NCBI GenBank assembly: GCA_024274705.1 | Contig: JAJSAL010000044.1 | Coordinates: 1 to 46,365, forward strand | DNA from: Spirochaetota bacterium | GTDB taxonomy: Bacteria > Spirochaetota > Spirochaetia > SPDA01 > JAJSAL01 | Reading direction: 5' to 3' | DNA: 46,365 bases | Shown: piece after piece, positions 1 through 46,365 of the stretch | Numbering within the stretch: position 1 is the stretch's first letter | Layout of the letters: each line of letters starts with the position of its first letter | Made by a program: the position numbers and the translations under genes | Notes under the pieces: generated by a model | Seen by the model: the letters and a program-made list of their open reading frames with translations, nothing else | The model's database searches: none | What the model was told of the DNA's origin: nothing

Positions 1-166
1 CACCCTTGGAAACGGGTGACCGCATCGCGAAGAGCGCAGCCTCAATCTGGTGGGGGTTCAGGTCAACGCAGGCATCGAAGAGAGACCTGGAGAGACGCTC
101 CACACCCTCGCCACCTTGACGAGTCAATTCGTTCGCAAAAAGACTGGCATGGTAAGGTGTGGTCAT
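1..166 (-). CDS. N-terminal ~55 codons of a putative SNF2/DEAD-like helicase-family protein; the gene continues beyond the left edge of the window.
   Basis: Minus-strand ATG at 164-166 is preceded by AAGGAAG. The translation MTTPYHASLFANELTRQGGEGVERLSRSLFDACVDLNPHQIEAALFAMRSPVSKG... contains an L-N-P-H-Q element resembling the N-terminal LxPHQ motif of SNF2-type helicases. The frame is absent from the ORF track because it is cut by the window edge. Confidence 0.3.
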   Translation of the reverse strand, partial: MTTPYHASLFANELTRQGGEGVERLSRSLFDACVDLNPHQIEAALFAMRSPVSKG

Positions 167-332
167 TCCTTGGCATCTTCCTTATTGTTTGTCTTGCTCA
201 TTTGTCGCCTCCTGTCTGCGTGCGGTTCGCCCGCACAGGCAGGCCGGACCTGTCTGCCGACATGGCAGGCAATTTCAGTTTTCCCTGCCTGATCATCTTG
301 GCGCAGAAATTGTCTAACTGGGCCTTTTACAT

Positions 333-1565
333 CTAAAACAGCGCTTCCAGCACGTAGAACATGTTCCGGTCCGTACCGAAGACCATCCAGTCCTGGGCAA
401 TTACCGGCGCACTCAGGATATTCCCTTCGATCTCCAGTTCCCACATGAGCTTTCCGGTTTTTGCGGAGAGACATACCAGTCTTGGCCCGGAGTAACTGTC
501 AGGATCGCGACTTTCGCTGATACCGAAGTAGACATAGTTACCTGCAACGGTAGGTGCGCTGGTGGTATACCCGTTGAAACGCTTTCTCCAGGCTATCAGA
601 CCGGTGTCCAGATCCAGGGCCCGAACAACGGCATCACCGCTGGTGTATATGACAAGGTCTTTCCACAGCGAAGGGGCCAGGTAGTCCAGGAGTTTCATGT
701 TATTATTGAACAATGCGTCCAGGTCATAATACCCTGCAGCCCCGAAATCGGAATACTCGGTGCTTTTCCAGAGCAGTCTGCCTGTAAGACGGTTGTAGCC
801 GTAATAATCGAAGCGCCACTCATCAATAAGATAATCCGCAGTAGAAAAATAGAGGTAATCGTCTTTCAACGCCGGAAAAGAATACCAGACCGCATCAAGC
901 ATGGCAGTGTCGATTACAAAGAGATACTCCCGGGCTTTCAGATCGTATGCACCCATGCTGTGGGGCTGCTCCACCGGACCGGGTGCAAAATAGAGAACAT
1001 TCTTGTACACCTGGAACGTAAAGTAATACCACACCGGGTTCGGCAGCTTGTACTGCTCCTGCCCGTCGGGTGAGAGGGCGAACACATGGCCGCCGTCGCT
1101 TACAAAAATGATAGAGTCGTCGGTTTTGCTTATGGTGGACTGAATCGTGCTGTCAGCCTGGTAGGACCAAATCAGGCTCCCATCCTCCCTGGATAGAGCG
1201 TAGAGATTGCCGTCATTGGATCCGATATACACGTTCTCTTCGTCGGCAAAGGGTACGGAGTTTATAGCGCCCCTGGTTTTGTATACCCACCGCATATACC
1301 CGCTTTTTATGTCCAGGGCGTACATGTTTCCATCGGTAGATCCGAAAAAGATCGTATCCTTTAATACCACCGGGTTGTTAAAAGCGTAGGCAGGTTCTTC
1401 CGATTCCTGTATTTTCAGTTTCCATTTAATTCCCAACGGCGGCCTTATAACATTCGAAGTTCCCCCCCGGCCCTGTTCACCCCGGAACATGACCCAGTCG
1501 GACCGCCTGCTGCACCCCGACAGGAGAACAGCCCAGCCGGCTATGAGAACGACGGAGGACAACAT
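333..1565 (-). CDS. PQQ-like beta-propeller repeat lipoprotein (BamB-like fold). The start is taken at the internal Met that begins a lipoprotein signal peptide.
   Basis: The signal and lipobox read MLSSVVLIAGWAVLLSGC. There are multiple PQQ-type repeats (NMYALD, GNLYALS, GHVFALS). The upstream part of the 333..1817 track ORF overlaps the preceding gene and lacks protein-like sequence, so the start is placed at 1563-1565. Confidence 0.7.
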   Translation of the reverse strand: MLSSVVLIAGWAVLLSGCSRRSDWVMFRGEQGRGGTSNVIRPPLGIKWKLKIQESEEPAYAFNNPVVLKDTIFFGSTDGNMYALDIKSGYMRWVYKTRGAINSVPFADEENVYIGSNDGNLYALSREDGSLIWSYQADSTIQSTISKTDDSIIFVSDGGHVFALSPDGQEQYKLPNPVWYYFTFQVYKNVLYFAPGPVEQPHSMGAYDLKAREYLFVIDTAMLDAVWYSFPALKDDYLYFSTADYLIDEWRFDYYGYNRLTGRLLWKSTEYSDFGAAGYYDLDALFNNNMKLLDYLAPSLWKDLVIYTSGDAVVRALDLDTGLIAWRKRFNGYTTSAPTVAGNYVYFGISESRDPDSYSGPRLVCLSAKTGKLMWELEIEGNILSAPVIAQDWMVFGTDRNMFYVLEALF

Positions 1566-1585
1566 CCGGATTTTCCCTGCGTGCT

Positions 1586-2713
1586 TCAATAGTACAGTCC
1601 CTTCAGGCTGAACACACGGACAATAAAGGAACGATCCTTTCCCTGCTCCAGAATCGTTCGATATTCTTCTTTCAATCGATGATACAAACGCTCCTTCTCT
1701 TCCCCGGCTGCCCGGTCCCTGTAACGGAGCTGTGTGTACACTACGGCGAAACCGGTAAGGGCAGGGTGTTCTTCTGCATACTCTTTTGGCGTCTTTGAGG
1801 GTTCTTTCAGAGGCCATCCCGCACTCGCGGTCTTCATGAGGAGGAGGGTGTAAAGGGCCCGCACAGCCCTGGGAGTGTATGATTTCGTTATCATCGTCAG
1901 ATAGACTTCTCTTCCGTAGCGAAGGAGGTAGAGAAAGACCACTACGCCGCCTATCACCATGAGCACTACTTTCAGTATGAACCGCCAGGGAAATGTAAAG
2001 CTGTTCAGCTCCCGGGTGTTGTCCCGTATCAGCGGGATAACCACGTCCCTGGAGTTGGGATCGAACCCCGGAGGAGGCGGAATGGCATACCCCGTTGATT
2101 CGATATCCACCCAGCCTAAGCCGGGAATGTAGTATTGCGCCCAGGAATGACGGTGAGCCGTTGTTACCAGGTAGATCTGCTCTTCAGGATACCCGGCAAG
2201 TTCTTCGATCATGGATCGCAGCTTACGCACCCCCTGCCTGTGGGCAGGAGTCTGGAGGTCCTTGCTGGCGAGATACCCGGTAACGACACGGGTGGGAATC
2301 CCGGCCAGCCTCCCCAGGATGGCGGTAGTGTTGGAAAACTCGGAACAGTCCCCGGAACGGGTAACATCAAGAAACCGCCTTAACTTGAGAACGGAAACAT
2401 CATCATTAAACCCCAGTTCGTACTGGTAGGTGGTAAAAGAGTTTAATATCCCTTCTATTTTCTCTCCGATTCCTTCCCTCCCCTCCAGGGCCTTATCCAG
2501 GTGTTTCTGAAAAACGAGCCGGGTCTCTTCGTCCAGGGGAACGGATAAGTATCGTTCCAACCCCTCAAAATCGCCGGGCGAGGGATCCTTTATGCGCTTC
2601 CAGTCCCGGAGGGTGGAGACACTCAAAAGAGAGGTTGTGTTGTAAAAATACTCAAAAGGAAAGAATTGCGGTTTCAACACCGTCGGCTCGATCGCGTAGG
2701 GCAGGTATGCCAC
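1586..2713 (-). CDS. Transglutaminase-like cysteine-protease domain segment with a C-terminal TM helix. It is in frame with the upstream membrane ORF and separated from it only by a TAA, i.e. it is the distal half of a TgpA-like protein.
   Basis: TGase core motif GDCSEFSNTTAILGRLAGIPTRVVTGY. The first codon of the track ORF is GTG at 2711-2713, only two codons after the TAA at 2720-2722 that ends the upstream ORF in the same frame. A TM helix VVLMVIGGVVVFLYLL lies near the C-terminus. Confidence 0.7.
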   Translation of the reverse strand: MAYLPYAIEPTVLKPQFFPFEYFYNTTSLLSVSTLRDWKRIKDPSPGDFEGLERYLSVPLDEETRLVFQKHLDKALEGREGIGEKIEGILNSFTTYQYELGFNDDVSVLKLRRFLDVTRSGDCSEFSNTTAILGRLAGIPTRVVTGYLASKDLQTPAHRQGVRKLRSMIEELAGYPEEQIYLVTTAHRHSWAQYYIPGLGWVDIESTGYAIPPPPGFDPNSRDVVIPLIRDNTRELNSFTFPWRFILKVVLMVIGGVVVFLYLLRYGREVYLTMITKSYTPRAVRALYTLLLMKTASAGWPLKEPSKTPKEYAEEHPALTGFAVVYTQLRYRDRAAGEEKERLYHRLKEEYRTILEQGKDRSFIVRVFSLKGLYY

Positions 2714-2719
2714 AACCCG

Positions 2720-3775
2720 TTACCGGAGGGTGGAGATATAGGCGACATTCGTGGGAAGGCGCATCGTATCTCCTTCGGGTACGTCAAAATTCGTCCATGT
2801 CTCGATAAACCGCTGGGTGGTCAAGGTATTCAACGCCCCATCCCCGACAGGGAGAAAACCCCGCACAGGATCGAGTTCCGGGAAGTAGGCATCCGCAGCG
2901 TATACCGGGTCCTTAGGTGAGATCACCAGCATTACCGCGTACTGCTTCTCCTCGCCTCCCTGACCGGAAGAAAAACTGCCCCACTGGTCCGAGGGAATGC
3001 CCTGGAGCACACCTTCCCTGCCGTTTTCCGCATCTTCACCCTGCCCTGCAGATCCCCTGCGGGGATCTGTTATGCCGTTCCTCCTCTCTTCCCATCCTTT
3101 GGCTGTATCCGTGTCATAGATGGTTTCCGGCTCCTTGTCCGGATAGAGATTGTTCAATACCACCGAATGATCAACAAAATCCCCGGGGAGCACAATGGTA
3201 AAGAGAAACACCAGCGGGACTGCCACCGCACCCAGGACAAGGACTTCAATTCTTCTCCGCTTCTTCTCCCGGCCCCTGAAGGCCGAGAAATAGAGGACAA
3301 GACCATGGACTAAGTACGTGACGATGATAAGGGCGAACACCAGTTGGGTAGCCCCTGCACTCTCCGCAGATATCGACTCGGAAGACCTGGAAAAACTTAA
3401 GAGCCGGTAGTACACGAACCCGAGGAAAACCGGTTCGACAAAAGAGATCAGACCTCCCAGTTCCCCCCCCTGAAAAACCAGAAGGGTGAGGACAAAGGCA
3501 ACACTCCCGGCCAGGAGAAATGTCAGAGATCCGGGGGAAATTCCGGCAACACCCAGGGTAGTAATAACCAGGAATACAAGGGCTGTGTACAGCTGAACCT
3601 TCCGGTTGAACCTGGGAGGACGGAGAAAATAGGCGATACCCATCTCTCCCGGAACGAGGAAGAACCAGAGCCACCAACCGGATACATCATAGGGAACAAC
3701 AATGGCCGGATGGATTATGGGAATAAGGACTGCCAGATAATAGAGGGCAAGCCTGGTAAAAAAGAGTAGAATCAT
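2720..3775 (-). CDS. Polytopic membrane segment (DUF3488-like) that forms the N-terminal half of a TgpA-like transglutaminase membrane protein. It ends at an in-frame TAA.
   Basis: Six or more hydrophobic helices. The start is taken at the internal Met (MILLFFTRLALYY...) at 3773-3775, directly after the DUF58 stop at 3777. The stop TAA at 2720-2722 is followed in frame by CGG GTT GTG and then the TGase domain. Confidence 0.65.
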   Translation of the reverse strand: MILLFFTRLALYYLAVLIPIIHPAIVVPYDVSGWWLWFFLVPGEMGIAYFLRPPRFNRKVQLYTALVFLVITTLGVAGISPGSLTFLLAGSVAFVLTLLVFQGGELGGLISFVEPVFLGFVYYRLLSFSRSSESISAESAGATQLVFALIIVTYLVHGLVLYFSAFRGREKKRRRIEVLVLGAVAVPLVFLFTIVLPGDFVDHSVVLNNLYPDKEPETIYDTDTAKGWEERRNGITDPRRGSAGQGEDAENGREGVLQGIPSDQWGSFSSGQGGEEKQYAVMLVISPKDPVYAADAYFPELDPVRGFLPVGDGALNTLTTQRFIETWTNFDVPEGDTMRLPTNVAYISTLR

Positions 3776-3776
3776 A

Positions 3777-5063
3777 TCACACCACCTTGATACCCAGCCG
3801 TTCCTCCCTGCCCCCGGGAGGAACCGGTACTGTTCCGTTCCTGAGCCTTCGTTCTTTCCGTAAGGCCCAGGACCCGGGTAAAAACATCCCCTTCTTTCCA
3901 AATACCGGGAGTGTTCGCGTTTCAGCTCCGCCCCTGCCGGGGAACCCTGTACGGAACATGTGTATTTTCATGCCTCCGTATTTCTGAAGAACCCTCCCCA
4001 GGGTCACATCAAAAGGTGTGGAAAAAATGTACACTTCATCGGTTTCGCCGTATTCATGAGAACACCCGGGATCCGGGTGAAAAAACATGGTCCCTATCTT
4101 AAACCCCAGCTTAAGAATATCCTCTTCCTTCTCCAAGAGGGCCCTGCCGTTTCCTGTTACGATGTCGAAGAGAAAATCCGGGTTGTCCCTCTTGGTGCTC
4201 CAGAGAAAGGACATGAGCCACCGCTTCAGAAAATCCATGTGAAACACCCGCTCCCGGTTCTCTTTTACCCCTGAGCTTCCAGGTGCATCCGGGGCGAAAT
4301 GGCGGAAATCGATGTAGAGAATCTTTGTCCTTTCCTGGCTTACCGGAGAAATGCGGGTAAATACTTCTATACTCCGGCTGGAGGCCTTCCAGTTAATGTC
4401 CCGCATCCTGTCACCGGGAATGTATTCCCGCATATAGTACTTCTCTTCATCGGCATTCTTCTGCCTGGTCTTCGTTTCCATCCCGCCTTCCGCCTGTACT
4501 TCCGCAAGTTTATCCGGCAGAAGGGCCGGGAGGGCGACGGTCTTGCTCTTAAGCCTGCTGAGGAAACGGGACCGTGTGAGTCCGAAGATGTCGCCGATCC
4601 GAAACCGGACCATCAAGGTCCCGTACCCCGACAGGGGAAACCGGAGGGGCAGGAAAAGCGTTCCTTCCCCGGTGAAAGATCCCTCCCGGTACAGTCGAAG
4701 GAAGGAAGCAGCACCCACCTTTTCCCTGATAGAGAGGTGAACATGAATCCGGTAGAAGAGAAAACTTTTTGCATTACCGGTATCCACTTGAATCCCCCGG
4801 TCTGACCTCTCTGCGTAAGTATAGGGCGGTACTACCAGGGAAACTTCTCTCCGGCTGAAACGGACCGCCTGGATCCTGCCTATCACCGCCAGGACCAGGA
4901 GAACCGCCAGGGCGGTAAACGAAAGGAACAGGGCGGTGAAATTCTTTTCCGCATACCCTCTTCCCAGGAGATAGAGGGAGATCCCCAGGAGCAAGGAACC
5001 CCCAAGGGTGAATGGATAATAATAGAATACAGGTGATTCCCTAGGTGAACGGTCTTCCCTCAT
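3777..5063 (-). CDS. DUF58 family protein (vWA-like partner of MoxR) with N-terminal TM helices.
   Basis: Signature YMREYIPGDRMRDINWKASSRS, matching the DUF58 REYxxGDDxRxIDWKAxAR motif. It sits between the MoxR ATPase and the TgpA-like gene, which is the canonical arrangement. ATG confirmed at 5061-5063. Confidence 0.75.
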   Translation of the reverse strand: MREDRSPRESPVFYYYPFTLGGSLLLGISLYLLGRGYAEKNFTALFLSFTALAVLLVLAVIGRIQAVRFSRREVSLVVPPYTYAERSDRGIQVDTGNAKSFLFYRIHVHLSIREKVGAASFLRLYREGSFTGEGTLFLPLRFPLSGYGTLMVRFRIGDIFGLTRSRFLSRLKSKTVALPALLPDKLAEVQAEGGMETKTRQKNADEEKYYMREYIPGDRMRDINWKASSRSIEVFTRISPVSQERTKILYIDFRHFAPDAPGSSGVKENRERVFHMDFLKRWLMSFLWSTKRDNPDFLFDIVTGNGRALLEKEEDILKLGFKIGTMFFHPDPGCSHEYGETDEVYIFSTPFDVTLGRVLQKYGGMKIHMFRTGFPGRGGAETRTLPVFGKKGMFLPGSWALRKERRLRNGTVPVPPGGREERLGIKVV

Positions 5064-5072
5064 ACCAGGCTG

Positions 5073-6080
5073 TTATCGTTTTCCCTCCACCGGAACAGAT
5101 TCCAGCACCTCCGATAAAAACTCCGCTGCGGAACGGGTCGAATCCTGCATGACCAGGCGGTGGGCAACCGCCGGAATAAAAATCTCTTTTACCATATCAA
5201 GAGGAACATAATCCAGACCACGCACAAGAGCCAGGGCCCGGGCCAGGCGGGAAACCTTTATTCCGGCCCTGGGGCTGGCACCCATGTTCACTTCCGGGTT
5301 GTCCCTGGTCCTCCGCATACAGCTGACGATGTAGCTCACAATATCAGGATGAATTTCAATCCTGTCTACCAGTTTCTGCCAGGAGAGAAGCTCCTTTGGA
5401 GTAATGACAGGTTTAAAGCCGTCCCAGGCATTGTCCATACCGTGTTTCACTATGATTCTCGCCTCAGTTTCGGGTTCCGGGAACCCGATGGATATCTGCA
5501 GCATAAACCGGTCCAGCTGGGGAGCAGGAAGGGGAAAGAGATGAACCCCTTCAAGGTTCATGGTAGCGATGATGAAAAACGGGTCCGGGAGGACATAAGT
5601 CTTCCCTTCAATGGTGACGATCTGCTCCTGCATTGCCTGGAAAAAACTTCCCTGGGTCTTCGGCGTCAGCAGATTGATCTCATCACACAGGATAAAATGG
5701 GCGAATAAGGGCCCCTCGGTGAATATCATTTCATCAGACCTGCTTAAAAAGCGGGTGTACCCCAGAATATCCTGGGGCAGAAGGTCTACGGTACACTGAA
5801 TACGGCTGAAATCCCGTATTTTCACCCCGCCGGACGAGGCATCCATTTCAGACCACTTAATGGATCCTGCAAGCGCCCGGGCCAGTGAAGTCTTCCCTAC
5901 TCCGTGGAAATCGGCGAGGATCACGTGTCCTCCGGCGATTTTCGAAGCAATCAGGTATTCCAGCTTTCTCTGGTCTATGTAGATGATCGATTGTATGTTG
6001 TCGATAAGACTATCGATCCCGTTTTTTATCTTCTCCAGTTCCTTTGAATCCGGTATTGTTTCGAGCATAACATCCTTCAT
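5073..6080 (-). CDS. MoxR-family AAA+ ATPase.
   Basis: Walker A GVGKTSLARALAG. Walker B / sensor region ILCDEINLLTPKTQGSFFQAMQE matches the MoxR LLxDEINRAxPKTQSALLEAM signature. A possible alternative start is Met5, which has an AAGGA Shine-Dalgarno. Confidence 0.85.
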   Translation of the reverse strand: MKDVMLETIPDSKELEKIKNGIDSLIDNIQSIIYIDQRKLEYLIASKIAGGHVILADFHGVGKTSLARALAGSIKWSEMDASSGGVKIRDFSRIQCTVDLLPQDILGYTRFLSRSDEMIFTEGPLFAHFILCDEINLLTPKTQGSFFQAMQEQIVTIEGKTYVLPDPFFIIATMNLEGVHLFPLPAPQLDRFMLQISIGFPEPETEARIIVKHGMDNAWDGFKPVITPKELLSWQKLVDRIEIHPDIVSYIVSCMRRTRDNPEVNMGASPRAGIKVSRLARALALVRGLDYVPLDMVKEIFIPAVAHRLVMQDSTRSAAEFLSEVLESVPVEGKR

Positions 6081-6128
6081 TATAGCACTATCTTACTTAA
6101 TTTACGGTTAAAAGGAAAGTTAAAGAAT

Positions 6129-7250
6129 TCATGAAGACGGTTCAATGCTTACAGGTACCAAGCCGAAATACTCCCTGTATGCATTTACCATAGCAAGGTA
6201 ATTCTCAAGAGGGACACTGGCAGTGACGGCATTACTGGCGGTAAAGATGTGACCTCCCCGGCCTTTCCCGGCTTCGATATTATCCTGTGTCAGCCGTACA
6301 ATTTCTTCCGGAGTTGAAAATGTCAGGATCGAACCGCAGTCCATACTCCCGATGAACGTGATGGTTTCTCCATACCGTTGTTTGAGCTCCTTCAGATCCA
6401 TACCGGCATTCATATCTATTTCCAGGTACCCATCCACTCCGCACCGGGTCAAAAAATCATCGATCACCGGCCATATATTCCCATCTGTGGCATTGACGGA
6501 GAACTTTCCCGCTTTGCGTATCACATCAGCGCATTTTCTCACTTCCGGAACGATAAATCTACGGTAGCATTCCGCAGAAATAAGGAGCCTGTTTCCGGCG
6601 AAATCCCCTCCGATCCCGATAAGCTCAATATTGAGCTCCACATAATCTTTGATAACGGTGAAGGCCCTTTCTGTAGCCAGAGAGAAGTGTTCCTCAGCCA
6701 CGTCCGGATCCAGCAGCATTACCTGCATCAGGTCCGCATCGGTCCAGATCCCGTGAAAATAGGCGGGAGCGAGTATCGGCATATCGATCCCCCTCCGTTC
6801 CATCTCCCTTCTCATAGTAATATAGACAAGGTACGATGACTCCGGAAATTTCCCGGTAAGCATCTCGCCAATCCGCCCATTTCTTTCCTTAAGACGCTCC
6901 ACGGGGTCACCGTTGCCGGTCACATTGAACCGGGACCCGATGTCCTTGAGCGGATCGTAATAGTACTGCTCCCGGGGAACCGGATTCGGGCTTACAAAAA
7001 GCATATCATGCCCGAGAATCTGCGCCAGGTCCAGCCTGGCGGCAGCGTATGTACTGACTGCATTCTCGAAGCCGGTCTCCTCCGCTTCCTCCAGCCACAC
7101 CGATGAATCCTCCAAATACTCGACATGGTTTCTCTTAAGAATCTTTTCTGCAAGCGCCGGGTGCAGGATGTACTCGAAGAGAGGAGTCCTGTCAGGCTCC
7201 TGGTGATTCAAAGCGGCGGTTATACGTTCCCGGGAAGACATAACGTGCAT
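6129..7250 (-). CDS. Uroporphyrinogen-decarboxylase (URO-D) fold family protein of unknown substrate. It lacks the His-x-Cys zinc motif found in its two paralogues.
   Basis: The N-terminus ERITAALNHQEPDRTPLFEY is typical of the URO-D / MtaA family. Length is 373 aa. At the position where the paralogues carry HICG it has NATDG. Confidence 0.6.
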   Translation of the reverse strand: MHVMSSRERITAALNHQEPDRTPLFEYILHPALAEKILKRNHVEYLEDSSVWLEEAEETGFENAVSTYAAARLDLAQILGHDMLFVSPNPVPREQYYYDPLKDIGSRFNVTGNGDPVERLKERNGRIGEMLTGKFPESSYLVYITMRREMERRGIDMPILAPAYFHGIWTDADLMQVMLLDPDVAEEHFSLATERAFTVIKDYVELNIELIGIGGDFAGNRLLISAECYRRFIVPEVRKCADVIRKAGKFSVNATDGNIWPVIDDFLTRCGVDGYLEIDMNAGMDLKELKQRYGETITFIGSMDCGSILTFSTPEEIVRLTQDNIEAGKGRGGHIFTASNAVTASVPLENYLAMVNAYREYFGLVPVSIEPSS

Positions 7251-7266
7251 GTCCGGATCCTCCAGC

Positions 7267-8478
7267 CTATTCGTGATAGAAATAATTGATAAGTATGTAA
7301 CTCCCGATACCCCGGAACCGGGTATCCTCCTGCCGTTCGGAAAATAACACTTTTAATGATTTGGCAACAGGCCGTAAGGTAAGATTCATGATCTCCCGTT
7401 CTATCGATTCGAAAAGGACCCTGTTCCCGTCGATCAATTCTCCCCGGAGAATGATCATCTCCGGGTTGAAGATATTGGCAACATCGGCCAGTTTACTGCC
7501 GAGGTTCGTTCCGATCCGGGTGAACAGATTGCGGGCGAAATTGTCACCGTTATTGGCAGCCGTTATGATATGATCCATCTTCAGCTTTTCCAGGTCATGA
7601 TCGCAGTGCTTCAGGATTTCACTGTGGACCCCTTTACCCAGCCCTTCCCTGGCAAGATTTATTACATACTGTTTTGAACTCACCGTCTCCAGGCAGCCGG
7701 TATGTCCGCAGTAGCAGAGTCCCCCGGCGCCAGCAATATGAGTGTGTCCCAGTTCGCCGGCATAGAAACTGCTTCCCATATAGATTTCTCCGTTGACAAC
7801 GATTCCCATACCGATCCCTTCGGAGAGCATCACGCAGAGAAAGTGGTCCACCCCGACTCCCATGCCGTAGTACTTTTCCATGAGAGCCATGGCATTGGCG
7901 TCATTCACCAGGAAGCAGGGTCGTTTATATTTCTCCTCGATAATCTGCCGGAGCGGAACATCGTACCATCCGCCGGCAAAGAGGTACTCGTGGGAAATTC
8001 CCTTATCCGGGTCGATAAAACCTCCGATGCCGATACCGATACCGAACACATTCCTCTTCATCTCCCGTGCCCGCTTCATAAGGGTATCTATACATTCATC
8101 GAGCAGCCTGAGAAGCTCCTCCTTCTGAATGCCCTGGTATGTAGCCACGGAATACTTCTCAACTTCCTCTCCCAGGATATCGATGAGGAGCGCATCCATC
8201 GAGGAAAGGCTTAAGTCAACGGCAATATTGACACCAGCCTCGGGATTCAACTCAAGGTAGACGGACTTTCTGCCTCCCGTGGAAATTCCCTGCCCGGTCT
8301 CCCGGATAAACCCCAGATCGATGAGAGCCTTTACATATTTTACGATGGACGAAAGGCTTAACTCGAGTTCCCTACACAGCCTGGACCGGGTTATCCGCTT
8401 GTGATTCAGTATTGCTTTCAGGATGGAACGCATCCTGGTTTTTTTAATACTGGAAAAACGAGAGCTGGATGAAAACAT
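7267..8478 (-). CDS. ROK-family transcriptional regulator (NagC/XylR-like).
   Basis: N-terminal wHTH followed by a ROK sugar-kinase-like domain with the zinc motif GHTHIAGAGGLCYCGHTGCLE. An alternative start is Met16 at 8431-8433. Confidence 0.8.
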   Translation of the reverse strand: MFSSSSRFSSIKKTRMRSILKAILNHKRITRSRLCRELELSLSSIVKYVKALIDLGFIRETGQGISTGGRKSVYLELNPEAGVNIAVDLSLSSMDALLIDILGEEVEKYSVATYQGIQKEELLRLLDECIDTLMKRAREMKRNVFGIGIGIGGFIDPDKGISHEYLFAGGWYDVPLRQIIEEKYKRPCFLVNDANAMALMEKYYGMGVGVDHFLCVMLSEGIGMGIVVNGEIYMGSSFYAGELGHTHIAGAGGLCYCGHTGCLETVSSKQYVINLAREGLGKGVHSEILKHCDHDLEKLKMDHIITAANNGDNFARNLFTRIGTNLGSKLADVANIFNPEMIILRGELIDGNRVLFESIEREIMNLTLRPVAKSLKVLFSERQEDTRFRGIGSYILINYFYHE

Positions 8479-8491
8479 GCTTAAGCAACCG

Positions 8492-9361
8492 TTATCCTTT
8501 TAAAGCTCCGGCGGAAATTCCGCTGATAAAATCTCTCTGCATCAGCCACATGACCAGCAGCACCGGGAAAACCACGACGCACCCCATTGCGGCCATGGGA
8601 CCCCAGATAAGTCCTTTATCCGTTATAAATCCGGCAATGATGACTGTCAGCGGCTTTGCCTTGTTTACCGTGAGAATTACAGCATAGAGAAATTCATTCC
8701 AGCTGTAAACAAAGGTAAGCATAGCCGTGGCAACCAGGCCCGCTTTTACCATGGGGGTGGTAACAAAAATAAACCGCTGAAGAAGCGAACAGCCGTCCAG
8801 CATGCTCTGCTCTTCCACCTCGTAAGGAGCTTCCGCATAAAATCCTATCATCAACAGTATGACCAGGGGCAGATTGAAGCTGGCATTCATGATGATGAGG
8901 GCGAATACACTGTCCATGAGCCGGATAGAACGTATTATGTAGAAAACCGGAACAGCTACGACCACGGCGGGATACATTTTCTGTATCAGGAACCAGCCCG
9001 CCAGGATCTGCTTGAACCGCTTCGGCAGGGCCCCGTTGATCAGGGTATATGCAGCCATACTGCCAAAGAGCGTCGTGACAATGGTAGTGCCGGCGGCAAT
9101 GAAAATTGAGTTCATCAGCCCTTTGAGCATCCCGTATTTTACTACTGCATCGGTAAAATTCTGAAATGTAATCCGTGTCGGGAATATTACAGGAGGATCC
9201 GCAAAGTACTCCTGCTCCACCTTAAAAGCGTTGGTGACAAGCCAGTAAAAAGGAAACAGAATCACAATAAAAAGAAGGATCATGACGATCACCCTGACGG
9301 GGAAGCTGAGGAAATTACTCAGATAATTGCCGCTTTTCATCAATCGTGCATCTCTTCCCAT
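8492..9361 (-). CDS. Carbohydrate ABC transporter permease (MalG-like).
   Basis: Six-TM permease with an EAA-like loop (AKPLTVIIAGFITDKG). Its start overlaps the stop of the upstream permease gene by 1 nt. Confidence 0.8.
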   Translation of the reverse strand: MGRDARLMKSGNYLSNFLSFPVRVIVMILLFIVILFPFYWLVTNAFKVEQEYFADPPVIFPTRITFQNFTDAVVKYGMLKGLMNSIFIAAGTTIVTTLFGSMAAYTLINGALPKRFKQILAGWFLIQKMYPAVVVAVPVFYIIRSIRLMDSVFALIIMNASFNLPLVILLMIGFYAEAPYEVEEQSMLDGCSLLQRFIFVTTPMVKAGLVATAMLTFVYSWNEFLYAVILTVNKAKPLTVIIAGFITDKGLIWGPMAAMGCVVVFPVLLVMWLMQRDFISGISAGALKG

Positions 9362-10278
9362 TATCCCAACCTCTTCAGCTGCCGTGTCCGTAACCGGATA
9401 AATCCCATTGCTATCAGCGACATGGAAAGAATGAAGAGGATGGCTGCCGCTGACGAGTAGCCGACCCTCAGAAACTTGATTCCCTGCCTGTAAATGTAGG
9501 TAGGCAGCATTTCCGTAGCATTACCCGGGCCCCCCTGGGTCATGACGAAAATAGTATCGAAAATCTTGAACGCATCGATAAACCTGATCATGGCAACGAT
9601 AATGATAACCGGCGCCGTAATAGGAAAAACAACCATCCTGAAAACGTTCCATGACGAAGCACCGTCAACCCTCGCGGCATCGAGAAAGCTCTTCGGTATT
9701 GCTTTTATAGATGAAAGGACAAGAATTGCGACGAAAGGAACGAACTGCCAGCAGTCAACAAAAATAATCGTATATATGGCGATCCGGTAGTCACCGAGCC
9801 AGGAAACATCGGGAAGCCCGACAATATTGAGAAGATAATTAATGATTCCATATGTCCGGTCCAGCATCATTCTCCACAATGTACCGGAAGCAACAGGAGC
9901 GATAATCATGGGTATGAGGAGGACCGTTATGAGCAGGCGGGACAATTTGTTATCATCGGATAGCATCATGGCAATGATTATTCCAACGACAACCTGGATC
10001 GATACCGAAAGGACTGCAAAAAACACGTTATTCCTGAGTGCCTGGAGAAAAAGTTCGTCCTGAAACATTCCGATATAATTCTGGAGCCCGATAAAAATGG
10101 GCCGGGGCTGCAGATTGAGCTTGTATTTGAAAAAACTCAGCACAAAACCGTACCCGAGAGGAATAAAGGCAGCCACAAGAAGGATTACGAACACCGGGAC
10201 CAGAAAGAGCCATGAATAGAGTATATCTGTTCGATCCTGGGCGATGGTACGCGAAATCAACATGAAAAGGACCTCCAA
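9361..10278 (-). CDS. Carbohydrate ABC transporter permease (MalF-like).
   Basis: Polytopic membrane protein with a permease EAA motif region (LDAARVDGASSWNVFRMVVFP). Confidence 0.8.
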   Translation of the reverse strand: MEVLFMLISRTIAQDRTDILYSWLFLVPVFVILLVAAFIPLGYGFVLSFFKYKLNLQPRPIFIGLQNYIGMFQDELFLQALRNNVFFAVLSVSIQVVVGIIIAMMLSDDNKLSRLLITVLLIPMIIAPVASGTLWRMMLDRTYGIINYLLNIVGLPDVSWLGDYRIAIYTIIFVDCWQFVPFVAILVLSSIKAIPKSFLDAARVDGASSWNVFRMVVFPITAPVIIIVAMIRFIDAFKIFDTIFVMTQGGPGNATEMLPTYIYRQGIKFLRVGYSSAAAILFILSMSLIAMGFIRLRTRQLKRLG

Positions 10279-10346
10279 AAAAGGGGTCAGACCACTCTAT
10301 TATGAACAGTCCAACCCCACAATATCAATGACAGCAGGCGCTCTCT

Positions 10347-11645
10347 CTACCTGCCGGTATTCTTGACCCCCTGGGGCGGCGGATAATCCGAAAGGATTTT
10401 ACCTAAACCGTCCGCCATGAAGGATACCGCTTTATCCATGTTCCACTGACCGGTTACGAAGTTAGCTACGGAATCCCGGATAACCGCTTCGGCCATTGTT
10501 CCGGCAGGAATTCTCCACCAGATGATCGCTCCCCTCTCTGAAGCTTCTTTGTGGGGATACAGCTTGCTGTTTTTTACCTCAGGCTTATTCCATACGGAGA
10601 TTCTCGACGGAAGTATGGAGTAGTCCACAAAGTTCTGCAGCTGCTTTTCCTTGCTTGTATAGAATTTTATCCATTCCCATGCAGCGTCCTTATTCTTTGC
10701 TGCTTTCGGTATCCCCATGTCCCAGGAAGAAAGCACGGTAACGCCGTTTTTTGCGAAAGGAATCGGTGCAATCGCCCATTTCCCTACAACCTTGGATTTC
10801 TCAGGGTCATCCCCGTTGGGAGCAATGGTAAGGGTCGGCCAGGAAAATGCAATGGCTGCGTTGCCCTGAAGGAAAGCGGCATCGGACTCAGGCAGTCCCC
10901 ATGACGGAGCAGCCGGATCGGCATAATCGAACCACTTCTTCACGATAGTGAGGGCTTCCCTGGTCTCCGGGGAGTCGATGGTCAGGTTCCAGTTTTCGTC
11001 GGCCCACCTGCCGCCCAATGACCATTGTACCATCATCCAGAGTCCGCTCAACTGCTCCTTCACACCGGGAATAGCAACAGCGTAGAACTTATTGACGGGA
11101 TCGTGGAGGCTGTCACAAATTGCGAAGAACTCGTCCCATGTCTGGGGAAACGTATCGATTAAATCGGTCCGGTACGCCAGTGTTTGCGGGGTGTTTGAGA
11201 ATGGAATTCCCATAATCTTGCCGGCCCACTTCCCGGACTGCTCCCAGAGCCCCGGGAGAATATCCCCGGAATCCCAGTTATCACGTTCTATATACGGTTT
11301 TAAATCAACCATATAGGGTTCGAACTCACCGTCCCATTGGCATGCGGGGGTCACCACATCATAGGTGGAATCTCCCGTGGACAGGGCAAGACCCATTTTC
11401 TCATACAGGGTGATGTACGGAAAATCCACAACCTCAAGCTCTATTCCTGTCTTATCCTTGAACTCGGATGCATACTCTTTCGCCGCATCTGCATACGTCG
11501 CTGAAAAATACAACACCGTCACCTTCTGGCCTGCATAGGGTTTCCCCTCTTCCGCTGCAGCAGGGGCTTCCTTTTGCCCTCCCGCAAAAACACCGAACAC
11601 TGCCGAAGTAAGCAGCACCAGGGTCAGTAGCCCAATCTTCTTCAT
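10347..11645 (-). CDS. ABC transporter extracellular solute-binding protein (sugar-binding family 1).
   Basis: Signal peptide MKKIGLLTLVLLTSAVFGVFAGG. It is ~430 aa and sits in an operon with two permeases. Confidence 0.8.
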   Translation of the reverse strand: MKKIGLLTLVLLTSAVFGVFAGGQKEAPAAAEEGKPYAGQKVTVLYFSATYADAAKEYASEFKDKTGIELEVVDFPYITLYEKMGLALSTGDSTYDVVTPACQWDGEFEPYMVDLKPYIERDNWDSGDILPGLWEQSGKWAGKIMGIPFSNTPQTLAYRTDLIDTFPQTWDEFFAICDSLHDPVNKFYAVAIPGVKEQLSGLWMMVQWSLGGRWADENWNLTIDSPETREALTIVKKWFDYADPAAPSWGLPESDAAFLQGNAAIAFSWPTLTIAPNGDDPEKSKVVGKWAIAPIPFAKNGVTVLSSWDMGIPKAAKNKDAAWEWIKFYTSKEKQLQNFVDYSILPSRISVWNKPEVKNSKLYPHKEASERGAIIWWRIPAGTMAEAVIRDSVANFVTGQWNMDKAVSFMADGLGKILSDYPPPQGVKNTGR

Positions 11646-11700
11646 TTTTCACTCCTTTTATTATAGCGCTGGAATGGTGCGATTATACAGTAGCCCCTTG

Positions 11701-11713
11701 CTCTTGTCAAGAG
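11701..11713. promoter_or_regulatory. Perfect palindrome CTCTTG-T-CAAGAG in the divergent intergenic region, a candidate operator (possibly for the ROK regulator).
   Basis: Read directly from the sequence. It lies between the divergently transcribed SBP gene and the URO-D/AGE operon. Confidence 0.3.
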
Positions 11714-11758
11714 TTAATGTAAATATTACATAATGTTAAGATGTGAAGGTCTATATTA

Positions 11759-11787
11759 TTGACATATTACTAAATATGACCAATAAT
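11759..11787 (+). promoter_or_regulatory. Candidate sigma70 promoter TTGACA-17-AATAAT for the URO-D-fragment / AGE / URO-D operon.
   Basis: Hexamers read directly. They lie ~40 nt upstream of the ATG at 11827, which has an AAGAGGAAG Shine-Dalgarno. Confidence 0.35.
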
Positions 11788-11826
11788 ATACAATCTTACC
11801 ATAATAATATTATCAAGAGGAAGTAC

Positions 11827-12447
11827 ATGGGTGACACGGGATTCATTCGTATCGAAAACGCTCTGTTAAAGAAACCGAACTACCGTATCCCCTGCTTTCC
11901 CCTGATAGATGCGGCCTTCGCATCATCCTGCAGCGCAGGGATCAGGTTTGCCTGGATCGGGGAAGGGTTAGGTTCCGGAAGTCTTATTTCACCGGAACAG
12001 TACAAGGAGTTTGTTCTCCCCTTCGAGAAGATAATAGCTGATCGTTTTCGCAGCCAAGGTGTGTTAACCTTTCTCCATATTTGCGGCAACACTACGAACG
12101 CCCCTACATATATCGCCCGTTCCGGTGTTGACGGTTTCGATCTGGATTATCCTGTCGATATAACCGTGGCTGTCGATGCCCTCTACCCGGAAATCACGAT
12201 CAAAGGGAATATCAATCCCGGTTTATTCCTGCCCGGCAGATCAGAGGAGTTGGAACGTGCATGCAGAGACACTATTGCAGTTGCGAAAAATCTGAACAAC
12301 TTTATCTTTTCAACAGGCTGTCTCGTGCCCAGAGATTCCTCGAAGGAAGCCTTTTACACGATGCAGGATCATGTAGTTTACAATAGAAGGAGTAGGTCTT
12401 ATGGATATCAAGCGAATAGAAGAGTTGACGACCCGGTTTTACCGTGA
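11827..12447 (+). CDS. Truncated URO-D/MtaA-like protein. Only the C-terminal ~200 residues of the fold are present; it retains the zinc-ligand-like HICG and GC motifs.
   Basis: LTFLHICGNT and FSTGCLVP correspond to the MtaA/CmuA His-x-Cys...Cys zinc motif. The N-terminal ~130 residues of the fold have no counterpart upstream, where the sequence is an AT-rich promoter. A good Shine-Dalgarno precedes the ATG at 11827. Confidence 0.55.
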   Translation: MGDTGFIRIENALLKKPNYRIPCFPLIDAAFASSCSAGIRFAWIGEGLGSGSLISPEQYKEFVLPFEKIIADRFRSQGVLTFLHICGNTTNAPTYIARSGVDGFDLDYPVDITVAVDALYPEITIKGNINPGLFLPGRSEELERACRDTIAVAKNLNNFIFSTGCLVPRDSSKEAFYTMQDHVVYNRRSRSYGYQANRRVDDPVLP

Positions 12448-13645
12448 TCTGGTGGAGGACACACTTCCTTTCTGGATAAAAAACGGAATTGACCGCACCT
12501 ACGGCGGTTATACGACCTTCCTGGACAGGAAGGGGGAGATGTTGAGTACTCATAAGCCTATGTGGGTGATGGGCCGGTTCGCATGGCTCCTCGCCAGGTT
12601 ATACAATACTCTCGAAGCACGGGAGGAGTGGCTGGAGCTGGCACAACACGGAATAGCCTTTATCCGTAAATACGGGTTCGATAATGACGGCCGGATGTTT
12701 TATGCAGTCGAACAGGACGGAAGACCTATCCGAAAAAGAAGATACCTGTTCACGGAAACCTTCGGCGTCATCGCCCTGGCAGAATACGCCAGGGCTGCAG
12801 GAGATAAAGATGCATTTGCTTTGGCTGAAAAAACGATGGGACTGATCCTGGAATTCTACAACGATCCCTCCAGGCTCGAAGCGAAATTCCTTCCGGATAA
12901 TTACTCGGTGAGAGATCACTCCACGGCCATGATTCAAATCAACACTCTGCAGGTTCTCAGAAGCGCTGCAATAGCTCTGGAAGAGAACGTTGAAATCGAA
13001 GGGTACGGCGATTATCAAAGTCTCATAGATCATGCAATTGATGAGATATTTTCCTATTTCGTAAAGCCTGAAAAAAAAGCAGTGCTGGAAACTGTCGGTC
13101 TCCAGGGGGAGTACTTAGGCTCAATCCCCGAAGGGCGCTGCATCAACCCCGGGCATCCCATAGAAACCGCATGGTTCATCATGGAAGAGGGAAAACACAG
13201 AAACGATGCCGAACTGATCAGGAAAGCTCTCCCCCTCCTCGAATGGTCCCTGGACCGGGGGTGGGATACGGAATACGGCGGTTTATTCTACTTCGTCGAT
13301 ATCGAAGGCCGGCAGCCGGTACAACTGGAGTGGGATATGAAATTATGGTGGCCTCACAATGAAGCGATATACGCCACCATTCTCGCATATTCCTTAACAG
13401 GTGAGGACAAGTTCGAAAAATGGTTCGAAAAACTCTATGAGTGGTCCCTCACACGGTTTCCGGACAGGGAATATGGTGAATGGATCGGATATCTTCACCG
13501 GGATGGAAGCCCTGCACTGGATATGAAAGGTAATTACTTTAAAGGCCCCTTCCACCTTCCCAGGCAGCAGCTTAACTGCTGCCTTCTGATGAAAGGAATG
13601 CAGGAAAAGGGAGGGAGAGAGCCCGGCTTGAGAACCGAAACATGA
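12401..13645 (+). CDS. N-acylglucosamine 2-epimerase (AGE) family protein, covering the cellobiose/mannose/sulfoquinovose epimerase-isomerase family.
   Basis: The motifs YGGYTTFLDRKGE...KPMWVMGRFAWLLARLYN are typical of the AGE family (alpha6/alpha6 barrel). The Shine-Dalgarno is GAAGGAG. Confidence 0.8.
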   Translation: MDIKRIEELTTRFYRDLVEDTLPFWIKNGIDRTYGGYTTFLDRKGEMLSTHKPMWVMGRFAWLLARLYNTLEAREEWLELAQHGIAFIRKYGFDNDGRMFYAVEQDGRPIRKRRYLFTETFGVIALAEYARAAGDKDAFALAEKTMGLILEFYNDPSRLEAKFLPDNYSVRDHSTAMIQINTLQVLRSAAIALEENVEIEGYGDYQSLIDHAIDEIFSYFVKPEKKAVLETVGLQGEYLGSIPEGRCINPGHPIETAWFIMEEGKHRNDAELIRKALPLLEWSLDRGWDTEYGGLFYFVDIEGRQPVQLEWDMKLWWPHNEAIYATILAYSLTGEDKFEKWFEKLYEWSLTRFPDREYGEWIGYLHRDGSPALDMKGNYFKGPFHLPRQQLNCCLLMKGMQEKGGREPGLRTET

Positions 13646-14658
13646 CTTCCCTGGAACGCACCAGGAGGGCCATCAGAGGCGAACCGGTAGATCACATACC
13701 TTTTTTCCCCATTTCTCTTGCAAGCACCTGCCGGATCATGGGAGTTAAACAGCGATGCTTCTCCCTCGAACCGGAGGTCATGGCTGAAACCCTTATCAGG
13801 TTCCGCGAGAGGATCGGCTGCGACGGTATTTATGTCTCCAGGGATAACTGGGTGTACCACCAGGCCCTGGGAGGCGAAGTGGTATTTCCCGAAGATGCCG
13901 AATCCTTTGCGGAAGAGACTGTTCTGCAGCGGATAGGAGGGTTTAACAAGCTTTCCATCCCCGAACCATGGAACTCGCCGGGGATGAATACGGTGCTCAC
14001 CGCCGCCCGGATGGTCGTGGATGCCCTGGGTGATAGTTATTACATCCAGGCGAATATAGATACCGGTCCATTCAGTCTAGGAGGTGTTCTTCTTGGTGCG
14101 GAGAGGTTCCTTCATACTATCGTATCCGAAAAGGAAGCTGAGGTTCAAAAGTTTCTGGAATTCTGTACAGATGTCGTAGTTGCGTATGGAAAGGCGATGA
14201 TTGAAACCGGGGTACACGGTATCCAGTTCGGAGACTCCCTTGCCAGCTTGTTAGGAGCGGAACACTTTAAACAATTTGCACTTCCATGGGAACAGGAAGC
14301 GGCAAACAGGCTTGGGAATCGTAATTGTGACATATGGATTCATATTTGCGGTAAAACCGACCAGTTTCTGCACCTTCTTCGGAAGGTAAACATACAGGGA
14401 TTCGAAGTTGATGCGAAAGTTCCCATGACGCTTGCCAGAGAACTCCTGGGAAAGGAAATCGCCCTTAAAGGGAACTTGGATACCACGTTTCTCCTCCAGG
14501 CAACGTCACAAGCAGTGTACAAGACTGCGCTGGATATATTACGCAGCGGCGGGTTCAAAACAGGTGTCATTATGTCTCCAGGATGCGGAGTACCACGTAT
14601 GACCCCAACGGAAAATCTCCTTGCTATCCGGCAGGCATGTAAAGACTACACGGTATAA
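13642..14658 (+). CDS. URO-D/MtaA-like protein (methyltransferase-fold, zinc-motif-containing), full length.
   Basis: N-terminus RTRRAIRGEPVDHIPFFP, plus IWIHICGKT (H-x-C) and a C-terminal SPGCGVP, as in corrinoid:CoM methyltransferase MtaA/MtbA. Its start overlaps the AGE stop (ATGA). Confidence 0.7.
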   Translation: MTSLERTRRAIRGEPVDHIPFFPISLASTCRIMGVKQRCFSLEPEVMAETLIRFRERIGCDGIYVSRDNWVYHQALGGEVVFPEDAESFAEETVLQRIGGFNKLSIPEPWNSPGMNTVLTAARMVVDALGDSYYIQANIDTGPFSLGGVLLGAERFLHTIVSEKEAEVQKFLEFCTDVVVAYGKAMIETGVHGIQFGDSLASLLGAEHFKQFALPWEQEAANRLGNRNCDIWIHICGKTDQFLHLLRKVNIQGFEVDAKVPMTLARELLGKEIALKGNLDTTFLLQATSQAVYKTALDILRSGGFKTGVIMSPGCGVPRMTPTENLLAIRQACKDYTV

Positions 14659-14708
14659 ACTTGGTACTCTCAACAGGAAAAAGGTAGGTGTTTTGAACGG
14701 GAAATTGT

Positions 14709-14736
14709 TTGACTTTATCAGGTAACCATGTATAAT
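14709..14736 (+). promoter_or_regulatory. Strong sigma70 promoter TTGACT-16-TATAAT for the secreted repeat protein gene.
   Basis: The -35 hexamer is at 14709-14714 and a perfect TATAAT is at 14731-14736, ~80 nt upstream of the ATG at 14819. Confidence 0.6.
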
Positions 14737-14818
14737 CAAAAAAGAGGTCGGATCTATTACCGATCCTGAAAGACATTAAGAAAAATGAAATCACATACGT
14801 TGTAACGAGGGGATTAAT

Positions 14819-15715
14819 ATGAGAAAAACACTTCTGATTACTGTAATCGTCTTTCTGACCATCTCCGGTCTGGTATTCGGCCAGCAGAAAAAAATCTACA
14901 ACGACGGAGAAATCGATTATGTCCCTATGTCTGCAAAATTCGTCCTGGATGCCCAGGATGACGAATCTTCTCTCAAGGAGATCCAGTATTCTGTGGACGG
15001 CGGACCGATCAAGACGTACACAGAACCCATCTCTTTTTCCACAGAAGGGCGCCATGTTATCGCTTACAGAGCCATCGATCAAACGGGAAACATCTCGAAC
15101 GAAACCTTCTACTCATGTATTGTCGACGCAACTCCACCGATTATCAGCGTATCCGCCAACGGGCCTGCATATGTGCTGAATGACAAGGCATATTTAACCA
15201 GTAAAACCTCGATCATTCTTTCAGCGGAAGACGATCTTTCCGGACTGTCCGCAATCTATGTCAGCCTTGACGGCGGCAGCTATATCCGGTACACCGGTGC
15301 CGCGTTTATCACCGAGGAGGGAGTGCATATCGGGAAAGCCTATGCCATGGACAATGTAGGGAACAAAACGAAAACATACATCGTGGAGGGGGTTATCGAC
15401 AACACGCCTCCCCGTGTATCGATCATGCCGAAAGAACGTCTTATCAATATGCAGGGCAGTAAATACACCAGTTCCACCAATCAGTTCTCCATCAGTGCAT
15501 CCGACGTAACTTCCGGGGTCAAGGAAATCCTGGTTTCCATAGACAGGGGGGAATACTTCACCTATGTGGAACCCTTCAAGATCCAGAAACCCGGTTTTCA
15601 TTCTATCCGCGCAAAAGCGTCGGACTACCTGGATAATGTATCCAGCGTTACCGAGCTTACCTTCAATGTAGATGTAAACAAGCCGAAAGCAAATCTGCAG
15701 ACGGTTATCGAATAA
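14819..15715 (+). CDS. Secreted protein with three tandem ~70-aa Ig-like beta-sandwich repeats (CHB_HEX_C-like / OmpL47-type).
   Basis: Signal peptide MRKTLLITVIVFLTISGLVFGQ. The three repeats share the pattern Y-S/V-[LV]DGG...Y...[FI].....G.H.....A.D..GN (IQYSVDGGPIKTY.., IYVSLDGGSYIRY.., ILVSIDRGEYFTY..). Confidence 0.7.
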   Translation: MRKTLLITVIVFLTISGLVFGQQKKIYNDGEIDYVPMSAKFVLDAQDDESSLKEIQYSVDGGPIKTYTEPISFSTEGRHVIAYRAIDQTGNISNETFYSCIVDATPPIISVSANGPAYVLNDKAYLTSKTSIILSAEDDLSGLSAIYVSLDGGSYIRYTGAAFITEEGVHIGKAYAMDNVGNKTKTYIVEGVIDNTPPRVSIMPKERLINMQGSKYTSSTNQFSISASDVTSGVKEILVSIDRGEYFTYVEPFKIQKPGFHSIRAKASDYLDNVSSVTELTFNVDVNKPKANLQTVIE

Positions 15716-15746
15716 CAGTCCACCATTCCATCCGTCATCCAGGCCC

Positions 15747-15789
15747 GGCTTTCCGGTCACGATTCTTTTGTGACGGGAAAGCCTTTTTT
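15747..15789 (+). terminator. Rho-independent terminator after the secreted repeat protein gene.
   Basis: GGCTTTCCGGTCAC-(9 nt loop)-GTGACGGGAAAGCC forms a 14-bp stem with one mismatch, followed by TTTTTT. Confidence 0.75.
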
Positions 15790-15799
15790 AATGAATAAA

Positions 15800-15811
15800 T
15801 GGCACTTGCCA
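15800..15811. promoter_or_regulatory. Palindrome TGGCA-CT-TGCCA upstream of the SPFH operon, a candidate regulator-binding site. A possible -10 TATACT lies at 15837-15842.
   Basis: Read directly. It is not a sigma54 promoter, because the -24 and -12 spacing is wrong. Confidence 0.25.
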
Positions 15812-15876
15812 TCTGTATTTTCAATGCAATCAGTTCTATACTATGATTAGTGATACCGTGTAAACAGGAGGAATAT

Positions 15877-16893
15877 ATGGGTTTGTGGGATAAAGTCAAA
15901 GGTCAGCTTCGTTCGGTCATTCAATGGGAAAACCCATCACCGGATGCCTTGTTCGAACGGTGGACAGACCGTGGTGACGAGATAAAAAACGCTTCAAAAC
16001 TGATCGTAGGCCCCGGGCAGGGGTGTATCTTTATATATGAAGGGAGGGTGGAAGCCATCCTGATGGAAGAAGGTATCACCGACCTTTCCACCGAGAATAT
16101 ACCCTTCTGGACCACCATCTCCAATTTCATGCAGGCCTTCGAAAGTGAACATAAAGTAGGAATCTACTTTTTCCGGCGGACCAAATTCCTGGACCAGAAG
16201 TGGGGAACCCCTTCGGTAGTCAAGTACGAAGATCCGAAGTACAAATTTCCCGTTGGTCTTCGGAGCTTCGGCAACTATACCTTCAGGATAACCGAACCGG
16301 GAGCTTTTTTCGTGAATGTAGTCGGCGGGAGTACCGTATTTTCAGTCGGCGACCTTCGTCAGGTGCTGAATGCCAGGATCATCCAGAATCTTACCGACTA
16401 TATCGCCGAAGCGAAATTCAGCTACGCGGACATCGACGCGAACCGTGAAGAGCTTGCCGCAGGGATTCATGCGAAGATCGCTCCGGAATTTGTAAAACTC
16501 GGCTTTGAAATAAACGACTTCCGTATAGAAGGAACGAGCTTCGACGAAGACACCATGAAGAGGATCAACCGGATTGCGGATATGTCCGCAGAAGCCCAGG
16601 CCGCCCGTGCGGTGGGCCTCGACTATGCACAGATGCAGCAGTTGGAAGCTATGCGGGATGCGGCAAAGAACGAAGGCGGTGCCGCCGGCATGGGCATGTC
16701 CATGGGGGCCGGTCTCCAGTTCGGCCAGATGATGGCTGGATCCATGGCAGGCACACCCCAGCAGTCCCAGGGGAAGGGTTCCGCGCCGGATCCCGTGGAA
16801 AAGCTTAAGAAACTTAAAGTTATGCTGGACTCGGACCTGATCAGCCAGGCGGAGTACGATGAGAAGAAAAAAGAGATCTTAGGCTCGATGTAG
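15877..16893 (+). CDS. Soluble SPFH (band-7/stomatin-like) domain protein with a C-terminal SHOCT domain.
   Basis: Start taken at MGLWDKV, which follows an AGGAGG Shine-Dalgarno. The SPFH-like core is followed by a Gly/Met/Ala-rich linker and the C-terminal KLKKLKVMLDSDLISQAEYDEKKKEIL, which matches the SHOCT motif. Confidence 0.75.
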   Translation: MGLWDKVKGQLRSVIQWENPSPDALFERWTDRGDEIKNASKLIVGPGQGCIFIYEGRVEAILMEEGITDLSTENIPFWTTISNFMQAFESEHKVGIYFFRRTKFLDQKWGTPSVVKYEDPKYKFPVGLRSFGNYTFRITEPGAFFVNVVGGSTVFSVGDLRQVLNARIIQNLTDYIAEAKFSYADIDANREELAAGIHAKIAPEFVKLGFEINDFRIEGTSFDEDTMKRINRIADMSAEAQAARAVGLDYAQMQQLEAMRDAAKNEGGAAGMGMSMGAGLQFGQMMAGSMAGTPQQSQGKGSAPDPVEKLKKLKVMLDSDLISQAEYDEKKKEILGSM

Positions 16894-16913
16894 TCATCGC
16901 AGAGGTAAAAACC

Positions 16914-18725
16914 ATGATTAAACCCGGTAAACTCAAAAAGCTTTTCATAGTTCTCCTTATTCTCCTTTTCATATTCGGCACCGTATATGTATTCGCCCGG
17001 GCCGGTGGAGCCGGCGGAGGCAGAAGCAGCGGAGGAAGCGGCGGAGGTGATGGAGGCGCTGTCATCTTCTGGGTAATCATGCTGATGGTTCAAACTATCG
17101 GCCCCATCCCCACTGCCATCGTCGTTATCGTTGCCCTCATCCTTTTATCGGTCTTCGGTAAAAAGATGAAAGCCCAGTCACCTATGAAAAACCTGCACAT
17201 ACCTGAAAAACCGGCGGCCCAGGTGCGGGGGTACAAGGATTTTATCCGGTACAATCCCGGCTTTGACGAGGATGCATTTAAAAAGAAAGTGTCCTCCGCC
17301 TTTACCGCCATTCAGAACGCATGGTCCACCATGAACCTTTCCGGGGTACGACGTTACATATCAGACGGTGTATACCAGCGGTTCACTACCCAGTTCACCA
17401 TGATGAAACTGCTGAAGCAGCGGAATCCCATCGACAACATCAGGATTCACAGTGTAACTATAGTTAAATTCGAGACCGACGGAAGGTACGACAGCGTTGA
17501 CGTTGCGATAAAGGCGACTATGCGGGACAAATTCGTATGTGAAACCAATCATTCACTGGATTCTCCGGGAGGTGACGAGACATTTACCGAATTCTGGTCT
17601 TTCTTAAAGAAACGGGGTATAGAGGAAAAAGATATCTATTCGTCAAATTCCTGTCCCAACTGCTCTGCCCCTCTCCAGGAAGATATGGGTGAAATCGGGA
17701 AATGCGGCTATTGCGGCGTCATGGTCAACAGCGGTGAGTTCGACTGGGTGCTGTCGGAGATCACCCAGGCTGACGACTACTTCAAAGGAACAGCCCTGCA
17801 GAAAGCACAGAACCTCCATGGAAAGATACAGGCCCTTATCGAGGAGTACGAAGATTTCTCCGTCCAGCTCCTGGAAGACAAGGCAAGCAACGGGTATCTC
17901 CAGATACAGACTGCAATGGTACAACAGGACCCCGCCGTTATGAGGAGGTTTGTCACCGATGAAGCGTACGAAAAACTGAAAAGCCGGATTCCCGACAGGC
18001 CCATCGTATTCAACCGCCTGTTCTTAAACGATGTTTCCCTTATCGGGGCCAGTAAAGAAGAGAACCGGAGCATCCTCTTAGTGTCGGTGACACTCTCGTA
18101 CCAGCGGGTACTCCTTAAAGAAAACGGTAAAGCCGATATCATCGACCCATCAATCATTTCCCGGCCGGAGGTAATGGTCCTCCAGCGGGAAGCATACGCC
18201 GGCGAAACCAAGGGTTCTCTTTACAGTCACACCTGCCCGAGTTGCGGCGGGTCCGTACAGGATTCCCTGGATTTAAACTGTACATTCTGCGGAGTTCCCC
18301 TTAACAGCGAAAAAAGCGAGTGGATCATTGCGGACATCATGTCCATGGTTGAATACAGAAGCTATTTTCAGGAGAAGCGCAAAGGGCTGGATATAAAGGT
18401 CAGCCCGGACCTGATGGACAGCCTTTTTGAAGTGAAAGATTATGCTCTGAACAACGTGATGGTTATGATAGGTGCAGACGGCATCTTCGCGGAAGAAGAG
18501 AAAAGCTTTGCCCGGAGTATGGCCCGGAAATGGGGGTTCAACGCCGCACGGATTACTCCCCTCTTCGATCTTGCAAAAAGCGGCAGGCTCTCCATAAAGA
18601 TGCCTTCGGATCCGAACAAGAGGAGGGCGATCTACAAGCTCATGGTCAAGGCGGCAGAGGCGGACCAGGACGTCTCCCGGGAGGAAAAAGACCTTCTCGC
18701 ATTCGTAGAAAAAGAGTACCTTTAG
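16914..18725 (+). CDS. Membrane-anchored multidomain protein with two N-terminal TM helices flanking a Gly-rich loop, then two tandem units of (Tim44-like/NTF2-like domain + C4 zinc ribbon), then a C-terminal TerB-like domain.
   Basis: TM helices LFIVLLILLFIFGTVYVF and PIPTAIVVIVALILLSVF. Zinc ribbons CPNCSAPL...CGYCG and CPSCGG...CTFCG. The C-terminal MVMIGADGIFAEEEKSFARSMA...AIYKLMVKAAEADQDVSREEKDLL resembles the TerB helical repeats. The Tim44-like assignment is tentative. Confidence 0.6.
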   Translation: MIKPGKLKKLFIVLLILLFIFGTVYVFARAGGAGGGRSSGGSGGGDGGAVIFWVIMLMVQTIGPIPTAIVVIVALILLSVFGKKMKAQSPMKNLHIPEKPAAQVRGYKDFIRYNPGFDEDAFKKKVSSAFTAIQNAWSTMNLSGVRRYISDGVYQRFTTQFTMMKLLKQRNPIDNIRIHSVTIVKFETDGRYDSVDVAIKATMRDKFVCETNHSLDSPGGDETFTEFWSFLKKRGIEEKDIYSSNSCPNCSAPLQEDMGEIGKCGYCGVMVNSGEFDWVLSEITQADDYFKGTALQKAQNLHGKIQALIEEYEDFSVQLLEDKASNGYLQIQTAMVQQDPAVMRRFVTDEAYEKLKSRIPDRPIVFNRLFLNDVSLIGASKEENRSILLVSVTLSYQRVLLKENGKADIIDPSIISRPEVMVLQREAYAGETKGSLYSHTCPSCGGSVQDSLDLNCTFCGVPLNSEKSEWIIADIMSMVEYRSYFQEKRKGLDIKVSPDLMDSLFEVKDYALNNVMVMIGADGIFAEEEKSFARSMARKWGFNAARITPLFDLAKSGRLSIKMPSDPNKRRAIYKLMVKAAEADQDVSREEKDLLAFVEKEYL

Positions 18726-19250
18726 GAGGACAGGGACCGAATCTACCAGGCAATGTTACCCTGTATCGTTCGATTATACTGTCGTTCGTCAGAAGAGATA
18801 GTCTTTCATTTCTGGATTGATCGATCAGAATACGATCGAAAGGGTCATGGTGAATATCCGGAAGGTTTATAATCCGAACACTCGAGGCGGTGTAACCGGA
18901 AGCATTTCAGAACCGAGTGTCCATTAAAGAAAGATACATGTATCTAAAAGACACCTCATCTAAGAAATTCCTTTAGTATTTCTTCGGGTAAAGAATCATT
19001 AAAATTCTCACTTATCGAACCCTTATTTTCATTCCTGCCGGGCTTGCGGGAACGCCTTGGTTCCTTCAATGCAGTTATTGCAGGGGTTTTTCGGTGAACG
19101 CCGGCAGGGCGGAACCAGCAGGTCATCTCTTTCTTCAACGCTGGTTACTGGGCTTCTACGCTCCTGCTGTTGCTGATAACAGCAGTATAGCAAAAACAGT
19201 CGTCATACGGTAATCTTACAATCATTTTCATCAAAAAGGCAGATTCACCT

Positions 19251-22200
19251 ATGAGAAAATTGGGAATCGACATCGGGTCCATGTACCTCGGGGCCGTTCT
19301 CCTGGACACTGAGAGGGGAGTCCTCCATTGCTCCTACGGGGAGCACAAGGGGAATATCCTGGAATCTTTTGAGGCTGTACTTACAGATTCCCGTTTCAAT
19401 GAATTCGATACTATAGGCATAACCGGTCACCTTCGCCCCCACCAAGGCCTGGTATTCGATACTATCCTCTCCCTGGCCAGGGGAATCCAGTACCTGGTAC
19501 CGGGAAACAGTAATACCGTATCCATCGGCGGCGAGAGCTTCTGCCTTATCCTCTTCGATGAACATGGTACATACAAGGAGCATATCCTCAATCCTCCATG
19601 TGCCGCAGGTACGGGTAGTTTTCTTCAGCAGCAGGCGGAGAGGCTGGGCCTTTCGATTTCACAGTTCGCCGAAACGGCACGAGAATTCACCGGCAGGGCT
19701 CCTTCCATAGCCACACGGTGTTCGGTATTCGCAAAAACAGACATCATCCACGCCATGCAGGAAGGGTATTCCAGGGACTCTGTGAGTGCAGGACTGTGTG
19801 AAGGTATTGCAAGGAACATCATCGATTCCCTGATAAAAGGGAGGGAGCTGCACCCGCCCCTCGCGCTCACCGGCGGGGTTGCGCTGAACAAAAAAGTTAC
19901 GGCTTCTCTTTCTTCTCTATCCGGTGTGGAGATTACCGTCCCTGAACATGCCCATCTGGCAGGAGCTATCGGCGCCGCCCTGATAGGTTCAGCGGAATCA
20001 TGTACTCCCTCCAGCCTTATAGACGAGGAAAAACAGCACCGCCGGGTTCGTCCGGTAATCACGATGAATGGCAGTCATTATCCCGATTTCGCATCAGTAT
20101 TCTTTAACGATGAGGACGGGGTTGAAATCATGACATCCAGGGAGCAGATATACGAACTCACCGACCTCTACTTAGGGATAGATATCGGCTCAACAAGTAC
20201 CAAGGCCGCCCTGATAACAGGAACCGGCGATTTCGTAGCCGGCTTTTACACCGCTACAGGGGGTAAACCTGTCGACGCAACAGCTTCGATACTCAATACG
20301 GCCAGGAAAACCCTCAACACCGGTGTACTGCAGGCTGCGGCTGTTGCCGTTACCGGTTCCGGCAGAAAGATGATCGGGGAGCTCTTTTCCGCAGACCTGG
20401 TAATCGACGAAATAACGGCACACGCCAGGGCGGCGGTGTTCCTGGAACCGAAAGCGGACACAATCATCGAAATCGGCGGACAGGACTCCAAATTCACCCG
20501 CATTCGGAACGGAAATGTGTACTACTCCACGATGAATTACGTGTGTGCAGCCGGTACGGGCAGCTTTATCGAAGAACAGGCAAAAAAACTGGGGGTTCCC
20601 CTATCTGAGTTCTCCGATCTTGCCATGGGAAGCGAGTCCCCTTACTTAAGTGACCGGTGTACGGTGTATATGGAAAGGGATTTAGGTGTTCTGTTAGGTG
20701 AAGGATGGAAACGTTCCGGCCTTGCTGCTTCCACCCTTTTTTCGGTGCGGGACAACTATCTTTCGAAAGTAGTGGGGAAATCACCCTTAGGAGATTACAT
20801 CGTGTTCCAGGGAGCCACAGCAAGGAACAAAGCCCTGATAGCCTGTTTCGAAGAACTCTTACAAAAGCCGATCCATGTATCCGAATACTGTCATCTTACC
20901 GGTGCCATCGGCGCAGCTCTTCTGGCTGTGGATAAAAAGATTACCCGTTCCGTGTTCTCTTTCTCCTTAAGTGCTCACGCATCACGGGAAGAAACCTGTG
21001 CGGTCTGTTCCAACAACTGCCGTCTTACCGTGATCGAGGCGGATGGGAAAACAGCCGGATGGGGGATGAAGTGCGGGTCCGATTACGAAAGCCGGAAGCC
21101 CAGGAAGAAGGTCATTTCCGCACCGGAAAAACGTTACCGCCGGGCCATGGCCCACATGTACGAAACTCCCGGTGATCCGGGAGGGAATGGTATTACTGTG
21201 GCTGTTCCCGATTTTCTCTATAACTCAGGGTATGCCCCCTTGTGGTACAGTCTCTTCACCCGCATAGGATGCCGGGTGGTCCTGCCGAAACCCGGGAGGA
21301 ACCTGATGGACCAGGGAAAAAAACTGGTGAACTCCGATTTCTGTGCGCCCATGATCTATGCCCACGGCATGACGGAACAGCTCTTTGCCGAAAAACCGGA
21401 TTTTCTCTTCTCGCCTGTGGTGATCAACGATAACAACCCGGGCCAGGAGGAGTTTCTATTCAAGAAAAAAACCGAGGACGCCTATTTCTGTTACTACTCA
21501 CAGTACCTTCCGACGATAACCGAGCACTGTACATCCCTATCGGGAAAAGGGAACATAGCTTCCCCGGTTATCATGTTCAACGAAATGAGCCTTCAGGAGG
21601 TGGGAAATGCCATATTCTCAGGTACCGAACGATTCATTCCCGGACTGGTACTAAGGGACGTACATACGGCACTGGAGCAGGCTTACCTGGATTATCAAAA
21701 CTGTCTGGATACATGGAAAGAATCAGCCGAAGCCGCCGGGAACCCTTCCGGTGAACCGGAAATCGTCATCCTGGGCAGGCCTTACGTGATGTTCAATCCG
21801 GCCATGAACTTAAGTATTCCTGAAAAATTCGAGTCCCTCGGTGCCGGCGTCTACTGGATGGAAGAACTGGACCTTGCCGGTTTCCAGCCGGCGTTCAGCG
21901 CCCAATTTCTATCGAGGATGCACTGGCACTACGGAAAGGCGATCCTTAAGGCCGCTGAGTATGCGGCACAGAAAGATACCATGTTTCCCGTATTCCTCAC
22001 CTGCTTCAGGTGCAGTCCCGATGCATTCCTCTTAAGTTATGTGAAGGACATTCTGGAGCATTACGATAAACCGTTTCTCGTTCTTCAACTGGATGAACAC
22101 AGCTCAGACGTGGGATACGAAACCCGGATCGAAGCCGGACTCCACTCGTTCCGCAATTTCATTCGCGACCATGGAGACGAAAGAAAGACCGAAGCCCCTT

Positions 22201-23372
22201 CCCGGGTGAAGGACGATCCCCTCCTTGAAGGAGACACAGTGCTCATCCCCTACATGGACGGACTGATCAGCCGGTTCTGGGCTGCCTGTTTCAACAAGGC
22301 CGGTTATTCCAGCGTACTCCTGAATGCAGACGAAGTGTCCCTCAATACAGGGTACCGCTTTGCAAGCGGTGGGGAATGCATGCCCCTCGTATCAATTGCG
22401 GGCGGTGTTATCGAAGCAATGAAAGATAAAAACCTGGTACCGGAAAAGACCTACCTCTACCTTCCTACCCTGTGCCTGGCGTGTAACTTTCCCCAGTTTC
22501 CCGTTTTTTCCGCTATGGCGTTCCGGAACGCCGGCCTGGAAAAACTTAAAATCGGGCTGGTGAACATCATGTCCCCGGGAGACGTTCTCCCACACATCTT
22601 ATCGTTCCGCATCCTGGAATCCAACATCCTGGGGAGCCTGTTGTACAAACTCTATTTTCGGGTTAAACCCTATGAAATTGAAGCCGGCGGCACAGACAGG
22701 GTGTTCAAACAAAGTACCGGGAAGATTCTTTCCGGTATTTCCGGTGGGGAAGATCTGAAAAAAATCCTGAAAGATATCGTTGCCGATTTCAGCAGTATCG
22801 AAAGGGATGAGTCGGGAGGCAGGAAACCCCGCCTGGGCCTCTTAGGCGACCTCTATGTCAAGTTCAACGAAGTGGTTAATCAGAACCTCGTCGGCGTGGT
22901 TGATGAACTTGGGGGAGAACTTATCGTTCCTTCCCTTACGGAATATCCCTTTCACTTCTATGATGCAGACGTGCGCATCCACAACGACAATCCCAGGCCG
23001 TACCGCCTTCTCAAAGTAATCGAAGAACGGTACGAAAAAATCACCGAGGACCTTCTGGACGGATTATTGGAGCCTGATTTCAAGGAGTGTCTTACCCTGC
23101 TGGAAGAATACGGAATACGCCATTATATTGCCGGGGAAACGTCGATCAACCTTGGACGGGCACTGTACTGGATAAAGAACGGGCTGGTAGACGCGATTAT
23201 CCACGTGAATCCCATGTTCTGCTGCCCCGGGGTGGTAAGTGCATCGGTGTTCAGGAAGATTCAGGAAGATTTCCGTGTACCTATAATCGATATCTTTTAC
23301 GACGGAACAGGAGACCGGAACAGGGTACTGGTTCCCCACACCCATTTTCTCCGGGCGGCACGGGAACATTAA
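19251..23372 (+). CDS. Giant fusion protein carrying two BadF/BadG/BcrA/BcrD-type ATPase (CoA-substrate-specific enzyme activase) domains and 2-hydroxyacyl-CoA-dehydratase D-component-like (DUF2229) domains.
   Basis: Two ASKHA-type ATPase starts (LGIDIGSMYLGAVLLD and LGIDIGSTSTKAALI), Cys-containing dehydratase-like regions (CAVCSNNC, CLACNFPQ, C-terminal MFCCPGV), and a length of 1373 aa, typical of this uncharacterized family in anaerobes. Confidence 0.85.
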   Translation: MRKLGIDIGSMYLGAVLLDTERGVLHCSYGEHKGNILESFEAVLTDSRFNEFDTIGITGHLRPHQGLVFDTILSLARGIQYLVPGNSNTVSIGGESFCLILFDEHGTYKEHILNPPCAAGTGSFLQQQAERLGLSISQFAETAREFTGRAPSIATRCSVFAKTDIIHAMQEGYSRDSVSAGLCEGIARNIIDSLIKGRELHPPLALTGGVALNKKVTASLSSLSGVEITVPEHAHLAGAIGAALIGSAESCTPSSLIDEEKQHRRVRPVITMNGSHYPDFASVFFNDEDGVEIMTSREQIYELTDLYLGIDIGSTSTKAALITGTGDFVAGFYTATGGKPVDATASILNTARKTLNTGVLQAAAVAVTGSGRKMIGELFSADLVIDEITAHARAAVFLEPKADTIIEIGGQDSKFTRIRNGNVYYSTMNYVCAAGTGSFIEEQAKKLGVPLSEFSDLAMGSESPYLSDRCTVYMERDLGVLLGEGWKRSGLAASTLFSVRDNYLSKVVGKSPLGDYIVFQGATARNKALIACFEELLQKPIHVSEYCHLTGAIGAALLAVDKKITRSVFSFSLSAHASREETCAVCSNNCRLTVIEADGKTAGWGMKCGSDYESRKPRKKVISAPEKRYRRAMAHMYETPGDPGGNGITVAVPDFLYNSGYAPLWYSLFTRIGCRVVLPKPGRNLMDQGKKLVNSDFCAPMIYAHGMTEQLFAEKPDFLFSPVVINDNNPGQEEFLFKKKTEDAYFCYYSQYLPTITEHCTSLSGKGNIASPVIMFNEMSLQEVGNAIFSGTERFIPGLVLRDVHTALEQAYLDYQNCLDTWKESAEAAGNPSGEPEIVILGRPYVMFNPAMNLSIPEKFESLGAGVYWMEELDLAGFQPAFSAQFLSRMHWHYGKAILKAAEYAAQKDTMFPVFLTCFRCSPDAFLLSYVKDILEHYDKPFLVLQLDEHSSDVGYETRIEAGLHSFRNFIRDHGDERKTEAPSRVKDDPLLEGDTVLIPYMDGLISRFWAACFNKAGYSSVLLNADEVSLNTGYRFASGGECMPLVSIAGGVIEAMKDKNLVPEKTYLYLPTLCLACNFPQFPVFSAMAFRNAGLEKLKIGLVNIMSPGDVLPHILSFRILESNILGSLLYKLYFRVKPYEIEAGGTDRVFKQSTGKILSGISGGEDLKKILKDIVADFSSIERDESGGRKPRLGLLGDLYVKFNEVVNQNLVGVVDELGGELIVPSLTEYPFHFYDADVRIHNDNPRPYRLLKVIEERYEKITEDLLDGLLEPDFKECLTLLEEYGIRHYIAGETSINLGRALYWIKNGLVDAIIHVNPMFCCPGVVSASVFRKIQEDFRVPIIDIFYDGTGDRNRVLVPHTHFLRAAREH

Positions 23373-23496
23373 AAATACGAATTAATACCCATCTTGATGC
23401 CGAAACCGCTTCCTATCTATTCTCATCCTGATCTCTTCTTATCCGTTTATCCGAAACTCAAAAGATGTAGAGAAACCCGGGTTGATTGCAGATTCT

Positions 23497-25521
23497 TCAG
23501 CTCCGGCCGAGAATTTTCAGCATGTAAAGCTCGATGTACTGTTTGAACTCATCTTTATGTTTTATTTTTTCAAACGCCTTGTTGCCGGCAAGCCTCTCTG
23601 CCATGGACCTGATTCCGTTGGCATCAGGCGGTTTGATCAGAATGCCCCTTTTAAGGCCACGGATGAAATCCCGGATCATGCTGTTCACATCTTCTATCAG
23701 GTCTTTCCGGGCTTTTTCATCGAAGAGAGGATTCCACCGGGTCGTGAGTTCCTTCATACTTTTATCCAGGGATCCATCGGGTCCGACAAATTCCAGGGTA
23801 AGGGCTGCTATGTGCTTCCGGAAAACAACCATTTTTGCTTTAGCAGTCTGGCCGGAAGATGGTGCATCCCCTGCCGGGGCTGATGGTTTTTCCCGGGCTT
23901 CCTGGGTAGACACTTTTTTAAACCCGGCCCTCGGTTTATACGAAGGAGCGGTGGAAATGAAACCTCTCTTACTGCTTTGCTCTCGCTCCTTCCCTTTCTT
24001 CTTCCCTGAACCCCGGAGCAGCCTTTTCACTAAAACGAAGAGGGGGCCGAATACAGGCATCACCTGCCACATGGGCAGCCGTCTCCTGGCGTCCGTAAGC
24101 AGTTCGTTTCGATCGAGTTTCAGAATTTCATCCAGGGGAATCAGTGACTTTTGATTCACGTCAAAAAGACGGTTGATATTGAACTCCACCTGCTTTGATA
24201 GTGTTACTTCGTCTTTCGTCAGATAAAGAAGTTCATAGTTGAGCAGGACATGGAGAAGAGGGTCTTCCTGCTTCAGCCGGTCCTCCAGGGTTTTTAAGAA
24301 CCGGTCGTCATCGTTCATCACGCTGGAAGATTTCAGGTCCTTCATCTGCTCCGCCCATTCATCCACGAAACTCTGGCGGTAGGCGGAAGACGCTTTGAAA
24401 ATCTTCTTTACACACAGCGGAAGCACTGCATCTTTATGAATATAGTATTGTTTCTTCTCCGGTGTATTCAGACGCAGGACTTCAGGAATCGCTTTATCCT
24501 GCTCAGGACGGGTTCTCCGTTCGAGATAGGAATTAAGCTCCTCCCGGGAAACCTTTTTCGTTAACAGGATCCCTTTAGGGTCTTTGAAATTATAAATATC
24601 GGATACTGAAAAGAAATAAGGTTCTCTTTTAAGGGATTTTTCCACATACCTGAATGCCTCATGGCTATCTTTTTCCTTCCGGATAAGCCCTTTGTGAAAC
24701 ACGGCATAGAAACCGATGAGAAACGATGCCTGACAGAAACTCGTCTCCTCTGCAAGTTTATTCGTTTTCGGCCGGTACTCCTGGATGATGAGGTTAGCCA
24801 GAGTAGTCCAGAAACGGAAGGAAAACTCTGTGGGCTTAAGTATCTGCTCCAGGCTTTTTCCTGTTTTCACCATGATATCGTCGATGGTATCTTTCAGTAC
24901 AATATCCTTTTTACCCAGCACACCCTGCAGCTTATTGAAAATGTAGTTCGCGTTTCTCCGGGTCCCCATATATACCTTGATCTTGCCCAGGGAAAGTTCC
25001 AACAGATTTTTTTTGAGAACATTCCCTGGAATTATCATGGAATTGAACCCCTCAGGAAACGTAAGAAGTACGATGGAGGTATCCGGTGTTGCCTCCTTCT
25101 CTTTCAGCCAATCCACAAATTCACTTTTTACATTAATGACGGTCAGCAGTTCCTGGGGAATCTTCAAATTCAGCGTTTCTTCCGTGGGAAACGGGATTTC
25201 GGGGTTGCCTTCGATCCTCCTGTACTCATCCTGAAGGGTATCCCCAAAAAAATCAGGATACAGAACACGATGAATGAGTGTATCTTCGTATTCGAGTTTT
25301 ATTCTTTTTTCCGATGCCAGGCTTTCCAATTCAGCAGTAAGCACTGTCGCAGGATTTTCAAGAAACATTTTCAGTTCCGGATGTTTTTCCTTATATTTTT
25401 CAGCGTAATTCTGCACAAAGGTTTCGAAAGGTGCATACATCAGGCTAGGACTTTTCTTTTTCGCAGCATAGTACCTTATAATTTTTAATACTTCATTACT
25501 CTCTGACATACTTAAGCCCAT
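23497..25521 (-). CDS. Large Lys/Glu-rich hypothetical protein with a single central TM segment. No recognizable domain.
   Basis: Long ORF with protein-like composition. The start is set at an internal Met to avoid a 14-nt overlap with the upstream DUF456 gene. TM segment MWQVMPVFGPLFVLVKRLL. Confidence 0.5.
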   Translation of the reverse strand: MGLSMSESNEVLKIIRYYAAKKKSPSLMYAPFETFVQNYAEKYKEKHPELKMFLENPATVLTAELESLASEKRIKLEYEDTLIHRVLYPDFFGDTLQDEYRRIEGNPEIPFPTEETLNLKIPQELLTVINVKSEFVDWLKEKEATPDTSIVLLTFPEGFNSMIIPGNVLKKNLLELSLGKIKVYMGTRRNANYIFNKLQGVLGKKDIVLKDTIDDIMVKTGKSLEQILKPTEFSFRFWTTLANLIIQEYRPKTNKLAEETSFCQASFLIGFYAVFHKGLIRKEKDSHEAFRYVEKSLKREPYFFSVSDIYNFKDPKGILLTKKVSREELNSYLERRTRPEQDKAIPEVLRLNTPEKKQYYIHKDAVLPLCVKKIFKASSAYRQSFVDEWAEQMKDLKSSSVMNDDDRFLKTLEDRLKQEDPLLHVLLNYELLYLTKDEVTLSKQVEFNINRLFDVNQKSLIPLDEILKLDRNELLTDARRRLPMWQVMPVFGPLFVLVKRLLRGSGKKKGKEREQSSKRGFISTAPSYKPRAGFKKVSTQEAREKPSAPAGDAPSSGQTAKAKMVVFRKHIAALTLEFVGPDGSLDKSMKELTTRWNPLFDEKARKDLIEDVNSMIRDFIRGLKRGILIKPPDANGIRSMAERLAGNKAFEKIKHKDEFKQYIELYMLKILGRS

Positions 25522-25558
25522 CTTAATATCGGGTATATGTTGTGTCAAGGAAAGGAGA

Positions 25559-26050
25559 TTATCCTGCCCCAAGGGCTTTTACAAAGAAATAGAAAATCGT
25601 GCCGGAAACAGCCAGTTTAAGGATGATTGCAAGCATGGTACCGAGAAAAACGCCCCACCCGGCCCTGAGGGCGTTTCTTTTATCCTTACTGAAGATCATC
25701 TCCCCGGCAACGGCCCCGAGAAAGGTAAAGATAAGCATACCGAAAGGGGGCAGGACAAAAATACCCACAATCATGCCGATTATCGAGCCCCGGATACCGG
25801 CTTTTGAAGCTCCCTTTTTCTTCGAAGTGATCACAGGAAGGAAATAATCGAGAAGGGTCACCACAGCGGTGATAACGGCCATGATAATCAGGAACACCGG
25901 AGAAAAAGCTTCCCAGTCCCGCATAATGGAAACGAGAATAAGAGCTATGTAGCTCAACGCCGGCCCGGGAATGATAGGCAGAACACACCCGATAAACCCG
26001 ACGATAACCGAAGCAAAGCCTAAGGCAATAAGCAGAATATCCAGTACCAT
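25559..26050 (-). CDS. DUF456-family small membrane protein.
   Basis: GFIGCVLPIIPGP motif and four TM helices, ~160 aa. Confidence 0.65.
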   Translation of the reverse strand: MVLDILLIALGFASVIVGFIGCVLPIIPGPALSYIALILVSIMRDWEAFSPVFLIIMAVITAVVTLLDYFLPVITSKKKGASKAGIRGSIIGMIVGIFVLPPFGMLIFTFLGAVAGEMIFSKDKRNALRAGWGVFLGTMLAIILKLAVSGTIFYFFVKALGAG

Positions 26051-26126
26051 GAGTGTTATTATGATTTGTTTTTCCGGGTTTTACAATATTTACGCTGCAG
26101 AAACGTGAAGTGCGGCTTTTACTCCT

Positions 26127-28055
26127 CTACCTTTTCTTTTTCGTCTTTTTTGATACGAACCTGGCGGATTTTATCTCCCTGGTACTTAAACGCACCCCCT
26201 GGGCCTTTACACTTTTCACCAGGAACGCATCCACATCGAAAGACTCCTCCAGAATACGCACCATGGGCTTCGGTTTATACGTAACTTCCAGCATCGCGTT
26301 TTCCCGGTCCATAAGTTTAAGAATCGTCGATTTTTCCGGTATGATGGAATAGCCCTTGTCCAGGATGTACTGTTCAATGGTGCACCGTTTGATATATCCA
26401 TACCCGGAGGCATTGTCCCGGTATACGATGGTAAACACTACCTCTGGGAGGATGTCCTTGTCTGCAAGACCGCAATAGTGCATCCCCTTGTCGACGAATT
26501 TTTTCTCCGGCACACTGTGGACGGCATACGTACCGTTCTTCCGGATAACCAGAACCCGGTCGTAATCAGACACATCGAAAAGAGCGCGACCCGATGTTAA
26601 TCCATACCCTAAGTACCCGGTACCGTTGTCATAGCGAAGAGTAAGGTTTTTCTGGGCTGCTTCCCGGACATCCACTTTTTCGAAACTGGTGATAACCGTT
26701 TTCCTCTTATACTTACCTTTTTCCTGCTTGACGATGCCTTTCAGGAACTCCACGGCATACCCGACGGTATTGGAAAGGTATTCACCTATTTTAGTAAGCC
26801 GTGCCCGGATTTCCTGCATTTCCTTTTTAGCCTTGTTTATATCGTACAGGGAGATCCTTCGGATCGGTATTTTCAGAAGGTGTTCCACATCCTCTTCCGT
26901 CACTTTTCGCCGGATTTTCGAGGCAAAGGGTTTGAATCCCTCCAGTACCGACTGTATCACCGTTTCCTGTGTTTCCATCTCCTCTATTTCTTTATAGATG
27001 CGTTCTTCAATAAAGATCCGCTCCAGTGTCCGGGCGTGGAGACGGTCCTTCAGATGGCCTTCCTCCAGTTTGAGTTCCCTGGTAAGAATGTCCACCAGGC
27101 GGTCCGCATGATACCGTATAACTTCCGGTATGGTCATGGTAACAGGTCTGCCGTCCTGTATCACCAGCAGATTGACTGCAATGGATTTTTCACAATCGGT
27201 AAACGCGTACAGGGCATCCACCACATCCTTCGTGTGTATTCCCCGGGCAAGTTTAATCTCGATTTCAGCCTTTTCAGTGGTAAAATCACTGATGCCGGAT
27301 ATTTTAATCTTGCTTTTCCTGGCTGCCGATTCAATGGAGTTTATAAGCGATTCCGTGGTGGAACCGAAAGGGAGTTCCCGGATAACGATTTTTTTAGGAT
27401 CTTTAGTATCGAATTGCGCCCGGACTAAAACCTTCCCCATTCCCTCTTCGTAATCAGTGACATCCACGATTCCCCCGGTGGAGAAATCCGGGTAGAGATC
27501 GAAATAATCACCTTTCAGGCACGCCCGTACCGCCTCCAGCACTTCCACGAAGTTGTGAGGAAGGATCCGGGTGGACATACCTACGGCGATCCCTTCAGCA
27601 CCCTGGATGAGCACCGTCGGAATTTTTGCAGGGAATACAACAGGTTCCCTGTTCCGTCCGTCGTATGAATCGTCATACTCCGTGAGTTCCGGGTTGTAGA
27701 GGACCTGTTTTGCCAGGGGCAGAATCCTGCACTCTATATACCGGGCTGCGGAAGCTTCGTCTCCTGTGAGTTCGTTTCCGAAATTTCCCTGTTTTTCGAT
27801 AAACAGGTCTTTGTTGGCCAGGACTACCAGGGCGGAGTAGATGGAAGCATCTCCGTGGGGATGATACTTCATGCAGTGGCCGACAACATTCGCCACCTTG
27901 TGAAGCTTGCCGTCATCCATCTCCAGGAGAGAATGCAGGATTCTCCTCTGCACCGGTTTGAACCCGTCATCCAGGTGGGGGATCGCCCTGTCCTTGATAA
28001 CGTATGATGCGTATTCCAGAAAGTTAGTATTGAAAAGATGTTTGACATACGCCAT
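26127..28055 (-). CDS. parC: Type IIA topoisomerase A subunit lacking the C-terminal beta-pinwheel domain (topoisomerase IV ParC-like).
   Basis: HLDDGFKPVQRRILHSL, the catalytic Tyr context AARYIECRI, and the YHPHGDASIY motif. At only 642 aa it lacks the GyrA/ParC CTD, as in spirochete ParC. Confidence 0.8.
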   Translation of the reverse strand: MAYVKHLFNTNFLEYASYVIKDRAIPHLDDGFKPVQRRILHSLLEMDDGKLHKVANVVGHCMKYHPHGDASIYSALVVLANKDLFIEKQGNFGNELTGDEASAARYIECRILPLAKQVLYNPELTEYDDSYDGRNREPVVFPAKIPTVLIQGAEGIAVGMSTRILPHNFVEVLEAVRACLKGDYFDLYPDFSTGGIVDVTDYEEGMGKVLVRAQFDTKDPKKIVIRELPFGSTTESLINSIESAARKSKIKISGISDFTTEKAEIEIKLARGIHTKDVVDALYAFTDCEKSIAVNLLVIQDGRPVTMTIPEVIRYHADRLVDILTRELKLEEGHLKDRLHARTLERIFIEERIYKEIEEMETQETVIQSVLEGFKPFASKIRRKVTEEDVEHLLKIPIRRISLYDINKAKKEMQEIRARLTKIGEYLSNTVGYAVEFLKGIVKQEKGKYKRKTVITSFEKVDVREAAQKNLTLRYDNGTGYLGYGLTSGRALFDVSDYDRVLVIRKNGTYAVHSVPEKKFVDKGMHYCGLADKDILPEVVFTIVYRDNASGYGYIKRCTIEQYILDKGYSIIPEKSTILKLMDRENAMLEVTYKPKPMVRILEESFDVDAFLVKSVKAQGVRLSTREIKSARFVSKKTKKKR

Positions 28056-29929
28056 CAGACGAGGTTCTCCATGATAAAGTCCCGCCGTTTCGGCGTGTTC
28101 TTTCCCATGTAGAAATCCAGGGTTTCCCGGATATACTTGATGGACCGGATATTGACTTCGATAAGACGAATATCTTCCCCGATGAACTGACCGAACTCTT
28201 TCGGGGATATTTCACCCAACCCTTTGAACCGGGTTATCTCGGGACCCCGGATCTCCTGCAGGGCGTGGTCCCGCTCCTTGTTGGTGTAACAGTAACGGGT
28301 CTCCTTCTTGTTGCGCACACGGAACAAGGGGGTCTCCAGGATATAGAGCCTCCCGGCCACAACCAACTCTTCGAAATAATTGAGAAAGAAGGTAAGGAGA
28401 AGATTCCTGATGTGATAGCCGTCATAATCCGCATCTGTTGCGATAACGATTCTCCCGTAACGGAGATTTTCGATATCATTTTCGATACCTAGGGCCATCA
28501 TCATGTTGTAGAGTTCTTCGTTTTTGTAGATATCGGTCTTCTTCCTTCCATATACGTTCTGAGGCTTCCCCCGTAGAGAGAAGATCGCCTGGGTGTACAC
28601 ATCCCGGCAGGATACCATGGATCCGGAAGCCGACTGGCCTTCAGTAATGAAAATCGTCGAGAGTTCACCCCTGCCGTTGCTGTCGAACAGGTGATACTTG
28701 CAGTCCTTCAGGTTGGGAATTTTAAGAGCTATTTTTTTTGCAGCTTCTTTGGCTTCCTTTCGGACCGTGTTGAGTTCTTTCCTGAGCTTCTCGTTGTTCA
28801 CGATTTTTTCTTCCAGCCGTTTGGCAGTCCCATGGTTCCGGTGGAGAAAATCAACCACCGCGGATTTCACTTCGCTGACGATATCACTCCGGATTTCCGT
28901 ATTGCCCAGGTTGTTCTTCGTCTGGCTTTCGAATACCGGGCTTTTCAGTTTAACGGATACGACGCCCGCAATACCTTCCCGGACGTCCTGGCCCGCGTAG
29001 TTTTTCTTAAAGTACTCATTAACCCCTTTGAGGATTCCCTCCCTGAAGGCAGCCTGATGAGTACCGCCATCGCTGGTGTACTGGCCGTTTACAAAGGAAA
29101 AATACGTTTCACCGTAATTTGCGGTGTGAGTAAAGGCAAACTCCAGGTAGTTGCCTTTGTAATGGCAGATATCATATATCGTTGTATTCCCAACCTCGGA
29201 AAAAAGGAGGTCATACAGGCCCCGTTTCGATTCGAACTTCTGCTTGTTGAAGTAGAGGGTAAGCCCGGCGTTCAAATAGGCATAGTTCCACAACCTCTGT
29301 TCCACATACTCAGGATTAAATGTGAAATTTTCGAATATCTCTTCATCAGGTTCGAATTCCACGTAGGTGCCGTTCGGTTCCTTTGCCGTGGGTCCCTCTT
29401 TTTTCGATTTCAATACACCCCGGCTGAAAACCCCTTCGAAATACCTGCCCTCCCGGAAAGAAACCACCCGGAATAGAGATGAAAGGGCATTTACCGCCTT
29501 TGTTCCCACCCCGTTGAGCCCCACGCTGAACTGAAACACATCGTCGTTGTATTTCGCCCCGGTATTGATGATCGAAACACACTCGATCACCTTACCTAAG
29601 GGAATTCCCCTTCCGTAATCACGCACCTTTACACGGGACCCTTTGATCTCGATAACGATTTTATTACCATGGTTCATGATAAACTCGTCGATACTGTTGT
29701 CCACCACCTCTTTCAACAACACATAAATTCCGTCGTCGAGATTACTCCCGTCACCGAGCCTGCCTATATACATCCCGGTACGAAGACGGATGTGTTCCAG
29801 GGAGCTTAACGTTTTTATCTTACTTTCATCGTATTCATGGGCAGGAGAGGAACTCCCCTTTTTTACGGGAGCCTTTTTTGGAGATTTACGGGTTTTACCT
29901 GTACGTTTCTCTGTGCCTGCCGGTGCCAT
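28055..29929 (-). CDS. parE: Type IIA topoisomerase B subunit (topoisomerase IV ParE-like) with a Lys-rich N-terminal extension.
   Basis: GHKL ATPase motifs EVVDNSIDE and GLNGVGTKAVNALS. TOPRIM ITEGQSASGS and IATDADYDGYHI. It overlaps the parC start by 1 nt. Confidence 0.8.
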   Translation of the reverse strand: MAPAGTEKRTGKTRKSPKKAPVKKGSSSPAHEYDESKIKTLSSLEHIRLRTGMYIGRLGDGSNLDDGIYVLLKEVVDNSIDEFIMNHGNKIVIEIKGSRVKVRDYGRGIPLGKVIECVSIINTGAKYNDDVFQFSVGLNGVGTKAVNALSSLFRVVSFREGRYFEGVFSRGVLKSKKEGPTAKEPNGTYVEFEPDEEIFENFTFNPEYVEQRLWNYAYLNAGLTLYFNKQKFESKRGLYDLLFSEVGNTTIYDICHYKGNYLEFAFTHTANYGETYFSFVNGQYTSDGGTHQAAFREGILKGVNEYFKKNYAGQDVREGIAGVVSVKLKSPVFESQTKNNLGNTEIRSDIVSEVKSAVVDFLHRNHGTAKRLEEKIVNNEKLRKELNTVRKEAKEAAKKIALKIPNLKDCKYHLFDSNGRGELSTIFITEGQSASGSMVSCRDVYTQAIFSLRGKPQNVYGRKKTDIYKNEELYNMMMALGIENDIENLRYGRIVIATDADYDGYHIRNLLLTFFLNYFEELVVAGRLYILETPLFRVRNKKETRYCYTNKERDHALQEIRGPEITRFKGLGEISPKEFGQFIGEDIRLIEVNIRSIKYIRETLDFYMGKNTPKRRDFIMENLV

Positions 29930-29974
29930 TTCTAAACCTGATAATCAGTGTGAATGAGTGTTGAACGTGGGAAC

Positions 29975-30137
29975 TTCAGTCTTTCCAGTTGACCGTAATC
30001 TTTTCGTTCCCCAGTTTCTCTTTAATGATGTCCGCAAGGGACAAAAGTTCTTCTTTACAACAGTCTATCGTTTTTCCCTTGTTAAGCCTTACTTTAAGCT
30101 CATCCGCAAATTCAGAAAGAGTGATCTCTTTTTTCAT
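29975..30137 (-). CDS. Small hypothetical protein (53 aa): MKKEITLSEFADELKVRLNKGKTIDCCKEELLSLADIIKEKLGNEKITVNWKD.
   Basis: ATG at 30135-30137 preceded by a GGGGGGG Shine-Dalgarno-like run; stop at 29975-29977. It is below the ORF-track size cut-off. Confidence 0.35.
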
Positions 30138-30161
30138 GATTCCCCCCCATCAGGATACTAT

Positions 30162-30527
30162 TTAGATATAGTATAACAAGTTGTACGGTTTTAGATCAAG
30201 ATCTCTGTTGACGCTTCTCCATACCGGTAATGAGTCTCCCGATGACGTCCAGTTCCCACCGGAACAGTGAAGCCTGCCGGCGAAATCCAGCACCCGCTGC
30301 TGGAGGGCTGTGTACCCAGGCTCCCCTGTATGCAGCGAAGCCTGGAGATACGCGTAGGTCTCAAGCTTGCCGGCGAGTTCAGCACTACCGGGAACGCTGC
30401 CCCGGCGGGATTCCCTCTCCAGTTCAGCGATATCGTTTACCAGTTCAGGGTCATCTATCGAGTCATAGAGTTCGGAAAGATCCCACCTGGGGATCAGGGG
30501 AGCCCCCTCGAAATCGAAATAGCGGCA
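30162..30527 (-). pseudogene. Coding-like open frame of ~120 codons with no ATG/GTG/TTG start in its first ~80 codons. It may be a gene remnant or a non-canonically initiated gene.
   Basis: The translation ...LSELYDSIDDPELVNDIAELERESRRGSVPGSAELAGKLETYAYLQASLHTGEPGYTALQQRVLDFAGRLHCSGGNWTSSGDSLPVWRSVNRDLDLKPYNLLYYI has protein-like composition. The frame opens just after a TGA inside the 3' end of the TrxR gene. Confidence 0.25.
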
Positions 30528-31777
30528 ATGGTGCCGTCAGCTACCGCTGTAGTGATTTGCCGGTACGTCTTGGTCCTCACATCACCTGCTGCATACACCC
30601 CTTCGATATTTGTCTGCATTTCCCCGTCTGTTACCAGGTACCCCCACTGATCCTTCGACAGGCGGGGGTCAAAACCGCTTAAGTTTGGAATAAATCCGAC
30701 AAATACGAACACCCCGTTGGTACGGAGGCTCTTTCTCCCGCCGGTTTTAAGATCTTCCACCACCACTTCCATGTCCATGGTACCGTGTTTCCTGAATGCC
30801 CGGGGTTCGTGCTCGAACATGAAGGTGATCCTGTTATCGGCAAAGGCTTTTTCCTGGGCCTCCTTGTTTGCCTGCAGTTCAGCAAACTGGTGGACGATGG
30901 TGATGCTGCGTGCGAATTTCGCTATGAACAGCGCTTCCTCGATGGCGGAATTCCCACCTCCAATGACAATGACATCCTTTCCTTCGTAGTATTTAGCGTC
31001 ACAGGTTGCACAGTAGGAAATACCGTTTCCCGCAAACTCCTTCTCCCCTTCCAGTCCCAGCGGCCTGGGAGAGGAACCTGTCGCGATAATGATCTTCCGG
31101 GCCTTTATCGTTTCGAATCCGTCAATGAGAACTTCCTTTTTATCCAGGTCCACCGAGGTCACATCAACAGCGGCCCGGTATGCAACTCCCGCTGCTTTAG
31201 TCTGCTCGCTCATATAATGGGCTAGCATAACACCCTGCTGGGGCTCGATAAAACCGGGGTAGTTGGAGACCTGGTGAGTCCTGGAGACATAACCGCCGGG
31301 AAGGGCGGTATCCACCAGGATTGTATCGACCCGGGCCTGAGCCAGGTAGAGTCCCGCCGTAAGGCCCGCGGGTCCTCCGCCGAGGATGAGAGCCTGGCAC
31401 CCGGTTTTCACCGGTTGTATGCTCTCACGGATCTCTTTTGCCCTGGCTTCCGGAAGCAAGCAGTCCAGCCGGTCCGTAAGGTCCGAACGCCTGATGCCCC
31501 CTGAAAGGCGGGAACCTGTTTCTTTCCCGTTCTTATAGAATATCAGGGTCGGAGAAGCGGTAACACCTAAGGACTCGGCGAACTCCCGGTTTTCCTGGCG
31601 GAATATCTTGAAAAACGAAATATCGTCCCCGTAGAGCTCGCTCACCGGTTCGTATTTAGCAGCCAGGGCTTCACAGGGGGGGCATTCTGTCGAGTAAAAA
31701 TCGAGCACTGCCCGCTCTGCACCCAGTACGTGTTCTTCGTAATCCTTTGCTTCTATTTCCGTTATTTTTCCAGCCAT
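30494..31777 (-). CDS. Thioredoxin - thioredoxin reductase fusion protein (N-terminal Trx domain, C-terminal FAD/NADPH TrxR).
   Basis: Start at MAGKITE, with an AAGGAG Shine-Dalgarno 7 nt upstream. Trx active site STECPPCE. TrxR motifs GGGPAGLTAG (FAD), CATCD (redox disulfide) and GGGNSA (NADPH). Confidence 0.8.
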   Translation of the reverse strand: MAGKITEIEAKDYEEHVLGAERAVLDFYSTECPPCEALAAKYEPVSELYGDDISFFKIFRQENREFAESLGVTASPTLIFYKNGKETGSRLSGGIRRSDLTDRLDCLLPEARAKEIRESIQPVKTGCQALILGGGPAGLTAGLYLAQARVDTILVDTALPGGYVSRTHQVSNYPGFIEPQQGVMLAHYMSEQTKAAGVAYRAAVDVTSVDLDKKEVLIDGFETIKARKIIIATGSSPRPLGLEGEKEFAGNGISYCATCDAKYYEGKDVIVIGGGNSAIEEALFIAKFARSITIVHQFAELQANKEAQEKAFADNRITFMFEHEPRAFRKHGTMDMEVVVEDLKTGGRKSLRTNGVFVFVGFIPNLSGFDPRLSKDQWGYLVTDGEMQTNIEGVYAAGDVRTKTYRQITTAVADGTIAAISISRGLP

Positions 31778-31787
31778 GATCAACTCC

Positions 31788-33026
31788 TTATGAATAGAGG
31801 GGAATACCCATCTCCAGCAGTTCCCTGACAGGCCTGCAGTCAGGCGCACGAATCGTTCCTTCCCGGTTTTTCGAGACGGCTCCGCACCCCCCGCCGCAGG
31901 CGAGCTGGAGATTGCACGTCCTGCACCCCGGAATCGTTGTAACATCCCTCTCTTCCCACTCTTCGATAGCTTCCCTCTTTTTACTCACCTCCGGAAAGAA
32001 GGTCCCCAATGATTCCCCTTCTTTACCCACCGTGGCAGTACAGGAATAGATTCTGCCTGTGTAATCGAAGGCCCATTCCGTCTTGCACCCGGGGCAGGAA
32101 TCGAAGAGGGGTCCCGGGAGTTCCCCGTTTTCGAAGAGAAACCGGGAAACTGAAAAAGCGGGCCGGTGAAAATCGAGAACTTCCGGATGTTGTTTTATGA
32201 GTTCGTAGAGGTCCCGGTACATCTCCACCCTGTCGTAGAGAATCCCGCTGTTTTTCTGGCAGGTATGCAGTTCGTAGTTCCTCCCCAGCTGGGTTTTAAA
32301 GTTGGGATCCCGGGTCCATCCCCTTTCCTTCGCGAACAGCGCCATCCCGGGCAGATCAGCAAGATTCCCCCTGTCCAGGACGATCCGGAGATTGACCGGG
32401 TACCCTGCGCCAAGGGCTGCGTCGATTCCCCGGACCACCTTCCCAAAGGTGCTTCCTCCCCCTAAGAGGGGGCGCCGTTTGTCATGAACATCCCCGACAC
32501 CGTCCAGGGTCACCTGGATTTCCCTGATTTCGATATCCTTACATTCCGGCAGGTACTCCTCCAGGTGATACCCGTTTGTAACCACCGCGACCCCCAGATT
32601 CCTCCGTGCCGCCCCCTGTAATAACCGGCGGATACGGTCCTTCGCCGTATTGCCCGGCAGGAGGGGCTCTCCCCCGAACAGGGTAAGGTACTTTTTCCTT
32701 CCGGAGAATTCGCCGTCGATGTATGTATAAAACGCATCGATTACAGCAGGATCCAGGGAGAGCTCTTTTCCGCTGTATTCCTGCTGGTAACAGTAGGCAC
32801 ATCCGAAGTTGCACCCGTACCAGGGTACGAAAAATATCTGTATCTCCCCTTCATCCCGGGCATCCAGGAAATCGAGATACGCTTTTTTATACAGGCGGGA
32901 CTCTTCTCCTTCGTCGAGGACATACCCTTTTTCCCGGTAAGGTGCGGGATCGGGAACCCTGCCCTTCCGGACATCTTCCGCTTCCTGTTTCGACAGGATA
33001 TCCGCATTTGCGGTAAGGATATTCAT
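31788..33026 (-). CDS. Radical SAM enzyme with a C-terminal SPASM domain (anSME/peptide-maturase-like).
   Basis: CNFGCAYC (CxxxCxxC) radical SAM cluster motif. SPASM cysteines CPGCKTEW...YSC and CRTCNLQLACGGGCGA. The start is set at Met66 (33024-33026), because the upstream part of the track ORF runs through an intrinsic terminator and is Cys/Arg/Trp-rich nonsense. Confidence 0.75.
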   Translation of the reverse strand: MNILTANADILSKQEAEDVRKGRVPDPAPYREKGYVLDEGEESRLYKKAYLDFLDARDEGEIQIFFVPWYGCNFGCAYCYQQEYSGKELSLDPAVIDAFYTYIDGEFSGRKKYLTLFGGEPLLPGNTAKDRIRRLLQGAARRNLGVAVVTNGYHLEEYLPECKDIEIREIQVTLDGVGDVHDKRRPLLGGGSTFGKVVRGIDAALGAGYPVNLRIVLDRGNLADLPGMALFAKERGWTRDPNFKTQLGRNYELHTCQKNSGILYDRVEMYRDLYELIKQHPEVLDFHRPAFSVSRFLFENGELPGPLFDSCPGCKTEWAFDYTGRIYSCTATVGKEGESLGTFFPEVSKKREAIEEWEERDVTTIPGCRTCNLQLACGGGCGAVSKNREGTIRAPDCRPVRELLEMGIPLYS

Positions 33027-33101
33027 GAGAAGGTACTCATCGGAATCCGCTAAGGGGGTCAATATATTATACGCCGAAAAACGCACACCATCCTCCAGGA
33101 T

Positions 33102-33147
33102 AAAAAAAGCGTGCCGCTTGATCGTCGATTGACCATGCAAGCGGCAC
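33102..33147 (-). terminator. Rho-independent terminator (minus strand) ending the MarR-methyltransferase operon.
   Basis: Perfect 10-bp stem GTGCCGCTTG/CAAGCGGCAC with a 17-nt loop, followed on the minus strand by TTTTTTT (AAAAAAA at 33102-33108 on plus). Confidence 0.65.
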
Positions 33148-33294
33148 AACAGGAACCAGTTGGCTTCACACCATCCTAGTCGTGGCAGCCTGCGACAACA
33201 GAAGAAATTTTTGCACAGCATTGGGCTGTTTTCTTCTTATCAGCTGCTTTTTTGCGAATGAGTGTCTTCATTAGAAGCTCCTTTCTCACCGGTT

Positions 33295-33954
33295 TTACTT
33301 AGCTTTACAGCACCCCGCCGGTTTTGTTCCCGCCAGGGTGATGCTGGCAACAACAATATTACCCTTGTCGTAGGGTTTACTTTCTTCGATTACAGTGAGT
33401 TCTTTGAATCCCGTATTCTTAAGGGTTTCCATGTACACTTCCCGGGTTACGGCACCGGCCCAGCATTCTGCGATTGCTTCCGCGTCGGAAGCGTATTCTT
33501 CCGGTACAGTCTCAAGGGAATAGATGTCACTGACAACAAACCTGCCCCCTTTTTTCAAAACACGGTAAATCTCGTCCCACACTTTCTGTTTTTCCCCGGC
33601 GTGGTTTATGGTGCAGTTGGAAATAACCAGGTCAACCGTACTATCTTCAAGGGGTATATTCTCCAGTTCGGTGTGAAAGAACTTCACATTTTTTACCCCC
33701 AGCCGGGCGGCGGTTTTTTCAGCTTTTTCCACCATTCCGTCGGCAATGTCCACACCGTAGACAAATCCCTCACTGCCTACTTTTTCCGCCATGCGGATCA
33801 CATCCGTTCCCCGGCCGCTTCCCAGGTCCAGGCACACCTCTCCTTGAGCGGGCTCTCCCTGATCCAGGGCCCCTCCGCAGGAAAGACAGCAGGTGCTTTC
33901 CGCCAGGTGAGTATAACGCTCACTTATCGCTTCAATGTTGTTTCGTTCCGCCAC
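33295..33954 (-). CDS. Class I SAM-dependent methyltransferase with ArsM-like conserved cysteines.
   Basis: SAM-binding LDLGSGRGTDV. VISNCTINH resembles the ArsM VVSNCVLNL motif. Cys pairs at the N-terminus (STCCLSCGG) and C-terminus (GCCKAK). Confidence 0.65.
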   Translation of the reverse strand: MAERNNIEAISERYTHLAESTCCLSCGGALDQGEPAQGEVCLDLGSGRGTDVIRMAEKVGSEGFVYGVDIADGMVEKAEKTAARLGVKNVKFFHTELENIPLEDSTVDLVISNCTINHAGEKQKVWDEIYRVLKKGGRFVVSDIYSLETVPEEYASDAEAIAECWAGAVTREVYMETLKNTGFKELTVIEESKPYDKGNIVVASITLAGTKPAGCCKAK

Positions 33955-33962
33955 AATTCCTC

Positions 33963-34370
33963 CTACAATACCGAAACCAGGGTCATAATATGCCGGGATA
34001 TCTCTTCCGCCTGATCAGCGTCCAACCGCTCCAGCAGCCGGGCCTCACACAGGGACTTCTGCCGTTCTATCCCTTTCAGGCACTCGGTTCCTTCTCCGCT
34101 CAAGGAGATCATCACGTACCGTTTGTCATCCTTATGATGGGCCAGGTCGAGATACCCCTTTTCATGAAGCCCGCCGATCACCCGGCTCCCCCTGGAAGGC
34201 GAGAGACCAAGACACAGGGAAAGCTCCGATGCAGACAGGGTTTCACCATCCCTTAAAGCGAAGATGCACGAAATCTGCCTGGGGGTAAGATCATGGGCAC
34301 TCCCGATCTCTTCCTCTATGCGGCACTTCTGTTTCAGCTTCAGTATTGCATCAATAATAGATTCAGACAT
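33963..34370 (-). CDS. MarR-family transcriptional regulator.
   Basis: wHTH region LTPRQISCIFALRDGETLSASELSLCLGLSPSRGSRVIGGLHEKGYL, ~135 aa. Confidence 0.8.
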   Translation of the reverse strand: MSESIIDAILKLKQKCRIEEEIGSAHDLTPRQISCIFALRDGETLSASELSLCLGLSPSRGSRVIGGLHEKGYLDLAHHKDDKRYVMISLSGEGTECLKGIERQKSLCEARLLERLDADQAEEISRHIMTLVSVL

Positions 34371-34386
34371 AATAACTCATAAATAG

Positions 34387-34399
34387 TTGCTATTAGCAA
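34387..34399. promoter_or_regulatory. Perfect palindrome TTGCTA-T-TAGCAA 17 nt upstream of the marR-like gene start, a candidate autoregulatory operator.
   Basis: Read directly from the sequence. Confidence 0.35.
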
Positions 34400-34542
34400 T
34401 CATCTCCCATAATATCGTGTTTTTTGAATATATTGTCAAGCGTTTGTTGGATTTTTAGGACCGAACCGGTGTCCTTTCCACTATGCGGTTAAGGTGCTGA
34501 ATTTCCGGGTTCCGGGCCACTGCTGTTCTTCAGCTCGACCAG

Positions 34543-34821
34543 GTGATCCAGCAGAACGCTTCGGCTTCGGAGGAATTGGCATCCACATCGGAAGAGCTCT
34601 CATCCCAGGCGGAACAGCTCCAGTCGGCTATCTCCTATTTTCGCGTGGATACCAACGGTAGCAGAAAAAAACGGAAGCAGCTCGTAACCGCCGGCGCCGG
34701 AGAAAAGACAGGTATCACTCTGCACCCGGAACCGACCCCCGGTAAAAAAGCAGAAAAACCTGAATTGCAGGAACCTGAACTGAAAATGGATGTGAATGAT
34801 TCCGATTTCGAGGAATTTTAA
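34543..34821 (+). pseudogene. 3' remnant of a methyl-accepting chemotaxis protein gene (C-terminal ~90 codons only).
   Basis: QNASASEELASTSEELSSQAEQLQSAISYFRVD is the conserved extreme C-terminus of MCP signalling domains. The frame begins at a GTG, with no upstream MCP body (the marR promoter region lies there). Confidence 0.6.
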
Positions 34822-34856
34822 AAAACAGCCTTGTTAAACAGGCATCTCTATAAAAA

Positions 34857-34890
34857 GCCCTTCCGGGATAATCCTGGAAGGGCTTTTTTT
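34857..34890 (+). terminator. Rho-independent terminator.
   Basis: GCCCTTCCGGGA-taa-TCCTGGAAGGGC forms a 12-bp stem with one G-U, followed by TTTTTTT. Confidence 0.75.
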
Positions 34891-35013
34891 ACTACTTGGT
34901 TCCATACCGCGAGAATCGGAATCAGAACTCTTCGAAATCTTCTTCACCTGCGAGAAGGTTTGCAGAGACCTTTTTCGGTTTTTATGCTACAATTCCAGCA
35001 TAGGAAGCTTTGT

Positions 35014-35553
35014 ATGGACCTGAAACACACGGCTATTCCGCCGGAATTCCTTAAAATACTGCCGGCAGGCATTAAGTTTCTTCATAAAAAAGGAAAAGAA
35101 TTCCTCGTTGTAGAGAAAGTGCACTGTTCAAAAGGACACAGCCTCATTGTGGATTCCGTCCGCATCCACGGAGAGCCGGCTATTGAGCTCGATGTCCTTA
35201 TTGAAGATCAGGAAGGGTCGTTTTTTATCGATGCGTTCTGGGGGAGTCATGCGAAACTGTATAACTTCATGCCCCGGCTGAAACAGTCGTCGCCTCTGGT
35301 ACAGGCTTTTTGCCCGGTATGCAAAGCATCTCTCGTTGTTAACCGGGAGTGTCCGATGGAGGGGTGCGATACGGACAAACACATCGTTCTCTACCTCCCG
35401 GGTGAAGGAAACCGGATCTTTGTGTGCGCACGCCTCGGCTGTCCCGGCCACTACCTGAGTGTGAGAAACCTTCCTCAGGGTATTTCGGAAAGCGTGAGCA
35501 ATATCAATTACTTCGGTACCCAGGTGGACGAAGACCTGTTTCAGGGCATCTAG
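35014..35553 (+). CDS. Cys/His-rich hypothetical protein (putative metal-binding), the first gene of the 2-oxoacid oxidoreductase operon.
   Basis: Start at MDLKHTA with an AGGAAG Shine-Dalgarno; the upstream part of the track ORF contains the terminator hairpin. Motifs HCSKGH, CPVC, CPMEGC and CARLGCPGH. It ends 7 nt before the ferredoxin gene. Confidence 0.5.
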   Translation: MDLKHTAIPPEFLKILPAGIKFLHKKGKEFLVVEKVHCSKGHSLIVDSVRIHGEPAIELDVLIEDQEGSFFIDAFWGSHAKLYNFMPRLKQSSPLVQAFCPVCKASLVVNRECPMEGCDTDKHIVLYLPGEGNRIFVCARLGCPGHYLSVRNLPQGISESVSNINYFGTQVDEDLFQGI

Positions 35554-35559
35554 AGGATA

Positions 35560-35793
35560 TTGATGATGAACTATGTTGTCATCGACTCCACCCAGTGTAA
35601 AGGGTGCCGGCTCTGCATCGAGACCTGTCCCAGGCACTGTATCTCTTTAGGATCATCCCTGAACTCCATGGGTTTCCAGTACGCCTGTTTTCAGAGCTCA
35701 GAATGTACTGTTTGCGGTTTCTGCTACTACATCTGCCCTGAACCCGGGGCGATTACGGTACACAAAGGGGAACCCGAAGGAACCGCCTCATGA
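35560..35793 (+). CDS. 2-oxoacid:ferredoxin oxidoreductase delta subunit (2x[4Fe-4S] ferredoxin).
   Basis: CKGCRLCIETCP and CTVCGFCYYICP motifs, 77 aa. Confidence 0.8.
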   Translation: MMMNYVVIDSTQCKGCRLCIETCPRHCISLGSSLNSMGFQYACFQSSECTVCGFCYYICPEPGAITVHKGEPEGTAS

Positions 35794-36836
35794 ACAGGCA
35801 GCTGATGAAAGGAAACGAAGCCGTCGTATACGGTGCACTCCTGGGCGGGAGCACCCACTTTTTCGGATATCCCATCACTCCGGCCAGCGAAATCGCCCAT
35901 GCAGCGGCCTCCCTGTTCTCACAGACTGGTCGTGTGTTTCTCCAGGCGGAAGGTGAGGTGAATGCCATCAACATGGTGTACGGTGCGGCCGCGGCAGGAG
36001 CACGGGTGATGACAGCGACTTCCGGTCCCGGTCTTTCCCTGATGGCGGAAGGCATCTCGTATATCGCTGCCTGCGAGCTTCCCTGTGTGATCATCGATGT
36101 TCAGCGTGCCGGACCAGGCCTGGGAAATATCTGGCCGGAACAGAGCGACTACCACGCAGTTGTAAAAGGCGGGGGTCATGGTAATTATAAAAACATTGTC
36201 CTTGCTCCTAACTCCGCCCAGGAGATGTGTGATTTCACTTACAAAGCGTTTGGGCTTGCGGAAGAGTACAGGATGTCCGTCATTATCCTGTCCGACGCGT
36301 ACATTGGGCAGATGATGGAACCTGTGCAGCTGCCGGCAGAGATGAAGGCACCACACCGCCGGGAGTGGGCACTGTACGCAGATAGAGAGAGCAGGAACAA
36401 CCTGATCAATTCCATCTTCATGAATACCCGCCTCTCAGAGGAACACAACCTTCACCTTCAGGTTAAATATGCAGGGCTCCAGGGAACTGCGGAGTGGGAA
36501 GAATCATTTATCGATGACGCAGAGGTCCTGTTTGTCAGTTTCGGTATCGCCGCCCGTGTGTGCCTTTCAGCGGTATCGGACCTTCGCAGCCGGGGGGTAA
36601 AGGCGGGACTCCTCCGGCCGAAAACCTTGTACCCGTTCCCGGAAAGCCGTCTTAAGGAACTTGCGGTCCGGGCAAACCGGATAATAGTGGTAGAGCTGAA
36701 CAACGGGATGATGGCCGAGGATGTGGAACGCCTCTGCAGCGGTTCAACAGAGGTGGAGCGGTACAACTGGCTTGGCGGAACTGTACCTGCGTCCAGGATC
36801 ATCGTGGATAGGGTATTGGGAGAGAGCCATGATTAA
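35790..36836 (+). CDS. 2-oxoacid:ferredoxin oxidoreductase alpha subunit.
   Basis: MKGNEAVVYGALLGGSTHFFGYPITPASEI is a typical KorA/PorA/VorA N-terminus, ~350 aa. Confidence 0.85.
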   Translation: MNRQLMKGNEAVVYGALLGGSTHFFGYPITPASEIAHAAASLFSQTGRVFLQAEGEVNAINMVYGAAAAGARVMTATSGPGLSLMAEGISYIAACELPCVIIDVQRAGPGLGNIWPEQSDYHAVVKGGGHGNYKNIVLAPNSAQEMCDFTYKAFGLAEEYRMSVIILSDAYIGQMMEPVQLPAEMKAPHRREWALYADRESRNNLINSIFMNTRLSEEHNLHLQVKYAGLQGTAEWEESFIDDAEVLFVSFGIAARVCLSAVSDLRSRGVKAGLLRPKTLYPFPESRLKELAVRANRIIVVELNNGMMAEDVERLCSGSTEVERYNWLGGTVPASRIIVDRVLGESHD

Positions 36837-38244
36837 ATACTCAAAACCCGGGGCATTCTATGACCTTTTTACCCGAAAAGGAACGGAACAGCAGAACACC
36901 CACTATTGTCCCGGCTGCGGCCACGGTAACGCTCATAAGCTGATCGCAGAAGTAATCGACGAGCTGGACATCCAGAACCGGGTGATCTTCATCTCTCCTG
37001 TGGGATGCAGCGTATTCGGCTACTACTATTTTGACACGGGAAACATCCAGGCCGCCCACGGACGTGCACCCGCTGTAGCCACAGGACTGCGCAGGGCTTT
37101 AGACGACGCAATCATCATATCCTACCAGGGTGACGGCGACCTTGCGGGTATCGGCCTGGGAGGGATCATTCATGCGGCCAACCGGGGAGAGAACATCACC
37201 GTGTTTTTCATCAATAATGCGATCTACGGTATGACCGGCGGGCAGATGGCCCCAACTACCCTTCTCGGGCAGAAAACCCTGACAACACCCTTCGGGCGGG
37301 AGGCAGGAAAGGACGGGAGCCCCATAGGTATGGCGGAGCTGATGAATGCCCTTTCACCCCCTGTGTTCATCGAGCGGGTTTCCCTTGCAACGGCACCCAA
37401 GATCCTGAAAGCGAAAAAGGCCTTTAAAACCGCACTGGTAAACCAGGTGGAGAAAAAAGGATTTTCCTTCGTCGAGGTGCTGTCCCCCTGCCCGGTCAAC
37501 TGGAAGATGAATGCTGTTGATTCCCGAAAGTGGATCGAAGATCAGCTCGAGCCGGTGTTCCCGGTGAATAACTTCAGGAACAGGGAGGACGCTGAATCTC
37601 AGAGTTTTATTCAACAGCCGATGGATGATGAGCGGGTGCTGGCCCTTTTGCATTCAAAAAAAGAGATTGAGCTTCCTAAGCACGCTAAGAAGGTAGAGGA
37701 TCAATTCATCAAGATAGCCGGGTTCGGTGGTCAGGGGGTAATGTCCGCCGGGATTCTGATAGCAAACTGTGCCAACGTGGAAGGTCGGCATACCACGTGG
37801 CTGCCCTCCTACGGCCCTGAAATGCGGGGCGGTACTGCAAACGCTTCGGTCATCATATCCGGCAGGCGGATAGGTACTCCTCTGGTAGATGAACCGAATG
37901 TACTCATCGCCATGAATACACCCTCCCTGGACACCTTCGAGGAGCAGGTTAAACCCGGCGGACTGATCATCGTAAACACTTCCATTGTAAAAAGAGCGGT
38001 AAAACGGAAAGATGTACAGGTATACACCATTCCGGCAACTGATCTGGCAAAAAAAGAAGGGGTGCTCGCTGCGGCAAATGTGGCAATTACCGCTGCATAT
38101 ACACTCCTCACAGGTGCAGTCCAAATTGCTACATTGAAACAGGTGCTTCCCCTCTCCATCAAACGAAAGGATATAATCGATATCAACCTGAAGGTAATGG
38201 CTGCTGCAGAACGCTACGTCCGGGACCATCCGATTCAGGCATAA
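36829..38244 (+). CDS. 2-oxoacid:ferredoxin oxidoreductase fused beta (TPP-binding) and gamma subunits.
   Basis: Beta: CPGCGHG and the GDGD TPP motif. After a linker, the gamma domain KIAGFGGQGVMSAGILIANCA...YGPEMRGGTA. The start overlaps the alpha stop (ATGATTAA). Confidence 0.85.
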   Translation: MIKYSKPGAFYDLFTRKGTEQQNTHYCPGCGHGNAHKLIAEVIDELDIQNRVIFISPVGCSVFGYYYFDTGNIQAAHGRAPAVATGLRRALDDAIIISYQGDGDLAGIGLGGIIHAANRGENITVFFINNAIYGMTGGQMAPTTLLGQKTLTTPFGREAGKDGSPIGMAELMNALSPPVFIERVSLATAPKILKAKKAFKTALVNQVEKKGFSFVEVLSPCPVNWKMNAVDSRKWIEDQLEPVFPVNNFRNREDAESQSFIQQPMDDERVLALLHSKKEIELPKHAKKVEDQFIKIAGFGGQGVMSAGILIANCANVEGRHTTWLPSYGPEMRGGTANASVIISGRRIGTPLVDEPNVLIAMNTPSLDTFEEQVKPGGLIIVNTSIVKRAVKRKDVQVYTIPATDLAKKEGVLAAANVAITAAYTLLTGAVQIATLKQVLPLSIKRKDIIDINLKVMAAAERYVRDHPIQA

Positions 38245-38292
38245 AATAATTCGAAAAACATCTAACTATTTATCAAAGTATTTAGAAATTTA

Positions 38293-38326
38293 TTGACATA
38301 TGTAGAATCCTTTCGGATAGTATATT
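38293..38326 (+). promoter_or_regulatory. Candidate sigma70 promoter TTGACA followed by -10-like TAGTAT/TATATT upstream of the MFS remnant.
   Basis: -35 consensus hexamer read directly. The -10 is ambiguous, with a 17-22 nt spacer depending on the choice. Confidence 0.3.
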
Positions 38327-38370
38327 AGAAATATTTCTCATTCCTTCGGGATTTCATTATCAAAAAACTA

Positions 38371-38631
38371 GTGGCAAAGTATACAGCACATCAGACACTC
38401 CATTGGCTGTTTGTGGGCATTATCGTTCTTGTTTTTACCCTGCTTATACAGGAGCGGGGTCTTTCTCTTTTCCAGGTGGGACTTTCCTTTGCCCTGTATT
38501 CCGGAGCGGTCCTGGCCCTGGAACTTTCCACGGGAGGGCTCGCGAATGCCGGGGGCAGGAGAAAAGTGTATGTCATTTCCCCGGGCAGCCTTGCCGCAAT
38601 CCAGCGGCGTTTTTCAGGAACTACTTGTTGA
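38371..38631 (+). pseudogene. 5' remnant of an MFS transporter gene (first two TM helices and the loop-2/3 GxLaDrxGrR-like motif only).
   Basis: TM1 WLFVGIIVLVFTLLI, TM2 LSFALYSGAVLALELSTGGLANAGGRRKVYV. The frame then degenerates and stops. No continuation is found in other frames before the next gene. Confidence 0.45.
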
Positions 38632-38747
38632 TCGATTTAAAGAAAAAACTGGTGGACAAAGAATCCATCACGATTTTCATCTCTCACTATCCGGATTATG
38701 ACTTTATCCATTTTGAAGGACCCCGTCCTACCTCGACGGCCTGAGCA

Positions 38748-39293
38748 TTAGGATCCGTTCAGCAGGTCGAACCCTTTTTTCATGGCCAGCAGATTTATCG
38801 CGTTAAGTGCTTTGTTCCTGGAAGATACAGCCTCGTCAAGGGCTTTCAGCGCCGTATCCAGGCTGGTCAGGTACGGACGGAGTTTGAATAGTACGCCCAG
38901 GGTTACCATGTTGGCGGATCTTAAGGAACCTGCACCTGCGGCTATATCGTTTGCCTTGACAGGTACGATTTCAATGTCCGACCTTTCGGGTTCCACATCG
39001 ATAAGGGAAGTATTGTAGATGAGAAGTCCCCCGGGGAGAACAGCCGGTTCGAACCGCAGCAGGGACGGTTTATTCATGATTACGCAAATTGACGGCTTCC
39101 GGATGACCGGTGACGCTACCTCATCATCGGTCACCACGACAGAACAGTTTGCCGTTCCTCCACGCATCTCGGCCCCGTAGGATGGAAGATGGGACACCGC
39201 CTTCCCTTCCCGCATGGCCGCTATACAAAGGATCCTCCCGGAAAGAAGTACTCCCTGTCCGCCAAACCCGGCGAAAATAATTTCTTCTGTCAT
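38748..39293 (-). CDS. 2-oxoacid:ferredoxin oxidoreductase gamma subunit (second operon).
   Basis: FAGFGGQGVLLSGRILCIAAMREG...YGAEMRGGTA, 181 aa. Confidence 0.8.
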   Translation of the reverse strand: MTEEIIFAGFGGQGVLLSGRILCIAAMREGKAVSHLPSYGAEMRGGTANCSVVVTDDEVASPVIRKPSICVIMNKPSLLRFEPAVLPGGLLIYNTSLIDVEPERSDIEIVPVKANDIAAGAGSLRSANMVTLGVLFKLRPYLTSLDTALKALDEAVSSRNKALNAINLLAMKKGFDLLNGS

Positions 39294-39304
39294 AGTACCT
39301 GTCC

Positions 39305-40060
39305 TTACCTGTCTCTGAAATTCTTGATCGGATAATAGGGAGTCATCACATTCTCCACCCAGTCCGCGGCGTCAGGTGTGGTCATTCCCCACCCGGTGGG
39401 GCACATGGAAAGAAACTCCACGAACGAGTATCCCTTCCCATTCACCTGGTTTTCCAGGGCTTTTTTAACAGCTTTTTTTGCCCTCAGGATGTTCTTTACA
39501 CTGTTAACGGAACACCGTTCGATAAACACCGGAGCTTCCAGAGTATTGATCAATTCGCAGGCACGGATGGGGAAACCCGCTTCAACAGGGTCCCGCCCGT
39601 ACGGCGAGGTCTGAGTTTTCTGACCTTCCATGGAGGTAGGAGCCATCTGCCCGCCGGTCATACCGTAGATGGCATTGTTTACATAGAATACGGTGATTTT
39701 CTCTCCACGGTTGGCGGCGTGGATGGATTCCCCTGTTCCTATGGCAAGGAGGTCCCCGTCCCCCTGGTATGCTATGATCGTTTTGTCCGGAAGGGCCCTT
39801 TTCAAACCGGTTGCCACGGCCTGGGCCCTGCCGTGAGCAGATTCGATGCCGTCAGCCAGGATGTAGTAGTAGATAAATACACTGCATCCTACAGGCGAAA
39901 CGACGATGGTTTGATCCTGTATACCGAGCTCATCGATTGCAGATGCCATCAATTTATGTATCGTTCCATGACCGCAGCCCGGGCAGTAATGGGTCGGCTT
40001 TTCCGTATGGGATTGAGGCCTGGAATAGACCAGTTTCATCTCTTCTTTTGTATCAATCAT
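39305..40060 (-). CDS. 2-oxoacid:ferredoxin oxidoreductase beta subunit (TPP-binding).
   Basis: CPGCGHG and GDGD motifs. It is paralogous (~55-60% identity by eye) to the beta part of the 36829..38244 gene. Confidence 0.85.
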   Translation of the reverse strand: MIDTKEEMKLVYSRPQSHTEKPTHYCPGCGHGTIHKLMASAIDELGIQDQTIVVSPVGCSVFIYYYILADGIESAHGRAQAVATGLKRALPDKTIIAYQGDGDLLAIGTGESIHAANRGEKITVFYVNNAIYGMTGGQMAPTSMEGQKTQTSPYGRDPVEAGFPIRACELINTLEAPVFIERCSVNSVKNILRAKKAVKKALENQVNGKGYSFVEFLSMCPTGWGMTTPDAADWVENVMTPYYPIKNFRDR

Positions 40061-41105
40061 GCTGTTCTACCCTCTTCATGATTTCTTCCACGTCAGGTAC
40101 GGTTCCTCCGGATCTGCCGTAGAAAGTGATGGGCCTTTTTCTGCCCAGCGCGAGTTTTACGTCCTCGATCATCTGTCCTTCATTCATCTCTACGACGAGC
40201 ACCCGTTCCGCATGGGAACAGTCCCGGGCCAGTTGTTCATACGGAAAGGGCCACAGGGTAATCGGCCTGAAAAGCCCCGCTTTGATCCCTTTTTTCCGCA
40301 GTCCGTTTATTGCGGCCTTACAGATCCGTGCAGAAATACCGAAGGCGGCTATCACGATATCCGCGTCTTCTACGTTATAGGTTTCGTACCGTATTTCCCC
40401 GGCTTCTATTTCCCGGTATCGTCCCTGGAGCATCTTGTTGTGTTCCTCCAGTTTTATTTCCGGCTTCAATCTTAAGGAACGGACGACCCGGGGTTCCCGT
40501 CCTTTACACCCTGTAACAGTCCATCCGGATTTATCGAAGGTTTTCCCGCTGGGTTCCGGCAGGACAAGGGGTTCAGACATCTGCCCCAGGTAGCCGTCGC
40601 CCAGGATCATCGCTACCACCCTGTACCGGTCAGCCAGATCAAAAGCGAGGACCGTAAGGTCTGCCGACTCCTGTACAGTACTCGGAGCCAGCACGATGGT
40701 ACGGTAATCCCCATGGCCCCCGCCCCGGGTGGCCTGGAAATAATCGGATTGGGCTCCGGATATATTGCCCAGTCCGGGACCTCCCCGCATCATATTCACT
40801 ACCACAGCCGGCAGCTCCGCCCCGGACATGTAGGAAATGCCTTCCTGTTTCAAACTGATACCCGGGGAAGACGATGAAGTCATCACCCTCTTTCCCGTGG
40901 CGGAGGTACCGAATACCATATTGATCGAAGCAATTTCACTTTCCGCCTGCACAAAAACTCCCTCCACCTGGGGAAGTCTCATGGACATGTAAGCAGGAAT
41001 TTCATTCTGCGGGGTGATAGGATAAGCGTAGTAGTATCTGCACCCGGCTATGATTGCCGCTTCCGCGATAGCTTCATTCCCTTTCATTAAAACTGTGGTG
41101 CTCAT
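40053..41105 (-). CDS. 2-oxoacid:ferredoxin oxidoreductase alpha subunit.
   Basis: MKGNEAIAEAAIIAGCRYYYAYPITPQNEI, 350 aa. Confidence 0.85.
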   Translation of the reverse strand: MSTTVLMKGNEAIAEAAIIAGCRYYYAYPITPQNEIPAYMSMRLPQVEGVFVQAESEIASINMVFGTSATGKRVMTSSSSPGISLKQEGISYMSGAELPAVVVNMMRGGPGLGNISGAQSDYFQATRGGGHGDYRTIVLAPSTVQESADLTVLAFDLADRYRVVAMILGDGYLGQMSEPLVLPEPSGKTFDKSGWTVTGCKGREPRVVRSLRLKPEIKLEEHNKMLQGRYREIEAGEIRYETYNVEDADIVIAAFGISARICKAAINGLRKKGIKAGLFRPITLWPFPYEQLARDCSHAERVLVVEMNEGQMIEDVKLALGRKRPITFYGRSGGTVPDVEEIMKRVEQHD

Positions 41106-41344
41106 TTCTTACCCTCACCTACGGTTTCTTTCCTGTATTTCCACACACGTACCACCAGATCGGGACAGATAATTGCACAGAATGTGCAGGCTGTACATTT
41201 ATCCGGATCGATGCATTCCGGGTACCGGTGTCCCTGACTGTTATATATTTCTGTCATAGCCAGAATATGTTCCGGACAGGCTCCGATGCAGAGTTCACAC
41301 CCTTTGCACCGCTCTATGTCGAATTCGGGTTTACCCTTTGCCAC
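41102..41344 (-). CDS. 2-oxoacid:ferredoxin oxidoreductase delta subunit (2x[4Fe-4S] ferredoxin).
   Basis: CKGCELCIGACP and CTACTFCAIICP motifs. Confidence 0.8.
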   Translation of the reverse strand: MAKGKPEFDIERCKGCELCIGACPEHILAMTEIYNSQGHRYPECIDPDKCTACTFCAIICPDLVVRVWKYRKETVGEGKK

Positions 41345-41361
41345 ACTTCTCTCCTGAACTG

Positions 41362-42237
41362 TTATTTTTTCAGCGACTGTTTCAACTCTTCTACAGCTTC
41401 TTCTTTCATACTAAACGACTGATCATCCCCGGGAAAAGTTGCATCCTCAATATCCCGGATGAACTCTTTTACAGCATTCAACTGGGTAGTATATACATCA
41501 GCATACACCTTAACGAATTTCGGTGTGAACCGTCTGAACAGGCCCACCATATCGTGAAGAACCAGGACCTGACCATCACAATAAACACCGCCACCGATCC
41601 CGATGGTGGGAATCGAGACTTTTTCGGTGATCAACTGGGACAGCTGTTTGGGTATCGCCTCCAGAATCAGGGCGAAGGCACCTGCATCCTCCAGCGCAAA
41701 AGCGTCATCCATCACTTTTTTCGCATTATCCAGGGACCTTCCCTGAACTTTAAACCCTCCCATAAGAGCTGCGGTCTGGGGAGTAAGACCGATATGGCCG
41801 AAGACGGGTATTCCGGCTTTATGGATAGCGGCAACCTTGTCCGCCATTTCCATCCCCCCTTCGAGTTTCACCGAATCGGCGCCTCCGTCTTTATACAGAA
41901 TCCCCGCATTGGTAACGGCCTGCTCTACAGAGATATTGTACGACATAAACGGCATGTCACCCACTACATGAGCCCGTGCAACCGCCCGTACAACCGCCCG
42001 GGTATGATGGAGCATTTCGGCCATGGTGACCGGGACCGTATCTTTGTATCCCAGCTCCACCATACCCAGGGAATCCCCCACCAGGATGATATCGATGCCT
42101 GCTTCGTCCACTATAAGACCCTGGGGATATGAATAGGCGGTAATCATGGAAATTTTCTTGCCTTCCCCTTTCATATTCAACAGATCGGAAATAAGCACTT
42201 TGTTAACCGGTTCCGGATGAACACTCATTGTCGGCAC
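41362..42237 (-). CDS. panB: 3-methyl-2-oxobutanoate hydroxymethyltransferase (ketopantoate hydroxymethyltransferase).
   Basis: KISMITAYSYPQGLIVDEAGIDIILVGDSLGMV matches the PanB signature. It lies 18 nt upstream of, and on the same strand as, the second oxidoreductase operon. Confidence 0.85.
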   Translation of the reverse strand: MPTMSVHPEPVNKVLISDLLNMKGEGKKISMITAYSYPQGLIVDEAGIDIILVGDSLGMVELGYKDTVPVTMAEMLHHTRAVVRAVARAHVVGDMPFMSYNISVEQAVTNAGILYKDGGADSVKLEGGMEMADKVAAIHKAGIPVFGHIGLTPQTAALMGGFKVQGRSLDNAKKVMDDAFALEDAGAFALILEAIPKQLSQLITEKVSIPTIGIGGGVYCDGQVLVLHDMVGLFRRFTPKFVKVYADVYTTQLNAVKEFIRDIEDATFPGDDQSFSMKEEAVEELKQSLKK

Positions 42238-42285
42238 TCCTCAACATTGATGATATTTCTGTATTATTCACCAAATTCCCGTTTG

Positions 42286-42315
42286 TTGACAATCCCTCGA
42301 AGGCTATTCTATTCT
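42286..42315 (+). promoter_or_regulatory. Candidate sigma70 promoter TTGACA-18-TATTCT for the peptidase-panE-M20-coaX operon.
   Basis: Hexamers read directly. It lies in the divergent region shared with panB. Confidence 0.3.
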
Positions 42316-42363
42316 GTAACAATACAGGGAAAGTGATTCCCCTGAAAACTGCCGGGTTGTAGG

Positions 42364-43362
42364 ATGGAAAGAATGAAAGATGCAATTGTAGATGTACCGG
42401 GAATACTGGTCGGTCATGCACAGGACCTGCAGGCGGGAACGGGCTGTACTGTTGTGACCTGCAAGCAGGGCGCTGTGACCGGTGTGGACTGCAGGGGCGG
42501 AGCACCCGGAACCAGGGAGCTTACCCTTCTTAATCCGGAAAATGTTGTTCCCGTTGCCCACGCCGTATATATAGGAGGCGGGAGCGCCTTCGGCCTGGCA
42601 GGGGCCGATGGGGTGATGCAGTACCTTGAAGAGAGGAAGATCGGGTTTGACACCGGTTTCGCTCACGTTCCCATTGTTCCCGGCGCAATTCTGTTCGATC
42701 TGCTCATCGGTGATGCCAAACGACGCCCGGACAAACAGATGGGATATGATGCCTGTCTCAACATGAGCGATTCCAATACGGAACAGGGAACCGTCGGTGC
42801 AGGAACCGGTGCCGTGGTAGGAATAGCCGGCGGAGGCTCTGCAGTGATGAAAGGAGGAATCGGTACAGCCGGTATCAACCGAAACGGCTTGATCCTAGGG
42901 GCTCTTATCGCGGTAAACAGCATAGGAAACGTGGTCGACCCGGTATCAGGCGAAATCATAGCCGGGGCCTTAGGTCCGGAGGGTACATCCTTTCTTTCAA
43001 TTCTCGATATTCTTTCCAGGCACCCGGAAAAAGCAGCGGATGATTTCATCAAGCACACAACCATCGGGGTGGTAGCCACTAATGCAAAACTGACAAAAGC
43101 ACAGGCGAAACGGGTGGCAATGGTTGCCCACGACGGTATGGCAAGAACGATCATCCCCTCCCACACTCTGACAGACGGGGACACCCTGTTCTGCATGTCT
43201 GCGGGGTCTATCGAGGCATCGTTAAATGCGGTATGCATCCTTGCGGCCGAAGCAGTATCCCGGGCTATTCTGAAGGCTGTCAAATCGGCGACATCCATCT
43301 GTGGTGTAACAAGTTATACAGAACTATCCAAAGGGAAATCGGATCAGGTGCCCGGGTCATGA
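42364..43362 (+). CDS. DmpA/BapA-family (peptidase S58 / P1) aminopeptidase-amidase.
   Basis: DVPGILVGHAQD...AGTGCTVVTC at the N-terminus and a Gly-rich autoprocessing region. An alternative start is MKDAIV at 42373, which has a better Shine-Dalgarno. Confidence 0.75.
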   Translation: MERMKDAIVDVPGILVGHAQDLQAGTGCTVVTCKQGAVTGVDCRGGAPGTRELTLLNPENVVPVAHAVYIGGGSAFGLAGADGVMQYLEERKIGFDTGFAHVPIVPGAILFDLLIGDAKRRPDKQMGYDACLNMSDSNTEQGTVGAGTGAVVGIAGGGSAVMKGGIGTAGINRNGLILGALIAVNSIGNVVDPVSGEIIAGALGPEGTSFLSILDILSRHPEKAADDFIKHTTIGVVATNAKLTKAQAKRVAMVAHDGMARTIIPSHTLTDGDTLFCMSAGSIEASLNAVCILAAEAVSRAILKAVKSATSICGVTSYTELSKGKSDQVPGS

Positions 43363-44291
43363 ACATAGCAGTGATAGGCGCCGGGGCCATGGGCTCTCTC
43401 TACGGAGGTTATTTACATGCAGCCGGATGCGACGTGCTGCTTTACGATATCTATCATGAACACGTAGACGCAATTAATGCCAAGGGGCTGGTTATCGAAG
43501 AGCCGGCTGAAAACAGGGAAGAGCGGGTTCACCCTTTCGCGACAACCGATCCGGCGGGAATCGCTGATGCGGACGTTCTTATCGTGTTTGTAAAGTCCAC
43601 GGCCACCGAGTCGGTTGCCCGGCAGTTTAAAACGACGGTATCCCGGGATGCCGTTGTGGTAACCCTGCAGAACGGGTATGGAAACGAGGAGATCCTGAGA
43701 AATGTGTTCGGAAAAGAGCGTACGGCAGCAGGGGTAACCTCGGAAGGGGCGACCTTCCTGGGTCCCGGCCGTATACGTCACGCCGGAAGGGGACCTACAT
43801 ACTTAAGCATGTCCGACATGAACAACGAAAAGCTTAAACCCTTTATACGATGTCTCGAACAGGCTGGATTCGAAGCACATATCGAAAAACGGATACACGA
43901 TCTTATCTGGAGCAAACTCATCATCAATGTGGGGATCAACGCCCTTACCGCACTCACCGGTCTGAAAAACGGAGAGCTCCTTGATTTCGAAGAGACCCGG
44001 AGCCTGGTAAGGGAACTCGTGGAGGAGGCGGTATCTGTAGCCGGCGCCATGGGTGTGCACCTGACATACGATGATCCGGTGGCAGCGGTGTTCGATGTCG
44101 CCGGGAAAACAGCCCTTAACCGCTCTTCCATGCTTCAGGATTTCGACAGGAAAAGAACCTCGGAAATTCAGTTCATCAACGGTGCAATACTACGGGAAGC
44201 AGAGCGGGCGGGGATCCCTGTACCGGTAAACACGACCATCACCCGGCTGGTATCCACGGCGGATGCGGTACACCGGCGGGGAACATCATGA
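43359..44291 (+). CDS. panE: 2-dehydropantoate 2-reductase (ketopantoate reductase, ApbA/PanE family).
   Basis: The Rossmann N-terminus MNIAVIGAGAMGSLYGGYL and the ApbA-family C-terminal domain. Its start overlaps the peptidase stop (ATGA). Confidence 0.75.
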   Translation: MNIAVIGAGAMGSLYGGYLHAAGCDVLLYDIYHEHVDAINAKGLVIEEPAENREERVHPFATTDPAGIADADVLIVFVKSTATESVARQFKTTVSRDAVVVTLQNGYGNEEILRNVFGKERTAAGVTSEGATFLGPGRIRHAGRGPTYLSMSDMNNEKLKPFIRCLEQAGFEAHIEKRIHDLIWSKLIINVGINALTALTGLKNGELLDFEETRSLVRELVEEAVSVAGAMGVHLTYDDPVAAVFDVAGKTALNRSSMLQDFDRKRTSEIQFINGAILREAERAGIPVPVNTTITRLVSTADAVHRRGTS

Positions 44292-45523
44292 TCAGTTCCG
44301 AAGAAAAGATTCTTATTGAAGCTGTTGACCGGGATGAACTGATCGAACTAACCAGGAACCTGGTGCGAATCGATTCGGTTATCCGGCCGGAAACGGGGAA
44401 CACCGAAAAAGAGACGGTTCGGTTTATCGCGGAATGGATCGAAGAGGAGTTGGGTGTTCCCGCGGTTGTCGAAGAAGTGGAACCGGGACGGGAGAATGTC
44501 AGTGCTCTCATTGACTCCGGCAGACAAGGCAGATGTCTCCTCCTGGAAGGACATACCGATGTGGTTTCCGAGGGGGATCATTCTCTGTGGAAACACCCTC
44601 CATTCGAAGCTGTCATGGAACATGGAAGAATATACGGCCGGGGTTCCTGCGACATGAAAGGAGGCCTTGCGGTGAACCTTATCACAGGGAAAGCCCTCCT
44701 TCGGAGTGGTGTCCCCTTTTCCGGAAAACTAAAACTTGCCATTGTCTGCGATGAAGAAGGCATGATGATCGGTATTAAGGACTACATCCGGAAAGGCCAC
44801 GCAGATGGGGTGGATGCAGCCCTGCTGTCCGAACCGGAGGAAAACCAGCTCTGCCTGAGCATGAAAGGGGCCATCCGGGCCCTGGTGAGGGTCAATGGGA
44901 GAATGGCCCACGGAGCCATGCCCAGGACAGGCATCAATCCCGCCACCAGGCTGGCGCGAATCATCCTGGCATACGAACGCTACGAGACAGAGGAAATATC
45001 CCGCTGCGGTGAAGACCCGTTTTTAGGATTTCCTTCTATCACCTTTACCGTCATTCACGCACCTCCCCCTGGAGAACCGGCCCAGCTCAATGTGATGCCC
45101 GGTACAGCTACAGGATATCTGGATATACGTACCGTACCCGCCCAGAATCACCACGATATCCGAACACGGCTCAAGGAAATTCTCACAGAACTCGCAGAGA
45201 GCGATCCTGATTTTTCGGCGGAAATTGATTTTATCGAAGACCGGCCCGTTGTCTCTATGGAAAAAACAGAACCCATAGTACAGTATGCGAAAGGAGCCTA
45301 CAGGGACATAACAGGTAAAGCGCCTGTTTACAACGGGGTCCCCGGTGCTACGGACGGAACCTTTTTACGGGCATGGAGAGGGATTCCTTCCCTGGTAAAC
45401 GGACCGGGTCCGCGGCATATGCCCCACCGGACGGATGAATATATCGATACCGATGAATTATACGAAGCGGCCTGTATCTATGTTCTTACCGCTTACCGGT
45501 TCTTGAGCGGGGATTCGGCATAA
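44288..45523 (+). CDS. M20-family metallo-amidohydrolase (ArgE/DapE/carnosinase/beta-alanine-synthase family).
   Basis: LLLEGHTDVV and DMKGGLA metal-ligand motifs. Its start overlaps the panE stop (ATGA). Confidence 0.75.
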   Translation: MISSEEKILIEAVDRDELIELTRNLVRIDSVIRPETGNTEKETVRFIAEWIEEELGVPAVVEEVEPGRENVSALIDSGRQGRCLLLEGHTDVVSEGDHSLWKHPPFEAVMEHGRIYGRGSCDMKGGLAVNLITGKALLRSGVPFSGKLKLAIVCDEEGMMIGIKDYIRKGHADGVDAALLSEPEENQLCLSMKGAIRALVRVNGRMAHGAMPRTGINPATRLARIILAYERYETEEISRCGEDPFLGFPSITFTVIHAPPPGEPAQLNVMPGTATGYLDIRTVPAQNHHDIRTRLKEILTELAESDPDFSAEIDFIEDRPVVSMEKTEPIVQYAKGAYRDITGKAPVYNGVPGATDGTFLRAWRGIPSLVNGPGPRHMPHRTDEYIDTDELYEAACIYVLTAYRFLSGDSA

Positions 45524-45531
45524 ACAAGGAG

Positions 45532-46308
45532 TTGATCATGCTGTTAGCGGTTGATATCGGGAATACCAATATCGTCATAGGCATCTATGACCAGGGCACA
45601 TGGAAGCATCATTGGCGTATCCGTACTGTCCAGGAAAAGATGCCCGACGAGTACCGGGTTCTGTTTCGTCATTTCCTGCACGAAGCCGGCCTGGAACTTG
45701 ATTCTCCGGATCAGGTGTATATTTCCAGCGTTGTCCCTCCCCTTACCGGTGGGATAAGTCAGATGCTGGGAGAACAGACAAAAAACGTTCCGGTTATCAT
45801 CAACCATACAATCAATACGGGTCTCTCCTTTGCCGTAGATAATCCGGCGGAGGTGGGACCGGACCTGATAGCAGACGCTGTGGCTGCCCATTCCCGGTTC
45901 AACGATGCATGCATCATCGTCGACTTCGGAACCGCTACGACCCTTACGGCGGTAACCGGGAAGCTCGAGTTCTTAGGTGTAGCCATAGCACCGGGAATGG
46001 GACTCTCCGCAGCCGCCCTTGCAGGCAACACGGCCCAGCTTCCCAACATCGACATATCACCTCCGGCGAAATGCATCGGCAGGAATACGCCGGAATCCAT
46101 TCAATCCGGGATCGTTCTTGGCAACCTGAGCATGGTGGAAGGAATGATAGACAGGATGCGGAAAGAGATGGGCACCGAAGCTAAAGCTATTGCTACAGGC
46201 GGACTTGCGCCACTGATGGCTCCCCTTACTGATTACTTCTCGGCAATCGATCCATGGCTTACCCTGGAAGGGATACGCCTGATAGCTCTGAAAAACCGAC
46301 GAGGATAA
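45532..46308 (+). CDS. coaX: Type III pantothenate kinase.
   Basis: MLLAVDIGNTNIVIGIY is the CoaX/Baf signature N-terminus, ~255 aa. Confidence 0.85.
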   Translation: MIMLLAVDIGNTNIVIGIYDQGTWKHHWRIRTVQEKMPDEYRVLFRHFLHEAGLELDSPDQVYISSVVPPLTGGISQMLGEQTKNVPVIINHTINTGLSFAVDNPAEVGPDLIADAVAAHSRFNDACIIVDFGTATTLTAVTGKLEFLGVAIAPGMGLSAAALAGNTAQLPNIDISPPAKCIGRNTPESIQSGIVLGNLSMVEGMIDRMRKEMGTEAKAIATGGLAPLMAPLTDYFSAIDPWLTLEGIRLIALKNRRG

Positions 46309-46365
46309 CAGCGGGGGCGGGACGCCATACCCATAACTATCCAGGGAGCGTTATTCCGTCAGACA

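What the first reader, a model, noticed from the sequence alone, without database searches (positions are those of the whole stretch)
1586..3775. TgpA-like transglutaminase membrane protein split by a single in-frame TAA
The polytopic membrane ORF (2720..3775) and the transglutaminase-domain ORF (1586..2713) are in the same reading frame. They are separated only by the TAA at 2720-2722: ...YISTLR-TAA-RV-VAYLPY.... Joined, they would encode a ~730-aa protein with the canonical TgpA architecture (N-terminal TM bundle, periplasmic TGase core, C-terminal TM), sitting in the classic MoxR-DUF58-TgpA operon. This is either a nonsense mutation (pseudogenization), a sequencing error, or a site of stop-codon readthrough or re-initiation at the GTG two codons downstream.
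Basis: seen in the sequence. Interest (0 to 1): 0.55.

Follow-up and report, generated by a model that had tools for sequence, protein, structure and literature searches.

The report
Nonsense-split TgpA-like transglutaminase gene
A spirochaete membrane transglutaminase gene that is one reading frame in every relative examined at this site is cut in two here by a single premature stop codon, most likely a recent knock-out mutation and so an ordinary finding.

Summary
On the minus strand, a TAA at 2722-2720 lies in frame between ORF 3775-2723 (351 codons) and ORF 2713-1586 (375 codons). Joined, they give a 729-residue TgpA-like protein: seven N-terminal membrane helices, a periplasmic beta domain plus transglutaminase core with an intact Cys-His-Asp triad, an eighth membrane helix and a cytoplasmic tail. 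It is the third gene of a MoxR-DUF58-transglutaminase-BamB-like operon found in most related Spirochaetota genomes.

None of 116 homologous proteins or 83 homologous loci has a stop at this codon. Glu is the commonest residue there, and the three closest loci read GAA, so one G-to-T change explains the TAA.

Recoding and a working two-piece gene lack support:
- TAA is the commonest terminator in the window.
- The GTG two codons downstream has no ribosome-binding site.
- No RNA structure follows the stop.
- The break falls inside a folded periplasmic domain.
- The downstream piece has no export signal.

Neither half shows extra divergence, so the lesion is recent, or a base-call error. Reads were not available to decide. 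The flanking codons match (CGG TAA CGG), the layout used in synthetic "stop-hop" constructs, but this is about a 2% coincidence. Low interest.

The parts
2723..3775 (-). Upstream piece, 351 sense codons (joined residues 1-351): seven membrane helices, a low-complexity linker and the first five strands of the periplasmic beta domain.
   Evidence: It matches no Pfam family. It aligns to residues 1-350 of full-length homologues.
3782..3788 (-). Ribosome-binding site AAGGTGG serving ATG 3775.
   Evidence: Read in the sequence. Duplex energy with the anti-Shine-Dalgarno sequence is -10.3 kcal/mol.
3191..3772 (-). N-terminal bundle of seven membrane helices (residues 2-195). The Lys/Arg-rich loops RPPRFNRK and RGREKKRRR are placed on the cytoplasmic side.
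   Evidence: Hydropathy and loop charge. AlphaFold2 helices H2-21, 31-50, 58-77, 81-102, 105-127, 140-165 and 171-195.
2720..2722 (-). In-frame ochre codon TAA at codon 352, in the context CTC CGG TAA CGG GTT.
   Evidence: The homologous column is Glu in 67 of 116 proteins, Asp in 23 and Gly in 12. The codon is GAA in the three closest loci, and none of 83 loci has a stop there.
2621..2947 (-). Periplasmic beta domain (residues 277-385) that the stop bisects. The break lies in the loop between strands 339-348 and 359-362.
   Evidence: AlphaFold2 model, pLDDT mostly 85-93 in this region. The spacing from S348 to P359 is 12 residues in all 117 sequences.
2711..2713 (-). GTG two codons after the stop: the only nearby candidate restart codon.
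   Evidence: Shine-Dalgarno duplex energy is -3.1 kcal/mol, at the 52nd percentile of all ATG/GTG/TTG triplets in the window.
1586..2713 (-). Downstream piece, 375 codons plus TGA (joined residues 355-729): the last two beta-domain strands, a helical region, the transglutaminase core, membrane helix 8 and a cytoplasmic helical tail.
2102..2389 (-). Transglutaminase core (Pfam PF01841), with the catalytic Cys477 codon TGT at 2345-2347, plus His543 and Asp557.
   Evidence: Pfam E 3.9e-14. The motifs align with TgpA chain 6g49. The three residues are invariant in the family alignment.
1922..1978 (-). Membrane helix 8 (residues 600-618), followed by a Lys/Arg-rich cytoplasmic tail with a weak DUF4129 match.
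   Evidence: Hydropathy peak 2.73. AlphaFold2 helix 597-629. DUF4129 scores 20.1 bits, below the 24.8-bit cut-off.
3777..5063 (-). DUF58-family gene, second in the operon. Its TGA stop lies 1 nt before the transglutaminase ATG.
   Evidence: Pfam DUF58 at 23.9 bits. It sits directly upstream of the transglutaminase gene in 75 of 80 related loci.
5073..6080 (-). MoxR-type AAA+ ATPase gene, first in the operon. It ends with TAAC.
   Evidence: Pfam AAA_3 5.4e-36 plus AAA_lid_2. It lies upstream in 67 of 80 related loci.
333..1565 (-). BamB-like PQQ beta-propeller lipoprotein gene, fourth in the operon. Its signal peptide MLSSVVLIAGWAVLLSGC ends in a lipobox.
   Evidence: Pfam PQQ_2 4.4e-30. NCBIfam BamB match below the cut-off. 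It lies downstream in 74 of 80 related loci.

Best explanation
The gene is a TgpA-like inner-membrane transglutaminase gene of an uncultured or little-sampled Spirochaetota lineage. It has acquired a single G-to-T transversion (GAA Glu352 to TAA).

Shown:
- The ancestral gene was one ORF.
- The lesion is a single codon.
- Everything else in the gene is intact.

Inferred:
- Ribosomes stop at codon 352 and release a 351-residue protein. This product has the seven-helix bundle, the linker and five strands of an incomplete periplasmic beta domain, but no transglutaminase core, no eighth helix and no cytoplasmic tail.
- The 375-codon remainder is translated poorly, if at all. It could only be reached by weak termination-reinitiation at the GTG 6 nt downstream.
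- Even if made, that fragment could not put its catalytic domain in the periplasm. It has no signal peptide, and its only membrane helix lies 245 residues from its N-terminus.

The practical result is loss of the transglutaminase function in this genome. The mutation is too recent for further decay to show. An annotation pipeline would mark the gene as a pseudogene with an internal stop.
For: 1. The gene is single in relatives. All 120 listed homologues are 655-814 aa, and nearly all cover 100% of the joined query. All 80 GTDB species loci give one HSP in one frame, and none of 83 loci has a stop at this codon.
2. A one-step origin is available. The column is Glu in 67 of 116 proteins. The three closest loci (56-58% identity) read GAA.
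3. TAA is a normal terminator here. It ends 15 of the 34 other long ORFs, including MoxR.
4. There is no dedicated restart. GTG 2713 has a Shine-Dalgarno energy of -3.1 kcal/mol, equal to the background median, against -10.3 for ATG 3775.
5. The break is inside a folded domain. It lies between strands 339-348 and 359-362 at pLDDT about 90, within the periplasmic segment 197-599.
6. The downstream fragment has no signal-like hydrophobic stretch (maximum Kyte-Doolittle hydropathy 0.83 over 12 residues in its first 70 residues).
7. The lesion is recent.
   - The query keeps 149 of 157 columns that are at least 90% conserved (94.9%), against 96.6 +/- 2.9% for intact homologues. The two halves are similar, at 63/67 and 86/90.
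   - Its mean identity to 114 outgroup sequences (46.1%) is no lower than that of its two intact closest relatives (45.1% and 43.8%).
8. The assembly looks clean. Nearly all other window ORFs scanned give full-length Pfam matches with no split genes. A same-species contig aligns at 97.4% with no gaps. A substitution error that happens to create a stop is therefore the less likely alternative.
9. Sporadic lesions occur elsewhere in the family at other positions. L040 has TGG to TGA at residue 676, L064 has a TGA in the linker, and Salinispira pacifica has a frameshift near residue 318.
Against: - No reads or second assembly cover position 2722, so a base-call or consensus error cannot be excluded. 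The only same-species contig found (L084) stops 1.5 kb short of the site.
- The complete lack of decay in both halves is also what a functional gene, or a sequencing artefact, would show.
- P. aeruginosa tgpA is reported as essential (PMC3507681). If this family were equally important, a true knock-out would be surprising. However, disrupted copies in other spirochaete genomes argue that it is dispensable.
- The matched CGG codons around the stop leave some room for low-level bypass.
Confidence: 0.72

Rival explanations
1. Sequencing, consensus or assembly error. The organism really has GAA (or another sense codon) at 2722-2720, and the gene is an ordinary intact 729-codon gene.
For: The gene shows no other defect. 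All invariant residues and the catalytic triad are kept, and there is no rate acceleration. The contig is the only record of this sequence: both halves are singleton clusters from one NCBI contig of 46,365 bp. If it is a metagenome-assembled genome, the consensus could carry a minority allele.
Against: The lesion is a substitution in a non-repetitive context (CCGGTAACGG), not a homopolymer indel of the kind that dominates assembly errors. The broken relatives from long-read contigs that were checked in detail (L085, L087) are frameshifted, and L088 is fragmented. About 40 other ORFs in the window show no frameshift or split. The window aligns without gaps to an independent same-species scaffold over 2771 bp.
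Confidence: 0.17
2. Functional recoding. A fraction of ribosomes passes the TAA, either by near-cognate readthrough or by a +6 'stop-hop' in which peptidyl-tRNA-Arg leaves CGG and re-pairs with the identical CGG after the stop. The full-length protein, or one two residues shorter, is still made at a reduced level.
For: The stop is flanked by identical codons (CGG TAA CGG). This is the arrangement that gave stop-hops in synthetic E. coli constructs (Weiss et al. 1987, as reviewed in PMC5009743). The base after the stop is C, a comparatively weak termination context (my own knowledge: Poole, Brown and Tate 1995). Both halves look fully conserved.
Against: - The stop is not conserved in any of 116 proteins or 83 loci.
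- Codon i equals codon i+2 in 2.2% of positions in the window's genes, and CGG is the commonest Arg codon (37%). The match is a mild coincidence noticed after the fact.
- TAAC also ends six other ORFs in the window.
- There is no stable structure downstream (z = -0.26).
- A hop product would shorten a loop whose length is invariant in 117 sequences.
- UAA is the least leaky stop codon in bacteria (my own knowledge).
- According to the review, no natural in-frame stop-hop is known.
Confidence: 0.06
3. Viable two-piece protein. Termination at TAA is followed by re-initiation at GTG 2713, and the two polypeptides assemble into a working split enzyme.
For: The stop and the GTG are only 6 nt apart, a distance at which bacterial ribosomes can re-initiate (my own knowledge; sliding and re-initiation are discussed in PMC11194080). 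The break falls in a surface loop between two strands. Both ORFs exist as separate gene calls in the public collection.
Against: - The GTG has no ribosome-binding site.
- The C-terminal fragment would have to move about 245 residues across the membrane with no signal peptide.
- The break divides one beta domain into five strands and two strands.
- Among 108 hits to the N-terminal half in 1.84 billion representative proteins, only the window's own ORF ends at residue 351.
- The apparent parallel in Salinispira pacifica is a frameshift about 33 codons upstream, not the same split.
Confidence: 0.04
4. Changed genetic code or a suppressor. TAA is read as an amino acid in this organism.
For: None, apart from the in-frame TAA itself.
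Against: TAA ends 15 of the 34 other long ORFs. Several of these have complete Pfam domain matches that end near the stop, for example MoxR, the ABC permeases and pantothenate kinase. No other gene in the window contains an in-frame TAA. The window holds no tRNA gene.
Confidence: 0.01

Closest known systems
TgpA (PA2873) of Pseudomonas aeruginosa, an inner-membrane protein with a periplasmic transglutaminase domain, in the PA2875-PA2874-PA2873 operon (PMC3507681; PDB 6g49/6g4h)
   Same: - Overall layout: an N-terminal helix bundle, a large periplasmic domain holding a PF01841 core, then a further membrane helix.
- The Cys-His-Asp motifs align.
- The periplasmic domain is the best solved-structure match (Foldseek E 6e-9, TM-score 0.56-0.60 on the target).
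- The gene follows a MoxR gene and a DUF58 gene, matching the three-gene PA2875-PA2874-tgpA transcription unit (the MoxR and DUF58 identities of PA2875 and PA2874 are from my own knowledge).
   Different: - Only about 18% identity.
- Seven predicted N-terminal helices rather than five, and no match to Pfam DUF3488.
- A long low-complexity linker.
- A conserved fourth operon gene, the BamB-like lipoprotein.
- In this window the gene is interrupted by a stop codon.
Uninterrupted Spirochaetota homologues (for example P0001, P0002, the Spirochaetaceae MAG protein JSV89_10545, and loci L001-L083)
   Same: 42-58% identity over the full 729 residues, the same domain order, and the same four-gene operon.
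   Different: They carry a sense codon, mostly Glu or Asp, where the window has TAA.
Other disrupted copies in the same family: Salinispira pacifica CP006939.1 (333 + 394 aa), L040, L064, L087 and L088
   Same: A TgpA-like gene in the same operon that is broken into two or more ORFs.
   Different: The positions and lesion types differ: a frameshift near residue 318, TGA at 676, TGA in the linker, and frameshifts in the linker in long-read contigs. None shares the window's site, so these are independent sporadic events or assembly errors.
Synthetic 'stop-hop' constructs, in which matched codons flank a stop (Weiss et al. 1987, reviewed in PMC5009743)
   Same: Identical codons lie immediately 5' and 3' of the stop (CGG TAA CGG).
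   Different: There is no evidence of bypass here, no conservation and no stimulatory element. The review states that no natural case is known.

Membership tests
TgpA-like membrane transglutaminase | Transglutaminase core (PF01841) with a Cys-His-Asp triad | tested here: met
   Pfam E 3.9e-14 at 53.3 bits against a 23-bit cut-off. C477, H543 and D557 are invariant in the family alignment. The motifs align with TgpA chain 6g49.
TgpA-like membrane transglutaminase | Polytopic N-terminal membrane bundle followed by a large extracytoplasmic domain and a further membrane helix | tested here: met
   Hydropathy and positive-inside analysis. AlphaFold2 gives seven helices, a domain at 197-596, and helix 597-629.
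TgpA-like membrane transglutaminase | N-terminal bundle belongs to Pfam DUF3488 (PF11992), as in PA2873 | tested here: not met
   The 351-residue N-terminal piece matches no Pfam family at E <= 0.01. NCBIfam gives nothing for either piece or for the intact homologue P0001.
TgpA-like membrane transglutaminase | Periplasmic domain fold like PDB 6g49 | tested here: met
   Foldseek top hits are 6g4h and 6g49: E 6e-9, about 311 aligned columns, target TM-score 0.56-0.60. Profile against PDB sequences gives E 3.2e-11.
TgpA-like membrane transglutaminase | C-terminal DUF4129 domain | tested here: inconclusive
   20.1 bits, below the 24.8-bit cut-off. Some homologues carry a precomputed PF13559 hit.
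TgpA-like membrane transglutaminase | Operon with MoxR AAA+ and DUF58 genes | tested here: met
   for the window. The order is conserved in 67-75 of 80 related loci.
TgpA-like membrane transglutaminase | Encoded as one uninterrupted ORF | tested here: not met
   An in-frame TAA lies at 2722-2720.
TgpA-like membrane transglutaminase | Transglutaminase activity and a role in viability | not testable with these tools
   This needs biochemistry and genetics. It is reported for PA2873 only (PMC3507681).
Programmed stop-codon readthrough or stop-hop site | The stop is conserved at the same position in orthologues | tested here: not met
   0 of 116 proteins, and 0 of 83 loci.
Programmed stop-codon readthrough or stop-hop site | Matched take-off and landing codons around the stop | tested here: met
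   CGG TAA CGG. Chance expectation is 2.2%.
Programmed stop-codon readthrough or stop-hop site | Stimulatory RNA structure or a special context | tested here: not met
   The 106 nt from the stop fold no better than shuffled sequences (z = -0.26). The TAAC context is shared with six ordinary terminators.
Programmed stop-codon readthrough or stop-hop site | A full-length product is made | not testable with these tools
   This needs proteomics or a reporter assay.
Naturally split (two-gene) enzyme with translational coupling | Ribosome-binding site or start signal for the downstream piece | tested here: not met
   -3.1 kcal/mol, at the 52nd percentile of background triplets.
Naturally split (two-gene) enzyme with translational coupling | The split lies at a domain boundary and each piece can reach its compartment | tested here: not met
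   The break is inside the beta domain 277-385. The C-terminal piece lacks a signal peptide.
Naturally split (two-gene) enzyme with translational coupling | The same split recurs in other genomes | tested here: not met
   Only the window's own ORF ends at residue 351 among 108 hits in 1.84 billion representatives. The Salinispira pacifica split is a frameshift elsewhere.
Stop-codon reassignment (alternative genetic code) | The codon is not used as a terminator in the genome | tested here: not met
   TAA ends 15 of the 34 other long ORFs.

The most novel reading that the evidence does not exclude
The TAA is tolerated because ribosomes bypass it at a useful rate. This could happen through a natural in-frame 'stop-hop' between the matched CGG codons, or through ochre readthrough. 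The stop would then act as a translational attenuator of a still-functional TgpA-like protein. According to the review read here (PMC5009743), no natural in-frame stop-hop has yet been documented.
Probability: 0.05. Interest if true: 0.6.

Novelty: new member of a known kind. Interest (0 to 1): 0.14.

Why it matters
As it stands, this matters mainly for annotation. The two ORFs should be reported as one disrupted TgpA-like gene (a pseudogene with an internal stop), not as two hypothetical proteins.

It also adds one data point that this conserved spirochaete MoxR-DUF58-transglutaminase-BamB-like operon can lose its enzyme component. The Pseudomonas homologue, by contrast, is reported as essential.

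It would become a more interesting case only if reads confirm the TAA and a full-length product is still detected. That would be a natural example of bypass at matched codons.

Tried and rejected
1. Finding the same gene in another assembly of the same organism.
   - Exact-protein look-ups of MoxR, DUF58 and the N-terminal piece found nothing.
   - An exact DNA pattern spanning the stop found nothing in JGI metagenome contigs.
   - The GTDB genome scan gave no locus above 51% identity.
   - The MoxR cluster led to one same-species scaffold (L084, 97.4% nucleotide identity), but it ends at window position 4296, short of the stop.
2. A 154-residue protein query centred on the stop returned no hits at all. 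This looks like a limit of the word index rather than a biological result. A 386-residue query then worked, but found no protein above 66% identity apart from the window's own two ORFs.
3. The Salinispira pacifica protein P0261 starts at the residue that aligns with the window's break. That briefly suggested a recurrent split. Reading the DNA showed a frameshift about 33 codons upstream, with the start being simply the first GTG in the new frame. I rejected it as a parallel.
4. P0253/L086 also starts near the break, but it lies at a contig end and is uninformative.
5. Several shorter homologues on long contigs proved to be frameshifted or fragmented in what their contig names suggest are long-read assemblies.
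6. Code reassignment, a suppressor tRNA in the window, downstream RNA structure and a ribosome-binding site for the GTG were all tested and found absent.
Full report
**Observation**

Reading the minus strand from 3775, the sequence opens with ATG and runs for 351 sense codons to ...TAT ATC TCC ACC CTC CGG. It then meets TAA at 2722-2720 and continues CGG GTT GTG GCA TAC CTG... in the same frame for 377 more codons to TGA at 1588-1586. A six-frame scan confirms that the two open segments share a frame and are separated by this one stop. The only other such pairs in the 46 kb are the normal MoxR|DUF58 gene boundary and a plus-strand pair at 30212-31222 that overlaps a minus-strand ORF with strong Pfam matches. 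The real start of the upstream piece is ATG 3775. It is preceded by AAGGTGG (-10.3 kcal/mol against the anti-Shine-Dalgarno sequence) and lies 1 nt after the DUF58 stop.

**What the gene is**

- **Domains.** The downstream piece carries a transglutaminase core (PF01841, 3.9e-14) and a sub-threshold DUF4129 match. The upstream piece matches no Pfam family.
- **Neighbours.** The genes upstream are a MoxR AAA+ ATPase (AAA_3, 5.4e-36) and a DUF58 protein. The gene downstream is a PQQ beta-propeller lipoprotein resembling BamB, with a lipobox signal peptide.
- **Topology.** Hydropathy, loop charges and an AlphaFold2 model (mean pLDDT 78) give seven membrane helices (2-195) and a disordered acidic/glycine linker (196-275). 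A beta domain (277-385) follows, then a helical region and the transglutaminase core (about 460-560), an eighth membrane helix (597-629) and a helical tail. The Lys/Arg-rich loops place the 197-596 segment in the periplasm.
- **Closest structure.** The best solved-structure match is the periplasmic domain of P. aeruginosa TgpA (6g4h/6g49, Foldseek E 6e-9, about 311 aligned columns, 18% identity). It is also the only PDB sequence matched by the family profile. The catalytic Cys, His and Asp motifs align.
- **Comparison with TgpA.** PA2873 is described as an inner-membrane protein with a periplasmic domain at 180-544, a PF01841 core and five of its helices within DUF3488. It is co-transcribed with PA2875 and PA2874 and is essential (PMC3507681).

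'TgpA-like' is therefore a fair description of the architecture. The N-terminal bundle is not detectably DUF3488, so orthology is not established.

**Relatives**

The joined protein finds 178 homologues. The 120 listed are 655-814 aa and almost all cover 100% of the query. The best is only 58% identical, and the source names that identify an organism are Spirochaetota metagenome-assembled genomes. A scan of one genome per GTDB species returned 80 loci, all Spirochaetota, at 34-51% identity.

In every one of these loci the match is a single HSP in a single frame. Two contain an in-frame TGA elsewhere: L040 at query residue 676, where TGG became TGA, and L064 in the linker. The order MoxR, DUF58, transglutaminase, BamB-like gene is kept in 67-75 of the 80 loci. 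The window's gene is thus the third gene of a conserved four-gene spirochaete operon.

**The lesion**

In a 117-sequence alignment, the stop column is Glu in 67 homologues, Asp in 23 and Gly in 12. The flanking residues S348, T349, R353 and P359 are almost invariant. At the DNA level, none of 83 loci has a stop at this codon. GAA (23 loci) and GAG (22) are the commonest codons, and the three closest loci all read GAA. One G-to-T transversion therefore explains the TAA.

**Is it a recoding site or a working split?**

- **Genetic code.** TAA is the most used terminator in the window, ending 15 of the 34 other long ORFs, so the code is standard. The window holds no tRNA gene.
- **Restart signal.** The GTG two codons downstream has a Shine-Dalgarno energy of -3.1 kcal/mol, exactly the background median.
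- **RNA structure.** The 106 nt starting 3 nt before the stop fold no better than shuffled sequence (z = -0.26).
- **Position in the fold.** The break lies in the loop between strands 339-348 and 359-362 of one well-predicted beta domain. That leaves five strands on one piece and two on the other.
- **Export.** The downstream piece has no signal-like hydrophobic stretch. Its only membrane helix is 245 residues from its N-terminus, so an independently made fragment would be unlikely to place its catalytic domain in the periplasm. This last step is an inference from general knowledge of membrane-protein insertion.
- **Recurrence.** Searching 1.84 billion representative proteins with the upstream piece found 108 relatives. 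Only the window's own ORF ends at residue 351.

One feature deserves mention. The stop is flanked by identical Arg codons (CGG TAA CGG), the layout that produced 'stop-hops' in synthetic E. coli constructs. The review consulted says no natural in-frame case is known (PMC5009743). However, codon i equals codon i+2 at 2.2% of positions in this window's genes, and CGG is the commonest Arg codon. A hop would also delete two residues from a segment whose length (S348 to P359, 12 residues) is invariant in all 117 sequences. I treat this as a coincidence worth a cheap reporter test, not as evidence.

**Age of the lesion**

The joined protein keeps 149 of the 157 columns that are at least 90% conserved among the others (94.9%). 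That is within one standard deviation of intact homologues (96.6 +/- 2.9%), with similar retention in the two halves (63/67 and 86/90). All eight mismatches are conservative or semi-conservative. Its mean identity to 114 outgroup sequences (46.1%) is not lower than that of its two closest intact relatives (45.1% and 43.8%), in either half. Nothing has decayed, so the mutation is very recent, or the base call is wrong, or the gene is still under selection.

**Real mutation or error?**

The window is the whole of one NCBI contig of 46,365 bp. Both halves are on record as separate singleton proteins. I could not reach reads.

Indirect evidence favours a real allele:
- The lesion is a substitution in non-repetitive sequence.
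- About 40 other ORFs in the window give complete Pfam matches with no frameshift or split.
- A same-species scaffold from an independent ENA assembly aligns at 97.4% over 2771 bp without a single gap.

That scaffold ends at window position 4296, before the site. For contrast, the broken homologues on contigs whose names suggest long-read assemblies are frameshifted (L087) or fragmented (L088). The split in the finished genome of Salinispira pacifica is a frameshift about 33 codons upstream of the window's site.

**Verdict**

- **Best explanation (about 0.72):** a recent GAA-to-TAA nonsense mutation has knocked out the TgpA-like gene of a conserved spirochaete operon. It leaves a 351-residue membrane stub and an untranslated or mislocalised remainder.
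- **Rivals:** base-call error (about 0.17), low-level readthrough or stop-hop (about 0.06), functional two-piece protein (about 0.04) and code change (about 0.01).

The tools narrow the list but cannot replace a look at the reads. The finding is ordinary: a new member of a known family carrying a common kind of lesion.

Noticed in passing
window 333-6080 (minus strand); loci L001-L080: The four-gene order MoxR, DUF58, TgpA-like transglutaminase, BamB-like PQQ lipoprotein is kept in 67-75 of 80 Spirochaetota species loci. The fourth gene is not part of the TgpA transcription unit described in Pseudomonas, where PA2872 is transcribed independently of PA2875-PA2873.
   Followed up: partly
L085 (Salinispira pacifica CP006939.1), about 5880-6001: In this finished isolate genome the orthologue is annotated as two ORFs of 333 and 394 aa. 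The DNA shows a frameshift near the conserved ...QLN... motif (query residue about 318). It is either a pseudogene or a sequencing indel.
   Followed up: partly
L040 nt 1763-1765; L064 nt 6976-6978: Two other species' orthologues carry an in-frame TGA. In L040 it is TGG to TGA at query residue 676, on a contig with 4.5x coverage. In L064 it lies in the low-complexity linker.
   Followed up: partly
L087 2362-4856; L088 1512-5006: Homologues that appear to start at the conserved Met282 (L087) or within the linker (L088) are fragments of broken genes. The contig names suggest long-read assemblies. This is probably assembly error in the repetitive Gly/Glu/Arg-rich linker.
   Followed up: partly
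L084 1-2771, matching window 4296-7066: An ENA metagenome scaffold (ERZ23498652, SONG20-1_SAMN10739805) is 97.4% identical to the window with no gaps. The same species is therefore present in that sample, whose reads could settle codon 352.
   Followed up: yes
window 11743-12447 (+): A 234-residue ORF matches only positions 203-341 of the 346-position URO-D profile. It is flanked by intact URO-D-like genes at 6129-7250 and 13642-14658. It may be a truncated paralogue or a second gene remnant.
   Followed up: no
window 6129-14658, compared with L081 1-4745: In the closest relative with context (L081), the Big-domain, Tim44-like and BcrAD/BadFG activase genes lie directly next to the MoxR operon. 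In the window, about 8.5 kb separates them, holding URO-D-like genes, a ROK regulator, an ABC sugar transporter and a GlcNAc 2-epimerase. This suggests an inserted sugar-utilisation block.
   Followed up: no
window 5063-5075 (minus strand): The MoxR and DUF58 genes are also in the same frame, separated by TAA plus two codons before the DUF58 ATG. This is a normal gene boundary that superficially mimics the finding.
   Followed up: yes
window 23497-25572 (-), 33262-34014 (+), 34831-35553 (+): Three ORFs of 691, 250 and 240 aa have no Pfam match. I did not check whether they are real genes.
   Followed up: no
window 30494-31945 (-): An ORF fuses a thioredoxin domain to a pyridine nucleotide-disulphide oxidoreductase, an architecture like a thioredoxin/thioredoxin-reductase fusion. 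Its first ATG overlaps the upstream radical-SAM gene by 158 nt, so the true start is probably further downstream.
   Followed up: no

Follow-up and report, generated by a model that had tools for sequence, protein, structure and literature searches.

Zinc-type URO-D-fold proteins of a spirochaete sugar-uptake locus belong to a clade without linked corrinoid partners

A sugar locus of a Spirochaetota bacterium (contig JAJSAL010000044.1, GCA_024274705.1), located at positions 6129–14658 of the 46,365-nt stretch that was analysed (the window), carries three genes of the uroporphyrinogen decarboxylase (URO-D) fold next to an ABC importer, a ROK regulator and an AGE-family epimerase. Judged by trees, alignments and gene neighbourhoods, the sugar-linked clade to which its zinc-type protein belongs descends from corrinoid-dependent methyltransferases, has lost the gene linkage to corrinoid protein and activase, and has gained polar residues. 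The zinc-site enzymes of the locus probably carry out an undescribed reaction on a modified sugar. As part of our best overall explanation, we tentatively regard the locus as a ROK-repressed divergon with which an anaerobic spirochaete takes up and converts a modified N-acetylhexosamine.

Organisation and control of the locus

Pfam assignments confirmed the eight genes of the initial annotation at their positions, in two divergent arms. The minus arm comprises the solute-binding protein (SBP), two permeases, a NagC-like ROK repressor and URO-D3; the plus arm comprises URO-D1, the AGE epimerase and URO-D2. The description as a carbohydrate locus with an unusual set of URO-D-fold proteins was borne out, and this set is conserved in related loci. 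Rfam searches of the window returned neither a cobalamin riboswitch nor any other element.

The transporter operon begins with the SBP gene (10347–11645, minus strand), whose product belongs to extracellular solute-binding protein family 1 (SBP_bac_1, 136 bits) and has a lipoprotein-like N-terminus. Its best PDB match, 5iai, is a sugar-binding protein without assignment, so that the ligand is not inferable. Permease 1 (9361–10278) and permease 2 (8492–9361), both on the minus strand, are of the predicted CUT1 type (BPD_transp_1); the former is kept in orthologous cassettes and the latter is 65–88% identical across them. A family-1 SBP and both permeases are thus present, and a MalK-type ATPase gene is absent within the window. 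A single ATPase encoded elsewhere is often common to several CUT1 systems; a MalK gene was found in two sister-clade loci (L048, L064). In the interval from the SBP gene to the first permease gene, a scan for terminator-like elements found a minus-strand stem-loop of 15 pairs followed by a T-run (10283–10318); by its match to the consensus it resembles an attenuator or stabiliser within the operon.

The ROK protein (7267–8478, minus strand) consists of an N-terminal winged helix-turn-helix and a ROK domain (Pfam HTH_24; ROK, 177 bits). It carries AVDLSLSS in place of the kinase DxGxT motif and retains the zinc motif CYCGHTGC (CxCGxxGC). With its DNA-binding domain, ROK zinc motif and loss of the kinase ATP motif, it has the predicted features of a NagC/Mlc-type repressor, scoring 221 bits on the NCBIfam NagC model, below the cut-off of 650, and likewise not reaching the Mlc equivalog cut-off.

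The two arms are separated by a shared control region (11646–11826) with back-to-back sigma-70-like promoters. The promoter scan located a minus-strand promoter (TTGACA from 11710, 17-nt spacer, TATAAT to 11682) and a plus-strand promoter (TTGACA at 11759, 17-nt spacer, AATAAT to 11787), scoring 12/12 and 11/12. The latter is spanned by an inverted repeat, TATATTATTG-N19-CAATAATATA (11752–11790), which is a candidate operator for the ROK protein. Divergent TTGACA boxes occur in the same intergenic region in most orthologous loci.

Apart from the URO-D proteins, the sole catabolic enzyme of the operon is the AGE-family N-acyl-D-glucosamine 2-epimerase of the GlcNAc/ManNAc type (12401–13645, plus strand; GlcNAc_2-epim, PF07221, 167 bits). 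The NCBIfam AGE model gave 346 bits (below the cut-off of 600), as against 72 bits for cellobiose epimerase. The closest PDB match was 8bry (E = 5e-110), with 2GZ6 and 1FP3 also matching. Alignment showed conservation of the equivalents of R57, H239, E242, E308 and H372 of Anabaena AGE (2GZ6), which we take to be the catalytic Arg/His/Glu/Glu/His of the enzyme. Domain, catalytic residues and nearest relatives all agree with a GlcNAc/ManNAc 2-epimerase, a predicted substrate assigned below the equivalog cut-off.

The three URO-D-fold proteins

URO-D2 (13642–14658, plus strand; 338 aa) is a full-length MtaA-like TIM barrel matching URO-D (PF01208) over its full length with 196 bits. Its HICG and PGCG motifs correspond residue for residue to those of MtaA (PDB 4AY7; 24% identity), and the alignment identifies the zinc triad as H234 (14341–14343), C236 (14347–14349) and C315 (14584–14586). 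The triad is invariant, being present in 100% of the 70 members of the sugar-linked clade. Residues specific to this clade are N138, D140 (an inserted residue), H192 and G197, positioned at or beside the strands 134–139 and 193–197. N138, D140 and H192 are polar residues new to the clade and lie near the zinc site. No significant sequence match was obtained between URO-D2 and solved structures of the O-demethylase/Cdm MT I group.

URO-D1 (11827–12447, plus strand; 206 aa) is the remnant of a zinc-type paralogue. The Pfam match of the ORF (11743/11827–12447; PF01208, 85 bits) covers profile positions 203–341 only, and comparison with eight orthologues of 342–351 aa revealed a clean in-frame deletion that removes about 140 internal residues, with its junction between S34 and C35, near nt 11928/11929. 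The read-through tail extends 47 nt past the start of the AGE gene. The remnant retains HICG and STGC, and the full-length URO-D1 family likewise keeps the zinc ligands. URO-D1 is missing altogether in five cassettes (L016, L020, L021, L030, L031). We infer that it is dispensable and decaying in this genome.

URO-D3 (6129–7250, minus strand; 373 aa), the last gene of the transporter operon, matches PF01208 in its C-terminal half only (64 bits). It shows Ala, Asp and Asn at the three zinc-ligand positions, has NATDG where its relatives carry HICG, and contains a HemE-like GGHIFTASNA motif. Its conservation is as strong as that of URO-D2. The initial annotation had thus correctly assigned zinc-type HICG and C-terminal G-C motifs to URO-D1 and URO-D2 and read the same positions as substituted in URO-D3; the mismatch with the zinc ligands of MtaA that it had named as grounds for refutation was not observed. 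Its count of three URO-D-fold proteins holds for the genes, one of which encodes a deletion remnant and not a full protein.

Placement in the MtaA/CmuA branch, as originally written, was not upheld, since all three proteins stay below the cut-off of the MtaA/CmuA subfamily model (TIGR01463; 235.4 bits): URO-D2 scores 151.8, URO-D1 of the window 69.2 and URO-D3 62.5, and a full-length URO-D1 orthologue (from L001) 87.0 bits. The URO-D/MtaA TIM-barrel fold is present, the zinc ligands are found in URO-D2 and the URO-D1 family and not in URO-D3, and gene neighbourhoods showed no cognate corrinoid protein in the window or in 51 loci of the clade. The labels ‘uroporphyrinogen decarboxylase’ and ‘MtaA/CmuA family methyltransferase’ are probably both wrong for the sugar-linked genes.

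Conservation of the cassette and ancestry of the clade

Of 27 independent genome loci, about 20, almost all from Spirochaetota MAGs, carry the same cassette, and the co-location is therefore not due to chance. Partners were counted over the 26 loci of at least 6 kb with a URO-D2 orthologue: SBP (20/26), permease (19/26), URO-D3 (19/26), AGE (17/26) and ROK (16/26). On one metagenome contig all cassette genes are consecutive and on the same strand. The URO-D pair beside AGE also recurs with other transporters and regulators, such as MFS and LacI in L116. Other neighbours of URO-D2 orthologues include rhamnosidases, LarA, GH20, a GlmA-like GH35 and a sulfatase, so that the substrate is not necessarily a hexosamine. 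In five Spirochaetaceae MAGs, URO-D2 is preceded by MetF genes of two types (38% identical). In a single complete MAG, the genes immediately before URO-D2 encode a pterin-binding methyltransferase, MetVF and FolD; Pterin_bind was absent in the other loci. All MetF-bearing loci come from a single family of related MAGs, and synteny inherited within it may account for the adjacency.

Every characterised methyl-transfer system of the MtaA branch is defined by its corrinoid partners. Such partners were sought in 51 loci of the sugar-linked clade (664 kb of flanks) and 18 loci of the next, more distant relatives. A B12-binding ORF was found in none of the 51 clade loci and beside 10 of the 18 relatives, which are 24–29% identical (Fisher p = 1.3e-7, phylogeny ignored). 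As a positive control, the query of this screen recovered the corrinoid proteins adjoining the distant relatives. The RACo activase was likewise not found in the 51 clade loci, where the sole match was the Fer2 domain of another oxidoreductase; three distant relatives are fused to RACo (Fer2-RACo). No corrinoid protein was present in the window or in any of the Pfam-annotated neighbourhoods. Applied to gene neighbourhoods, the partner search suggested by the initial annotation yielded no corrinoid protein (0/51) and a pterin-binding methyltransferase in one MAG only.

In the tree, the sugar-linked sequences make up one 70-leaf clade nested among corrinoid-linked methyltransferases. It was exactly monophyletic in 44 of 60 neighbour-joining bootstraps and was free of corrinoid-linked leaves in 51 of 60. 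The approximately 70 sequences sampled come from Spirochaetota, Victivallales, Bacteroidota, Planctomycetota, Latescibacterota, Anaerolineales and unbinned metagenome contigs. This delimits a large uncharacterised clade, tied to sugar loci, that has kept the catalytic zinc site of B12-dependent methyltransferases and lost the carrier linkage; it would represent a cofactor-dependent enzyme family re-used without its cofactor protein.

Candidate reactions and relation to known systems

No published function was found in the literature for URO-D proteins of such a sugar locus, in agreement with the earlier remark that the substrate chemistry is undescribed. Whatever it is, the reaction would be new to the URO-D/MtaA fold. 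Our best guess, held with low confidence, is that a modified N-acetylhexosamine loses an alkyl group, probably methyl, at the zinc centre, with no corrinoid protein dedicated to the step. The zinc site would keep the role it has in relatives and hold a substrate heteroatom (O or S), as leaving group or small-alkyl acceptor. As substrate we envisage a modified sugar taken up by the importer, with O-methylated N-acetylhexosamine as the most likely candidate. Some acceptor that is not a dedicated corrinoid protein would receive the alkyl group; tetrahydrofolate, by analogy with MetE, or a thiol could serve. Once released, ManNAc and GlcNAc would be interconverted by AGE and feed housekeeping catabolism, and URO-D3, devoid of zinc, might act as an accessory or second-step enzyme. 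It is ancestry, together with retention of the zinc site, that points to methyl. Demethylation of O-methylated sugars, as initially proposed, thus survives as a suggestion from ancestry, while the classical corrinoid mechanism is disfavoured by the missing partners at 51 loci. Against alkyl transfer, we know of no folate site in a single URO-D barrel and of no precedent for alkyl methyl ether cleavage without Co(I). The low identity to MtaA (24%) and NCBIfam scores below every family cut-off also weigh against it. MetE, from the same superfamily, is 15% identical; it has two barrels and a defined folate site, and its substrate is a thiol.

Taken further, the clade might constitute a new corrinoid-independent, zinc-dependent class of ether-cleaving enzymes, demethylating or otherwise dealkylating O-methylated sugars under anoxia and passing methyl directly to tetrahydrofolate or a thiol. 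We consider this extension doubtful. Such a class would parallel the P450 sugar demethylases under anaerobic conditions, having arisen from B12-dependent methyltransferases by loss of the carrier. Sugars with O-methyl or other ether groups are widespread in the glycans of algae, plants, microbes and invertebrates, and the sole sugar demethylase known to us, also the only one found in the literature, requires oxygen. This is the cytochrome P450 6-O-methyl-D-galactose demethylase of marine aerobes, encoded within a glycan-utilisation locus (PMC10033563); it is a hypothetical functional analogue, with fold, cofactors and oxygen need all different. A route by which anaerobic glycan degraders of sediments and guts handle sugars of this kind appears not to have been described.

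A possible alternative, falling short of likely, is zinc chemistry other than alkyl transfer, with the URO-D proteins acting on (amino) sugars together with AGE as hydratase, isomerase, epimerase, deacylase or beta-keto-acid decarboxylase. After loss of the corrinoid partner, zinc would activate water or act as a Lewis acid. Sites of the Zn(Cys2His) type are also present in unrelated enzymes, among them beta-carbonic anhydrase, cytidine deaminase and alcohol dehydrogenase, where they activate water or alkoxides. That the clade neighbourhoods are entirely devoid of corrinoid protein and RACo is consistent with such chemistry, as are the polar N138, D140 and H192 beside the metal site and the equally strong conservation of the zinc-less URO-D3. 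So are the partners: AGE is the only other catabolic enzyme of the operon, epimerase/mutarotase-like proteins (AGE, LarA, DUF4432, Aldose_epim) constantly accompany the URO-D genes, and sister subfamilies pair with proteins typical of keto-sugar pathways (GFO/IDH/MocA dehydrogenases, DegT aminotransferases and xylose-isomerase-like barrels). However, the invariant His-Cys-Cys triad, shared with the methyltransferase relatives, argues for conserved metal chemistry, we know of no characterised URO-D/MetE superfamily member with a hydratase- or isomerase-type reaction, and the data name no specific reaction. The novel decarboxylation raised initially as the other option gained no specific support.

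It is unlikely that URO-D1, URO-D2 and URO-D3 represent the MT I and MT II of a classical corrinoid O-demethylase whose corrinoid protein, activase and folate methyltransferase are shared and encoded elsewhere. MtaA is the closest characterised homologue, the hosts are anaerobes, methanogen MtaA and MtbA are encoded away from their own corrinoid proteins, and the folate genes upstream of URO-D2 in the one complete MAG would fit. The three MtaA-like paralogues per cluster also recall the type 1 mlp clusters of anaerobic bacteria, which combine several deeply diverged MtaA-like paralogues of unresolved function (Kountz and Balskus, PMC10418091). The present locus differs from these in having no corrinoid protein or RACo and in its partners, namely an ABC sugar importer, a ROK repressor and AGE. 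In bacteria, a corrinoid methyltransferase is usually encoded next to its carrier (PMC10418091), and with carrier genes missing near the clade and no cobalamin riboswitch in the window, genomic context does not support the classical reading. The methylcobamide:coenzyme M methyltransferases MtaA and MtbA (TIGR01463; 4AY7) themselves differ from URO-D2 in sequence (24% identity; 152 bits versus the cut-off of 235), in lacking N138, D140 and H192, and in context, which here is a sugar uptake operon with AGE and no adjacent corrinoid protein in a bacterial fermenter and not a methanogen. The three-component O-demethylases and the Cdm chloromethane system share the UroD-fold TIM barrel, in some cases with zinc, and their MT I takes methyl off a heteroatom under anoxia, from aryl methyl ethers or methyl halides and always with a corrinoid protein (PMC13222342). 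Of the O-demethylase components (MT I, corrinoid protein, pterin-binding MT II, activase), only UroD-fold proteins are present here.

Cleavage of a lactyl (1-carboxyethyl) ether, as in N-acetylmuramic acid from peptidoglycan necromass, seems quite improbable. C2 deprotonation of the AGE type would lead to beta-elimination, with the URO-D proteins carrying out the remaining steps to GlcNAc/ManNAc and D-lactate. AGE chemistry does deprotonate C2, like that of the etherase MurQ; in one Bacteroidetes MAG two URO-D genes flank a bona fide LarA lactate racemase (641 bits, cut-off 460), five loci include an M28 peptidase within the cassette, and PIG-L and GH20 occur in some URO-D contexts. This evidence is entirely circumstantial. 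LarA occurs in this one organism, beside a rhamnosidase, where L-lactaldehyde/lactate from rhamnose catabolism explains it equally well; Fe-ADH and a rhamnosidase also occur in L028. We know of no mechanistic precedent in the URO-D fold.

An ordinary haem-pathway HemE, or unrelated genes lying beside a sugar operon by chance, can be rejected despite the Pfam family name and the alignment of D68 of URO-D2 with the catalytic Asp of HemE: scores on the HemE model (TIGR01464, equivalog cut-off 302.95 bits) are 73.8 for URO-D2, 39.0 for URO-D1 and 18.5 for URO-D3, the N-terminal substrate-binding motif of HemE, PxWxMRQAGR (PROSITE), is missing from all three translations, Pfam annotation of the window yielded no haem genes, and the cassette is kept in about 20 loci from several phyla. 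The clustering with bona fide HemE that the initial annotation had named as grounds for refutation was thus not observed.

The epimerase and regulator resemble NanE-type modules (Bacteroides nanLET with RokA), in which an AGE-family epimerase with conserved catalytic residues and a ROK-family protein likewise occur in an amino-sugar locus. Unlike nan loci, the present one has no sialate lyase and no kinase, its ROK protein is a predicted repressor without the ATP motif, and the URO-D paralogues are additional.

Gene content and regulation of the sugar locus

The gene list of the initial annotation was borne out by ORF listing and by Pfam/NCBIfam scans. The minus strand encodes a family-1 solute-binding protein (SBP; 10347–11645), two BPD_transp_1 permeases (9361–10278 and 8492–9361), an HTH+ROK protein (7267–8478) and URO-D3 (6129–7250), one of three proteins with the URO-D/MtaA fold (PF01208). 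The plus strand carries URO-D1 (11827–12447), an AGE-family epimerase (12401–13645) and URO-D2 (13642–14658), a gene set separated from the SBP start by 181 bp. PDB matches were uninformative as to the SBP ligand. Between the genes for the SBP and the first permease, the minus strand carries a strong stem-loop of 15 bp followed by a T-run (10283–10318), the kind of element that yields excess SBP transcript in ABC operons. A riboswitch/Rfam search of the window returned no element at gathering score.

The intergenic region contains two back-to-back consensus promoters (scores 12/12 and 11/12), and the inverted repeat TATATTATTG-N19-CAATAATATA overlies the plus-strand promoter. Divergent TTGACA boxes are found at the equivalent position in orthologous loci. 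The promoter layout and the inverted repeat are consistent with co-regulation, though no proof of it. The ROK protein shows AVDLSLSS in place of the kinase DxGxT motif and keeps the ROK zinc motif, which points to a NagC/Mlc-like repressor and not a kinase. The AGE protein matches 8bry in the PDB (E = 5e-110), as well as 2GZ6 and 1FP3, and scores 346 bits with the NCBIfam AGE model versus 72 with that for cellobiose epimerase. The positions of R57, H239, E242, E308 and H372, the catalytic residues of Anabaena AGE, are all conserved in it, and the protein is predicted to be of the true N-acylglucosamine 2-epimerase type.

URO-D2 (338 aa) gives a full-length PF01208 match at 196 bits. HICG and PGCG of this protein line up with the identical motifs of MtaA (4AY7), as the proposed zinc-site assignment had it, and its zinc triad (H234, C236, C315) is invariant in 23 orthologues. 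URO-D1 retains HICG and STGC. In URO-D3 (373 aa) the zinc ligands are replaced by A, D and N; the protein bears a HemE-like GGHIFTASNA motif and is as well conserved as URO-D2. The reading of two zinc-motif proteins beside a substituted third thus stands as far as the motifs go, but URO-D1 of the window is a remnant: compared with eight orthologues of 342–351 aa, about 140 internal residues are missing, in frame, and the stop is displaced so that the ORF enters AGE by 47 nt. What remains of it stands at 67% to the closest relative, on par with the neighbouring genes, so that the deletion could be recent, an assembly artefact or tolerated. Several cassettes (L016, L020, L021, L030 and L031) have no URO-D1 at all, from which the protein would appear dispensable. 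Pairwise identities of 22–29% mark the three paralogues as old.

Subfamily models within PF01208 placed none of the three with HemE (18–74 bits against a cut-off of 303), and this identity was rejected. Nor does any of them pass the MtaA/CmuA cut-off of 235: URO-D2, URO-D1 and URO-D3 scored 152, 69 and 62 bits with the NCBIfam model.

Conservation of the cassette and its relatives

A scan with the URO-D2 profile, restricted to one genome per species, gave 27 loci, nearly all from Spirochaetota MAGs and a few from Victivallales, Bacteroidota, Planctomycetota and Latescibacterota. Judged by the loci closest to it, the window probably derives from a member of the Spirochaetales. For the 26 loci that span 6 kb or more, every mechanically called ORF was matched to the window proteins. 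The SBP was present in 20 of the 26, the permeases and URO-D3 in 19 each, AGE in 17, ROK in 16 and URO-D1 in 12; one metagenome contig carries the complete gene set on a single strand. Three homology searches yielded uncultured sequences only and no cultured organism with the cassette. Five loci (L007, L027, L012, L014, L035) have a gene for an M28-family peptidase within the cassette, either flanked by URO-D2 and URO-D3 or next to the permeases, which hints at a substrate bearing an amino-acid or acyl substituent in some lineages.

The non-spirochaete orthologues of URO-D2 (48–63% identity) are found in other glycan contexts. The neighbours are Heparinase-II/III-like, GH20, GlmA-like GH35 and sulfatase genes in Victivallaceae, and DUF4434 (twice) with GH20 in Victivallales. 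A Bacteroidetes MAG (L033, 8896–16165) shows the gene row IU-nucleoside hydrolase, URO-D2 orthologue, LarA, a second URO-D and GH106 rhamnosidase, the LarA being a bona fide Ni-dependent lactate racemase (641 bits). A Cytophagia MAG has Fe-ADH, DUF2961, an MFS sugar transporter and a rhamnosidase.

Upstream of URO-D2, five Spirochaetaceae MAGs encode methylene-THF reductases of two types that share 38% identity. C1-folate genes adjoin the cassette in L002/L009 (1–9800) and in the upstream regions of L006, L010 and L013. In one case the set comprises MetV-MetF, a NiFe (Hox-type) hydrogenase, a pterin-binding methyltransferase and FolD; in another it consists of MetF, a 1576-aa HdrA-like protein and MvhD. 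These genes suggest an acetogen-type methyl branch in the spirochaetes concerned.

The URO-D2 orthogroup is narrow. An exhaustive representative search found only two 50%-identity clusters at ≥47% identity, followed by subfamilies at 33–37% and then a long tail, with 74 clusters at E ≤ 1e-30 and 1083 at E ≤ 1e-10. All of the listed relatives keep the zinc triad. In three relatives at 27–29% identity (P0348, P0385, P0389; 818–961 aa) an MtaA-like URO-D domain is joined in one polypeptide to Fer2 and RACo domains, RACo being the activase that reductively activates corrinoid enzymes. Searching a plasmid collection by tblastn gave relatives at ≤26% identity only, some beside cobalamin-dependent proteins.

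A scan of metagenomes with the sister subfamilies as queries added 80 further loci. The near relatives are accompanied by SBP, permeases, MalK, AGE, ROK and URO-D1-like and URO-D3-like paralogues, and also by GFO/IDH/MocA dehydrogenases, DegT aminotransferases, LacI regulators and xylose-isomerase-like barrels. One locus (L116) combines two adjacent URO-D genes and AGE with a LacI regulator and a transporter of the MFS type, so that what recurs is the association of URO-D genes with AGE, whatever the transport system. A family of ~390 aa termed 'c3' (e.g. L064:6300–7487) accompanies sugar-linked URO-D genes. It has no Pfam or PDB sequence match, and its hhalign probability of 96.7% to the URO-D2 profile points to another divergent family of URO-D paralogues. 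A second family, 'c1' (~428 aa; e.g. L040:1913–3196), showed no detectable homology; it precedes the URO-D gene in L040, L046, L048 and L053, and five more loci encode homologues of it.

Corrinoid partners and phylogeny

Corrinoid proteins were sought among all stop-to-stop ORFs (mechanical calling) in flanks of up to 10 kb on each side, using the MetH B12-binding domain, validated as a query by its matches, and an HMM built from these matches. As a positive control, the screen detected corrinoid proteins directly adjoining the URO-D gene in more distant loci. None was found in the 51 loci (664 kb of flanks) whose URO-D scores ≥160 bits to URO-D2, versus 10 of the 18 more distant loci (171 kb). 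Fisher's test on these phylogenetically non-independent loci gives p = 1.3e-7. RACo was likewise confined to distant loci; a candidate in L025 was merely the Fer2 domain of an NqrF-like protein. The rest of the 46-kb window has no haem gene and encodes neither a corrinoid protein nor an activase or a pterin methyltransferase. The search for corrinoid partners advocated in the initial annotation, carried out in gene neighbourhoods, found none beside the sugar-linked URO-Ds.

The sugar-linked sequences form one clade of 70 leaves in a rough NJ tree on 340 columns, nested among MtaA, the RACo fusions and corrinoid-linked loci. Bootstraps with capped distance recovered exact monophyly in 44 of 60 and a clade without corrinoid-linked leaves in 51 of 60. 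A single transition, in which sugar genes replaced corrinoid carriers and activases as the genomic associates of this lineage, is moderately supported. Five residues, N138, D140 (an inserted residue), C175, H192 and G197, are conserved in the clade and not in corrinoid-linked relatives, and three of them lie at or beside model strands 134–139 and 193–197. The active-site face of a TIM barrel is formed by the C-terminal strand ends.

The URO-Ds are built on the MtaA scaffold, but they score below the cut-off of the MtaA/CmuA family and have no corrinoid partner in the neighbourhoods screened. They differ from type 1 mlp clusters (PMC10418091) and from O-demethylase and Cdm systems (PMC13222342) in having no carrier and no activase there. 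Full-text literature searches turned up no account of URO-D proteins from sugar loci, in agreement with the earlier remark that the substrate chemistry is undescribed. The clade is an uncharacterised, widespread, context-defined group of known fold, and there is a real chance that it represents a new enzyme activity.

Candidate chemistry and surrounding genes

The locus is a conserved, probably co-regulated amino-sugar cassette, whose characteristic enzymes are the MtaA-derived zinc-site barrels. Every clade member keeps the His-Cys-Cys site, which argues for conserved chemistry at the metal, plausibly one in which an O or S of the substrate is bound so as to accept a methyl group or to act as leaving group. 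Precedents for zinc-bound substrates are CoM (MtaA), homocysteine (MetE) and methanol (MtaB, which has another fold); MetE, of the same superfamily, illustrates that methyl transfer is possible without a corrinoid. AGE is the sole other catabolic enzyme of the operon. This fits a scheme in which a modified sugar would be imported, a small substituent then removed by a URO-D enzyme, and the product epimerised by AGE and handed over to housekeeping GlcNAc catabolism.

The reading ranked first, though tentatively, has a modified N-acetylhexosamine dealkylated at the zinc centre, most likely by O-demethylation and with no corrinoid protein dedicated to the step; the adjacency of MetF is a weak hint of folate as acceptor. 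Nearly as likely, the sugar-linked clade may have moved to a different zinc chemistry on sugars. A classical corrinoid system with its partners encoded in trans is disfavoured and seems improbable. Cleavage of a lactyl ether (MurNAc), a circumstantial reading prompted by LarA in L033, was downgraded to very improbable: both of the Bacteroidota contexts belong to rhamnose utilisation, in which lactaldehyde/lactate metabolism explains LarA and Fe-ADH. HemE function and chance co-location are excluded.

A MoxR/Bat-like operon (333–6080, minus strand) lies directly downstream of URO-D3 and encodes MoxR AAA_3 (5073–6080), DUF58 (3777–5063), a 393-aa protein of unknown kind (2720–3901), a transglutaminase-like + DUF4129 protein (1586–2713) and a BamB/PQQ-like beta-propeller (333–1817). 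It was not found beside the cassette in other loci, and since the comparison of URO-D2 loci revealed no further widely conserved neighbour, we regard it as unrelated. Past URO-D2 there is a consensus promoter-like site (14709–14736), and the plus strand continues with an Ig-like repeat protein (14819–15715), an SPFH/Band7+SHOCT protein (15850–16893) and a Tim44-like plus TerB-like protein (16914–18725). A 1373-aa protein (19251–23372, plus strand) combines two BcrAD_BadFG ATPase stretches with DUF2229, a 'CoA enzyme activase' type typical of strict anaerobes. A thioredoxin domain is fused to a thioredoxin-reductase-like flavoprotein (30494–31945, minus strand), whose gene overlaps by 158 nt a mechanically called radical SAM ORF (31788–33221, minus strand). 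Subunits of 2-oxoacid:ferredoxin oxidoreductase are encoded in two separate sets (35790–38244, plus strand; 38748–41105, minus strand), and a pantothenate/CoA cluster (41362–46308) comprises panB, an S58 (DmpA-like) peptidase, panE, an M20 peptidase and a type III pantothenate kinase.

Follow-up and report, generated by a model that had tools for sequence, protein, structure and literature searches.

Organisation of the locus

Two adjacent genes on the forward strand were analysed within a stretch of 46,365 nucleotides (hereafter the window), in which they are surrounded by housekeeping chromosomal genes. The first, gene A (15877..16893), encodes a soluble SPFH protein of 338 amino acids that belongs to the Band_7_1 (YdjI/SamI) clade. 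The second, gene B (16914..18725), is separated from it by 20 nt and encodes a membrane protein of 603 amino acids. An earlier note had described these genes as an SPFH protein and an unusual membrane partner 20 nt downstream, and both open reading frames were recovered at the stated coordinates.

On its 5' side, the two-gene unit is delimited by an intrinsic terminator (15746..15796, forward strand) that belongs to the upstream Big-domain gene and consists of a 14-bp GC-rich stem followed by six T. The terminator is real: the hairpin (15746-15790) with its T-run folds as RNA at -26.2 kcal/mol, and a hairpin with a T-run also lies immediately 5' of the SPFH gene in the relative loci L085 and L001-L003, in agreement with the view that the two genes form a unit of their own. 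The pair had also been said to be bracketed. Only the upstream half of that statement held, as no terminator-like site was found 3' of gene B. The 525-nt gap following gene B shows no conservation in the syntenic contig L085.

The palindrome ATGGCA-CT-TGCCAT, which had been put forward as a sign of regulation, is indeed present at positions 15799-15812. Fourteen palindromes of this 6+2+6 type occur in the window, which is about the chance level, and the TGGCA palindrome is absent upstream of the orthologous genes (L085, L001-3, L040, L084 and others). Because of this chance frequency and lack of conservation, the palindrome is not evidence of regulation and was rejected as an operator. Its spacing, as read from the sequence, also does not match a sigma-54 promoter. 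No RNA element was matched by Rfam in the window.

The SPFH protein

The open reading frame of gene A opens at a GTG (15850). Its likely start is the ATG in position 15877, and the ribosome binding site AGGAGG (15866-15871) lies just upstream. All the orthologues begin with MG(L/I)W. The protein matches the Pfam family Band_7_1 (PF13421) with an E-value of 1e-41 and a score of 143.2 bits for a cut-off of 24. Its last 28 residues match SHOCT (PF09851) marginally, with 27.8 bits for a cut-off of 27, and SHOCT is precomputed for most of the orthologues. Along the forward strand, an N-terminal beta region and the SPFH domain (nt 15958-16584) are followed by a helical segment, then by a low-complexity linker rich in Gly and Met (16669-16788, aa 265-304) and by the C-terminal SHOCT motif (16798-16881).

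No 19-residue window of the hydropathy profile exceeds 1.3, so that the protein is predicted to be soluble; by the same profile it has no intrinsic membrane anchor. A soluble SPFH/band-7 protein with a terminal SHOCT, as first proposed, is thus what gene A encodes. It contains a single cysteine and lacks a C-terminal zinc ribbon. Its orthologues are 60-81% identical across phyla. A profile search against the PDB retrieved no solved structure at E<=1e-3.

The membrane protein

The hydrophobic stretches of gene B are restricted to residues 2-34 and 47-87, with the loop AGGAGGGRSSGGSGGGDG in between, which bears out the description of two hydrophobic segments around a Gly-rich loop. The membrane-anchoring region (16941..17162, forward strand) was delimited from hydropathy, the AF2 model and invariant residues. 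The first transmembrane segment (TM1, aa 10-29) ends in an invariant ARA-GGAGG motif and is followed by the Gly-rich loop (aa 30-47), predicted to lie outside the membrane, and by a second hydrophobic region (aa 48-83) which contains a Gly-Pro kink and continues into KKMK. AF2 places helices at residues 4-30, 47-62 and 64-86 and gives the loop a pLDDT below 50. Both cytoplasmic ends of the region are flanked by positive charges, as read from the sequence. The predicted topology would be either a hairpin with its N-terminus inside, or one transmembrane helix preceded by a signal peptide that is cleaved off. With either topology, the short Gly-rich loop would be exposed outside and the remainder of the protein would be cytoplasmic, comprising two Tim44-like domains capped by Cys4 ribbons and a TerB-like helical domain.

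The first Tim44-like unit (17229..17780, forward strand) is composed of an NTF2-fold domain (aa 106-233), a Cys4 zinc ribbon and a helix, NSGEFDWVLSEITQADDY. The second unit (17856..18356, forward strand) again associates a Tim44-like domain with a Cys4 zinc ribbon. Pfam Tim44 (PF04280) matches gene B over two stretches with an E-value of 5e-20 and 72.6 bits for a cut-off of 29.6, and it matches all 28 of the aligned homologues. The two units align with each other at 21% identity (E 5e-11), which in sequence terms identifies unit 2 as an internal duplicate of unit 1. The ribbon cysteines, C247, C250, C264 and C267 in unit 1 and C441, C444, C456 and C459 in unit 2, are invariant, all eight of them, in the 28 homologues. 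Using the gene B model as a query, Foldseek retrieved mL45 and the Tim44 C-terminal domains 2cw9, 3qk9 and 2fxt with a probability of 1.0. Profile and fold searches thus both assign the repeats to Tim44/NTF2 and not to an unrelated enzyme fold, as the earlier note had anticipated. The NCBIfam models of the TimA/Tim44 adaptors remain below cut-off (NF033778, 22.5 versus 200 bits; NF033779, 46.6 versus 80 bits).

The modelled fold fits a membrane-surface adaptor of the kind represented by the Tim44 C-terminal domains and by mL45, the membrane anchor of the mitoribosome. In Tim44, in mL45 and in the bacterial TimA/Tim44 adaptor family (NF033779), domains with this same NTF2-like fold attach soluble machinery to the membrane on its inner side. 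Unlike these proteins, gene B has a duplicated domain with a Cys4 ribbon per copy and an added TerB-like tail, and it is associated with an SPFH protein rather than with a translocase or a ribosome.

The last part of gene B (18426..18722, forward strand) forms an all-helical TerB-like domain with two ADG/ADx...EE motifs. Pfam TerB (PF05099) matches it with an E-value of 2e-3 and 18.7 bits, below the cut-off of 24.4. The same family is matched in 10 of 28 family members, and the L083 homologue passes the cut-offs of both TerB (29.7 bits) and DUF533 (39 bits). The best PDB profile matches of the domain are 2ou3 and 2jxu, and for its model the TerB-like protein 2ou3 is the sole confident PDB match (probability 0.99, TM 0.52). 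The proposed TerB assignment is therefore supported at the family level by profiles and models, though it stays below cut-off in the protein of the window. These last ~100 residues resemble the TerB, DjlA-N and DUF533 (YebE) proteins by their helical fold and their paired ADG...E motifs, but differ from them in scoring below the Pfam cut-off, in lying outside a ter operon and in being optional. Many SPFH-linked Tim44 proteins stop after the second ribbon; TerB is an optional add-on within the family, and the conserved core of the partnership is consequently the Tim44 domain with its zinc ribbon rather than TerB.

The TerB-like domain could point to a Ter-type system for chemical or metal stress, or to an anti-phage membrane system resembling abortive infection, in which TerB and the ribbons would sense metal, tellurite or infection. 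Anantharaman et al. reportedly described TerB domains in Ter stress and conflict systems in 2012, and in one relative a giant triple-AAA protein is encoded next downstream. We nevertheless consider this reading very improbable. TerB is dispensable in many of the SPFH-linked members, neither further ter genes nor mobile elements nor defence genes lie in the window, and PADLOC detected no defence protein, with no match for gene A and only a chance-level Cmr7 match for gene B (E 0.036). Phages essentially lack the genes as well: for gene A the searches recovered one unannotated 4-kb fragment, and for gene B they gave no match. On plasmids, too, the genes are almost missing. A defence system was rejected on the PADLOC result, the near lack of phage copies and the housekeeping context. 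A plasmid-borne module was rejected as well, only distant (~30%) SPFH paralogues being found on chromids; in Ralstonia, the chromid paralogues belong to a different operon, DUF350-SPFH-DUF4178-speD. The plasmid search with Tim44 gave one match, in Monoglobus.

Conservation of the pairing

More than 900 homologues of gene B were found, with 516 representative clusters at E<=1e-30 among 1.84 billion proteins. An adjacent SPFH gene was detected in 14 of 80 gene B loci (Spirochaetales and Chlorobiaceae), the other 66 having no SPFH gene within 6 kb. Besides SPFH, no neighbour family of gene B occurs in more than 8 of the 80 genome loci. When the search was anchored on the SPFH gene, a Tim44-type partner on the same strand, in either order, was found in 15 of 83 loci. 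In 10 more of these loci, a TPM gene is divergent and upstream of the SPFH gene, and a Tim44-ZnR gene lies behind the TPM gene in 9 of them, the contig ending too soon in the tenth. Altogether, SPFH orthologues have a Tim44-type gene beside them in Spirochaetales, Chlorobiaceae, Methylococcales, a Clostridium and a probable Bacteroidota MAG. In five loci in which it was measured, the gap between the paired genes is 12-109 nt. The pairing thus recurs in several phyla. It is real yet facultative: SPFH orthologues that are ~65% identical have other partners in most loci, which implies that the partnership is not obligate or that it also functions between unlinked genes. Histidine kinases and response regulators neighbour the relatives of the module in Methylococcales.

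In 36 of the 83 SPFH loci, the alternative partner is a soluble protein with multiple zinc ribbons, beside which a gene for a cNMP-binding HDOD protein was observed. A CPxC(G/S)APLP...CxYCG ribbon is common to the two classes of partner (hhalign probability 87%, E 4e-6). In Bacillota, the zinc ribbon is fused in cis to the SPFH protein, and elsewhere it is the partner that carries it in trans. In a Clostridium, a Tim44 and zinc-ribbon gene is followed 15 nt later by a Band_7_1 gene whose product carries a C-terminal double ribbon, as in YdjI. This cis/trans distribution can be taken as Rosetta-stone-type evidence, drawn from sequence, for the partnership.

Given these counts, gene B could be a stand-alone membrane protein, for instance a Tim44-like factor for lipid binding or transfer, to which the SPFH gene would be adjacent incidentally or through a loose relation. 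The 66 of 80 gene B loci lacking a nearby SPFH gene and any other conserved neighbour speak for such independence. So do the name given by JGI to some members, 'predicted lipid-binding transport protein (Tim44 family)', and the fold match to Tim44 and mL45, which bind membranes and lipids. We regard this explanation as quite unlikely, since adjacency in at least five distant lineages, with differing gene orders and a TPM variant, would hardly arise by chance, and the short intergenic gaps and the terminator upstream of the pair also argue against it.

Relationship to known SPFH systems

Gene A is homologous to YdjI/SamI of B. subtilis, with which BLASTP gave 26% identity over 265 amino acids (E 2e-30). 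As YdjI reference we used the database protein P0242 (locus L168), which is 98% identical to the bait sequence used to retrieve it; only P0242 and L168 served as evidence. For gene A, the claim that there is no characterised homologue is therefore wrong. Far from being unprecedented, the pair is a widespread relative of the B. subtilis YdjG/YdjI (SamG/SamI) membrane-stress module. YdjI is a soluble protein with a low-complexity linker after its SPFH domain, and its membrane localisation requires the membrane proteins YdjG and YdjH (PMC8581546). YdjG is described as two zinc ribbons, an NTF2-like domain and a transmembrane segment (PMC11237479), and YdjH is a TPM-domain membrane protein that recruits YdjI together with YdjG (PMC8581546, PMC11237479).

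The pair resembles the PspA-YdjG-YdjH-YdjI (SamGHI) system in several ways. Like YdjI, gene A encodes a soluble SPFH protein of the Band_7_1 family that contains a low-complexity linker, the SPFH gene lies next to that of a membrane partner made of zinc ribbons, an NTF2-type fold and transmembrane segments, and a TPM protein akin to YdjH is found in the Methylococcales relatives. In the latter, TPM and Tim44-ZnR genes beside the SPFH gene reproduce, as judged from sequence, the YdjH/YdjG/YdjI triad. There are also differences. Both pspA and the TPM gene are missing from this window: the 46 kb contain no significant tblastn match to PspA or YdjH of B. subtilis or to the TPM protein of Methylomicrobium, and Pfam scans of the other large open reading frames of the window detected neither PspA nor TPM. 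The C-terminus of gene A is a SHOCT motif where YdjI has a zinc ribbon. Gene B is organised as TM - (Tim44-ZnR) x 2 - TerB, in contrast with the order ZnR x 2 - NTF2-like - TM of YdjG. In hhalign comparisons of the gene B family with YdjG, only the zinc ribbon aligns, over 31 columns (probability 84%, E 8e-6), and no sequence similarity was detected beyond this ~30-residue ribbon. Pfam Tim44 does not match YdjG, whose NTF2-like fold is taken from PMC11237479.

The SPFH-NfeD operons, such as E. coli QmcA-YbbJ and archaeal stomatin-STOPP, likewise link an SPFH gene tightly to the gene of a membrane partner, presumably within one complex. Here gene A is anchorless and of another clade (Band_7_1), and gene B has no NfeD domain. 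NfeD matched neither gene B nor the upstream gene, consistent with the initial view that the partner is of a different kind.

In B. subtilis, loss of SamI leads to constitutive stress signalling that depends on SamH (bioRxiv preprint 10.64898/2026.02.06.704340). By analogy, gene B might be an envelope-stress sensor, with the exposed Gly-rich loop as its input and the cytoplasmic TerB and zinc-ribbon part as its output, and the SPFH protein, instead of only being tethered, would restrain it as has recently been proposed for SamI on SamG/SamH. The invariance of the ARAGGAGG loop motif and the signalling genes near relatives (the Methylococcales kinases and regulators, the HDOD gene beside the alternative partner) would suit such a sensor. 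Yet gene B has no recognisable kinase, cyclase or DNA-binding output domain, no regulator gene is adjacent to the pair in the window, and the B. subtilis phenotype needs SamH, the TPM protein that is absent here. A restrained sensor thus appears unlikely to us, while deserving more credit than independent neighbours.

Proposed function

There is about an even chance, from sequence comparison and our analysis, that the two genes make up an SPFH membrane module of the YdjI/SamI (Band_7_1) type with gene B as its anchor or receptor. Our best reading, at these even odds, is a variant of the YdjG/H/I module devoid of PspA and TPM. From these comparisons we infer that the two proteins interact physically, which of them recruits the other and what they do in the cell, as follows. 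As with other SPFH proteins, the product of gene A is expected to form an oligomeric ring or cage beneath the membrane. Gene B would be the membrane anchor or receptor of the anchorless gene A and would hold it at the inner face of the membrane, the zinc-ribbon/Tim44 unit docking the SPFH oligomer. At the inner leaflet, the SHOCT motif and the Gly/Met-rich linker may aid assembly. The complex would then serve in membrane maintenance or in the surveillance of envelope stress, as YdjG/H/I do in B. subtilis, here with no adjacent PspA or TPM.

A broader proposal, which we consider doubtful, is that Tim44-like/zinc-ribbon membrane proteins are general receptors, of ancient origin, for the anchorless Band_7_1 SPFH clade across bacteria, and that they are to this clade what NfeD is to SPFH proteins of the stomatin type. 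The short CPxCGAP...CxYCG ribbon would be the docking element, located in cis in Bacillota and otherwise in trans, either on a membrane protein of the Tim44 type or on a soluble protein with several ribbons. If this is true, the ancestral task of the Tim44 fold would have been to attach soluble assemblies to the membrane on its inner side, with a bearing on how mitochondrial Tim44 and mL45 arose.

The organisation of membranes involves SPFH proteins in every domain of life. To our knowledge, their partners are known for a few clades only (NfeD, FtsH, YdjG/H), and we know of essentially no function assigned to bacterial Tim44-like proteins; in the library that we searched, no literature describing a bacterial SPFH-Tim44 association was found. 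The family described here comprises hundreds of representative clusters and links an unusually conserved soluble SPFH protein (~65% identity across phyla) to the bacterial Tim44-like proteins. With it, the recently characterised SamGHI paradigm of Bacillus would reach into Gram-negative phyla, as a simpler version of two genes that lacks PspA, and it designates the zinc ribbon as a candidate docking element that can be tested.

Domain organisation of the two proteins

The pair consists of two co-oriented genes, lying where an earlier note, made without database searches, had placed them. Gene A, the SPFH (band-7) gene, has an open frame from the GTG at 15850 to the stop at 16893; its translation start is likely the ATG at 15877, since AGGAGG is found six bases earlier and all orthologues share the resulting MG(L/I)W N-terminus. 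Pfam recognised Band_7_1 (PF13421, E 1e-41), the general Band_7 model and, marginally over the cut-off, a C-terminal SHOCT motif; the SPFH and helical region is followed by a Gly/Met-rich low-complexity linker. A hydropathy scan detected no hydrophobic segment, in agreement with the soluble SPFH-SHOCT protein previously proposed. The SPFH-SHOCT orthologues are unusually conserved (60-81% identity) from Spirochaetota to Gammaproteobacteria.

Gene B (16914-18725, same strand) starts 20 nt after gene A and encodes a membrane protein of 603 amino acids. Its only hydrophobic stretches, residues 2-34 and 47-87, surround an 18-residue Gly-rich loop, as the earlier note had described. Because Lys/Arg clusters precede the first stretch and follow the second, both ends are predicted to be cytoplasmic and the loop outside. 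Directly after the first hydrophobic segment comes an invariant ARAGGAGG motif, followed by the Gly-rich low-complexity loop (16995-17054, residues 28-47). The AxA within this motif resembles a signal-peptidase I site, so that cleavage may remove the first segment as a signal peptide and expose a Gly-rich N-terminus on the outside; the large domain is predicted to be cytoplasmic under either topology. In distant homologues the loop is Ser/His-rich or Gly/Ser/Tyr-rich low-complexity sequence, not Gly-rich.

Two Tim44-like stretches were detected by Pfam in gene B (E 5e-20), together with weak matches to TerB and zinc ribbons. They belong to an internal duplication: the two units, each a Tim44-like domain plus a Cys4 zinc ribbon (Tim44-ZnR), can be aligned to one another (21% identity, E 5e-11), and all eight cysteines of the ribbons are kept without exception in 28 homologues. 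An AlphaFold2 model was built from a 28-sequence alignment (mean pLDDT 78.9). Searched against the PDB with Foldseek, it matched mL45, a mitoribosomal membrane anchor, and the Tim44 C-terminal domains 2cw9, 3qk9 and 2fxt at a probability of 1.0, as well as other NTF2-like folds. The TerB score of gene B itself is weak (18.7 bits, for a cut-off of 24.4), but PF05099 was matched in 10 of 28 family members, and one homologue adjoining an SPFH gene carries TerB and the related DUF533 both over cut-off. When the last ~113 residues were searched as a profile, TerB-like 2ou3 and TerB 2jxu ranked within the top three PDB matches. A separate model of this domain (pLDDT 81.5) matched one structure with confidence, 2ou3 (probability 0.99, against 0.13 for the hit ranked second). 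With Pfam, models, fold and profile matches taken together, all the domain assignments of the earlier note stand, the TerB-like one by virtue of its family and model more than of the protein's own Pfam score. A TerB-like domain could evoke a Ter-type stress or defence role, which we consider very improbable: the PADLOC scan was negative, the gene context is of the housekeeping kind and the pair is nearly absent from phages.

Flanking signals and neighbouring genes

The pair had been described as bracketed by signals. Upstream this is correct: a strong intrinsic terminator, a hairpin with a T-run at 15746-15796 (-26.2 kcal/mol), belongs to the preceding Big-domain gene, and relatives also have a terminator just 5' of their SPFH gene. 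Genes A and B thus look like a transcription unit of their own. Downstream, however, no terminator-like site was found 3' of gene B. The 525-nt stretch separating it from the next gene (18726-19250) holds no convincing ORF, only a 60-aa minus-strand one (18956-19138); it has no Rfam match and is not conserved in L085, a syntenic contig. The palindrome ATGGCA-CT-TGCCAT, formerly read as a regulatory sign, was discarded: the window contains 14 perfect 6+2+6 palindromes, and it is missing upstream of the orthologues, including in L085.

Several other genes of the window were noted. The gene after the gap (19251-23372) encodes a 1373-aa fusion protein of the CoA-enzyme activase type, with two BcrAD/BadFG ATPase modules and DUF2229. 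Three URO-D-family ORFs (6129-7250, 11743-12447 and 13642-14658) are arranged around genes for a ROK regulator, a sugar ABC transporter and a GlcNAc 2-epimerase-like protein. Since the middle ORF of the three aligns with no more than the C-terminal portion of the URO-D model and overlaps the ORF that follows, it may have lost part of its sequence, or its start may be miscalled. On the minus strand, a cluster of MoxR-type AAA_3 ATPase, DUF58, transglutaminase-like and PQQ/BamB-like beta-propeller genes (333-6080) resembles a Bat/aerotolerance-type operon, and a 691-aa ORF without Pfam match (23497-25572) adjoins a DUF456 membrane protein.

Recurrence of the association

The gene-B family comprises more than 900 indexed matches and 516 representative clusters at E<=1e-30 among 1.84 billion proteins. 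At 14 of the best 80 gene-B genome loci (4 Spirochaetales and 10 Chlorobiaceae) an SPFH gene was present, always immediately upstream. The other 66, mostly Leptospirales, Bacteroidales and other Spirochaetota, showed neither an SPFH gene within 6 kb nor any other conserved neighbour.

Starting from the SPFH side, a Tim44-domain neighbour was found for all three of three arbitrarily chosen SPFH-SHOCT orthologues, and 83 loci were then sorted by partner arrangement. A Tim44-type gene is adjacent on the same strand in 15 loci (13 downstream, 2 upstream). Ten loci exhibit a divergent TPM gene beside the SPFH gene, with a Tim44-ZnR gene detected behind TPM in 9. A soluble protein of ~220 aa is encoded downstream in 36 loci, 8 have some other neighbour, and in 14 the contig ends too soon to call the partner. 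In an annotated Clostridium record (Monoglobus pectinilyticus), a TIM44-like and ribbon gene is followed 15 nt on by the gene of a Band_7_1 protein whose C-terminus carries a double ribbon. Band_7_1 SPFH proteins are therefore associated with Tim44/zinc-ribbon proteins in at least five distant lineages and in several gene orders, though facultatively. That the genes are functionally independent, gene B being a stand-alone Tim44-like lipid-binding protein, would suit the 66 unlinked loci; given against it the recurrence in distant lineages, we hold this to be quite unlikely. As many SPFH-linked Tim44 proteins end after the second ribbon, TerB appears accessory and the Tim44-ribbon unit the constant part.

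The ~220-aa protein, the commonest neighbour of the SPFH-SHOCT orthologues, is encoded directly after the SPFH gene. It carries a CxxCSAPLP..CxYCG ribbon at its N-terminus, contains two PF13453 zinc ribbons and ends in an amphipathic helix (L092, L100, L104, L109-L111, L127 and ~30 more loci); a cNMP-binding and HDOD protein is often encoded next. Two loci, a Leptospirales MAG (L167, 5992-6792) and a metagenome contig (L162, 2511-3302), encode near-identical ~265-aa partners within ~10 nt downstream of the SPFH gene. These have no Pfam match; besides a TM segment they contain an extremely charged low-complexity stretch of K/D/R/H, and they end in a globular domain. In L083, a MAG probably from Bacteroidota, a Tim44-ZnR-TerB then SPFH pair precedes the gene of a triple-AAA+ protein of 1221 aa (7197-10862), possibly a remodelling ATPase that serves the module. 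A ~30%-identical Band_7_1 paralogue on the Ralstonia solanacearum megaplasmid (L166, 4551-8143) lies in a DUF350-SPFH-DUF4178-speD operon, a type representing a separate, polyamine-linked SPFH context (PMC11237479).

Comparison with YdjG/H/I and proposed role

The earlier note, whose observation is borne out and whose interpretation holds in part, knew of no characterised homologue of the module. This no longer holds, gene A being akin to YdjI (SamI) of the B. subtilis membrane-stress module (26% identity over 265 residues, E 2e-30). YdjI is an anchorless Band_7_1 protein whose localisation to the membrane depends on the membrane proteins YdjG and YdjH; once there, it recruits PspA (PMC8581546). 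According to Ravi et al. (PMC11237479), YdjG combines a pair of zinc ribbons with an NTF2-like domain and a TM segment, while YdjH is of the TPM type. The locus is ordered PspA, YdjG, YdjH (TPM), YdjI (Band_7_1 and ribbon). Pfam detected only zinc ribbons, and no Tim44 domain, in YdjG, which aligned with the gene-B family profile over the ribbon alone (probability 84%, E 8e-6). The soluble ~220-aa partner shares with gene B this same short ribbon, CPxC(G/S)APLP...CxYCG (probability 87%, E 4e-6). These alignments are short (24-31 columns) and the ribbon kinship is only suggestive. The strongest argument for Tim44-ZnR proteins and YdjG being functional counterparts comes from Methylococcales, where TPM and Tim44-ZnR genes beside the SPFH gene mirror YdjH, YdjG and YdjI. 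No PspA or TPM gene was found within the 46-kb contig, though such genes may lie elsewhere in the genome. A literature search by domain and family names turned up no paper on SPFH proteins associating with Tim44 in bacteria, and Tim44 goes unmentioned in the YdjGHI papers found.

The analyses show the domains, the predicted topology, the YdjI homology and the recurrent linkage; that the two proteins bind, which of them recruits the other and what they do for the cell is inferred. The likeliest role of gene B, to which we give about an even chance, is to anchor the soluble SPFH oligomer at the membrane or to act as its receptor there. The Tim44-like domains on its cytoplasmic side would rest on the inner leaflet, and contact with the SPFH protein would be made through the ribbons and perhaps the TerB domain as well. 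Such a complex would help to maintain the membrane or to survey envelope stress. YdjI has also been proposed to restrain SamG/H stress signalling (2026 preprint, bioRxiv 10.64898/2026.02.06.704340), and a sensor-and-brake arrangement of this type is an alternative that we regard as rather unlikely here. Returning to the anchor, we see in the pair a new and simpler form of the YdjG/H/I-type SPFH module, where the anchor role would fall to a Tim44-like/zinc-ribbon/TerB protein. Its biology extends a known theme, with a function predicted from sequence and models, and the family is broad and the prediction testable.

Follow-up and report, generated by a model that had tools for sequence, protein, structure and literature searches.

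The window, that is, the whole stretch of 46,365 nucleotides that was analysed (contig JAJSAL010000044.1 of the Spirochaetota bacterium assembly GCA_024274705.1), carries on its minus strand a group of genes that includes a radical SAM (rSAM)/SPASM enzyme and a thioredoxin-thioredoxin reductase (Trx-TrxR) fusion. In the direction of transcription, the features are the following:

34411..34439, minus strand: sigma-70-like promoter (TTGACA, 17 nt, GATATT), 5' of the MarR gene
34387..34399, no strand assigned: palindrome TTGCTA-A-TAGCAA, between the -10 element and the MarR start
33963..34370, minus strand: MarR-family regulator, 135 aa (Pfam MarR_2, E 2e-11)
33295..33954, minus strand: short ArsM-like SAM methyltransferase, 219 aa, with a Cys-rich C-terminal tail (…GCCKAK)
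33176..33271, minus strand: peptide gene, 31 codons, MKTLIRKKAADKKKTAQCCAKISSVVAGCHD, with an AAAGGAG ribosome-binding site
33102..33148, minus strand: terminator-like hairpin and U7 tract, directly 3' of the peptide gene
31788..33086, minus strand: rSAM/SPASM enzyme, 432 aa, GTG start (Pfam Radical_SAM and TIGR04085)
30494..31777, minus strand: Trx-TrxR fusion, 427 aa, with thioredoxin at residues 6-104 (CPPC) and a low-Mr TrxR-like flavoprotein at 129-427 (CATC)
29976..30137, minus strand: 53-aa protein with an invariant DCC motif, a possible accessory gene of uncertain membership

The cassette order is (i) marR; (ii) the methyltransferase; (iii) the 31-aa peptide; (iv) the hairpin; (v) the rSAM/SPASM enzyme; and (vi) Trx-TrxR. 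The genes are tightly packed and each has its own ribosome-binding site: the MarR stop codon is followed by GAGG and the GTG of the methyltransferase; the peptide gene lies 23 nt past the methyltransferase stop and 90 nt 5' of the rSAM start (GTG at 33086, with GGAGG); and past the rSAM stop TAA (31788) come GGAG and, at a distance of 10 nt, the fusion ATG (31777). A preliminary description of this DNA had taken the rSAM and Trx-TrxR genes for a two-gene operon, but they are the downstream half of a larger, unnamed, self-contained cassette that also comprises the regulator, the methyltransferase and the peptide. The promoter, which matches 10 of 12 consensus positions, is the probable start of the cassette transcript, as predicted from its sequence. 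The palindrome is a candidate MarR operator; it recurs, identical or almost so (TTGCTA-N-TAGCAA, AGTTGCTAATAGCAACT, ATTGCTAATAGCAAT), 5' of cassette MarR genes, and TTGC(N3-9)GCAA is found upstream of marR in 26 of 36 loci. An alignment of 31 regulator sequences shows two conserved cysteines, C16 (100%) and C108 (97%).

Of at least 581 loci, we inspected the 80 with the highest similarity to the query. Genes for the peptide and the methyltransferase are present in every one (80/80 each), the Trx-TrxR fusion is found in 78 of the 79 informative loci, and a MarR gene, adjoining that of the methyltransferase, in 38 of the 80. Their hosts are anaerobes from at least six phyla (Spirochaetota, Bacteroidota, Ignavibacteriota, Latescibacterota, Bacillota and Myxococcota), and the genes flanking the cassette differ from genome to genome. 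Because the fusion is retained to this extent, across these phyla and amid unrelated flanks, its adjacency to the rSAM gene is not due to chance; the pairing, for which conservation in related genomes had been suggested as a check, is a conserved functional linkage. The gap between the two genes is below 150 nt in 60 of the 80 loci inspected, and often just 0-10 nt; the fusion lies 3' of the rSAM gene in 73 of the 78 loci that bear it, and at the operon front, adjoining the methyltransferase, in five. Within 6 kb to the left and right of the 80 cassettes, there is no recurrent gene for a protease, an ABC exporter or immunity; over the same loci, neither ars genes (Acr3, ArsC, ArsA/D) nor a sulfatase recur near the cassette, nor does an AhpC peroxiredoxin recur beside the fusion. 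A Cys-rich DUF1847 partner is found in 20 of the 80. The DCC protein has homologues (51-85% identity) no more than 6 kb away from the cassette in 12/80 loci, in varying position and orientation, and family searches with this protein gave no match.

The preliminary description had seen no precursor peptide and had left the substrate unknown, but the gene at 33176..33271 is conserved and dedicated, and provides a candidate. In public records, the peptide appears only as a "hypothetical protein" or its gene is uncalled. Its summed variability over 81 sequences amounts to 1.43, 1.64 and 7.70 for codon positions 1, 2 and 3, respectively; since variation is concentrated at third codon positions, this is a real gene under purifying selection. 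The 81 peptide sequences include 77 different ones; each of the 81 contains the pattern CCAK.[ST]....GCH[DN]-stop a single time (81/81), and eight positions, the three cysteines included, are invariant throughout. The peptide has a conserved N-terminus (M-K-S-L-I-[KR]-K-K), a variable linker and an invariant C-terminus (AQCCAKxSxxxxGCHD). The conserved N-terminal "leader" is short, of about 8 residues. Relatives are always 30-59 aa long, with the motif at the C-terminal end, and are never fused to another domain. The 31-aa peptide is likely the precursor, or substrate, of the rSAM enzyme.

The hairpin begins 28 nt beyond the peptide ORF and is strong (dG -25.1 kcal/mol, z -5.8; 0/200 shuffles fold as well). 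Most loci have a similar structure after the peptide stop, with a median dG of -24 kcal/mol over 90 nt; z is below -2 in 57/81. From the U-tract to the rSAM GTG there are about 15 nt, which leaves no room for a promoter. We therefore read the hairpin as an attenuator or stabiliser inside the cassette: the intrinsic terminator described upstream of the rSAM gene does exist as a strong hairpin with a U7 tract, but it does not bound the operon, since it is internal to the conserved cassette.

The assignment of the next gene to the rSAM/SPASM enzymes was well founded: it has the cluster motif CNFGCAYC (CxxxCxxC), its SPASM domain (TIGR04085) reaches 40.4 bits where the cut-off is 27, and 22 homologues all keep the cysteines C331, C349, C388, C391, C397, C401 and C417 of its full SPASM set. 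Homologues are 415-493 aa long. The N-terminal extension, put at about 60 residues, is also real: some 85 residues precede the rSAM core, and alignment starts from profile position 2 of several RiPP-maturase models. It is predicted to be a domain of the leader-binding type, with low model confidence in this region (pLDDT 50-73). When compared with the profiles of anSME, RiPP maturases and other SPASM subfamilies, as had been proposed, the enzyme is nearest to maturases of Cys-rich peptides and not to anSME; among the matches listed, the top NCBIfam models are CefB (120.8 bits; cut-off 600), TIGR04463, PapB and SCIFF, whose scores all fall far short, and no curated family cut-off is reached. 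The best solved structure is CteB both by sequence (5wgg, E 1.8e-9; 18% identity) and by fold (E 2.4e-14, full length), followed in the latter case by anSME, SuiB, ChlB and SkfB. The enzyme is closest, then, to the thioether-forming peptide maturases (CteB), and analogy with these distant relatives suggests that it may form thioethers itself.

The methyltransferase scores 194.8 bits with the arsenite methyltransferase model NF008823, under its cut-off of 263, and lacks the ArsM C-terminal domain. Its best solved-structure matches are all ArsM (E ~1e-21); C26, C114 and C164 align with Cys72, Cys174 and Cys224 of CmArsM, and this triad, together with CC22-23, is conserved in more than 90% of the cassette methyltransferases (n=76). 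The retained triad argues for a metalloid, rather than a peptide, as the substrate. Since ars genes do not recur and the regulator is of MarR and not of ArsR type, it is the methyltransferase alone that links the cassette to metalloids. ArsM-type enzymes are proposed to go through catalytic disulfides, with thioredoxin as the reductant, and As(III) reaches ArsM by thiol transfer from a tri-thiol conjugate (PMC6138428).

In the fusion, coordinates and domains agree with a Trx (CPPC) placed N-terminal to the TrxR module (CATC), 10 nt past the rSAM stop, as initially described. The Pyr_redox_2 domain, which holds the CATC, spans residues 129-415. Both CPPC and CATC are invariant in 73 cassette fusions, where 'DFYSTECPPCEALA', 'SYCATCDAKYY', 'GGGNSA' and 'VHQF..LQANK' are also conserved; the family members listed are 426-437 aa long, mostly 427 aa, with 66-93% identity. 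According to the motif criterion for NAD(P)H-dependent thioredoxin reductases (NTRs) (PMC10880999), GxGxxA is present but HRRxxxR is replaced by the conserved VHQFxxLQANK. Because HRRxxxR is absent, the NADPH specificity of the TrxR part appears doubtful, and the labels "complete NADPH thioredoxin reductase" and "NADPH-driven" find no support in its motifs. Regarding its function, disulfide reduction of the peptide and/or the methyltransferase is more likely than driving SAM cleavage: the ArsM-type methyltransferase is a better-precedented client for Trx-TrxR than the rSAM cluster, and disulfide handling on the substrate, one of the roles originally put forward, is plausible given the three invariant cysteines of the peptide.

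The whole is best explained as a widely transferred, uncharacterised peptide-maturation unit, a reading to which, mechanism included, we assign a probability of about 55%. The gene set with its conservation, the existence of the peptide gene and the family affinities are observed, and from them we infer the steps and all of their chemistry, which would be as follows: (i) transcription of the cassette would be driven from the promoter and operator 5' of marR; (ii) the post-peptide hairpin would let only part of the transcripts through, yielding the peptide in excess over the enzymes; (iii) the N-terminal domain of the rSAM enzyme would hold the conserved peptide N-terminus (MKSLI+KK); (iv) by radical H-abstraction, this enzyme would introduce a cross-link in the invariant C-terminal core, possibly a Cys-derived thioether as in its nearest rSAM relatives; (v) the ArsM-type methyltransferase would take as substrate either this peptide or a soft metalloid bound to its thiols; and (vi) the fusion would pass electrons, from a donor that is probably not NADPH-specific, along FAD, CATC and CPPC, keeping the peptide cysteines and/or the catalytic disulfides of the methyltransferase reduced, and would not reduce the rSAM cluster. 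The product is probably intracellular, since genes for a protease, an exporter or immunity are not recurrent neighbours of the cassette in the 80 loci, and the leading guess for its role is thiol or metal(loid) handling. If all three peptide cysteines became thioethers, no thiols would be left for the methyltransferase and Trx-TrxR, which counts against this mechanism.

An ordinary secreted antimicrobial RiPP of the ranthipeptide or sactipeptide type, tailored by the methyltransferase and with its precursor cysteines kept reduced by Trx-TrxR prior to cross-linking, would fit the succession of precursor gene, terminator and maturase, which is the classic RiPP layout, as well as the affinity to Cys-rich RiPP maturases, with CteB as best structural match. 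We nevertheless deem it unlikely: protease, exporter and immunity genes do not recur within 6 kb in the 80 loci, the methyltransferase keeps metalloid-ligand cysteines needless for peptide tailoring, and the 16-residue core is near-invariant across phyla. Such a core is more like those of the cofactor precursors PqqA and MftA than those of fast-diversifying bacteriocins.

Rather improbable, too, is a metalloid module in which a true short ArsM is recycled by Trx-TrxR and the rSAM enzyme performs radical carbon-metalloid chemistry. Here, the peptide would serve, unmodified, as a carrier of the As(III) type, in the manner of ArsD or standing in for As(GS)3 in anaerobes that have no glutathione, and the rSAM enzyme would act on the peptide-bound metalloid (e.g., making a C-As bond, as in ArsL and ArsS) with no peptide cross-link. 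The conserved ArsM triad, the Cys-rich methyltransferase tails and the Cys-rich DUF1847 partner speak in its favour, and so does the peptide spacing CC-x9-C, which is that of one Btk-motif metal site (weak Pfam match, E 0.039). The cysteine spacing of ArsD is CC-x4-C. Furthermore, there is precedent in the tri-thiol transfer of As(III) to ArsM with proposed re-reduction by Trx (PMC6138428) and in two organoarsenical systems that combine rSAM and ArsM (arsQML, PMC8552651; bioRxiv 10.1101/2024.02.01.577332). On the other hand, the rSAM enzyme is built as a peptide maturase (N-terminal domain plus SPASM) and is unrelated to ArsL/ArsS, TIGR04167 being absent among the best 25 of 62 matches; ars transporter or reductase genes do not recur in the 80 loci, nor is the regulator of ArsR type; and the methyltransferase is both sub-threshold (195 against 263 bits) and truncated with respect to ArsM.

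The view of the preliminary description, namely that Trx-TrxR is a private NADPH-driven electron source which reduces the rSAM [4Fe-4S] cluster for SAM cleavage, is very unlikely. The close spacing and the usual downstream position of the fusion agree with it, and TrxR-fold flavoproteins can be ferredoxin or flavodoxin reductases (3lzw and 6gas are among the matches); however, the invariant CPPC and CATC indicate a disulfide reductase and not an FNR-type enzyme, which has no CxxC, the NADPH motif is missing, the fusion sits beside the methyltransferase in five loci, and the cassette itself offers a precedented Trx client. Thioredoxin performs two-electron dithiol/disulfide chemistry, whereas rSAM clusters normally take electrons from low-potential one-electron carriers (flavodoxin, ferredoxin), to which a dithiol is a poor substitute as donor; this mismatch makes such a role of the fusion unlikely.

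That the small ORF is solely a regulatory leader peptide, sensing cysteine by attenuation through the following hairpin and serving as no substrate, is highly improbable: it is indeed a short ORF with Cys codons and a strong terminator 28 nt on, directly 5' of enzyme genes, but the residues other than Cys (A, Q, A, K, S, G, H and D) match the cysteines in invariance across phyla while synonymous change is free, and the rSAM enzyme bears a peptide-maturase N-terminal domain. In leader peptides, conservation is limited to the regulatory codons. Finally, an anSME with its sulfatase substrate encoded elsewhere in the genome, in spite of being the second-best fold match (4k37, E 4.6e-13) with a shared SPASM architecture, is effectively refuted by a TIGR03942 score of 43 bits against a cut-off of 349, by alignments that start at query residue 90 and leave the extra N-terminal domain uncovered, and by a dedicated peptide in 80/80 loci that has no (C/S)xPxR motif, with no recurring sulfatase.

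The proposed peptide-maturation unit resembles several known systems in part. With CteB/SCIFF and PapB-type (ranthipeptide) maturases it shares an N-terminal peptide-binding-type domain, an rSAM core, a SPASM domain with two auxiliary clusters and a short Cys-rich peptide encoded immediately 5' of the maturase; like SCIFF, moreover, it is widely conserved and comes with no dedicated protease or exporter. But the SCIFF, PapB and CefB models give 70-121 bits against cut-offs of 340-600, identity to CteB is about 18%, and both the six-Cys-in-45 pattern and the CxxxD motif are missing from the peptide. No maturase of these types is known to occur together with an ArsM-like methyltransferase or a Trx-TrxR fusion.

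PQQ (PqqA/PqqE) and mycofactocin (MftA/MftC) likewise start from a very short precursor whose C-terminal motif is invariant, rely on an rSAM/SPASM enzyme, serve inside the cell (as predicted here) and form a compact cassette that is patchy across phyla; mycofactocin clusters contain a methyltransferase, too. In contrast, the mycofactocin rSAM model gives 55.6 bits where the cut-off is 265, a Glu/Tyr or Val-Tyr motif is missing from the peptide, the cassette contains no peptidase or separate RRE protein, and its partner enzymes are entirely different.

The proposed recycling of ArsM by Trx/TrxR is the closest parallel for the methyltransferase, by solved relatives, retained Cys72/Cys174/Cys224 equivalents, nearby CC pair and Cys-rich tail; unlike ArsM, the cassette enzyme is short, sub-cut-off, devoid of the C-terminal domain and outside any ars operon, while its Trx system is fused and dedicated, and the peptide and rSAM enzyme are obligatory partners. 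In ArsL-ArsM (arsinothricin) and ArsS-ArsM (arsenosugars), there is likewise a genetic pairing of an rSAM enzyme with a methyltransferase of the ArsM family (PMC8552651; bioRxiv 10.1101/2024.02.01.577332), but ArsL and ArsS, whose substrates are free arsenicals, lack a SPASM domain, a peptide-binding domain and a peptide partner, and no sequence relationship to the cassette rSAM enzyme was detected among its best 25 of 62 matches.

Lastly, AhpF, NTRC and M. leprae TrxR-Trx also covalently join a CxxC Trx fold to a CxxC low-Mr TrxR module, although the cassette fusion differs from this group in lacking HRRxxxR. Its domain order, first described as reversed, is indeed opposite to that of NTRC and the M. 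leprae fusion, but it is not unprecedented: AhpF has an N-terminal Trx fold and, despite having two such folds versus one here and a score of 202 bits against a cut-off of 503, its model TIGR03140 aligns residues 63-421 of the fusion to positions 159-507.

The facts shown are best accommodated, as judged from sequence, by a peptide-maturation cassette, since the radical SAM (rSAM)/SPASM enzyme has the predicted architecture of a leader-dependent maturase and has, as obligate neighbour, a peptide that combines a conserved 'handle' with an invariant core. The preliminary description, which had reported the rSAM gene and a gene for a thioredoxin-thioredoxin reductase (Trx-TrxR) fusion, was largely right in its observation. 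Its interval does correspond to two long minus-strand ORFs, but the unit has five genes instead of the two then proposed. The following features are concerned:

Ahead of marR: promoter-like site TTGACA-17-GATATT, a consensus match
34387..34399: palindrome TTGCTA-A-TAGCAA, between the -10 element and the marR start
33963..34370, minus strand: MarR regulator with two conserved cysteines (C16, C108)
33295..33954, minus strand: methyltransferase, 219 aa
33271 (ATG) to 33176 (stop, 90 nt upstream of the rSAM start), minus strand: 31-aa peptide gene, an ORF with a ribosome-binding site
33148..33102, minus strand: hairpin with a U7 tract (dG -25.1 kcal/mol, z -5.8)
31788..33086, minus strand: rSAM/SPASM enzyme
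30494..31777, minus strand: Trx-TrxR fusion
29976..30137, minus strand: 53-aa DCC protein, MKKEITLSEFADELK…T[VI]DCCKEEL…V.WKD, with an invariant DCC

The 208-nt gap between the methyltransferase and rSAM genes contains, on the minus strand, an AAAGGAG ribosome-binding site and the ATG at 33271, which opens a frame encoding MKTLIRKKAADKKKTAQCCAKISSVVAGCHD. No precursor peptide had been visible to the preliminary description, but this gene stands upstream of rSAM in 81 of 81 sequences (the window and the best 80 of at least 581 loci), and hence a short precursor gene, the neighbour looked for in peptide maturation, does accompany the enzyme. The window and each of the 80 loci contain a single copy of the motif CCAK.[ST]....GCH[DN]-stop; the apparent absence of the peptide from eight loci was discarded as an artefact of the tblastn threshold. 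Variability summed over the 16 core codons of the 81 sequences amounts to 1.43 for first, 1.64 for second and 7.70 for third codon positions, and the comparison indicates a real gene under purifying selection.

The 81 sequences include 77 distinct peptides, with a modal length of 31 aa. Three parts can be differentiated: (i) a conserved M-K-S-L-I-[KR]-K-K N-terminus; (ii) a variable basic linker; and (iii) an A-Q-C-C-A-K-x-S-x-x-x-x-G-C-H-D core, in which eight positions are identical in all 81 peptides. The three cysteine positions draw on both TGC and TGT, these being the only Cys codons in the 81 sequences, among which selenocysteine variants were sought and none was found. An exhaustive phmmer search of 1.84 billion representatives returned only 19 clusters, of 30-59 aa, all of them with the motif at the C-terminus and all stand-alone, with no fusion of the peptide to another domain. 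No Pfam or NCBIfam family was matched by three versions of the peptide; the one sub-threshold match, to the BTK motif (E 0.039), was retained as an analogy in structure for CC-x9-C, with no claim of homology. In public records the gene is either absent (M. aestuarii) or a 'hypothetical protein' (S. isovalerica, UniProt A0A841R184). In three loci (L023, 5818-5916; L026, 5817-5915; L042, 1226-1321), the linker carries an extra QCCA or CC, for instance MKTLIKKKSAEQCCATAQCCAKISSIVAGCHD, which looks like a partial duplication of the first motif of the core.

The CC-x9-C spacing is that of the single-metal site of the Btk motif, to which the match is weak (E 0.039), and it recalls the As(III) site of ArsD, which is CC-x4-C. 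By analogy with these two sites, a putative metal(loid)-binding role for the peptide core is credible.

The longest rSAM ORF covers 31788..33221, position 2 of the curated maturase profiles aligns to its residue 47, and the closest homologues (n=120) are 415-493 aa long and open with M-x-x-S-x-[YH]-N-I. Profile alignment, homologue length and homologue N-termini thus place the predicted start at GTG 33086, with GGAGG ahead of it, and the product at 432 aa. From this start, some 85 residues precede the rSAM core and align with the N-termini of RiPP-maturase models. The N-terminal extension of about 60 residues that had been described is therefore real; a mis-called start was ruled out as its origin, because the ORF from 33221 is too long and the domain of about 85 aa remains from the GTG. 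The Radical_SAM domain PF04055 scores 73.2 bits (Pfam cut-off 29.5), and the three cysteines of its CxxxCxxC motif, CNFGCAYC, are invariant in 22 homologues. The SPASM domain TIGR04085 reaches 40.4 bits (cut-off 27), and its invariant cysteines (C331, C349, C388, C391, C397, C401 and C417) form a seven-Cys pattern for two auxiliary clusters.

The top NCBIfam matches of the enzyme are maturases of Cys-rich peptides (CefB, TIGR04463, geopeptide, PapB, Clo7bot and SCIFF), all scoring several-fold below cut-off. CefB is the best, with 120.8 bits against 600, and is accompanied by PapB (83/340), ScfB (70/425) and MftC (56/265). None of the models tested (CefB, TIGR04463, PapB, ScfB, MftC, QhpD and HxsB) reached its curated cut-off, so the enzyme does not fall cleanly into a named SPASM subfamily. 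The nearest solved relative is the thioether synthase CteB, both in sequence (E 1.8e-9) and in fold (full length, E 2.4e-14), followed among fold matches by anSME, SuiB, ChlB and SkfB. The structure model has a mean pLDDT of 70.5; the CteB match extends over the whole protein, but in the N-terminal domain the pLDDT is low, at 50-73. The sub-cut-off maturase scores and the affinity to CteB place the enzyme, as far as sequence and model indicate, in the peptide-modifying SPASM group, within no named family. An assignment as a sulfatase-maturing enzyme failed the profile search that had been suggested for it: the anSME model TIGR03942 gives 43 bits against a cut-off of 349.45, no sulfatase recurs around the cassette in the 80 loci, and the peptide lacks the (C/S)xPxR sulfatase motif. 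In the peptide-maturation reading, the rSAM enzyme would bind the peptide leader and then abstract a hydrogen by radical chemistry and, by analogy with its closest relatives, it would form a Cys-derived thioether in the peptide.

The hairpin had been taken for a terminator bounding the operon upstream. The distance from the end of its U-tract to the rSAM GTG is about 15 nt, in which a promoter cannot fit, and in consequence transcripts of rSAM and trx-trxR must cross it: the layout places the hairpin inside the unit. In most loci the peptide stop is succeeded by a stable hairpin (z < -2 in 57 of 81), in many cases with a U-run, which gives the familiar order of precursor, leaky terminator and maturase. 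The upstream cassette genes are 8-23 nt apart, each with its own ribosome-binding site, and the fusion ATG at 31777 lies 10 nt past the rSAM TAA, which overlaps a GGAG ribosome-binding site. The TTGCTA-N-TAGCAA palindrome is also found upstream of marR in seven other loci (L006, L013, L020, L024, L032, L056 and L070), sometimes extended to AGTTGCTAATAGCAACT, and TTGC(N3-9)GCAA is present in 26 of 36 marR-containing loci; this palindrome is likely the operator for the MarR regulator of the cassette. An Rfam scan of the whole window yielded no RNA family at gathering score.

Related loci were collected with an rSAM-family profile from a one-genome-per-species collection, which gave at least 581 loci, and the best 80, those most similar to the query, were fetched. 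Hosts of these 80 include Spirochaetota, Leptospirales, Brevinematales, Bacteroidales, Ignavibacteriota, Melioribacter, Latescibacterota, Syntrophomonadaceae/Bacillota and Myxococcota. The methyltransferase is present in 80 of 80 and an adjacent marR in 38 of 80. As one contig is truncated, 79 loci are informative for the fusion, and 78 of them carry it (downstream of rSAM in 73, ahead of the methyltransferase in 5). The pairing of rSAM with Trx-TrxR, whose conservation in related genomes had been proposed as a check, is thus genuine and far beyond chance. The sole true absence of the fusion within 6 kb is in L073. In L005 (7312-7639), tblastn splits the Trx domain into two segments that overlap but differ in frame, probably owing to a frameshift or sequencing error in this metagenome-assembled genome, and the absence first scored there was dismissed as a frameshift artefact. 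The rSAM and fusion relatives nearest to the window (93-94% identity) are on ENA metagenome contigs. The neighbourhoods of the cassette in two isolates, Marispirochaeta aestuarii and Spirochaeta isovalerica, are unrelated, from which the cassette is judged to be a self-contained, transferable unit.

Across the 80 loci, no leader protease or exporter family is recurrent in the 6 kb flanking the cassette on each side; such genes are typical of secreted RiPPs, not obligatory. The recurrent accessory genes encode DUF1847 proteins (20 loci), extra thioredoxins (8 loci) and DUF302 proteins (6 loci). The DUF1847 protein is Cys-rich (N-terminal CxxCxxxxC…C) and not encoded in the window; examples are found in L081 (8616-9161), L008 (7308-7877), L030 (2185-2772), L053 (7301-7894) and L059 (7355-7963), plus 15 further loci, and in some Bacteroidales its gene is inserted between rSAM and trx-trxR. 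It has no NCBIfam model, and a full-text literature search returned no paper mentioning DUF1847. The DUF302 protein adjoins the cassette in six Bacteroidota loci, mostly labelled Bacteroidales (L053, 9263-9667; L054, 8645-9052; L058; L060; L065; L071).

The 53-aa DCC gene of the window has its own promoter-like site (30199..30170), and its product matched no family. In 12 of 80 loci a homologue lies no more than 6 kb from the cassette, in varying position and orientation (L014, 8712-8870; L070, 8647-8802; L055, 8642-8800; and 9 further loci); those with checked records are mostly Spirochaetota, with one Myxococcota. This protein may be an accessory Cys-Cys protein of the cassette system. The 356 nt between it and trx-trxR (30138..30493, minus strand) are without a convincing gene; one fragmentary ORF, …RWDLSELYDSIDDPELVNDIAELERE…, extends over the 3' end of trx-trxR and has no family or BLAST match. 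A resemblance, by eye, of the roughly 350-nt stretch past trx-trxR to an oligoendopeptidase N-terminal remnant was dropped, as NCBIfam and locus-protein BLAST were empty. Divergent from marR, a 92-aa ORF (34543..34821, plus strand) matches only the C-terminal signalling end of chemotaxis proteins (profile ~480-530) and looks like a fragment of a methyl-accepting chemotaxis protein gene.

The best five solved matches of the methyltransferase are all arsenite methyltransferases (E ~1e-21; next fold family, 1e-13). Its C26, C114 and C164, conserved in 92-93% of 76 cassette methyltransferases, align residue-for-residue to Cys72, Cys174 and Cys224 of CmArsM (4fr0). The N-terminal region is shorter and outside the structure alignments, with a conserved CC pair at residues 22-23 that could stand in for ArsM Cys44, the equivalent of the fourth Cys needed for the first As(III) methylation; the C-terminal tails differ in sequence but are rich in cysteine (CCKAK, CCCC, CNCGS). 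In any case, the full-length ArsM architecture with a C-terminal domain is not present, the protein having 219 aa against 321-387 aa in solved ArsM chains; NF008823 gives 194.8 bits, below its cut-off of 263, in a match limited to positions 57-233 of the 272 in the profile. At NCBI, homologues bear no more specific name than 'methyltransferase domain-containing protein'. In ArsM, cysteines bind As(III) and form catalytic disulfides whose reduction by thioredoxin has been proposed, and As(III) arrives by thiol transfer from a tri-thiol conjugate (PMC6138428). That the ArsM cysteine triad is retained speaks for a soft metalloid with thiol ligands as the target. A classical arsenic function is disfavoured by the lack of ars context (Acr3, ArsC, ArsA/D and ArsR are not recurrent in the 80 loci) and by a regulator of MarR type, not ArsR type.

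These features allow a bolder and improbable proposal, in which a ribosomal peptide is the scaffold for a metalloid that is handled or made there. As(III), or else Sb, Se or Te, would be bound by the Cys-Cys…Cys(His) core; a carbon radical generated on the peptide by the SPASM enzyme would capture the bound metalloid, or the enzyme would fix the site by other means; methylation of the metalloid would fall to the ArsM-type enzyme, and recycling of disulfides to the dedicated fusion. If true, no earlier organo-metalloid pathway would have been peptide-templated, and rSAM-ArsM partnerships would gain a third, unrelated example.

The fusion (427 aa) consists of a thioredoxin domain at residues 6-104 (CPPC) and a low-Mr TrxR module at residues 129-427 (CATC). 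CPPC, CATC and GGGNSA, the last corresponding to the GxGxxA dinucleotide motif of low-Mr TrxRs, are invariant or conserved among its copies. Listed family members have 426-437 aa (most 427), 66-93% identity and generic names only. The TrxR module matches solved TrxRs at E 2e-68, with about 45% identity to ordinary TrxRs, as estimated by eye from the alignment. The arginines of HRRxxxR bind the 2'-phosphate of NADPH. At that position the window reads HQFAELQ, VHQF..LQANK is conserved in 73 copies, and TIGR01292 gives 293 bits (cut-off 343). As HRRxxxR is part of the NAD(P)H-binding signature of such reductases (PMC10880999), the fusion appears not to be of the canonical NAD(P)H type and its electron donor is uncertain, NADH being a guess; the motifs do not support the NADPH-driven system once proposed, the protein probably not being NADPH-specific.

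Since both dithiols are invariant, the fusion is interpreted as a disulfide reductase. The clients that make chemical sense are more likely the three-Cys peptide and the ArsM-type enzyme than the rSAM cluster, and a role as thiol/disulfide partner of those two is thus preferred over the earlier suggestion of a reductant for SAM cleavage. Its domain order is opposite to that of the M. leprae fusion, as stated before, and to that of NTRC (TrxR N-terminal, Trx C-terminal), but not unprecedented: AhpF shares the order Trx then TrxR-like, and the alignment of its model extends from the Trx fold on into the flavoprotein. Unlike AhpF, which has two Trx folds, the fusion has one; TIGR03140 scores 201.7 bits against a cut-off of 502.9, and no AhpC/peroxiredoxin partner is found among the recurrent neighbours in the 80 loci. 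A defence function was rejected, as PADLOC gave only generic similarities (to pVip in the rSAM core, to mad2 in the methyltransferase fold).

Enzymes of the rSAM/SPASM type acting on small peptides are a main source of new enzyme chemistry and peptide-derived cofactors. Among anaerobes (Spirochaetota, Bacteroidota, Ignavibacteriota and others), the cassette occurs in several hundred species-level genomes or more, with Salinispira pacifica, M. aestuarii and S. isovalerica among the cultured hosts. Possible payoffs are (i) a new peptide modification; (ii) a novel molecule for thiol or metal(loid) handling inside the cells of glutathione-free anaerobes; and (iii) a new way in which metalloids are methylated in anoxic sediments. 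The finding also corrects annotation: where metagenome surveys label this methyltransferase 'arsenite methyltransferase', the arsenic methylation potential estimated from arsM may be too high.

The cassette was found neither in curated families nor in the literature. Its novelty lies in the combination of an rSAM enzyme, a near-invariant and largely unannotated 31-residue peptide, and two unusual partners; to our knowledge, a cysteine-rich ArsM-type methyltransferase and a dedicated Trx-TrxR fusion are partners in no known rSAM-peptide system. With its lack of export and processing genes and a core that is near-invariant across phyla, the cassette resembles, by analogy, cofactor-type systems (PQQ, mycofactocin and SCIFF) more closely than bacteriocins.

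What the first reader, a model, noticed from the sequence alone, without database searches (positions are those of the whole stretch)
38748..42237. panB fused transcriptionally to a four-subunit 2-oxoacid:ferredoxin oxidoreductase
PanB consumes 2-ketoisovalerate. It lies 18 nt upstream of, and on the same strand as, a delta-alpha-beta-gamma OFOR operon. In anaerobes that make valine by reductive carboxylation of isobutyryl-CoA (e.g. rumen and gut bacteria), a VOR-type OFOR generates 2-ketoisovalerate. Co-transcription with panB suggests this OFOR is a ketoisovalerate oxidoreductase feeding pantoate synthesis directly.
Basis: inference. Interest (0 to 1): 0.55.

Follow-up and report, generated by a model that had tools for sequence, protein, structure and literature searches.

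The report
panB operon with a branched-chain ketoacid oxidoreductase
An uncultured spirochaete has placed the first gene of vitamin B5 (pantoate) synthesis in one operon with an ordinary ferredoxin enzyme that interconverts isobutyryl-CoA plus CO2 and that gene's substrate, which suggests, but does not prove, that pantoate is made from isobutyrate.

Summary
On the minus strand, panB (42228..41362) is followed after 17 nt by delta-alpha-beta-gamma OFOR genes (41344..38748). These genes overlap or nearly abut, and no terminator-like site lies at the panB-delta junction.

The OFOR is not a 2-oxoglutarate or pyruvate enzyme. Its alpha subunit passes NCBIfam's VorB model. In a tree built with assayed enzymes, alpha+beta falls in the clade of branched-chain 2-oxoacid enzymes (M. 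marburgensis, C. sporogenes, I. bartlettii, B. hydrogenotrophica), with 97-98% bootstrap support.

A second VOR paralogue lies 500 bp away. It has a beta-gamma fusion and is sister to the anabolic M. marburgensis enzyme. A divergent S58-panE-M20-coaX operon makes the whole region a pantoate/CoA locus.

The panB-VOR junction recurs in nine distinct relatives (alpha 69-93% identical) whose outer flanks differ. It is absent from about 150 other loci of the family across many phyla.

The family, co-transcription and functional coupling through 2-ketoisovalerate are supported. The direction of the reaction (synthase or oxidase) and the absence of ilv genes could not be tested.

The enzyme itself is ordinary, and NCBI's annotation pipeline (PGAP) already names close homologues VorB. 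Only the lineage-specific operon context is new.

The parts
41362..42228 (-). panB, 3-methyl-2-oxobutanoate hydroxymethyltransferase. The longest ORF extends to GTG 42237; ATG 42228 has a GAGGAG ribosome-binding site.
   Evidence: Pfam PF02548, E 5e-109, profile positions 2-258 of 259. NCBIfam TIGR00222 equivalog, 318 bits (cut-off 208). The 288-aa form is in the protein collection.
42263..42292 (-). Sigma-70-like promoter match upstream of panB (TTGTCA-18-AATAAT). A divergent match for the plus-strand operon lies at 42286..42315.
   Evidence: These are consensus matches only: 6 sites found against 4.5 expected in shuffles.
41345..41361 (-). 17-nt panB-delta spacer with AGGAG 6 nt before the GTG start of delta. 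There is no room for a terminator.
   Evidence: Sequence read; no terminator-like site at the junction.
41102..41344 (-). OFOR delta subunit, a 2x[4Fe-4S] ferredoxin-like protein (CKGCELCIGACP and CTACTFCAIICP).
   Evidence: Pfam Fer4 families; NCBIfam PorD/KorD/OorD-type partial hits.
40053..41105 (-). OFOR alpha subunit (VorB family), with the YPITPQNE motif.
   Evidence: NF005507 VorB, 534 bits (cut-off 399). POR_N + PFOR_II. Tree placement.
39305..40060 (-). OFOR beta subunit. It has the TPP-binding GDGD...NN motif and the cluster cysteines (CPGC, VGCS, MCPTGW).
   Evidence: PF02775; sequence; 61% identical to the beta part of the second cluster.
38748..39293 (-). OFOR gamma subunit (GFGGQG motif).
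   Evidence: PF01558, E 1e-33.
42364..43362 (+). S58/P1-family Ntn hydrolase, first gene of the divergent operon.
   Evidence: PF03576, E 2.5e-44. PDB sequence hits to nylon hydrolases and to ThnT. The gene pairs with panE in all eight panB-linked loci whose sequence reaches far enough upstream.
43359..44291 (+). panE, 2-dehydropantoate 2-reductase (ATGA overlap with the S58 stop codon).
   Evidence: TIGR00745, 281 bits (cut-off 141); ApbA + ApbA_C.
44288..45523 (+). M20 ArgE/DapE-family deacylase (ATGA overlap with panE).
   Evidence: TIGR01910, 231.5 bits (cut-off 217.6); PF01546 and PF07687.
45532..46308 (+). coaX, type III pantothenate kinase.
   Evidence: NF009855, 267 bits (cut-off 233); PF03309.
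35560..38244 (+). Second, paralogous VOR: delta2 35560..35793, alpha2 35790..36836, and a beta-gamma fusion 36829..38244.
   Evidence: alpha2 scores 461 bits on NF005507. alpha 44%, beta 61% and gamma 44% identical to the panB-linked set. Sister to M. marburgensis VOR with bootstrap 100. M. marburgensis VorA is also a beta-gamma fusion (sequence).
35014..35553 (+). Conserved Cys-rich 179-aa ORF immediately upstream of delta2; function unknown.
   Evidence: 62% identical over 179 aa to the ORF in the same position in L081. No Pfam or NCBIfam hit.
38362..38732 (+). Gene remnants between the two VOR clusters: the first 76 aa of an MFS transporter and a fragment of an HTH regulator.
   Evidence: tblastn with the intact L081 genes: MFS 62% over residues 4-76; HTH 36% over residues 143-189.

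Best explanation
The five genes form one transcript that encodes PanB and a four-subunit, thiamine-diphosphate and iron-sulfur dependent branched-chain 2-oxoacid:ferredoxin oxidoreductase of the VOR family.

The enzyme catalyses the reversible reaction isobutyryl-CoA + CO2 + reduced ferredoxin <-> 2-ketoisovalerate + CoA + oxidised ferredoxin. 2-Ketoisovalerate is the substrate of PanB. PanB adds a C1 unit from methylene-tetrahydrofolate to give ketopantoate, and the PanE encoded in the divergent operon reduces ketopantoate to pantoate.

The most likely reading is that, in this spirochaete lineage, the operon couples supply of 2-ketoisovalerate by reductive carboxylation of isobutyryl-CoA to pantoate and CoA synthesis.

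Shown here: gene identities, family placement, operon structure, and conservation of the junction. Inferred: that 2-ketoisovalerate is the physiological substrate or product, and that the enzyme runs in the synthase direction.
For: Operon anatomy: 17-nt gap, overlapping downstream genes, no terminator at the junction.

VOR family membership:
- NF005507 VorB, 534 bits against a cut-off of 399.
- 52-54% identity to four assayed branched-chain enzymes, against 33-39% to OGORs.
- VOR-like clade bootstrap 98; sub-clade with all four assayed enzymes 97; OGOR clade 100.
- 24 of 28 discriminating columns in the VOR state.

The family includes an enzyme listed as an anabolic 2-oxoisovalerate synthase, M. 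marburgensis MTBMA_c10900-10930 (PMC3087415).

Family-level gene context in Bacillota links these OFORs to butyrate kinase (TIGR02707, 511 bits), a leucine-dehydrogenase-type enzyme and sigma-54 regulators. The C. sporogenes VOR cluster figure likewise lists phosphate butyryltransferase and butyrate kinase among the linked genes.

The panB-delta-alpha-beta-gamma junction is kept in nine distinct sequences at 69-93% alpha identity. They fall in two supported subclades (bootstrap 100 and 91). Their outer flanks differ.

The neighbourhood is devoted to pantoate and CoA: panE and coaX sit in a translationally coupled divergent operon.

In L086 folD, which supplies PanB's methylene-THF, follows gamma on the same strand.

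An operon led by a low-flux vitamin gene fits a biosynthetic role better than a high-flux fermentative one (inference).
Against: - Direction is not readable from sequence.
- The bacterial members that have been studied genetically or assayed (C. sporogenes, I. bartlettii, B. hydrogenotrophica) work oxidatively in amino-acid fermentation. They are broad in substrate range, taking pyruvate, branched-chain, methionine-derived and aromatic 2-oxoacids (PMC13290082).
- The window encodes no enzyme that would make isobutyryl-CoA from isobutyrate (no ptb, buk or acyl-CoA ligase). The relative L081 does have an AMP-binding ligase and an ackA-family kinase nearby.
- The linkage is missing in equally close spirochaete relatives (L087, L172, L092-L097) and in about 150 loci from other phyla. 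It is therefore a lineage-specific arrangement, not a general rule.
- The ilv status of the genome is unknown.
- A second VOR next door, sister to the anabolic archaeal enzyme, could be the real synthase.
Confidence: 0.5

Rival explanations
1. The VOR works in the oxidative direction: valine -> 2-ketoisovalerate -> isobutyryl-CoA -> isobutyrate + ATP, as in branched-chain amino-acid fermentation. panB shares the operon because both enzymes draw on the same 2-ketoisovalerate pool, or because the CoA-dependent enzyme is co-regulated with CoA synthesis. PanB would then be a side branch of a catabolic flux, not its sink.
For: - All bacterial family members with experimental data are catabolic (bioRxiv 10.1101/401489; PMC13290082).
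- In Bacillota the family sits with leucine-dehydrogenase-type and butyrate kinase genes.
- L081 has an acetate/propionate-family kinase (TIGR00016, 477 bits) next to panB.
- L088 has an SLC6/NSS amino-acid-type transporter just upstream of panB.
- Own knowledge: free-living spirochaetes ferment branched-chain amino acids during starvation.
Against: - The window has no aminotransferase, amino-acid dehydrogenase, ptb or buk next to the operon.
- The conserved partners are all pantoate or CoA genes (panE, coaX).
- folD follows the operon in L086.
- A high-flux energy pathway led by a vitamin gene would be unusual (inference).
Confidence: 0.3
2. The adjacency has no specific metabolic meaning. 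A broad-specificity OFOR (pyruvate, branched-chain or aromatic 2-oxoacids) landed next to panB through a rearrangement in one spirochaete lineage, and is read through from the panB promoter.
For: - The linkage is confined to a narrow group and absent from about 150 other loci.
- The relation between the two linked subclades is unresolved (bootstrap 11).
- Family members are promiscuous, and sequence does not predict their preference reliably (PMC13290082).
Against: - The junction persists at short spacing in nine sequences that have diverged to about 70% alpha and 73% PanB identity, while the outer flanks changed.
- The shared metabolite, 2-ketoisovalerate, gives a direct biochemical reason for the link.
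Confidence: 0.15
3. The cluster is a 2-oxoglutarate:ferredoxin oxidoreductase (korDABG), as the JGI/KEGG-style annotation of its homologues says.
For: - JGI names many close homologues '2-oxoglutarate ferredoxin oxidoreductase subunit alpha'.
- The nearest solved structures by sequence include 2-oxoglutarate enzymes (8ys5, 6n2n).
Against: - OGOR NCBIfam models score far below their cut-offs: NF007206 246 against 579; NF006412 316 against 411.
- Only 33-39% identity to OGORs.
- Excluded from the OGOR clade, which has bootstrap 100.
- OGOR state at only 1 of 28 discriminating columns.
Confidence: 0.03

Closest known systems
Methanothermobacter marburgensis 2-oxoisovalerate:ferredoxin oxidoreductase (VorABC, MTBMA_c10900-10930)
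   Same: Same OFOR family: 52% identity of alpha+beta to the panB-linked enzyme and 55% to the second cluster. The second cluster shares its beta-gamma fusion and is its sister (bootstrap 100). [quoted passage not shown]
   Different: It is archaeal, has three polypeptides, and is not reported next to panB. The panB-linked enzyme has separate beta and gamma subunits.
Clostridium sporogenes VOR (CLOSPO_00146-00149, 'porA') and the assayed gut homologues CLOBAR_01193-01196 and RUMHYD_00549-00553
   Same: Four-gene delta-alpha-beta-gamma OFORs. They are 52-54% identical in alpha+beta and lie in the same 97%-supported sub-clade. They are active on 2-ketoisovalerate and the other branched-chain 2-oxoacids (PMC13290082).
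   Different: They act catabolically, producing branched short-chain fatty acids. The cluster figure lists a P-loop/hypothetical gene, phosphate butyryltransferase and butyrate kinase among the linked genes. They have a broad substrate range. None of these partner genes lies next to the window's operon, which carries panB instead.
Canonical bacterial pantothenate clusters (panBCD, panBC, panE elsewhere)
   Same: panB and panE are standard, full-length members of their families.
   Different: There is no panC or panD in the 46-kb window. panB is fused to a VOR operon. panE sits with an S58 hydrolase, an M20 deacylase and coaX.
2-oxoglutarate:ferredoxin oxidoreductases (KorAB/OorDABC; PDB 6n2n, 8ys5)
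   Same: Same superfamily, same domain set, and the nearest solved structures by sequence.
   Different: A separate clade (bootstrap 100). The window's proteins do not reach the OGOR model cut-offs.

Membership tests
VOR-type OFOR (NCBIfam NF005507 VorB family; 'VOR-like' clade of the Gibson et al. framework as used in PMC13290082) | The alpha subunit reaches the curated family cut-off. | tested here: met
   534 bits against a cut-off of 399. The second paralogue scores 461 bits.
VOR-type OFOR (NCBIfam NF005507 VorB family; 'VOR-like' clade of the Gibson et al. framework as used in PMC13290082) | alpha+beta groups with enzymes shown to use branched-chain 2-oxoacids, apart from OGOR and POR. 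| tested here: met
   NJ trees: VOR-like clade 98%; sub-clade with the four assayed enzymes 97%; OGOR clade 100%. VOR state at 24 of 28 discriminating columns.
VOR-type OFOR (NCBIfam NF005507 VorB family; 'VOR-like' clade of the Gibson et al. framework as used in PMC13290082) | A complete cofactor-binding subunit set: YPITP in alpha, the TPP GDGD...NN motif and four cluster cysteines in beta, two CxxCxxCxxxCP motifs in delta, and a gamma subunit. | tested here: met
   Read directly from the translations; Pfam domains.
VOR-type OFOR (NCBIfam NF005507 VorB family; 'VOR-like' clade of the Gibson et al. framework as used in PMC13290082) | Catalytic activity with 2-ketoisovalerate or isobutyryl-CoA. 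| not testable with these tools
   Needs an anaerobic enzyme assay. Two VOR-like enzymes in PMC13290082 preferred aromatic substrates, so sequence alone is not proof.
VOR-type OFOR (NCBIfam NF005507 VorB family; 'VOR-like' clade of the Gibson et al. framework as used in PMC13290082) | Neighbourhood of branched-chain acid genes (ptb, buk, leucine dehydrogenase, P-loop partner), as in Bacillota members. | tested here: not met
   None of these genes is in the window. They are present in many Bacillota loci of the family. This is a contextual feature, not a defining one.
2-oxoglutarate:ferredoxin oxidoreductase (KOR/OGOR) | Reaches the OGOR model cut-offs and clusters with OGORs. | tested here: not met
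   NF007206 246 against 579; NF006412 316 against 411. Outside the OGOR clade.
PanB (3-methyl-2-oxobutanoate hydroxymethyltransferase) | Full-length match above the equivalog cut-off. | tested here: met
   TIGR00222 318 against 208; NF001452 361 against 272; Pfam profile positions 2-258 of 259.
Isobutyrate-dependent (reductive carboxylation) route to 2-ketoisovalerate | Absence of ilvBN/ilvC/ilvD, and presence of an isobutyrate-activating enzyme in the same genome. | not testable with these tools
   Only the 46-kb contig is available. It has no ilv genes and no ptb, buk or acyl-CoA ligase. The exact-sequence look-up of the PanB protein to find its contig and assembly returned nothing.

The most novel reading that the evidence does not exclude
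The whole 11-kb locus would be a self-contained CoA-supply island of a spirochaete lineage that cannot make 2-ketoisovalerate de novo.

- Exogenous isobutyrate is carboxylated by a dedicated VOR to feed PanB and PanE.
- The ThnT-like S58 hydrolase and the M20 deacylase salvage pantothenate or beta-alanine from pantetheine-type amides.
- CoaX then phosphorylates the pantothenate.

Isobutyrate from neighbouring fermenters would then act as a vitamin precursor. That would be a cross-feeding dependency not described for pantothenate.
Probability: 0.2. Interest if true: 0.6.

Novelty: new member of a known kind. Interest (0 to 1): 0.35.

Why it matters
If the VOR really supplies PanB, CoA synthesis in these uncultured spirochaetes would depend on branched short-chain fatty acids released by other anaerobes and on low-potential ferredoxin. 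That would add a vitamin dimension to the long-known isobutyrate requirement of some anaerobes, and it would suggest a cultivation supplement.

The result also has a practical side for annotation. This widespread four-subunit OFOR family is called korA (2-oxoglutarate) by one pipeline and VorB by another. Placement alongside assayed enzymes favours VorB.

The enzyme chemistry and both gene families are well known. The finding is an incremental gene-context observation, not a new mechanism.

Tried and rejected
- **OGOR reading (JGI names, nearest PDB entries).** Rejected by model cut-offs and phylogeny.
- **Archaeal POR/VOR type (Thermococcales).** Only 25% identity; the Thermococcus litoralis POR/VOR-type sequence served as the outgroup.
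- **General panB-VOR association across the family.** Searched in 80 genome loci and 80 metagenome loci and not found outside the close clade.
- **Regulatory RNA or tRNA in the locus.** None in the whole window.
- **Prior description.** No paper in the library combines isobutyrate, valine, carboxylation, pantothenate and ferredoxin. None links panB to a ferredoxin oxidoreductase; the one candidate, the Geobacter genome paper, was irrelevant.
- **Substrate-pocket residues from the OGOR structure papers.** Gibson et al. 2016 is not held, and a search for the MmOGOR paper found nothing useful. I used clade-discriminating columns instead.
- **folD as a conserved operon member.** Present only in L086.


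Full report
**Observation.** The six-frame ORF list and the minus-strand sequence show five consecutive genes.
- panB: longest ORF 42237..41362. The likely start is ATG 42228, behind GAGGAG.
- delta 41344..41102, alpha 41105..40053, beta 40060..39305, gamma 39293..38748.
- The panB stop (41364..41362) and the GTG start of delta are separated by 17 nt that contain AGGAG.
- delta/alpha overlap by 4 nt and alpha/beta by 8 nt; beta/gamma are 11 nt apart.
- PanB is a full-length family member (Pfam 5e-109; TIGR00222 318 bits against a cut-off of 208). The four downstream proteins carry the standard OFOR domains.
- A consensus scan finds a promoter-like site upstream of panB and nothing at the panB-delta junction.
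- No Rfam family or tRNA is present anywhere in the window.

**Surroundings.** The operon sits in a wider locus.
- Divergent from panB is a translationally coupled plus-strand operon: an S58/P1-family hydrolase (42364..43362), panE (43359..44291; TIGR00745 281 bits against 141), an M20 ArgE/DapE-type deacylase (44288..45523) and coaX (45532..46308).
- Convergent with gamma, 500 bp away, is a second OFOR: delta2 35560..35793, alpha2 35790..36836 and a beta-gamma fusion 36829..38244. Its alpha, beta and gamma parts are 44%, 61% and 44% identical to the first set.
- The 500-bp gap holds remnants of an MFS transporter and an HTH regulator. Both genes are intact in a relative.
- The rest of the window (sugar ABC transporter, URO-D paralogues, topoisomerase IV-type genes, and others) contains no ilv, panC, panD, ptb or buk gene.
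- The window is a whole NCBI contig. Its nearest homologues come from Spirochaetales/Spirochaetia MAGs.

**What kind of OFOR.**
- The alpha subunit passes the curated cut-off of NCBIfam NF005507, '3-methyl-2-oxobutanoate dehydrogenase subunit VorB' (534 against 399). It fails every OGOR, POR, IOR and oxalate model.
- NCBI's annotation pipeline (PGAP) already names close homologues VorB, whereas JGI calls them 2-oxoglutarate enzymes.
- To settle the conflict I took the concatenated alpha+beta sequences of characterised OFORs from Table S6 of PMC13290082 and built NJ trees.
- Both window enzymes fall in the VOR-like clade (98% of 300 bootstraps). Within it they fall in the sub-clade (97%) that holds all four enzymes shown to prefer branched-chain 2-oxoacids: M. 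marburgensis VOR, C. sporogenes CLOSPO_00147-8, I. bartlettii CLOBAR_01195-4 and B. hydrogenotrophica RUMHYD_00551-0.
- They lie apart from the aromatic-preferring sub-branch and from the OGOR clade (100%).
- Identity of the panB-linked alpha+beta is 52-54% to those four enzymes, 33-39% to OGORs and 25% to POR-type enzymes.
- At 28 columns that are fixed and different between OGORs and the four VORs, it has the VOR residue at 24 and the OGOR residue at 1.
- The second cluster is sister to the M. marburgensis enzyme (100%) and shares its beta-gamma fusion.

**Family-level context.**
- A scan of one genome per species returned 80 loci (alpha 55-68% identical) from Spirochaetota, Bacillota, Planctomycetota, Nitrospirota, Omnitrophota and other phyla.
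- The delta-alpha-beta-gamma core is constant across them.
- In Bacillota the cluster is repeatedly preceded by recN, spoIVB, spo0A, a sigma-54 activator, a leucine-dehydrogenase-type gene, butyrate kinase (TIGR02707, 511 bits) and a 230-aa P-loop protein.
- From my own knowledge, this is the position and partner set of the Bacillus subtilis bkd operon, with the OFOR in place of the NAD-dependent dehydrogenase complex.
- The C. sporogenes VOR construct begins with a similar P-loop gene, and its cluster figure lists phosphate butyryltransferase and butyrate kinase among the linked genes.
- This independently supports a branched-chain 2-oxoacid role for the family.

**Is the panB link conserved?**
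- tblastn of the window's proteins against all 169 loci held at that point finds panB beside the OFOR only in the closest relatives.
- With further look-ups, nine distinct sequences carry panB-delta-alpha-beta-gamma: the window, L085 (alpha 93% identical), L084/L090 (80%), L081-83 (78%), L170 (72%), L086, L091 and L171 (70%), and L088/89 (69%).
- In these, panB-delta gaps range from roughly 9 to 123 nt.
- All eight linked loci whose sequence reaches far enough upstream also keep the divergent S58-panE pair. Several keep M20 and coaX as well.
- The outer flanks differ. L086 has folD after gamma. L088/89 have an SLC6-type transporter before panB. L081 has an acetate/propionate-family kinase and an AMP-binding ligase. 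L170 has a membrane iron-sulfur protein after gamma.
- Equally similar spirochaete OFORs lack panB (L087, L172, L092-L097), as do about 150 more distant loci.
- In an alpha tree the linked sequences form two supported groups (100% and 91%). The mutual relation of the two groups is unresolved.
- The link is therefore lineage-specific but maintained. That argues for function, not accident.

**Mechanism and its limits.** The shared metabolite is 2-ketoisovalerate. It is the product of the VOR in the carboxylating direction, its substrate in the oxidative direction, and the substrate of PanB.

I consider the synthase reading the most likely (0.5), for these reasons:
- The conserved partners are all pantoate or CoA genes.
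- In L086, one of the linked relatives, folD, which supplies PanB's C1 donor, follows gamma on the same strand.
- The family contains an anabolic member.
- A vitamin gene leads the operon.

It is not shown. The evidence against it is:
- The studied bacterial members are catabolic and promiscuous.
- No isobutyrate-activating gene lies in the window.

The alternatives are the oxidative reading (0.3), in which PanB taps a catabolic 2-ketoisovalerate pool; a neutral-adjacency reading (0.15); and the OGOR reading, which is effectively excluded.

**Novelty.**
- Searches of the paper library found no description of a panB-VOR operon.
- The enzyme itself is a routine member of a widespread family that is already named by automatic annotation.
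- Reductive carboxylation of isobutyryl-CoA is textbook anaerobe biochemistry.
- What is new is a conserved, lineage-specific gene arrangement that gives a testable hypothesis. Interest is modest.

Noticed in passing
window 42364..43362 (+); same gene in L081, L084, L086, L088, L170, L171: An S58/P1-family Ntn hydrolase heads the panE-M20-coaX operon. It is paired with panE in every panB-VOR-linked locus whose sequence reaches that far. By sequence it matches nylon hydrolases (2.6e-60), an L-aminopeptidase/D-esterase, and ThnT (6e-45). From my own knowledge, ThnT is the pantetheine hydrolase of thienamycin biosynthesis. The protein may therefore salvage pantothenate or beta-alanine from pantetheine-like amides.
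   Followed up: partly
window 44288..45523 (+): An M20 ArgE/DapE-family deacylase (TIGR01910, just above its cut-off) is translationally coupled between panE and coaX. No role for such an enzyme in pantothenate metabolism is obvious. panC and panD are absent from the window.
   Followed up: partly
window 35560..38244 (+): A second VOR paralogue with a beta-gamma fusion. It is sister (bootstrap 100) to the anabolic M. marburgensis VorABC and converges on the panB-linked cluster. The pair of VORs is also present in L081.
   Followed up: yes
window 35014..35553 (+): A Cys-rich 179-aa ORF directly upstream of the second VOR. It is 62% identical to the ORF at the same position in L081 and has no Pfam or NCBIfam match.
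   Followed up: partly
window 38362..38732 (+): Remnants of an MFS transporter (first 76 aa) and of an HTH regulator. Both genes are intact between the two VOR clusters in L081, so this genome has a deletion here.
   Followed up: yes
L086 7674..8576 (+): folD (methylene-THF dehydrogenase/cyclohydrolase) follows the gamma gene on the same strand. In that relative, both PanB substrates could be supplied from one gene string. It was not found near the operon in the other linked loci.
   Followed up: yes
L088 2396..4051 (+) and L089 3734..5389 (+): An SLC6/NSS transporter lies between S58-panE and panB. Its nearest solved relatives are eukaryote-type proline, glycine, GABA and taurine carriers. 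From my own knowledge, some of these carry beta-alanine.
   Followed up: partly
L011, L022, L024, L041, L044 and 15 other loci, directly upstream of delta: A 230-aa P-loop (GSGKTE) protein with no NCBIfam match is a frequent first gene of the VOR cluster in Bacillota. It resembles the start of CLOSPO_00145 in the C. sporogenes VOR construct. It may be an uncharacterised accessory or maturation factor.
   Followed up: partly
window 19251..23372 (+): A 1373-aa protein with two BadF/BcrAD-type ATPase domains plus DUF2229 ('CoA enzyme activase'). No dehydratase partner gene was noticed nearby.
   Followed up: no
window 6129..14658: Three URO-D-family paralogues surround a sugar ABC transporter, a ROK-family gene and a GlcNAc 2-epimerase-family gene. 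The one at 11743..12447 matches only the C-terminal part of the URO-D profile.
   Followed up: no
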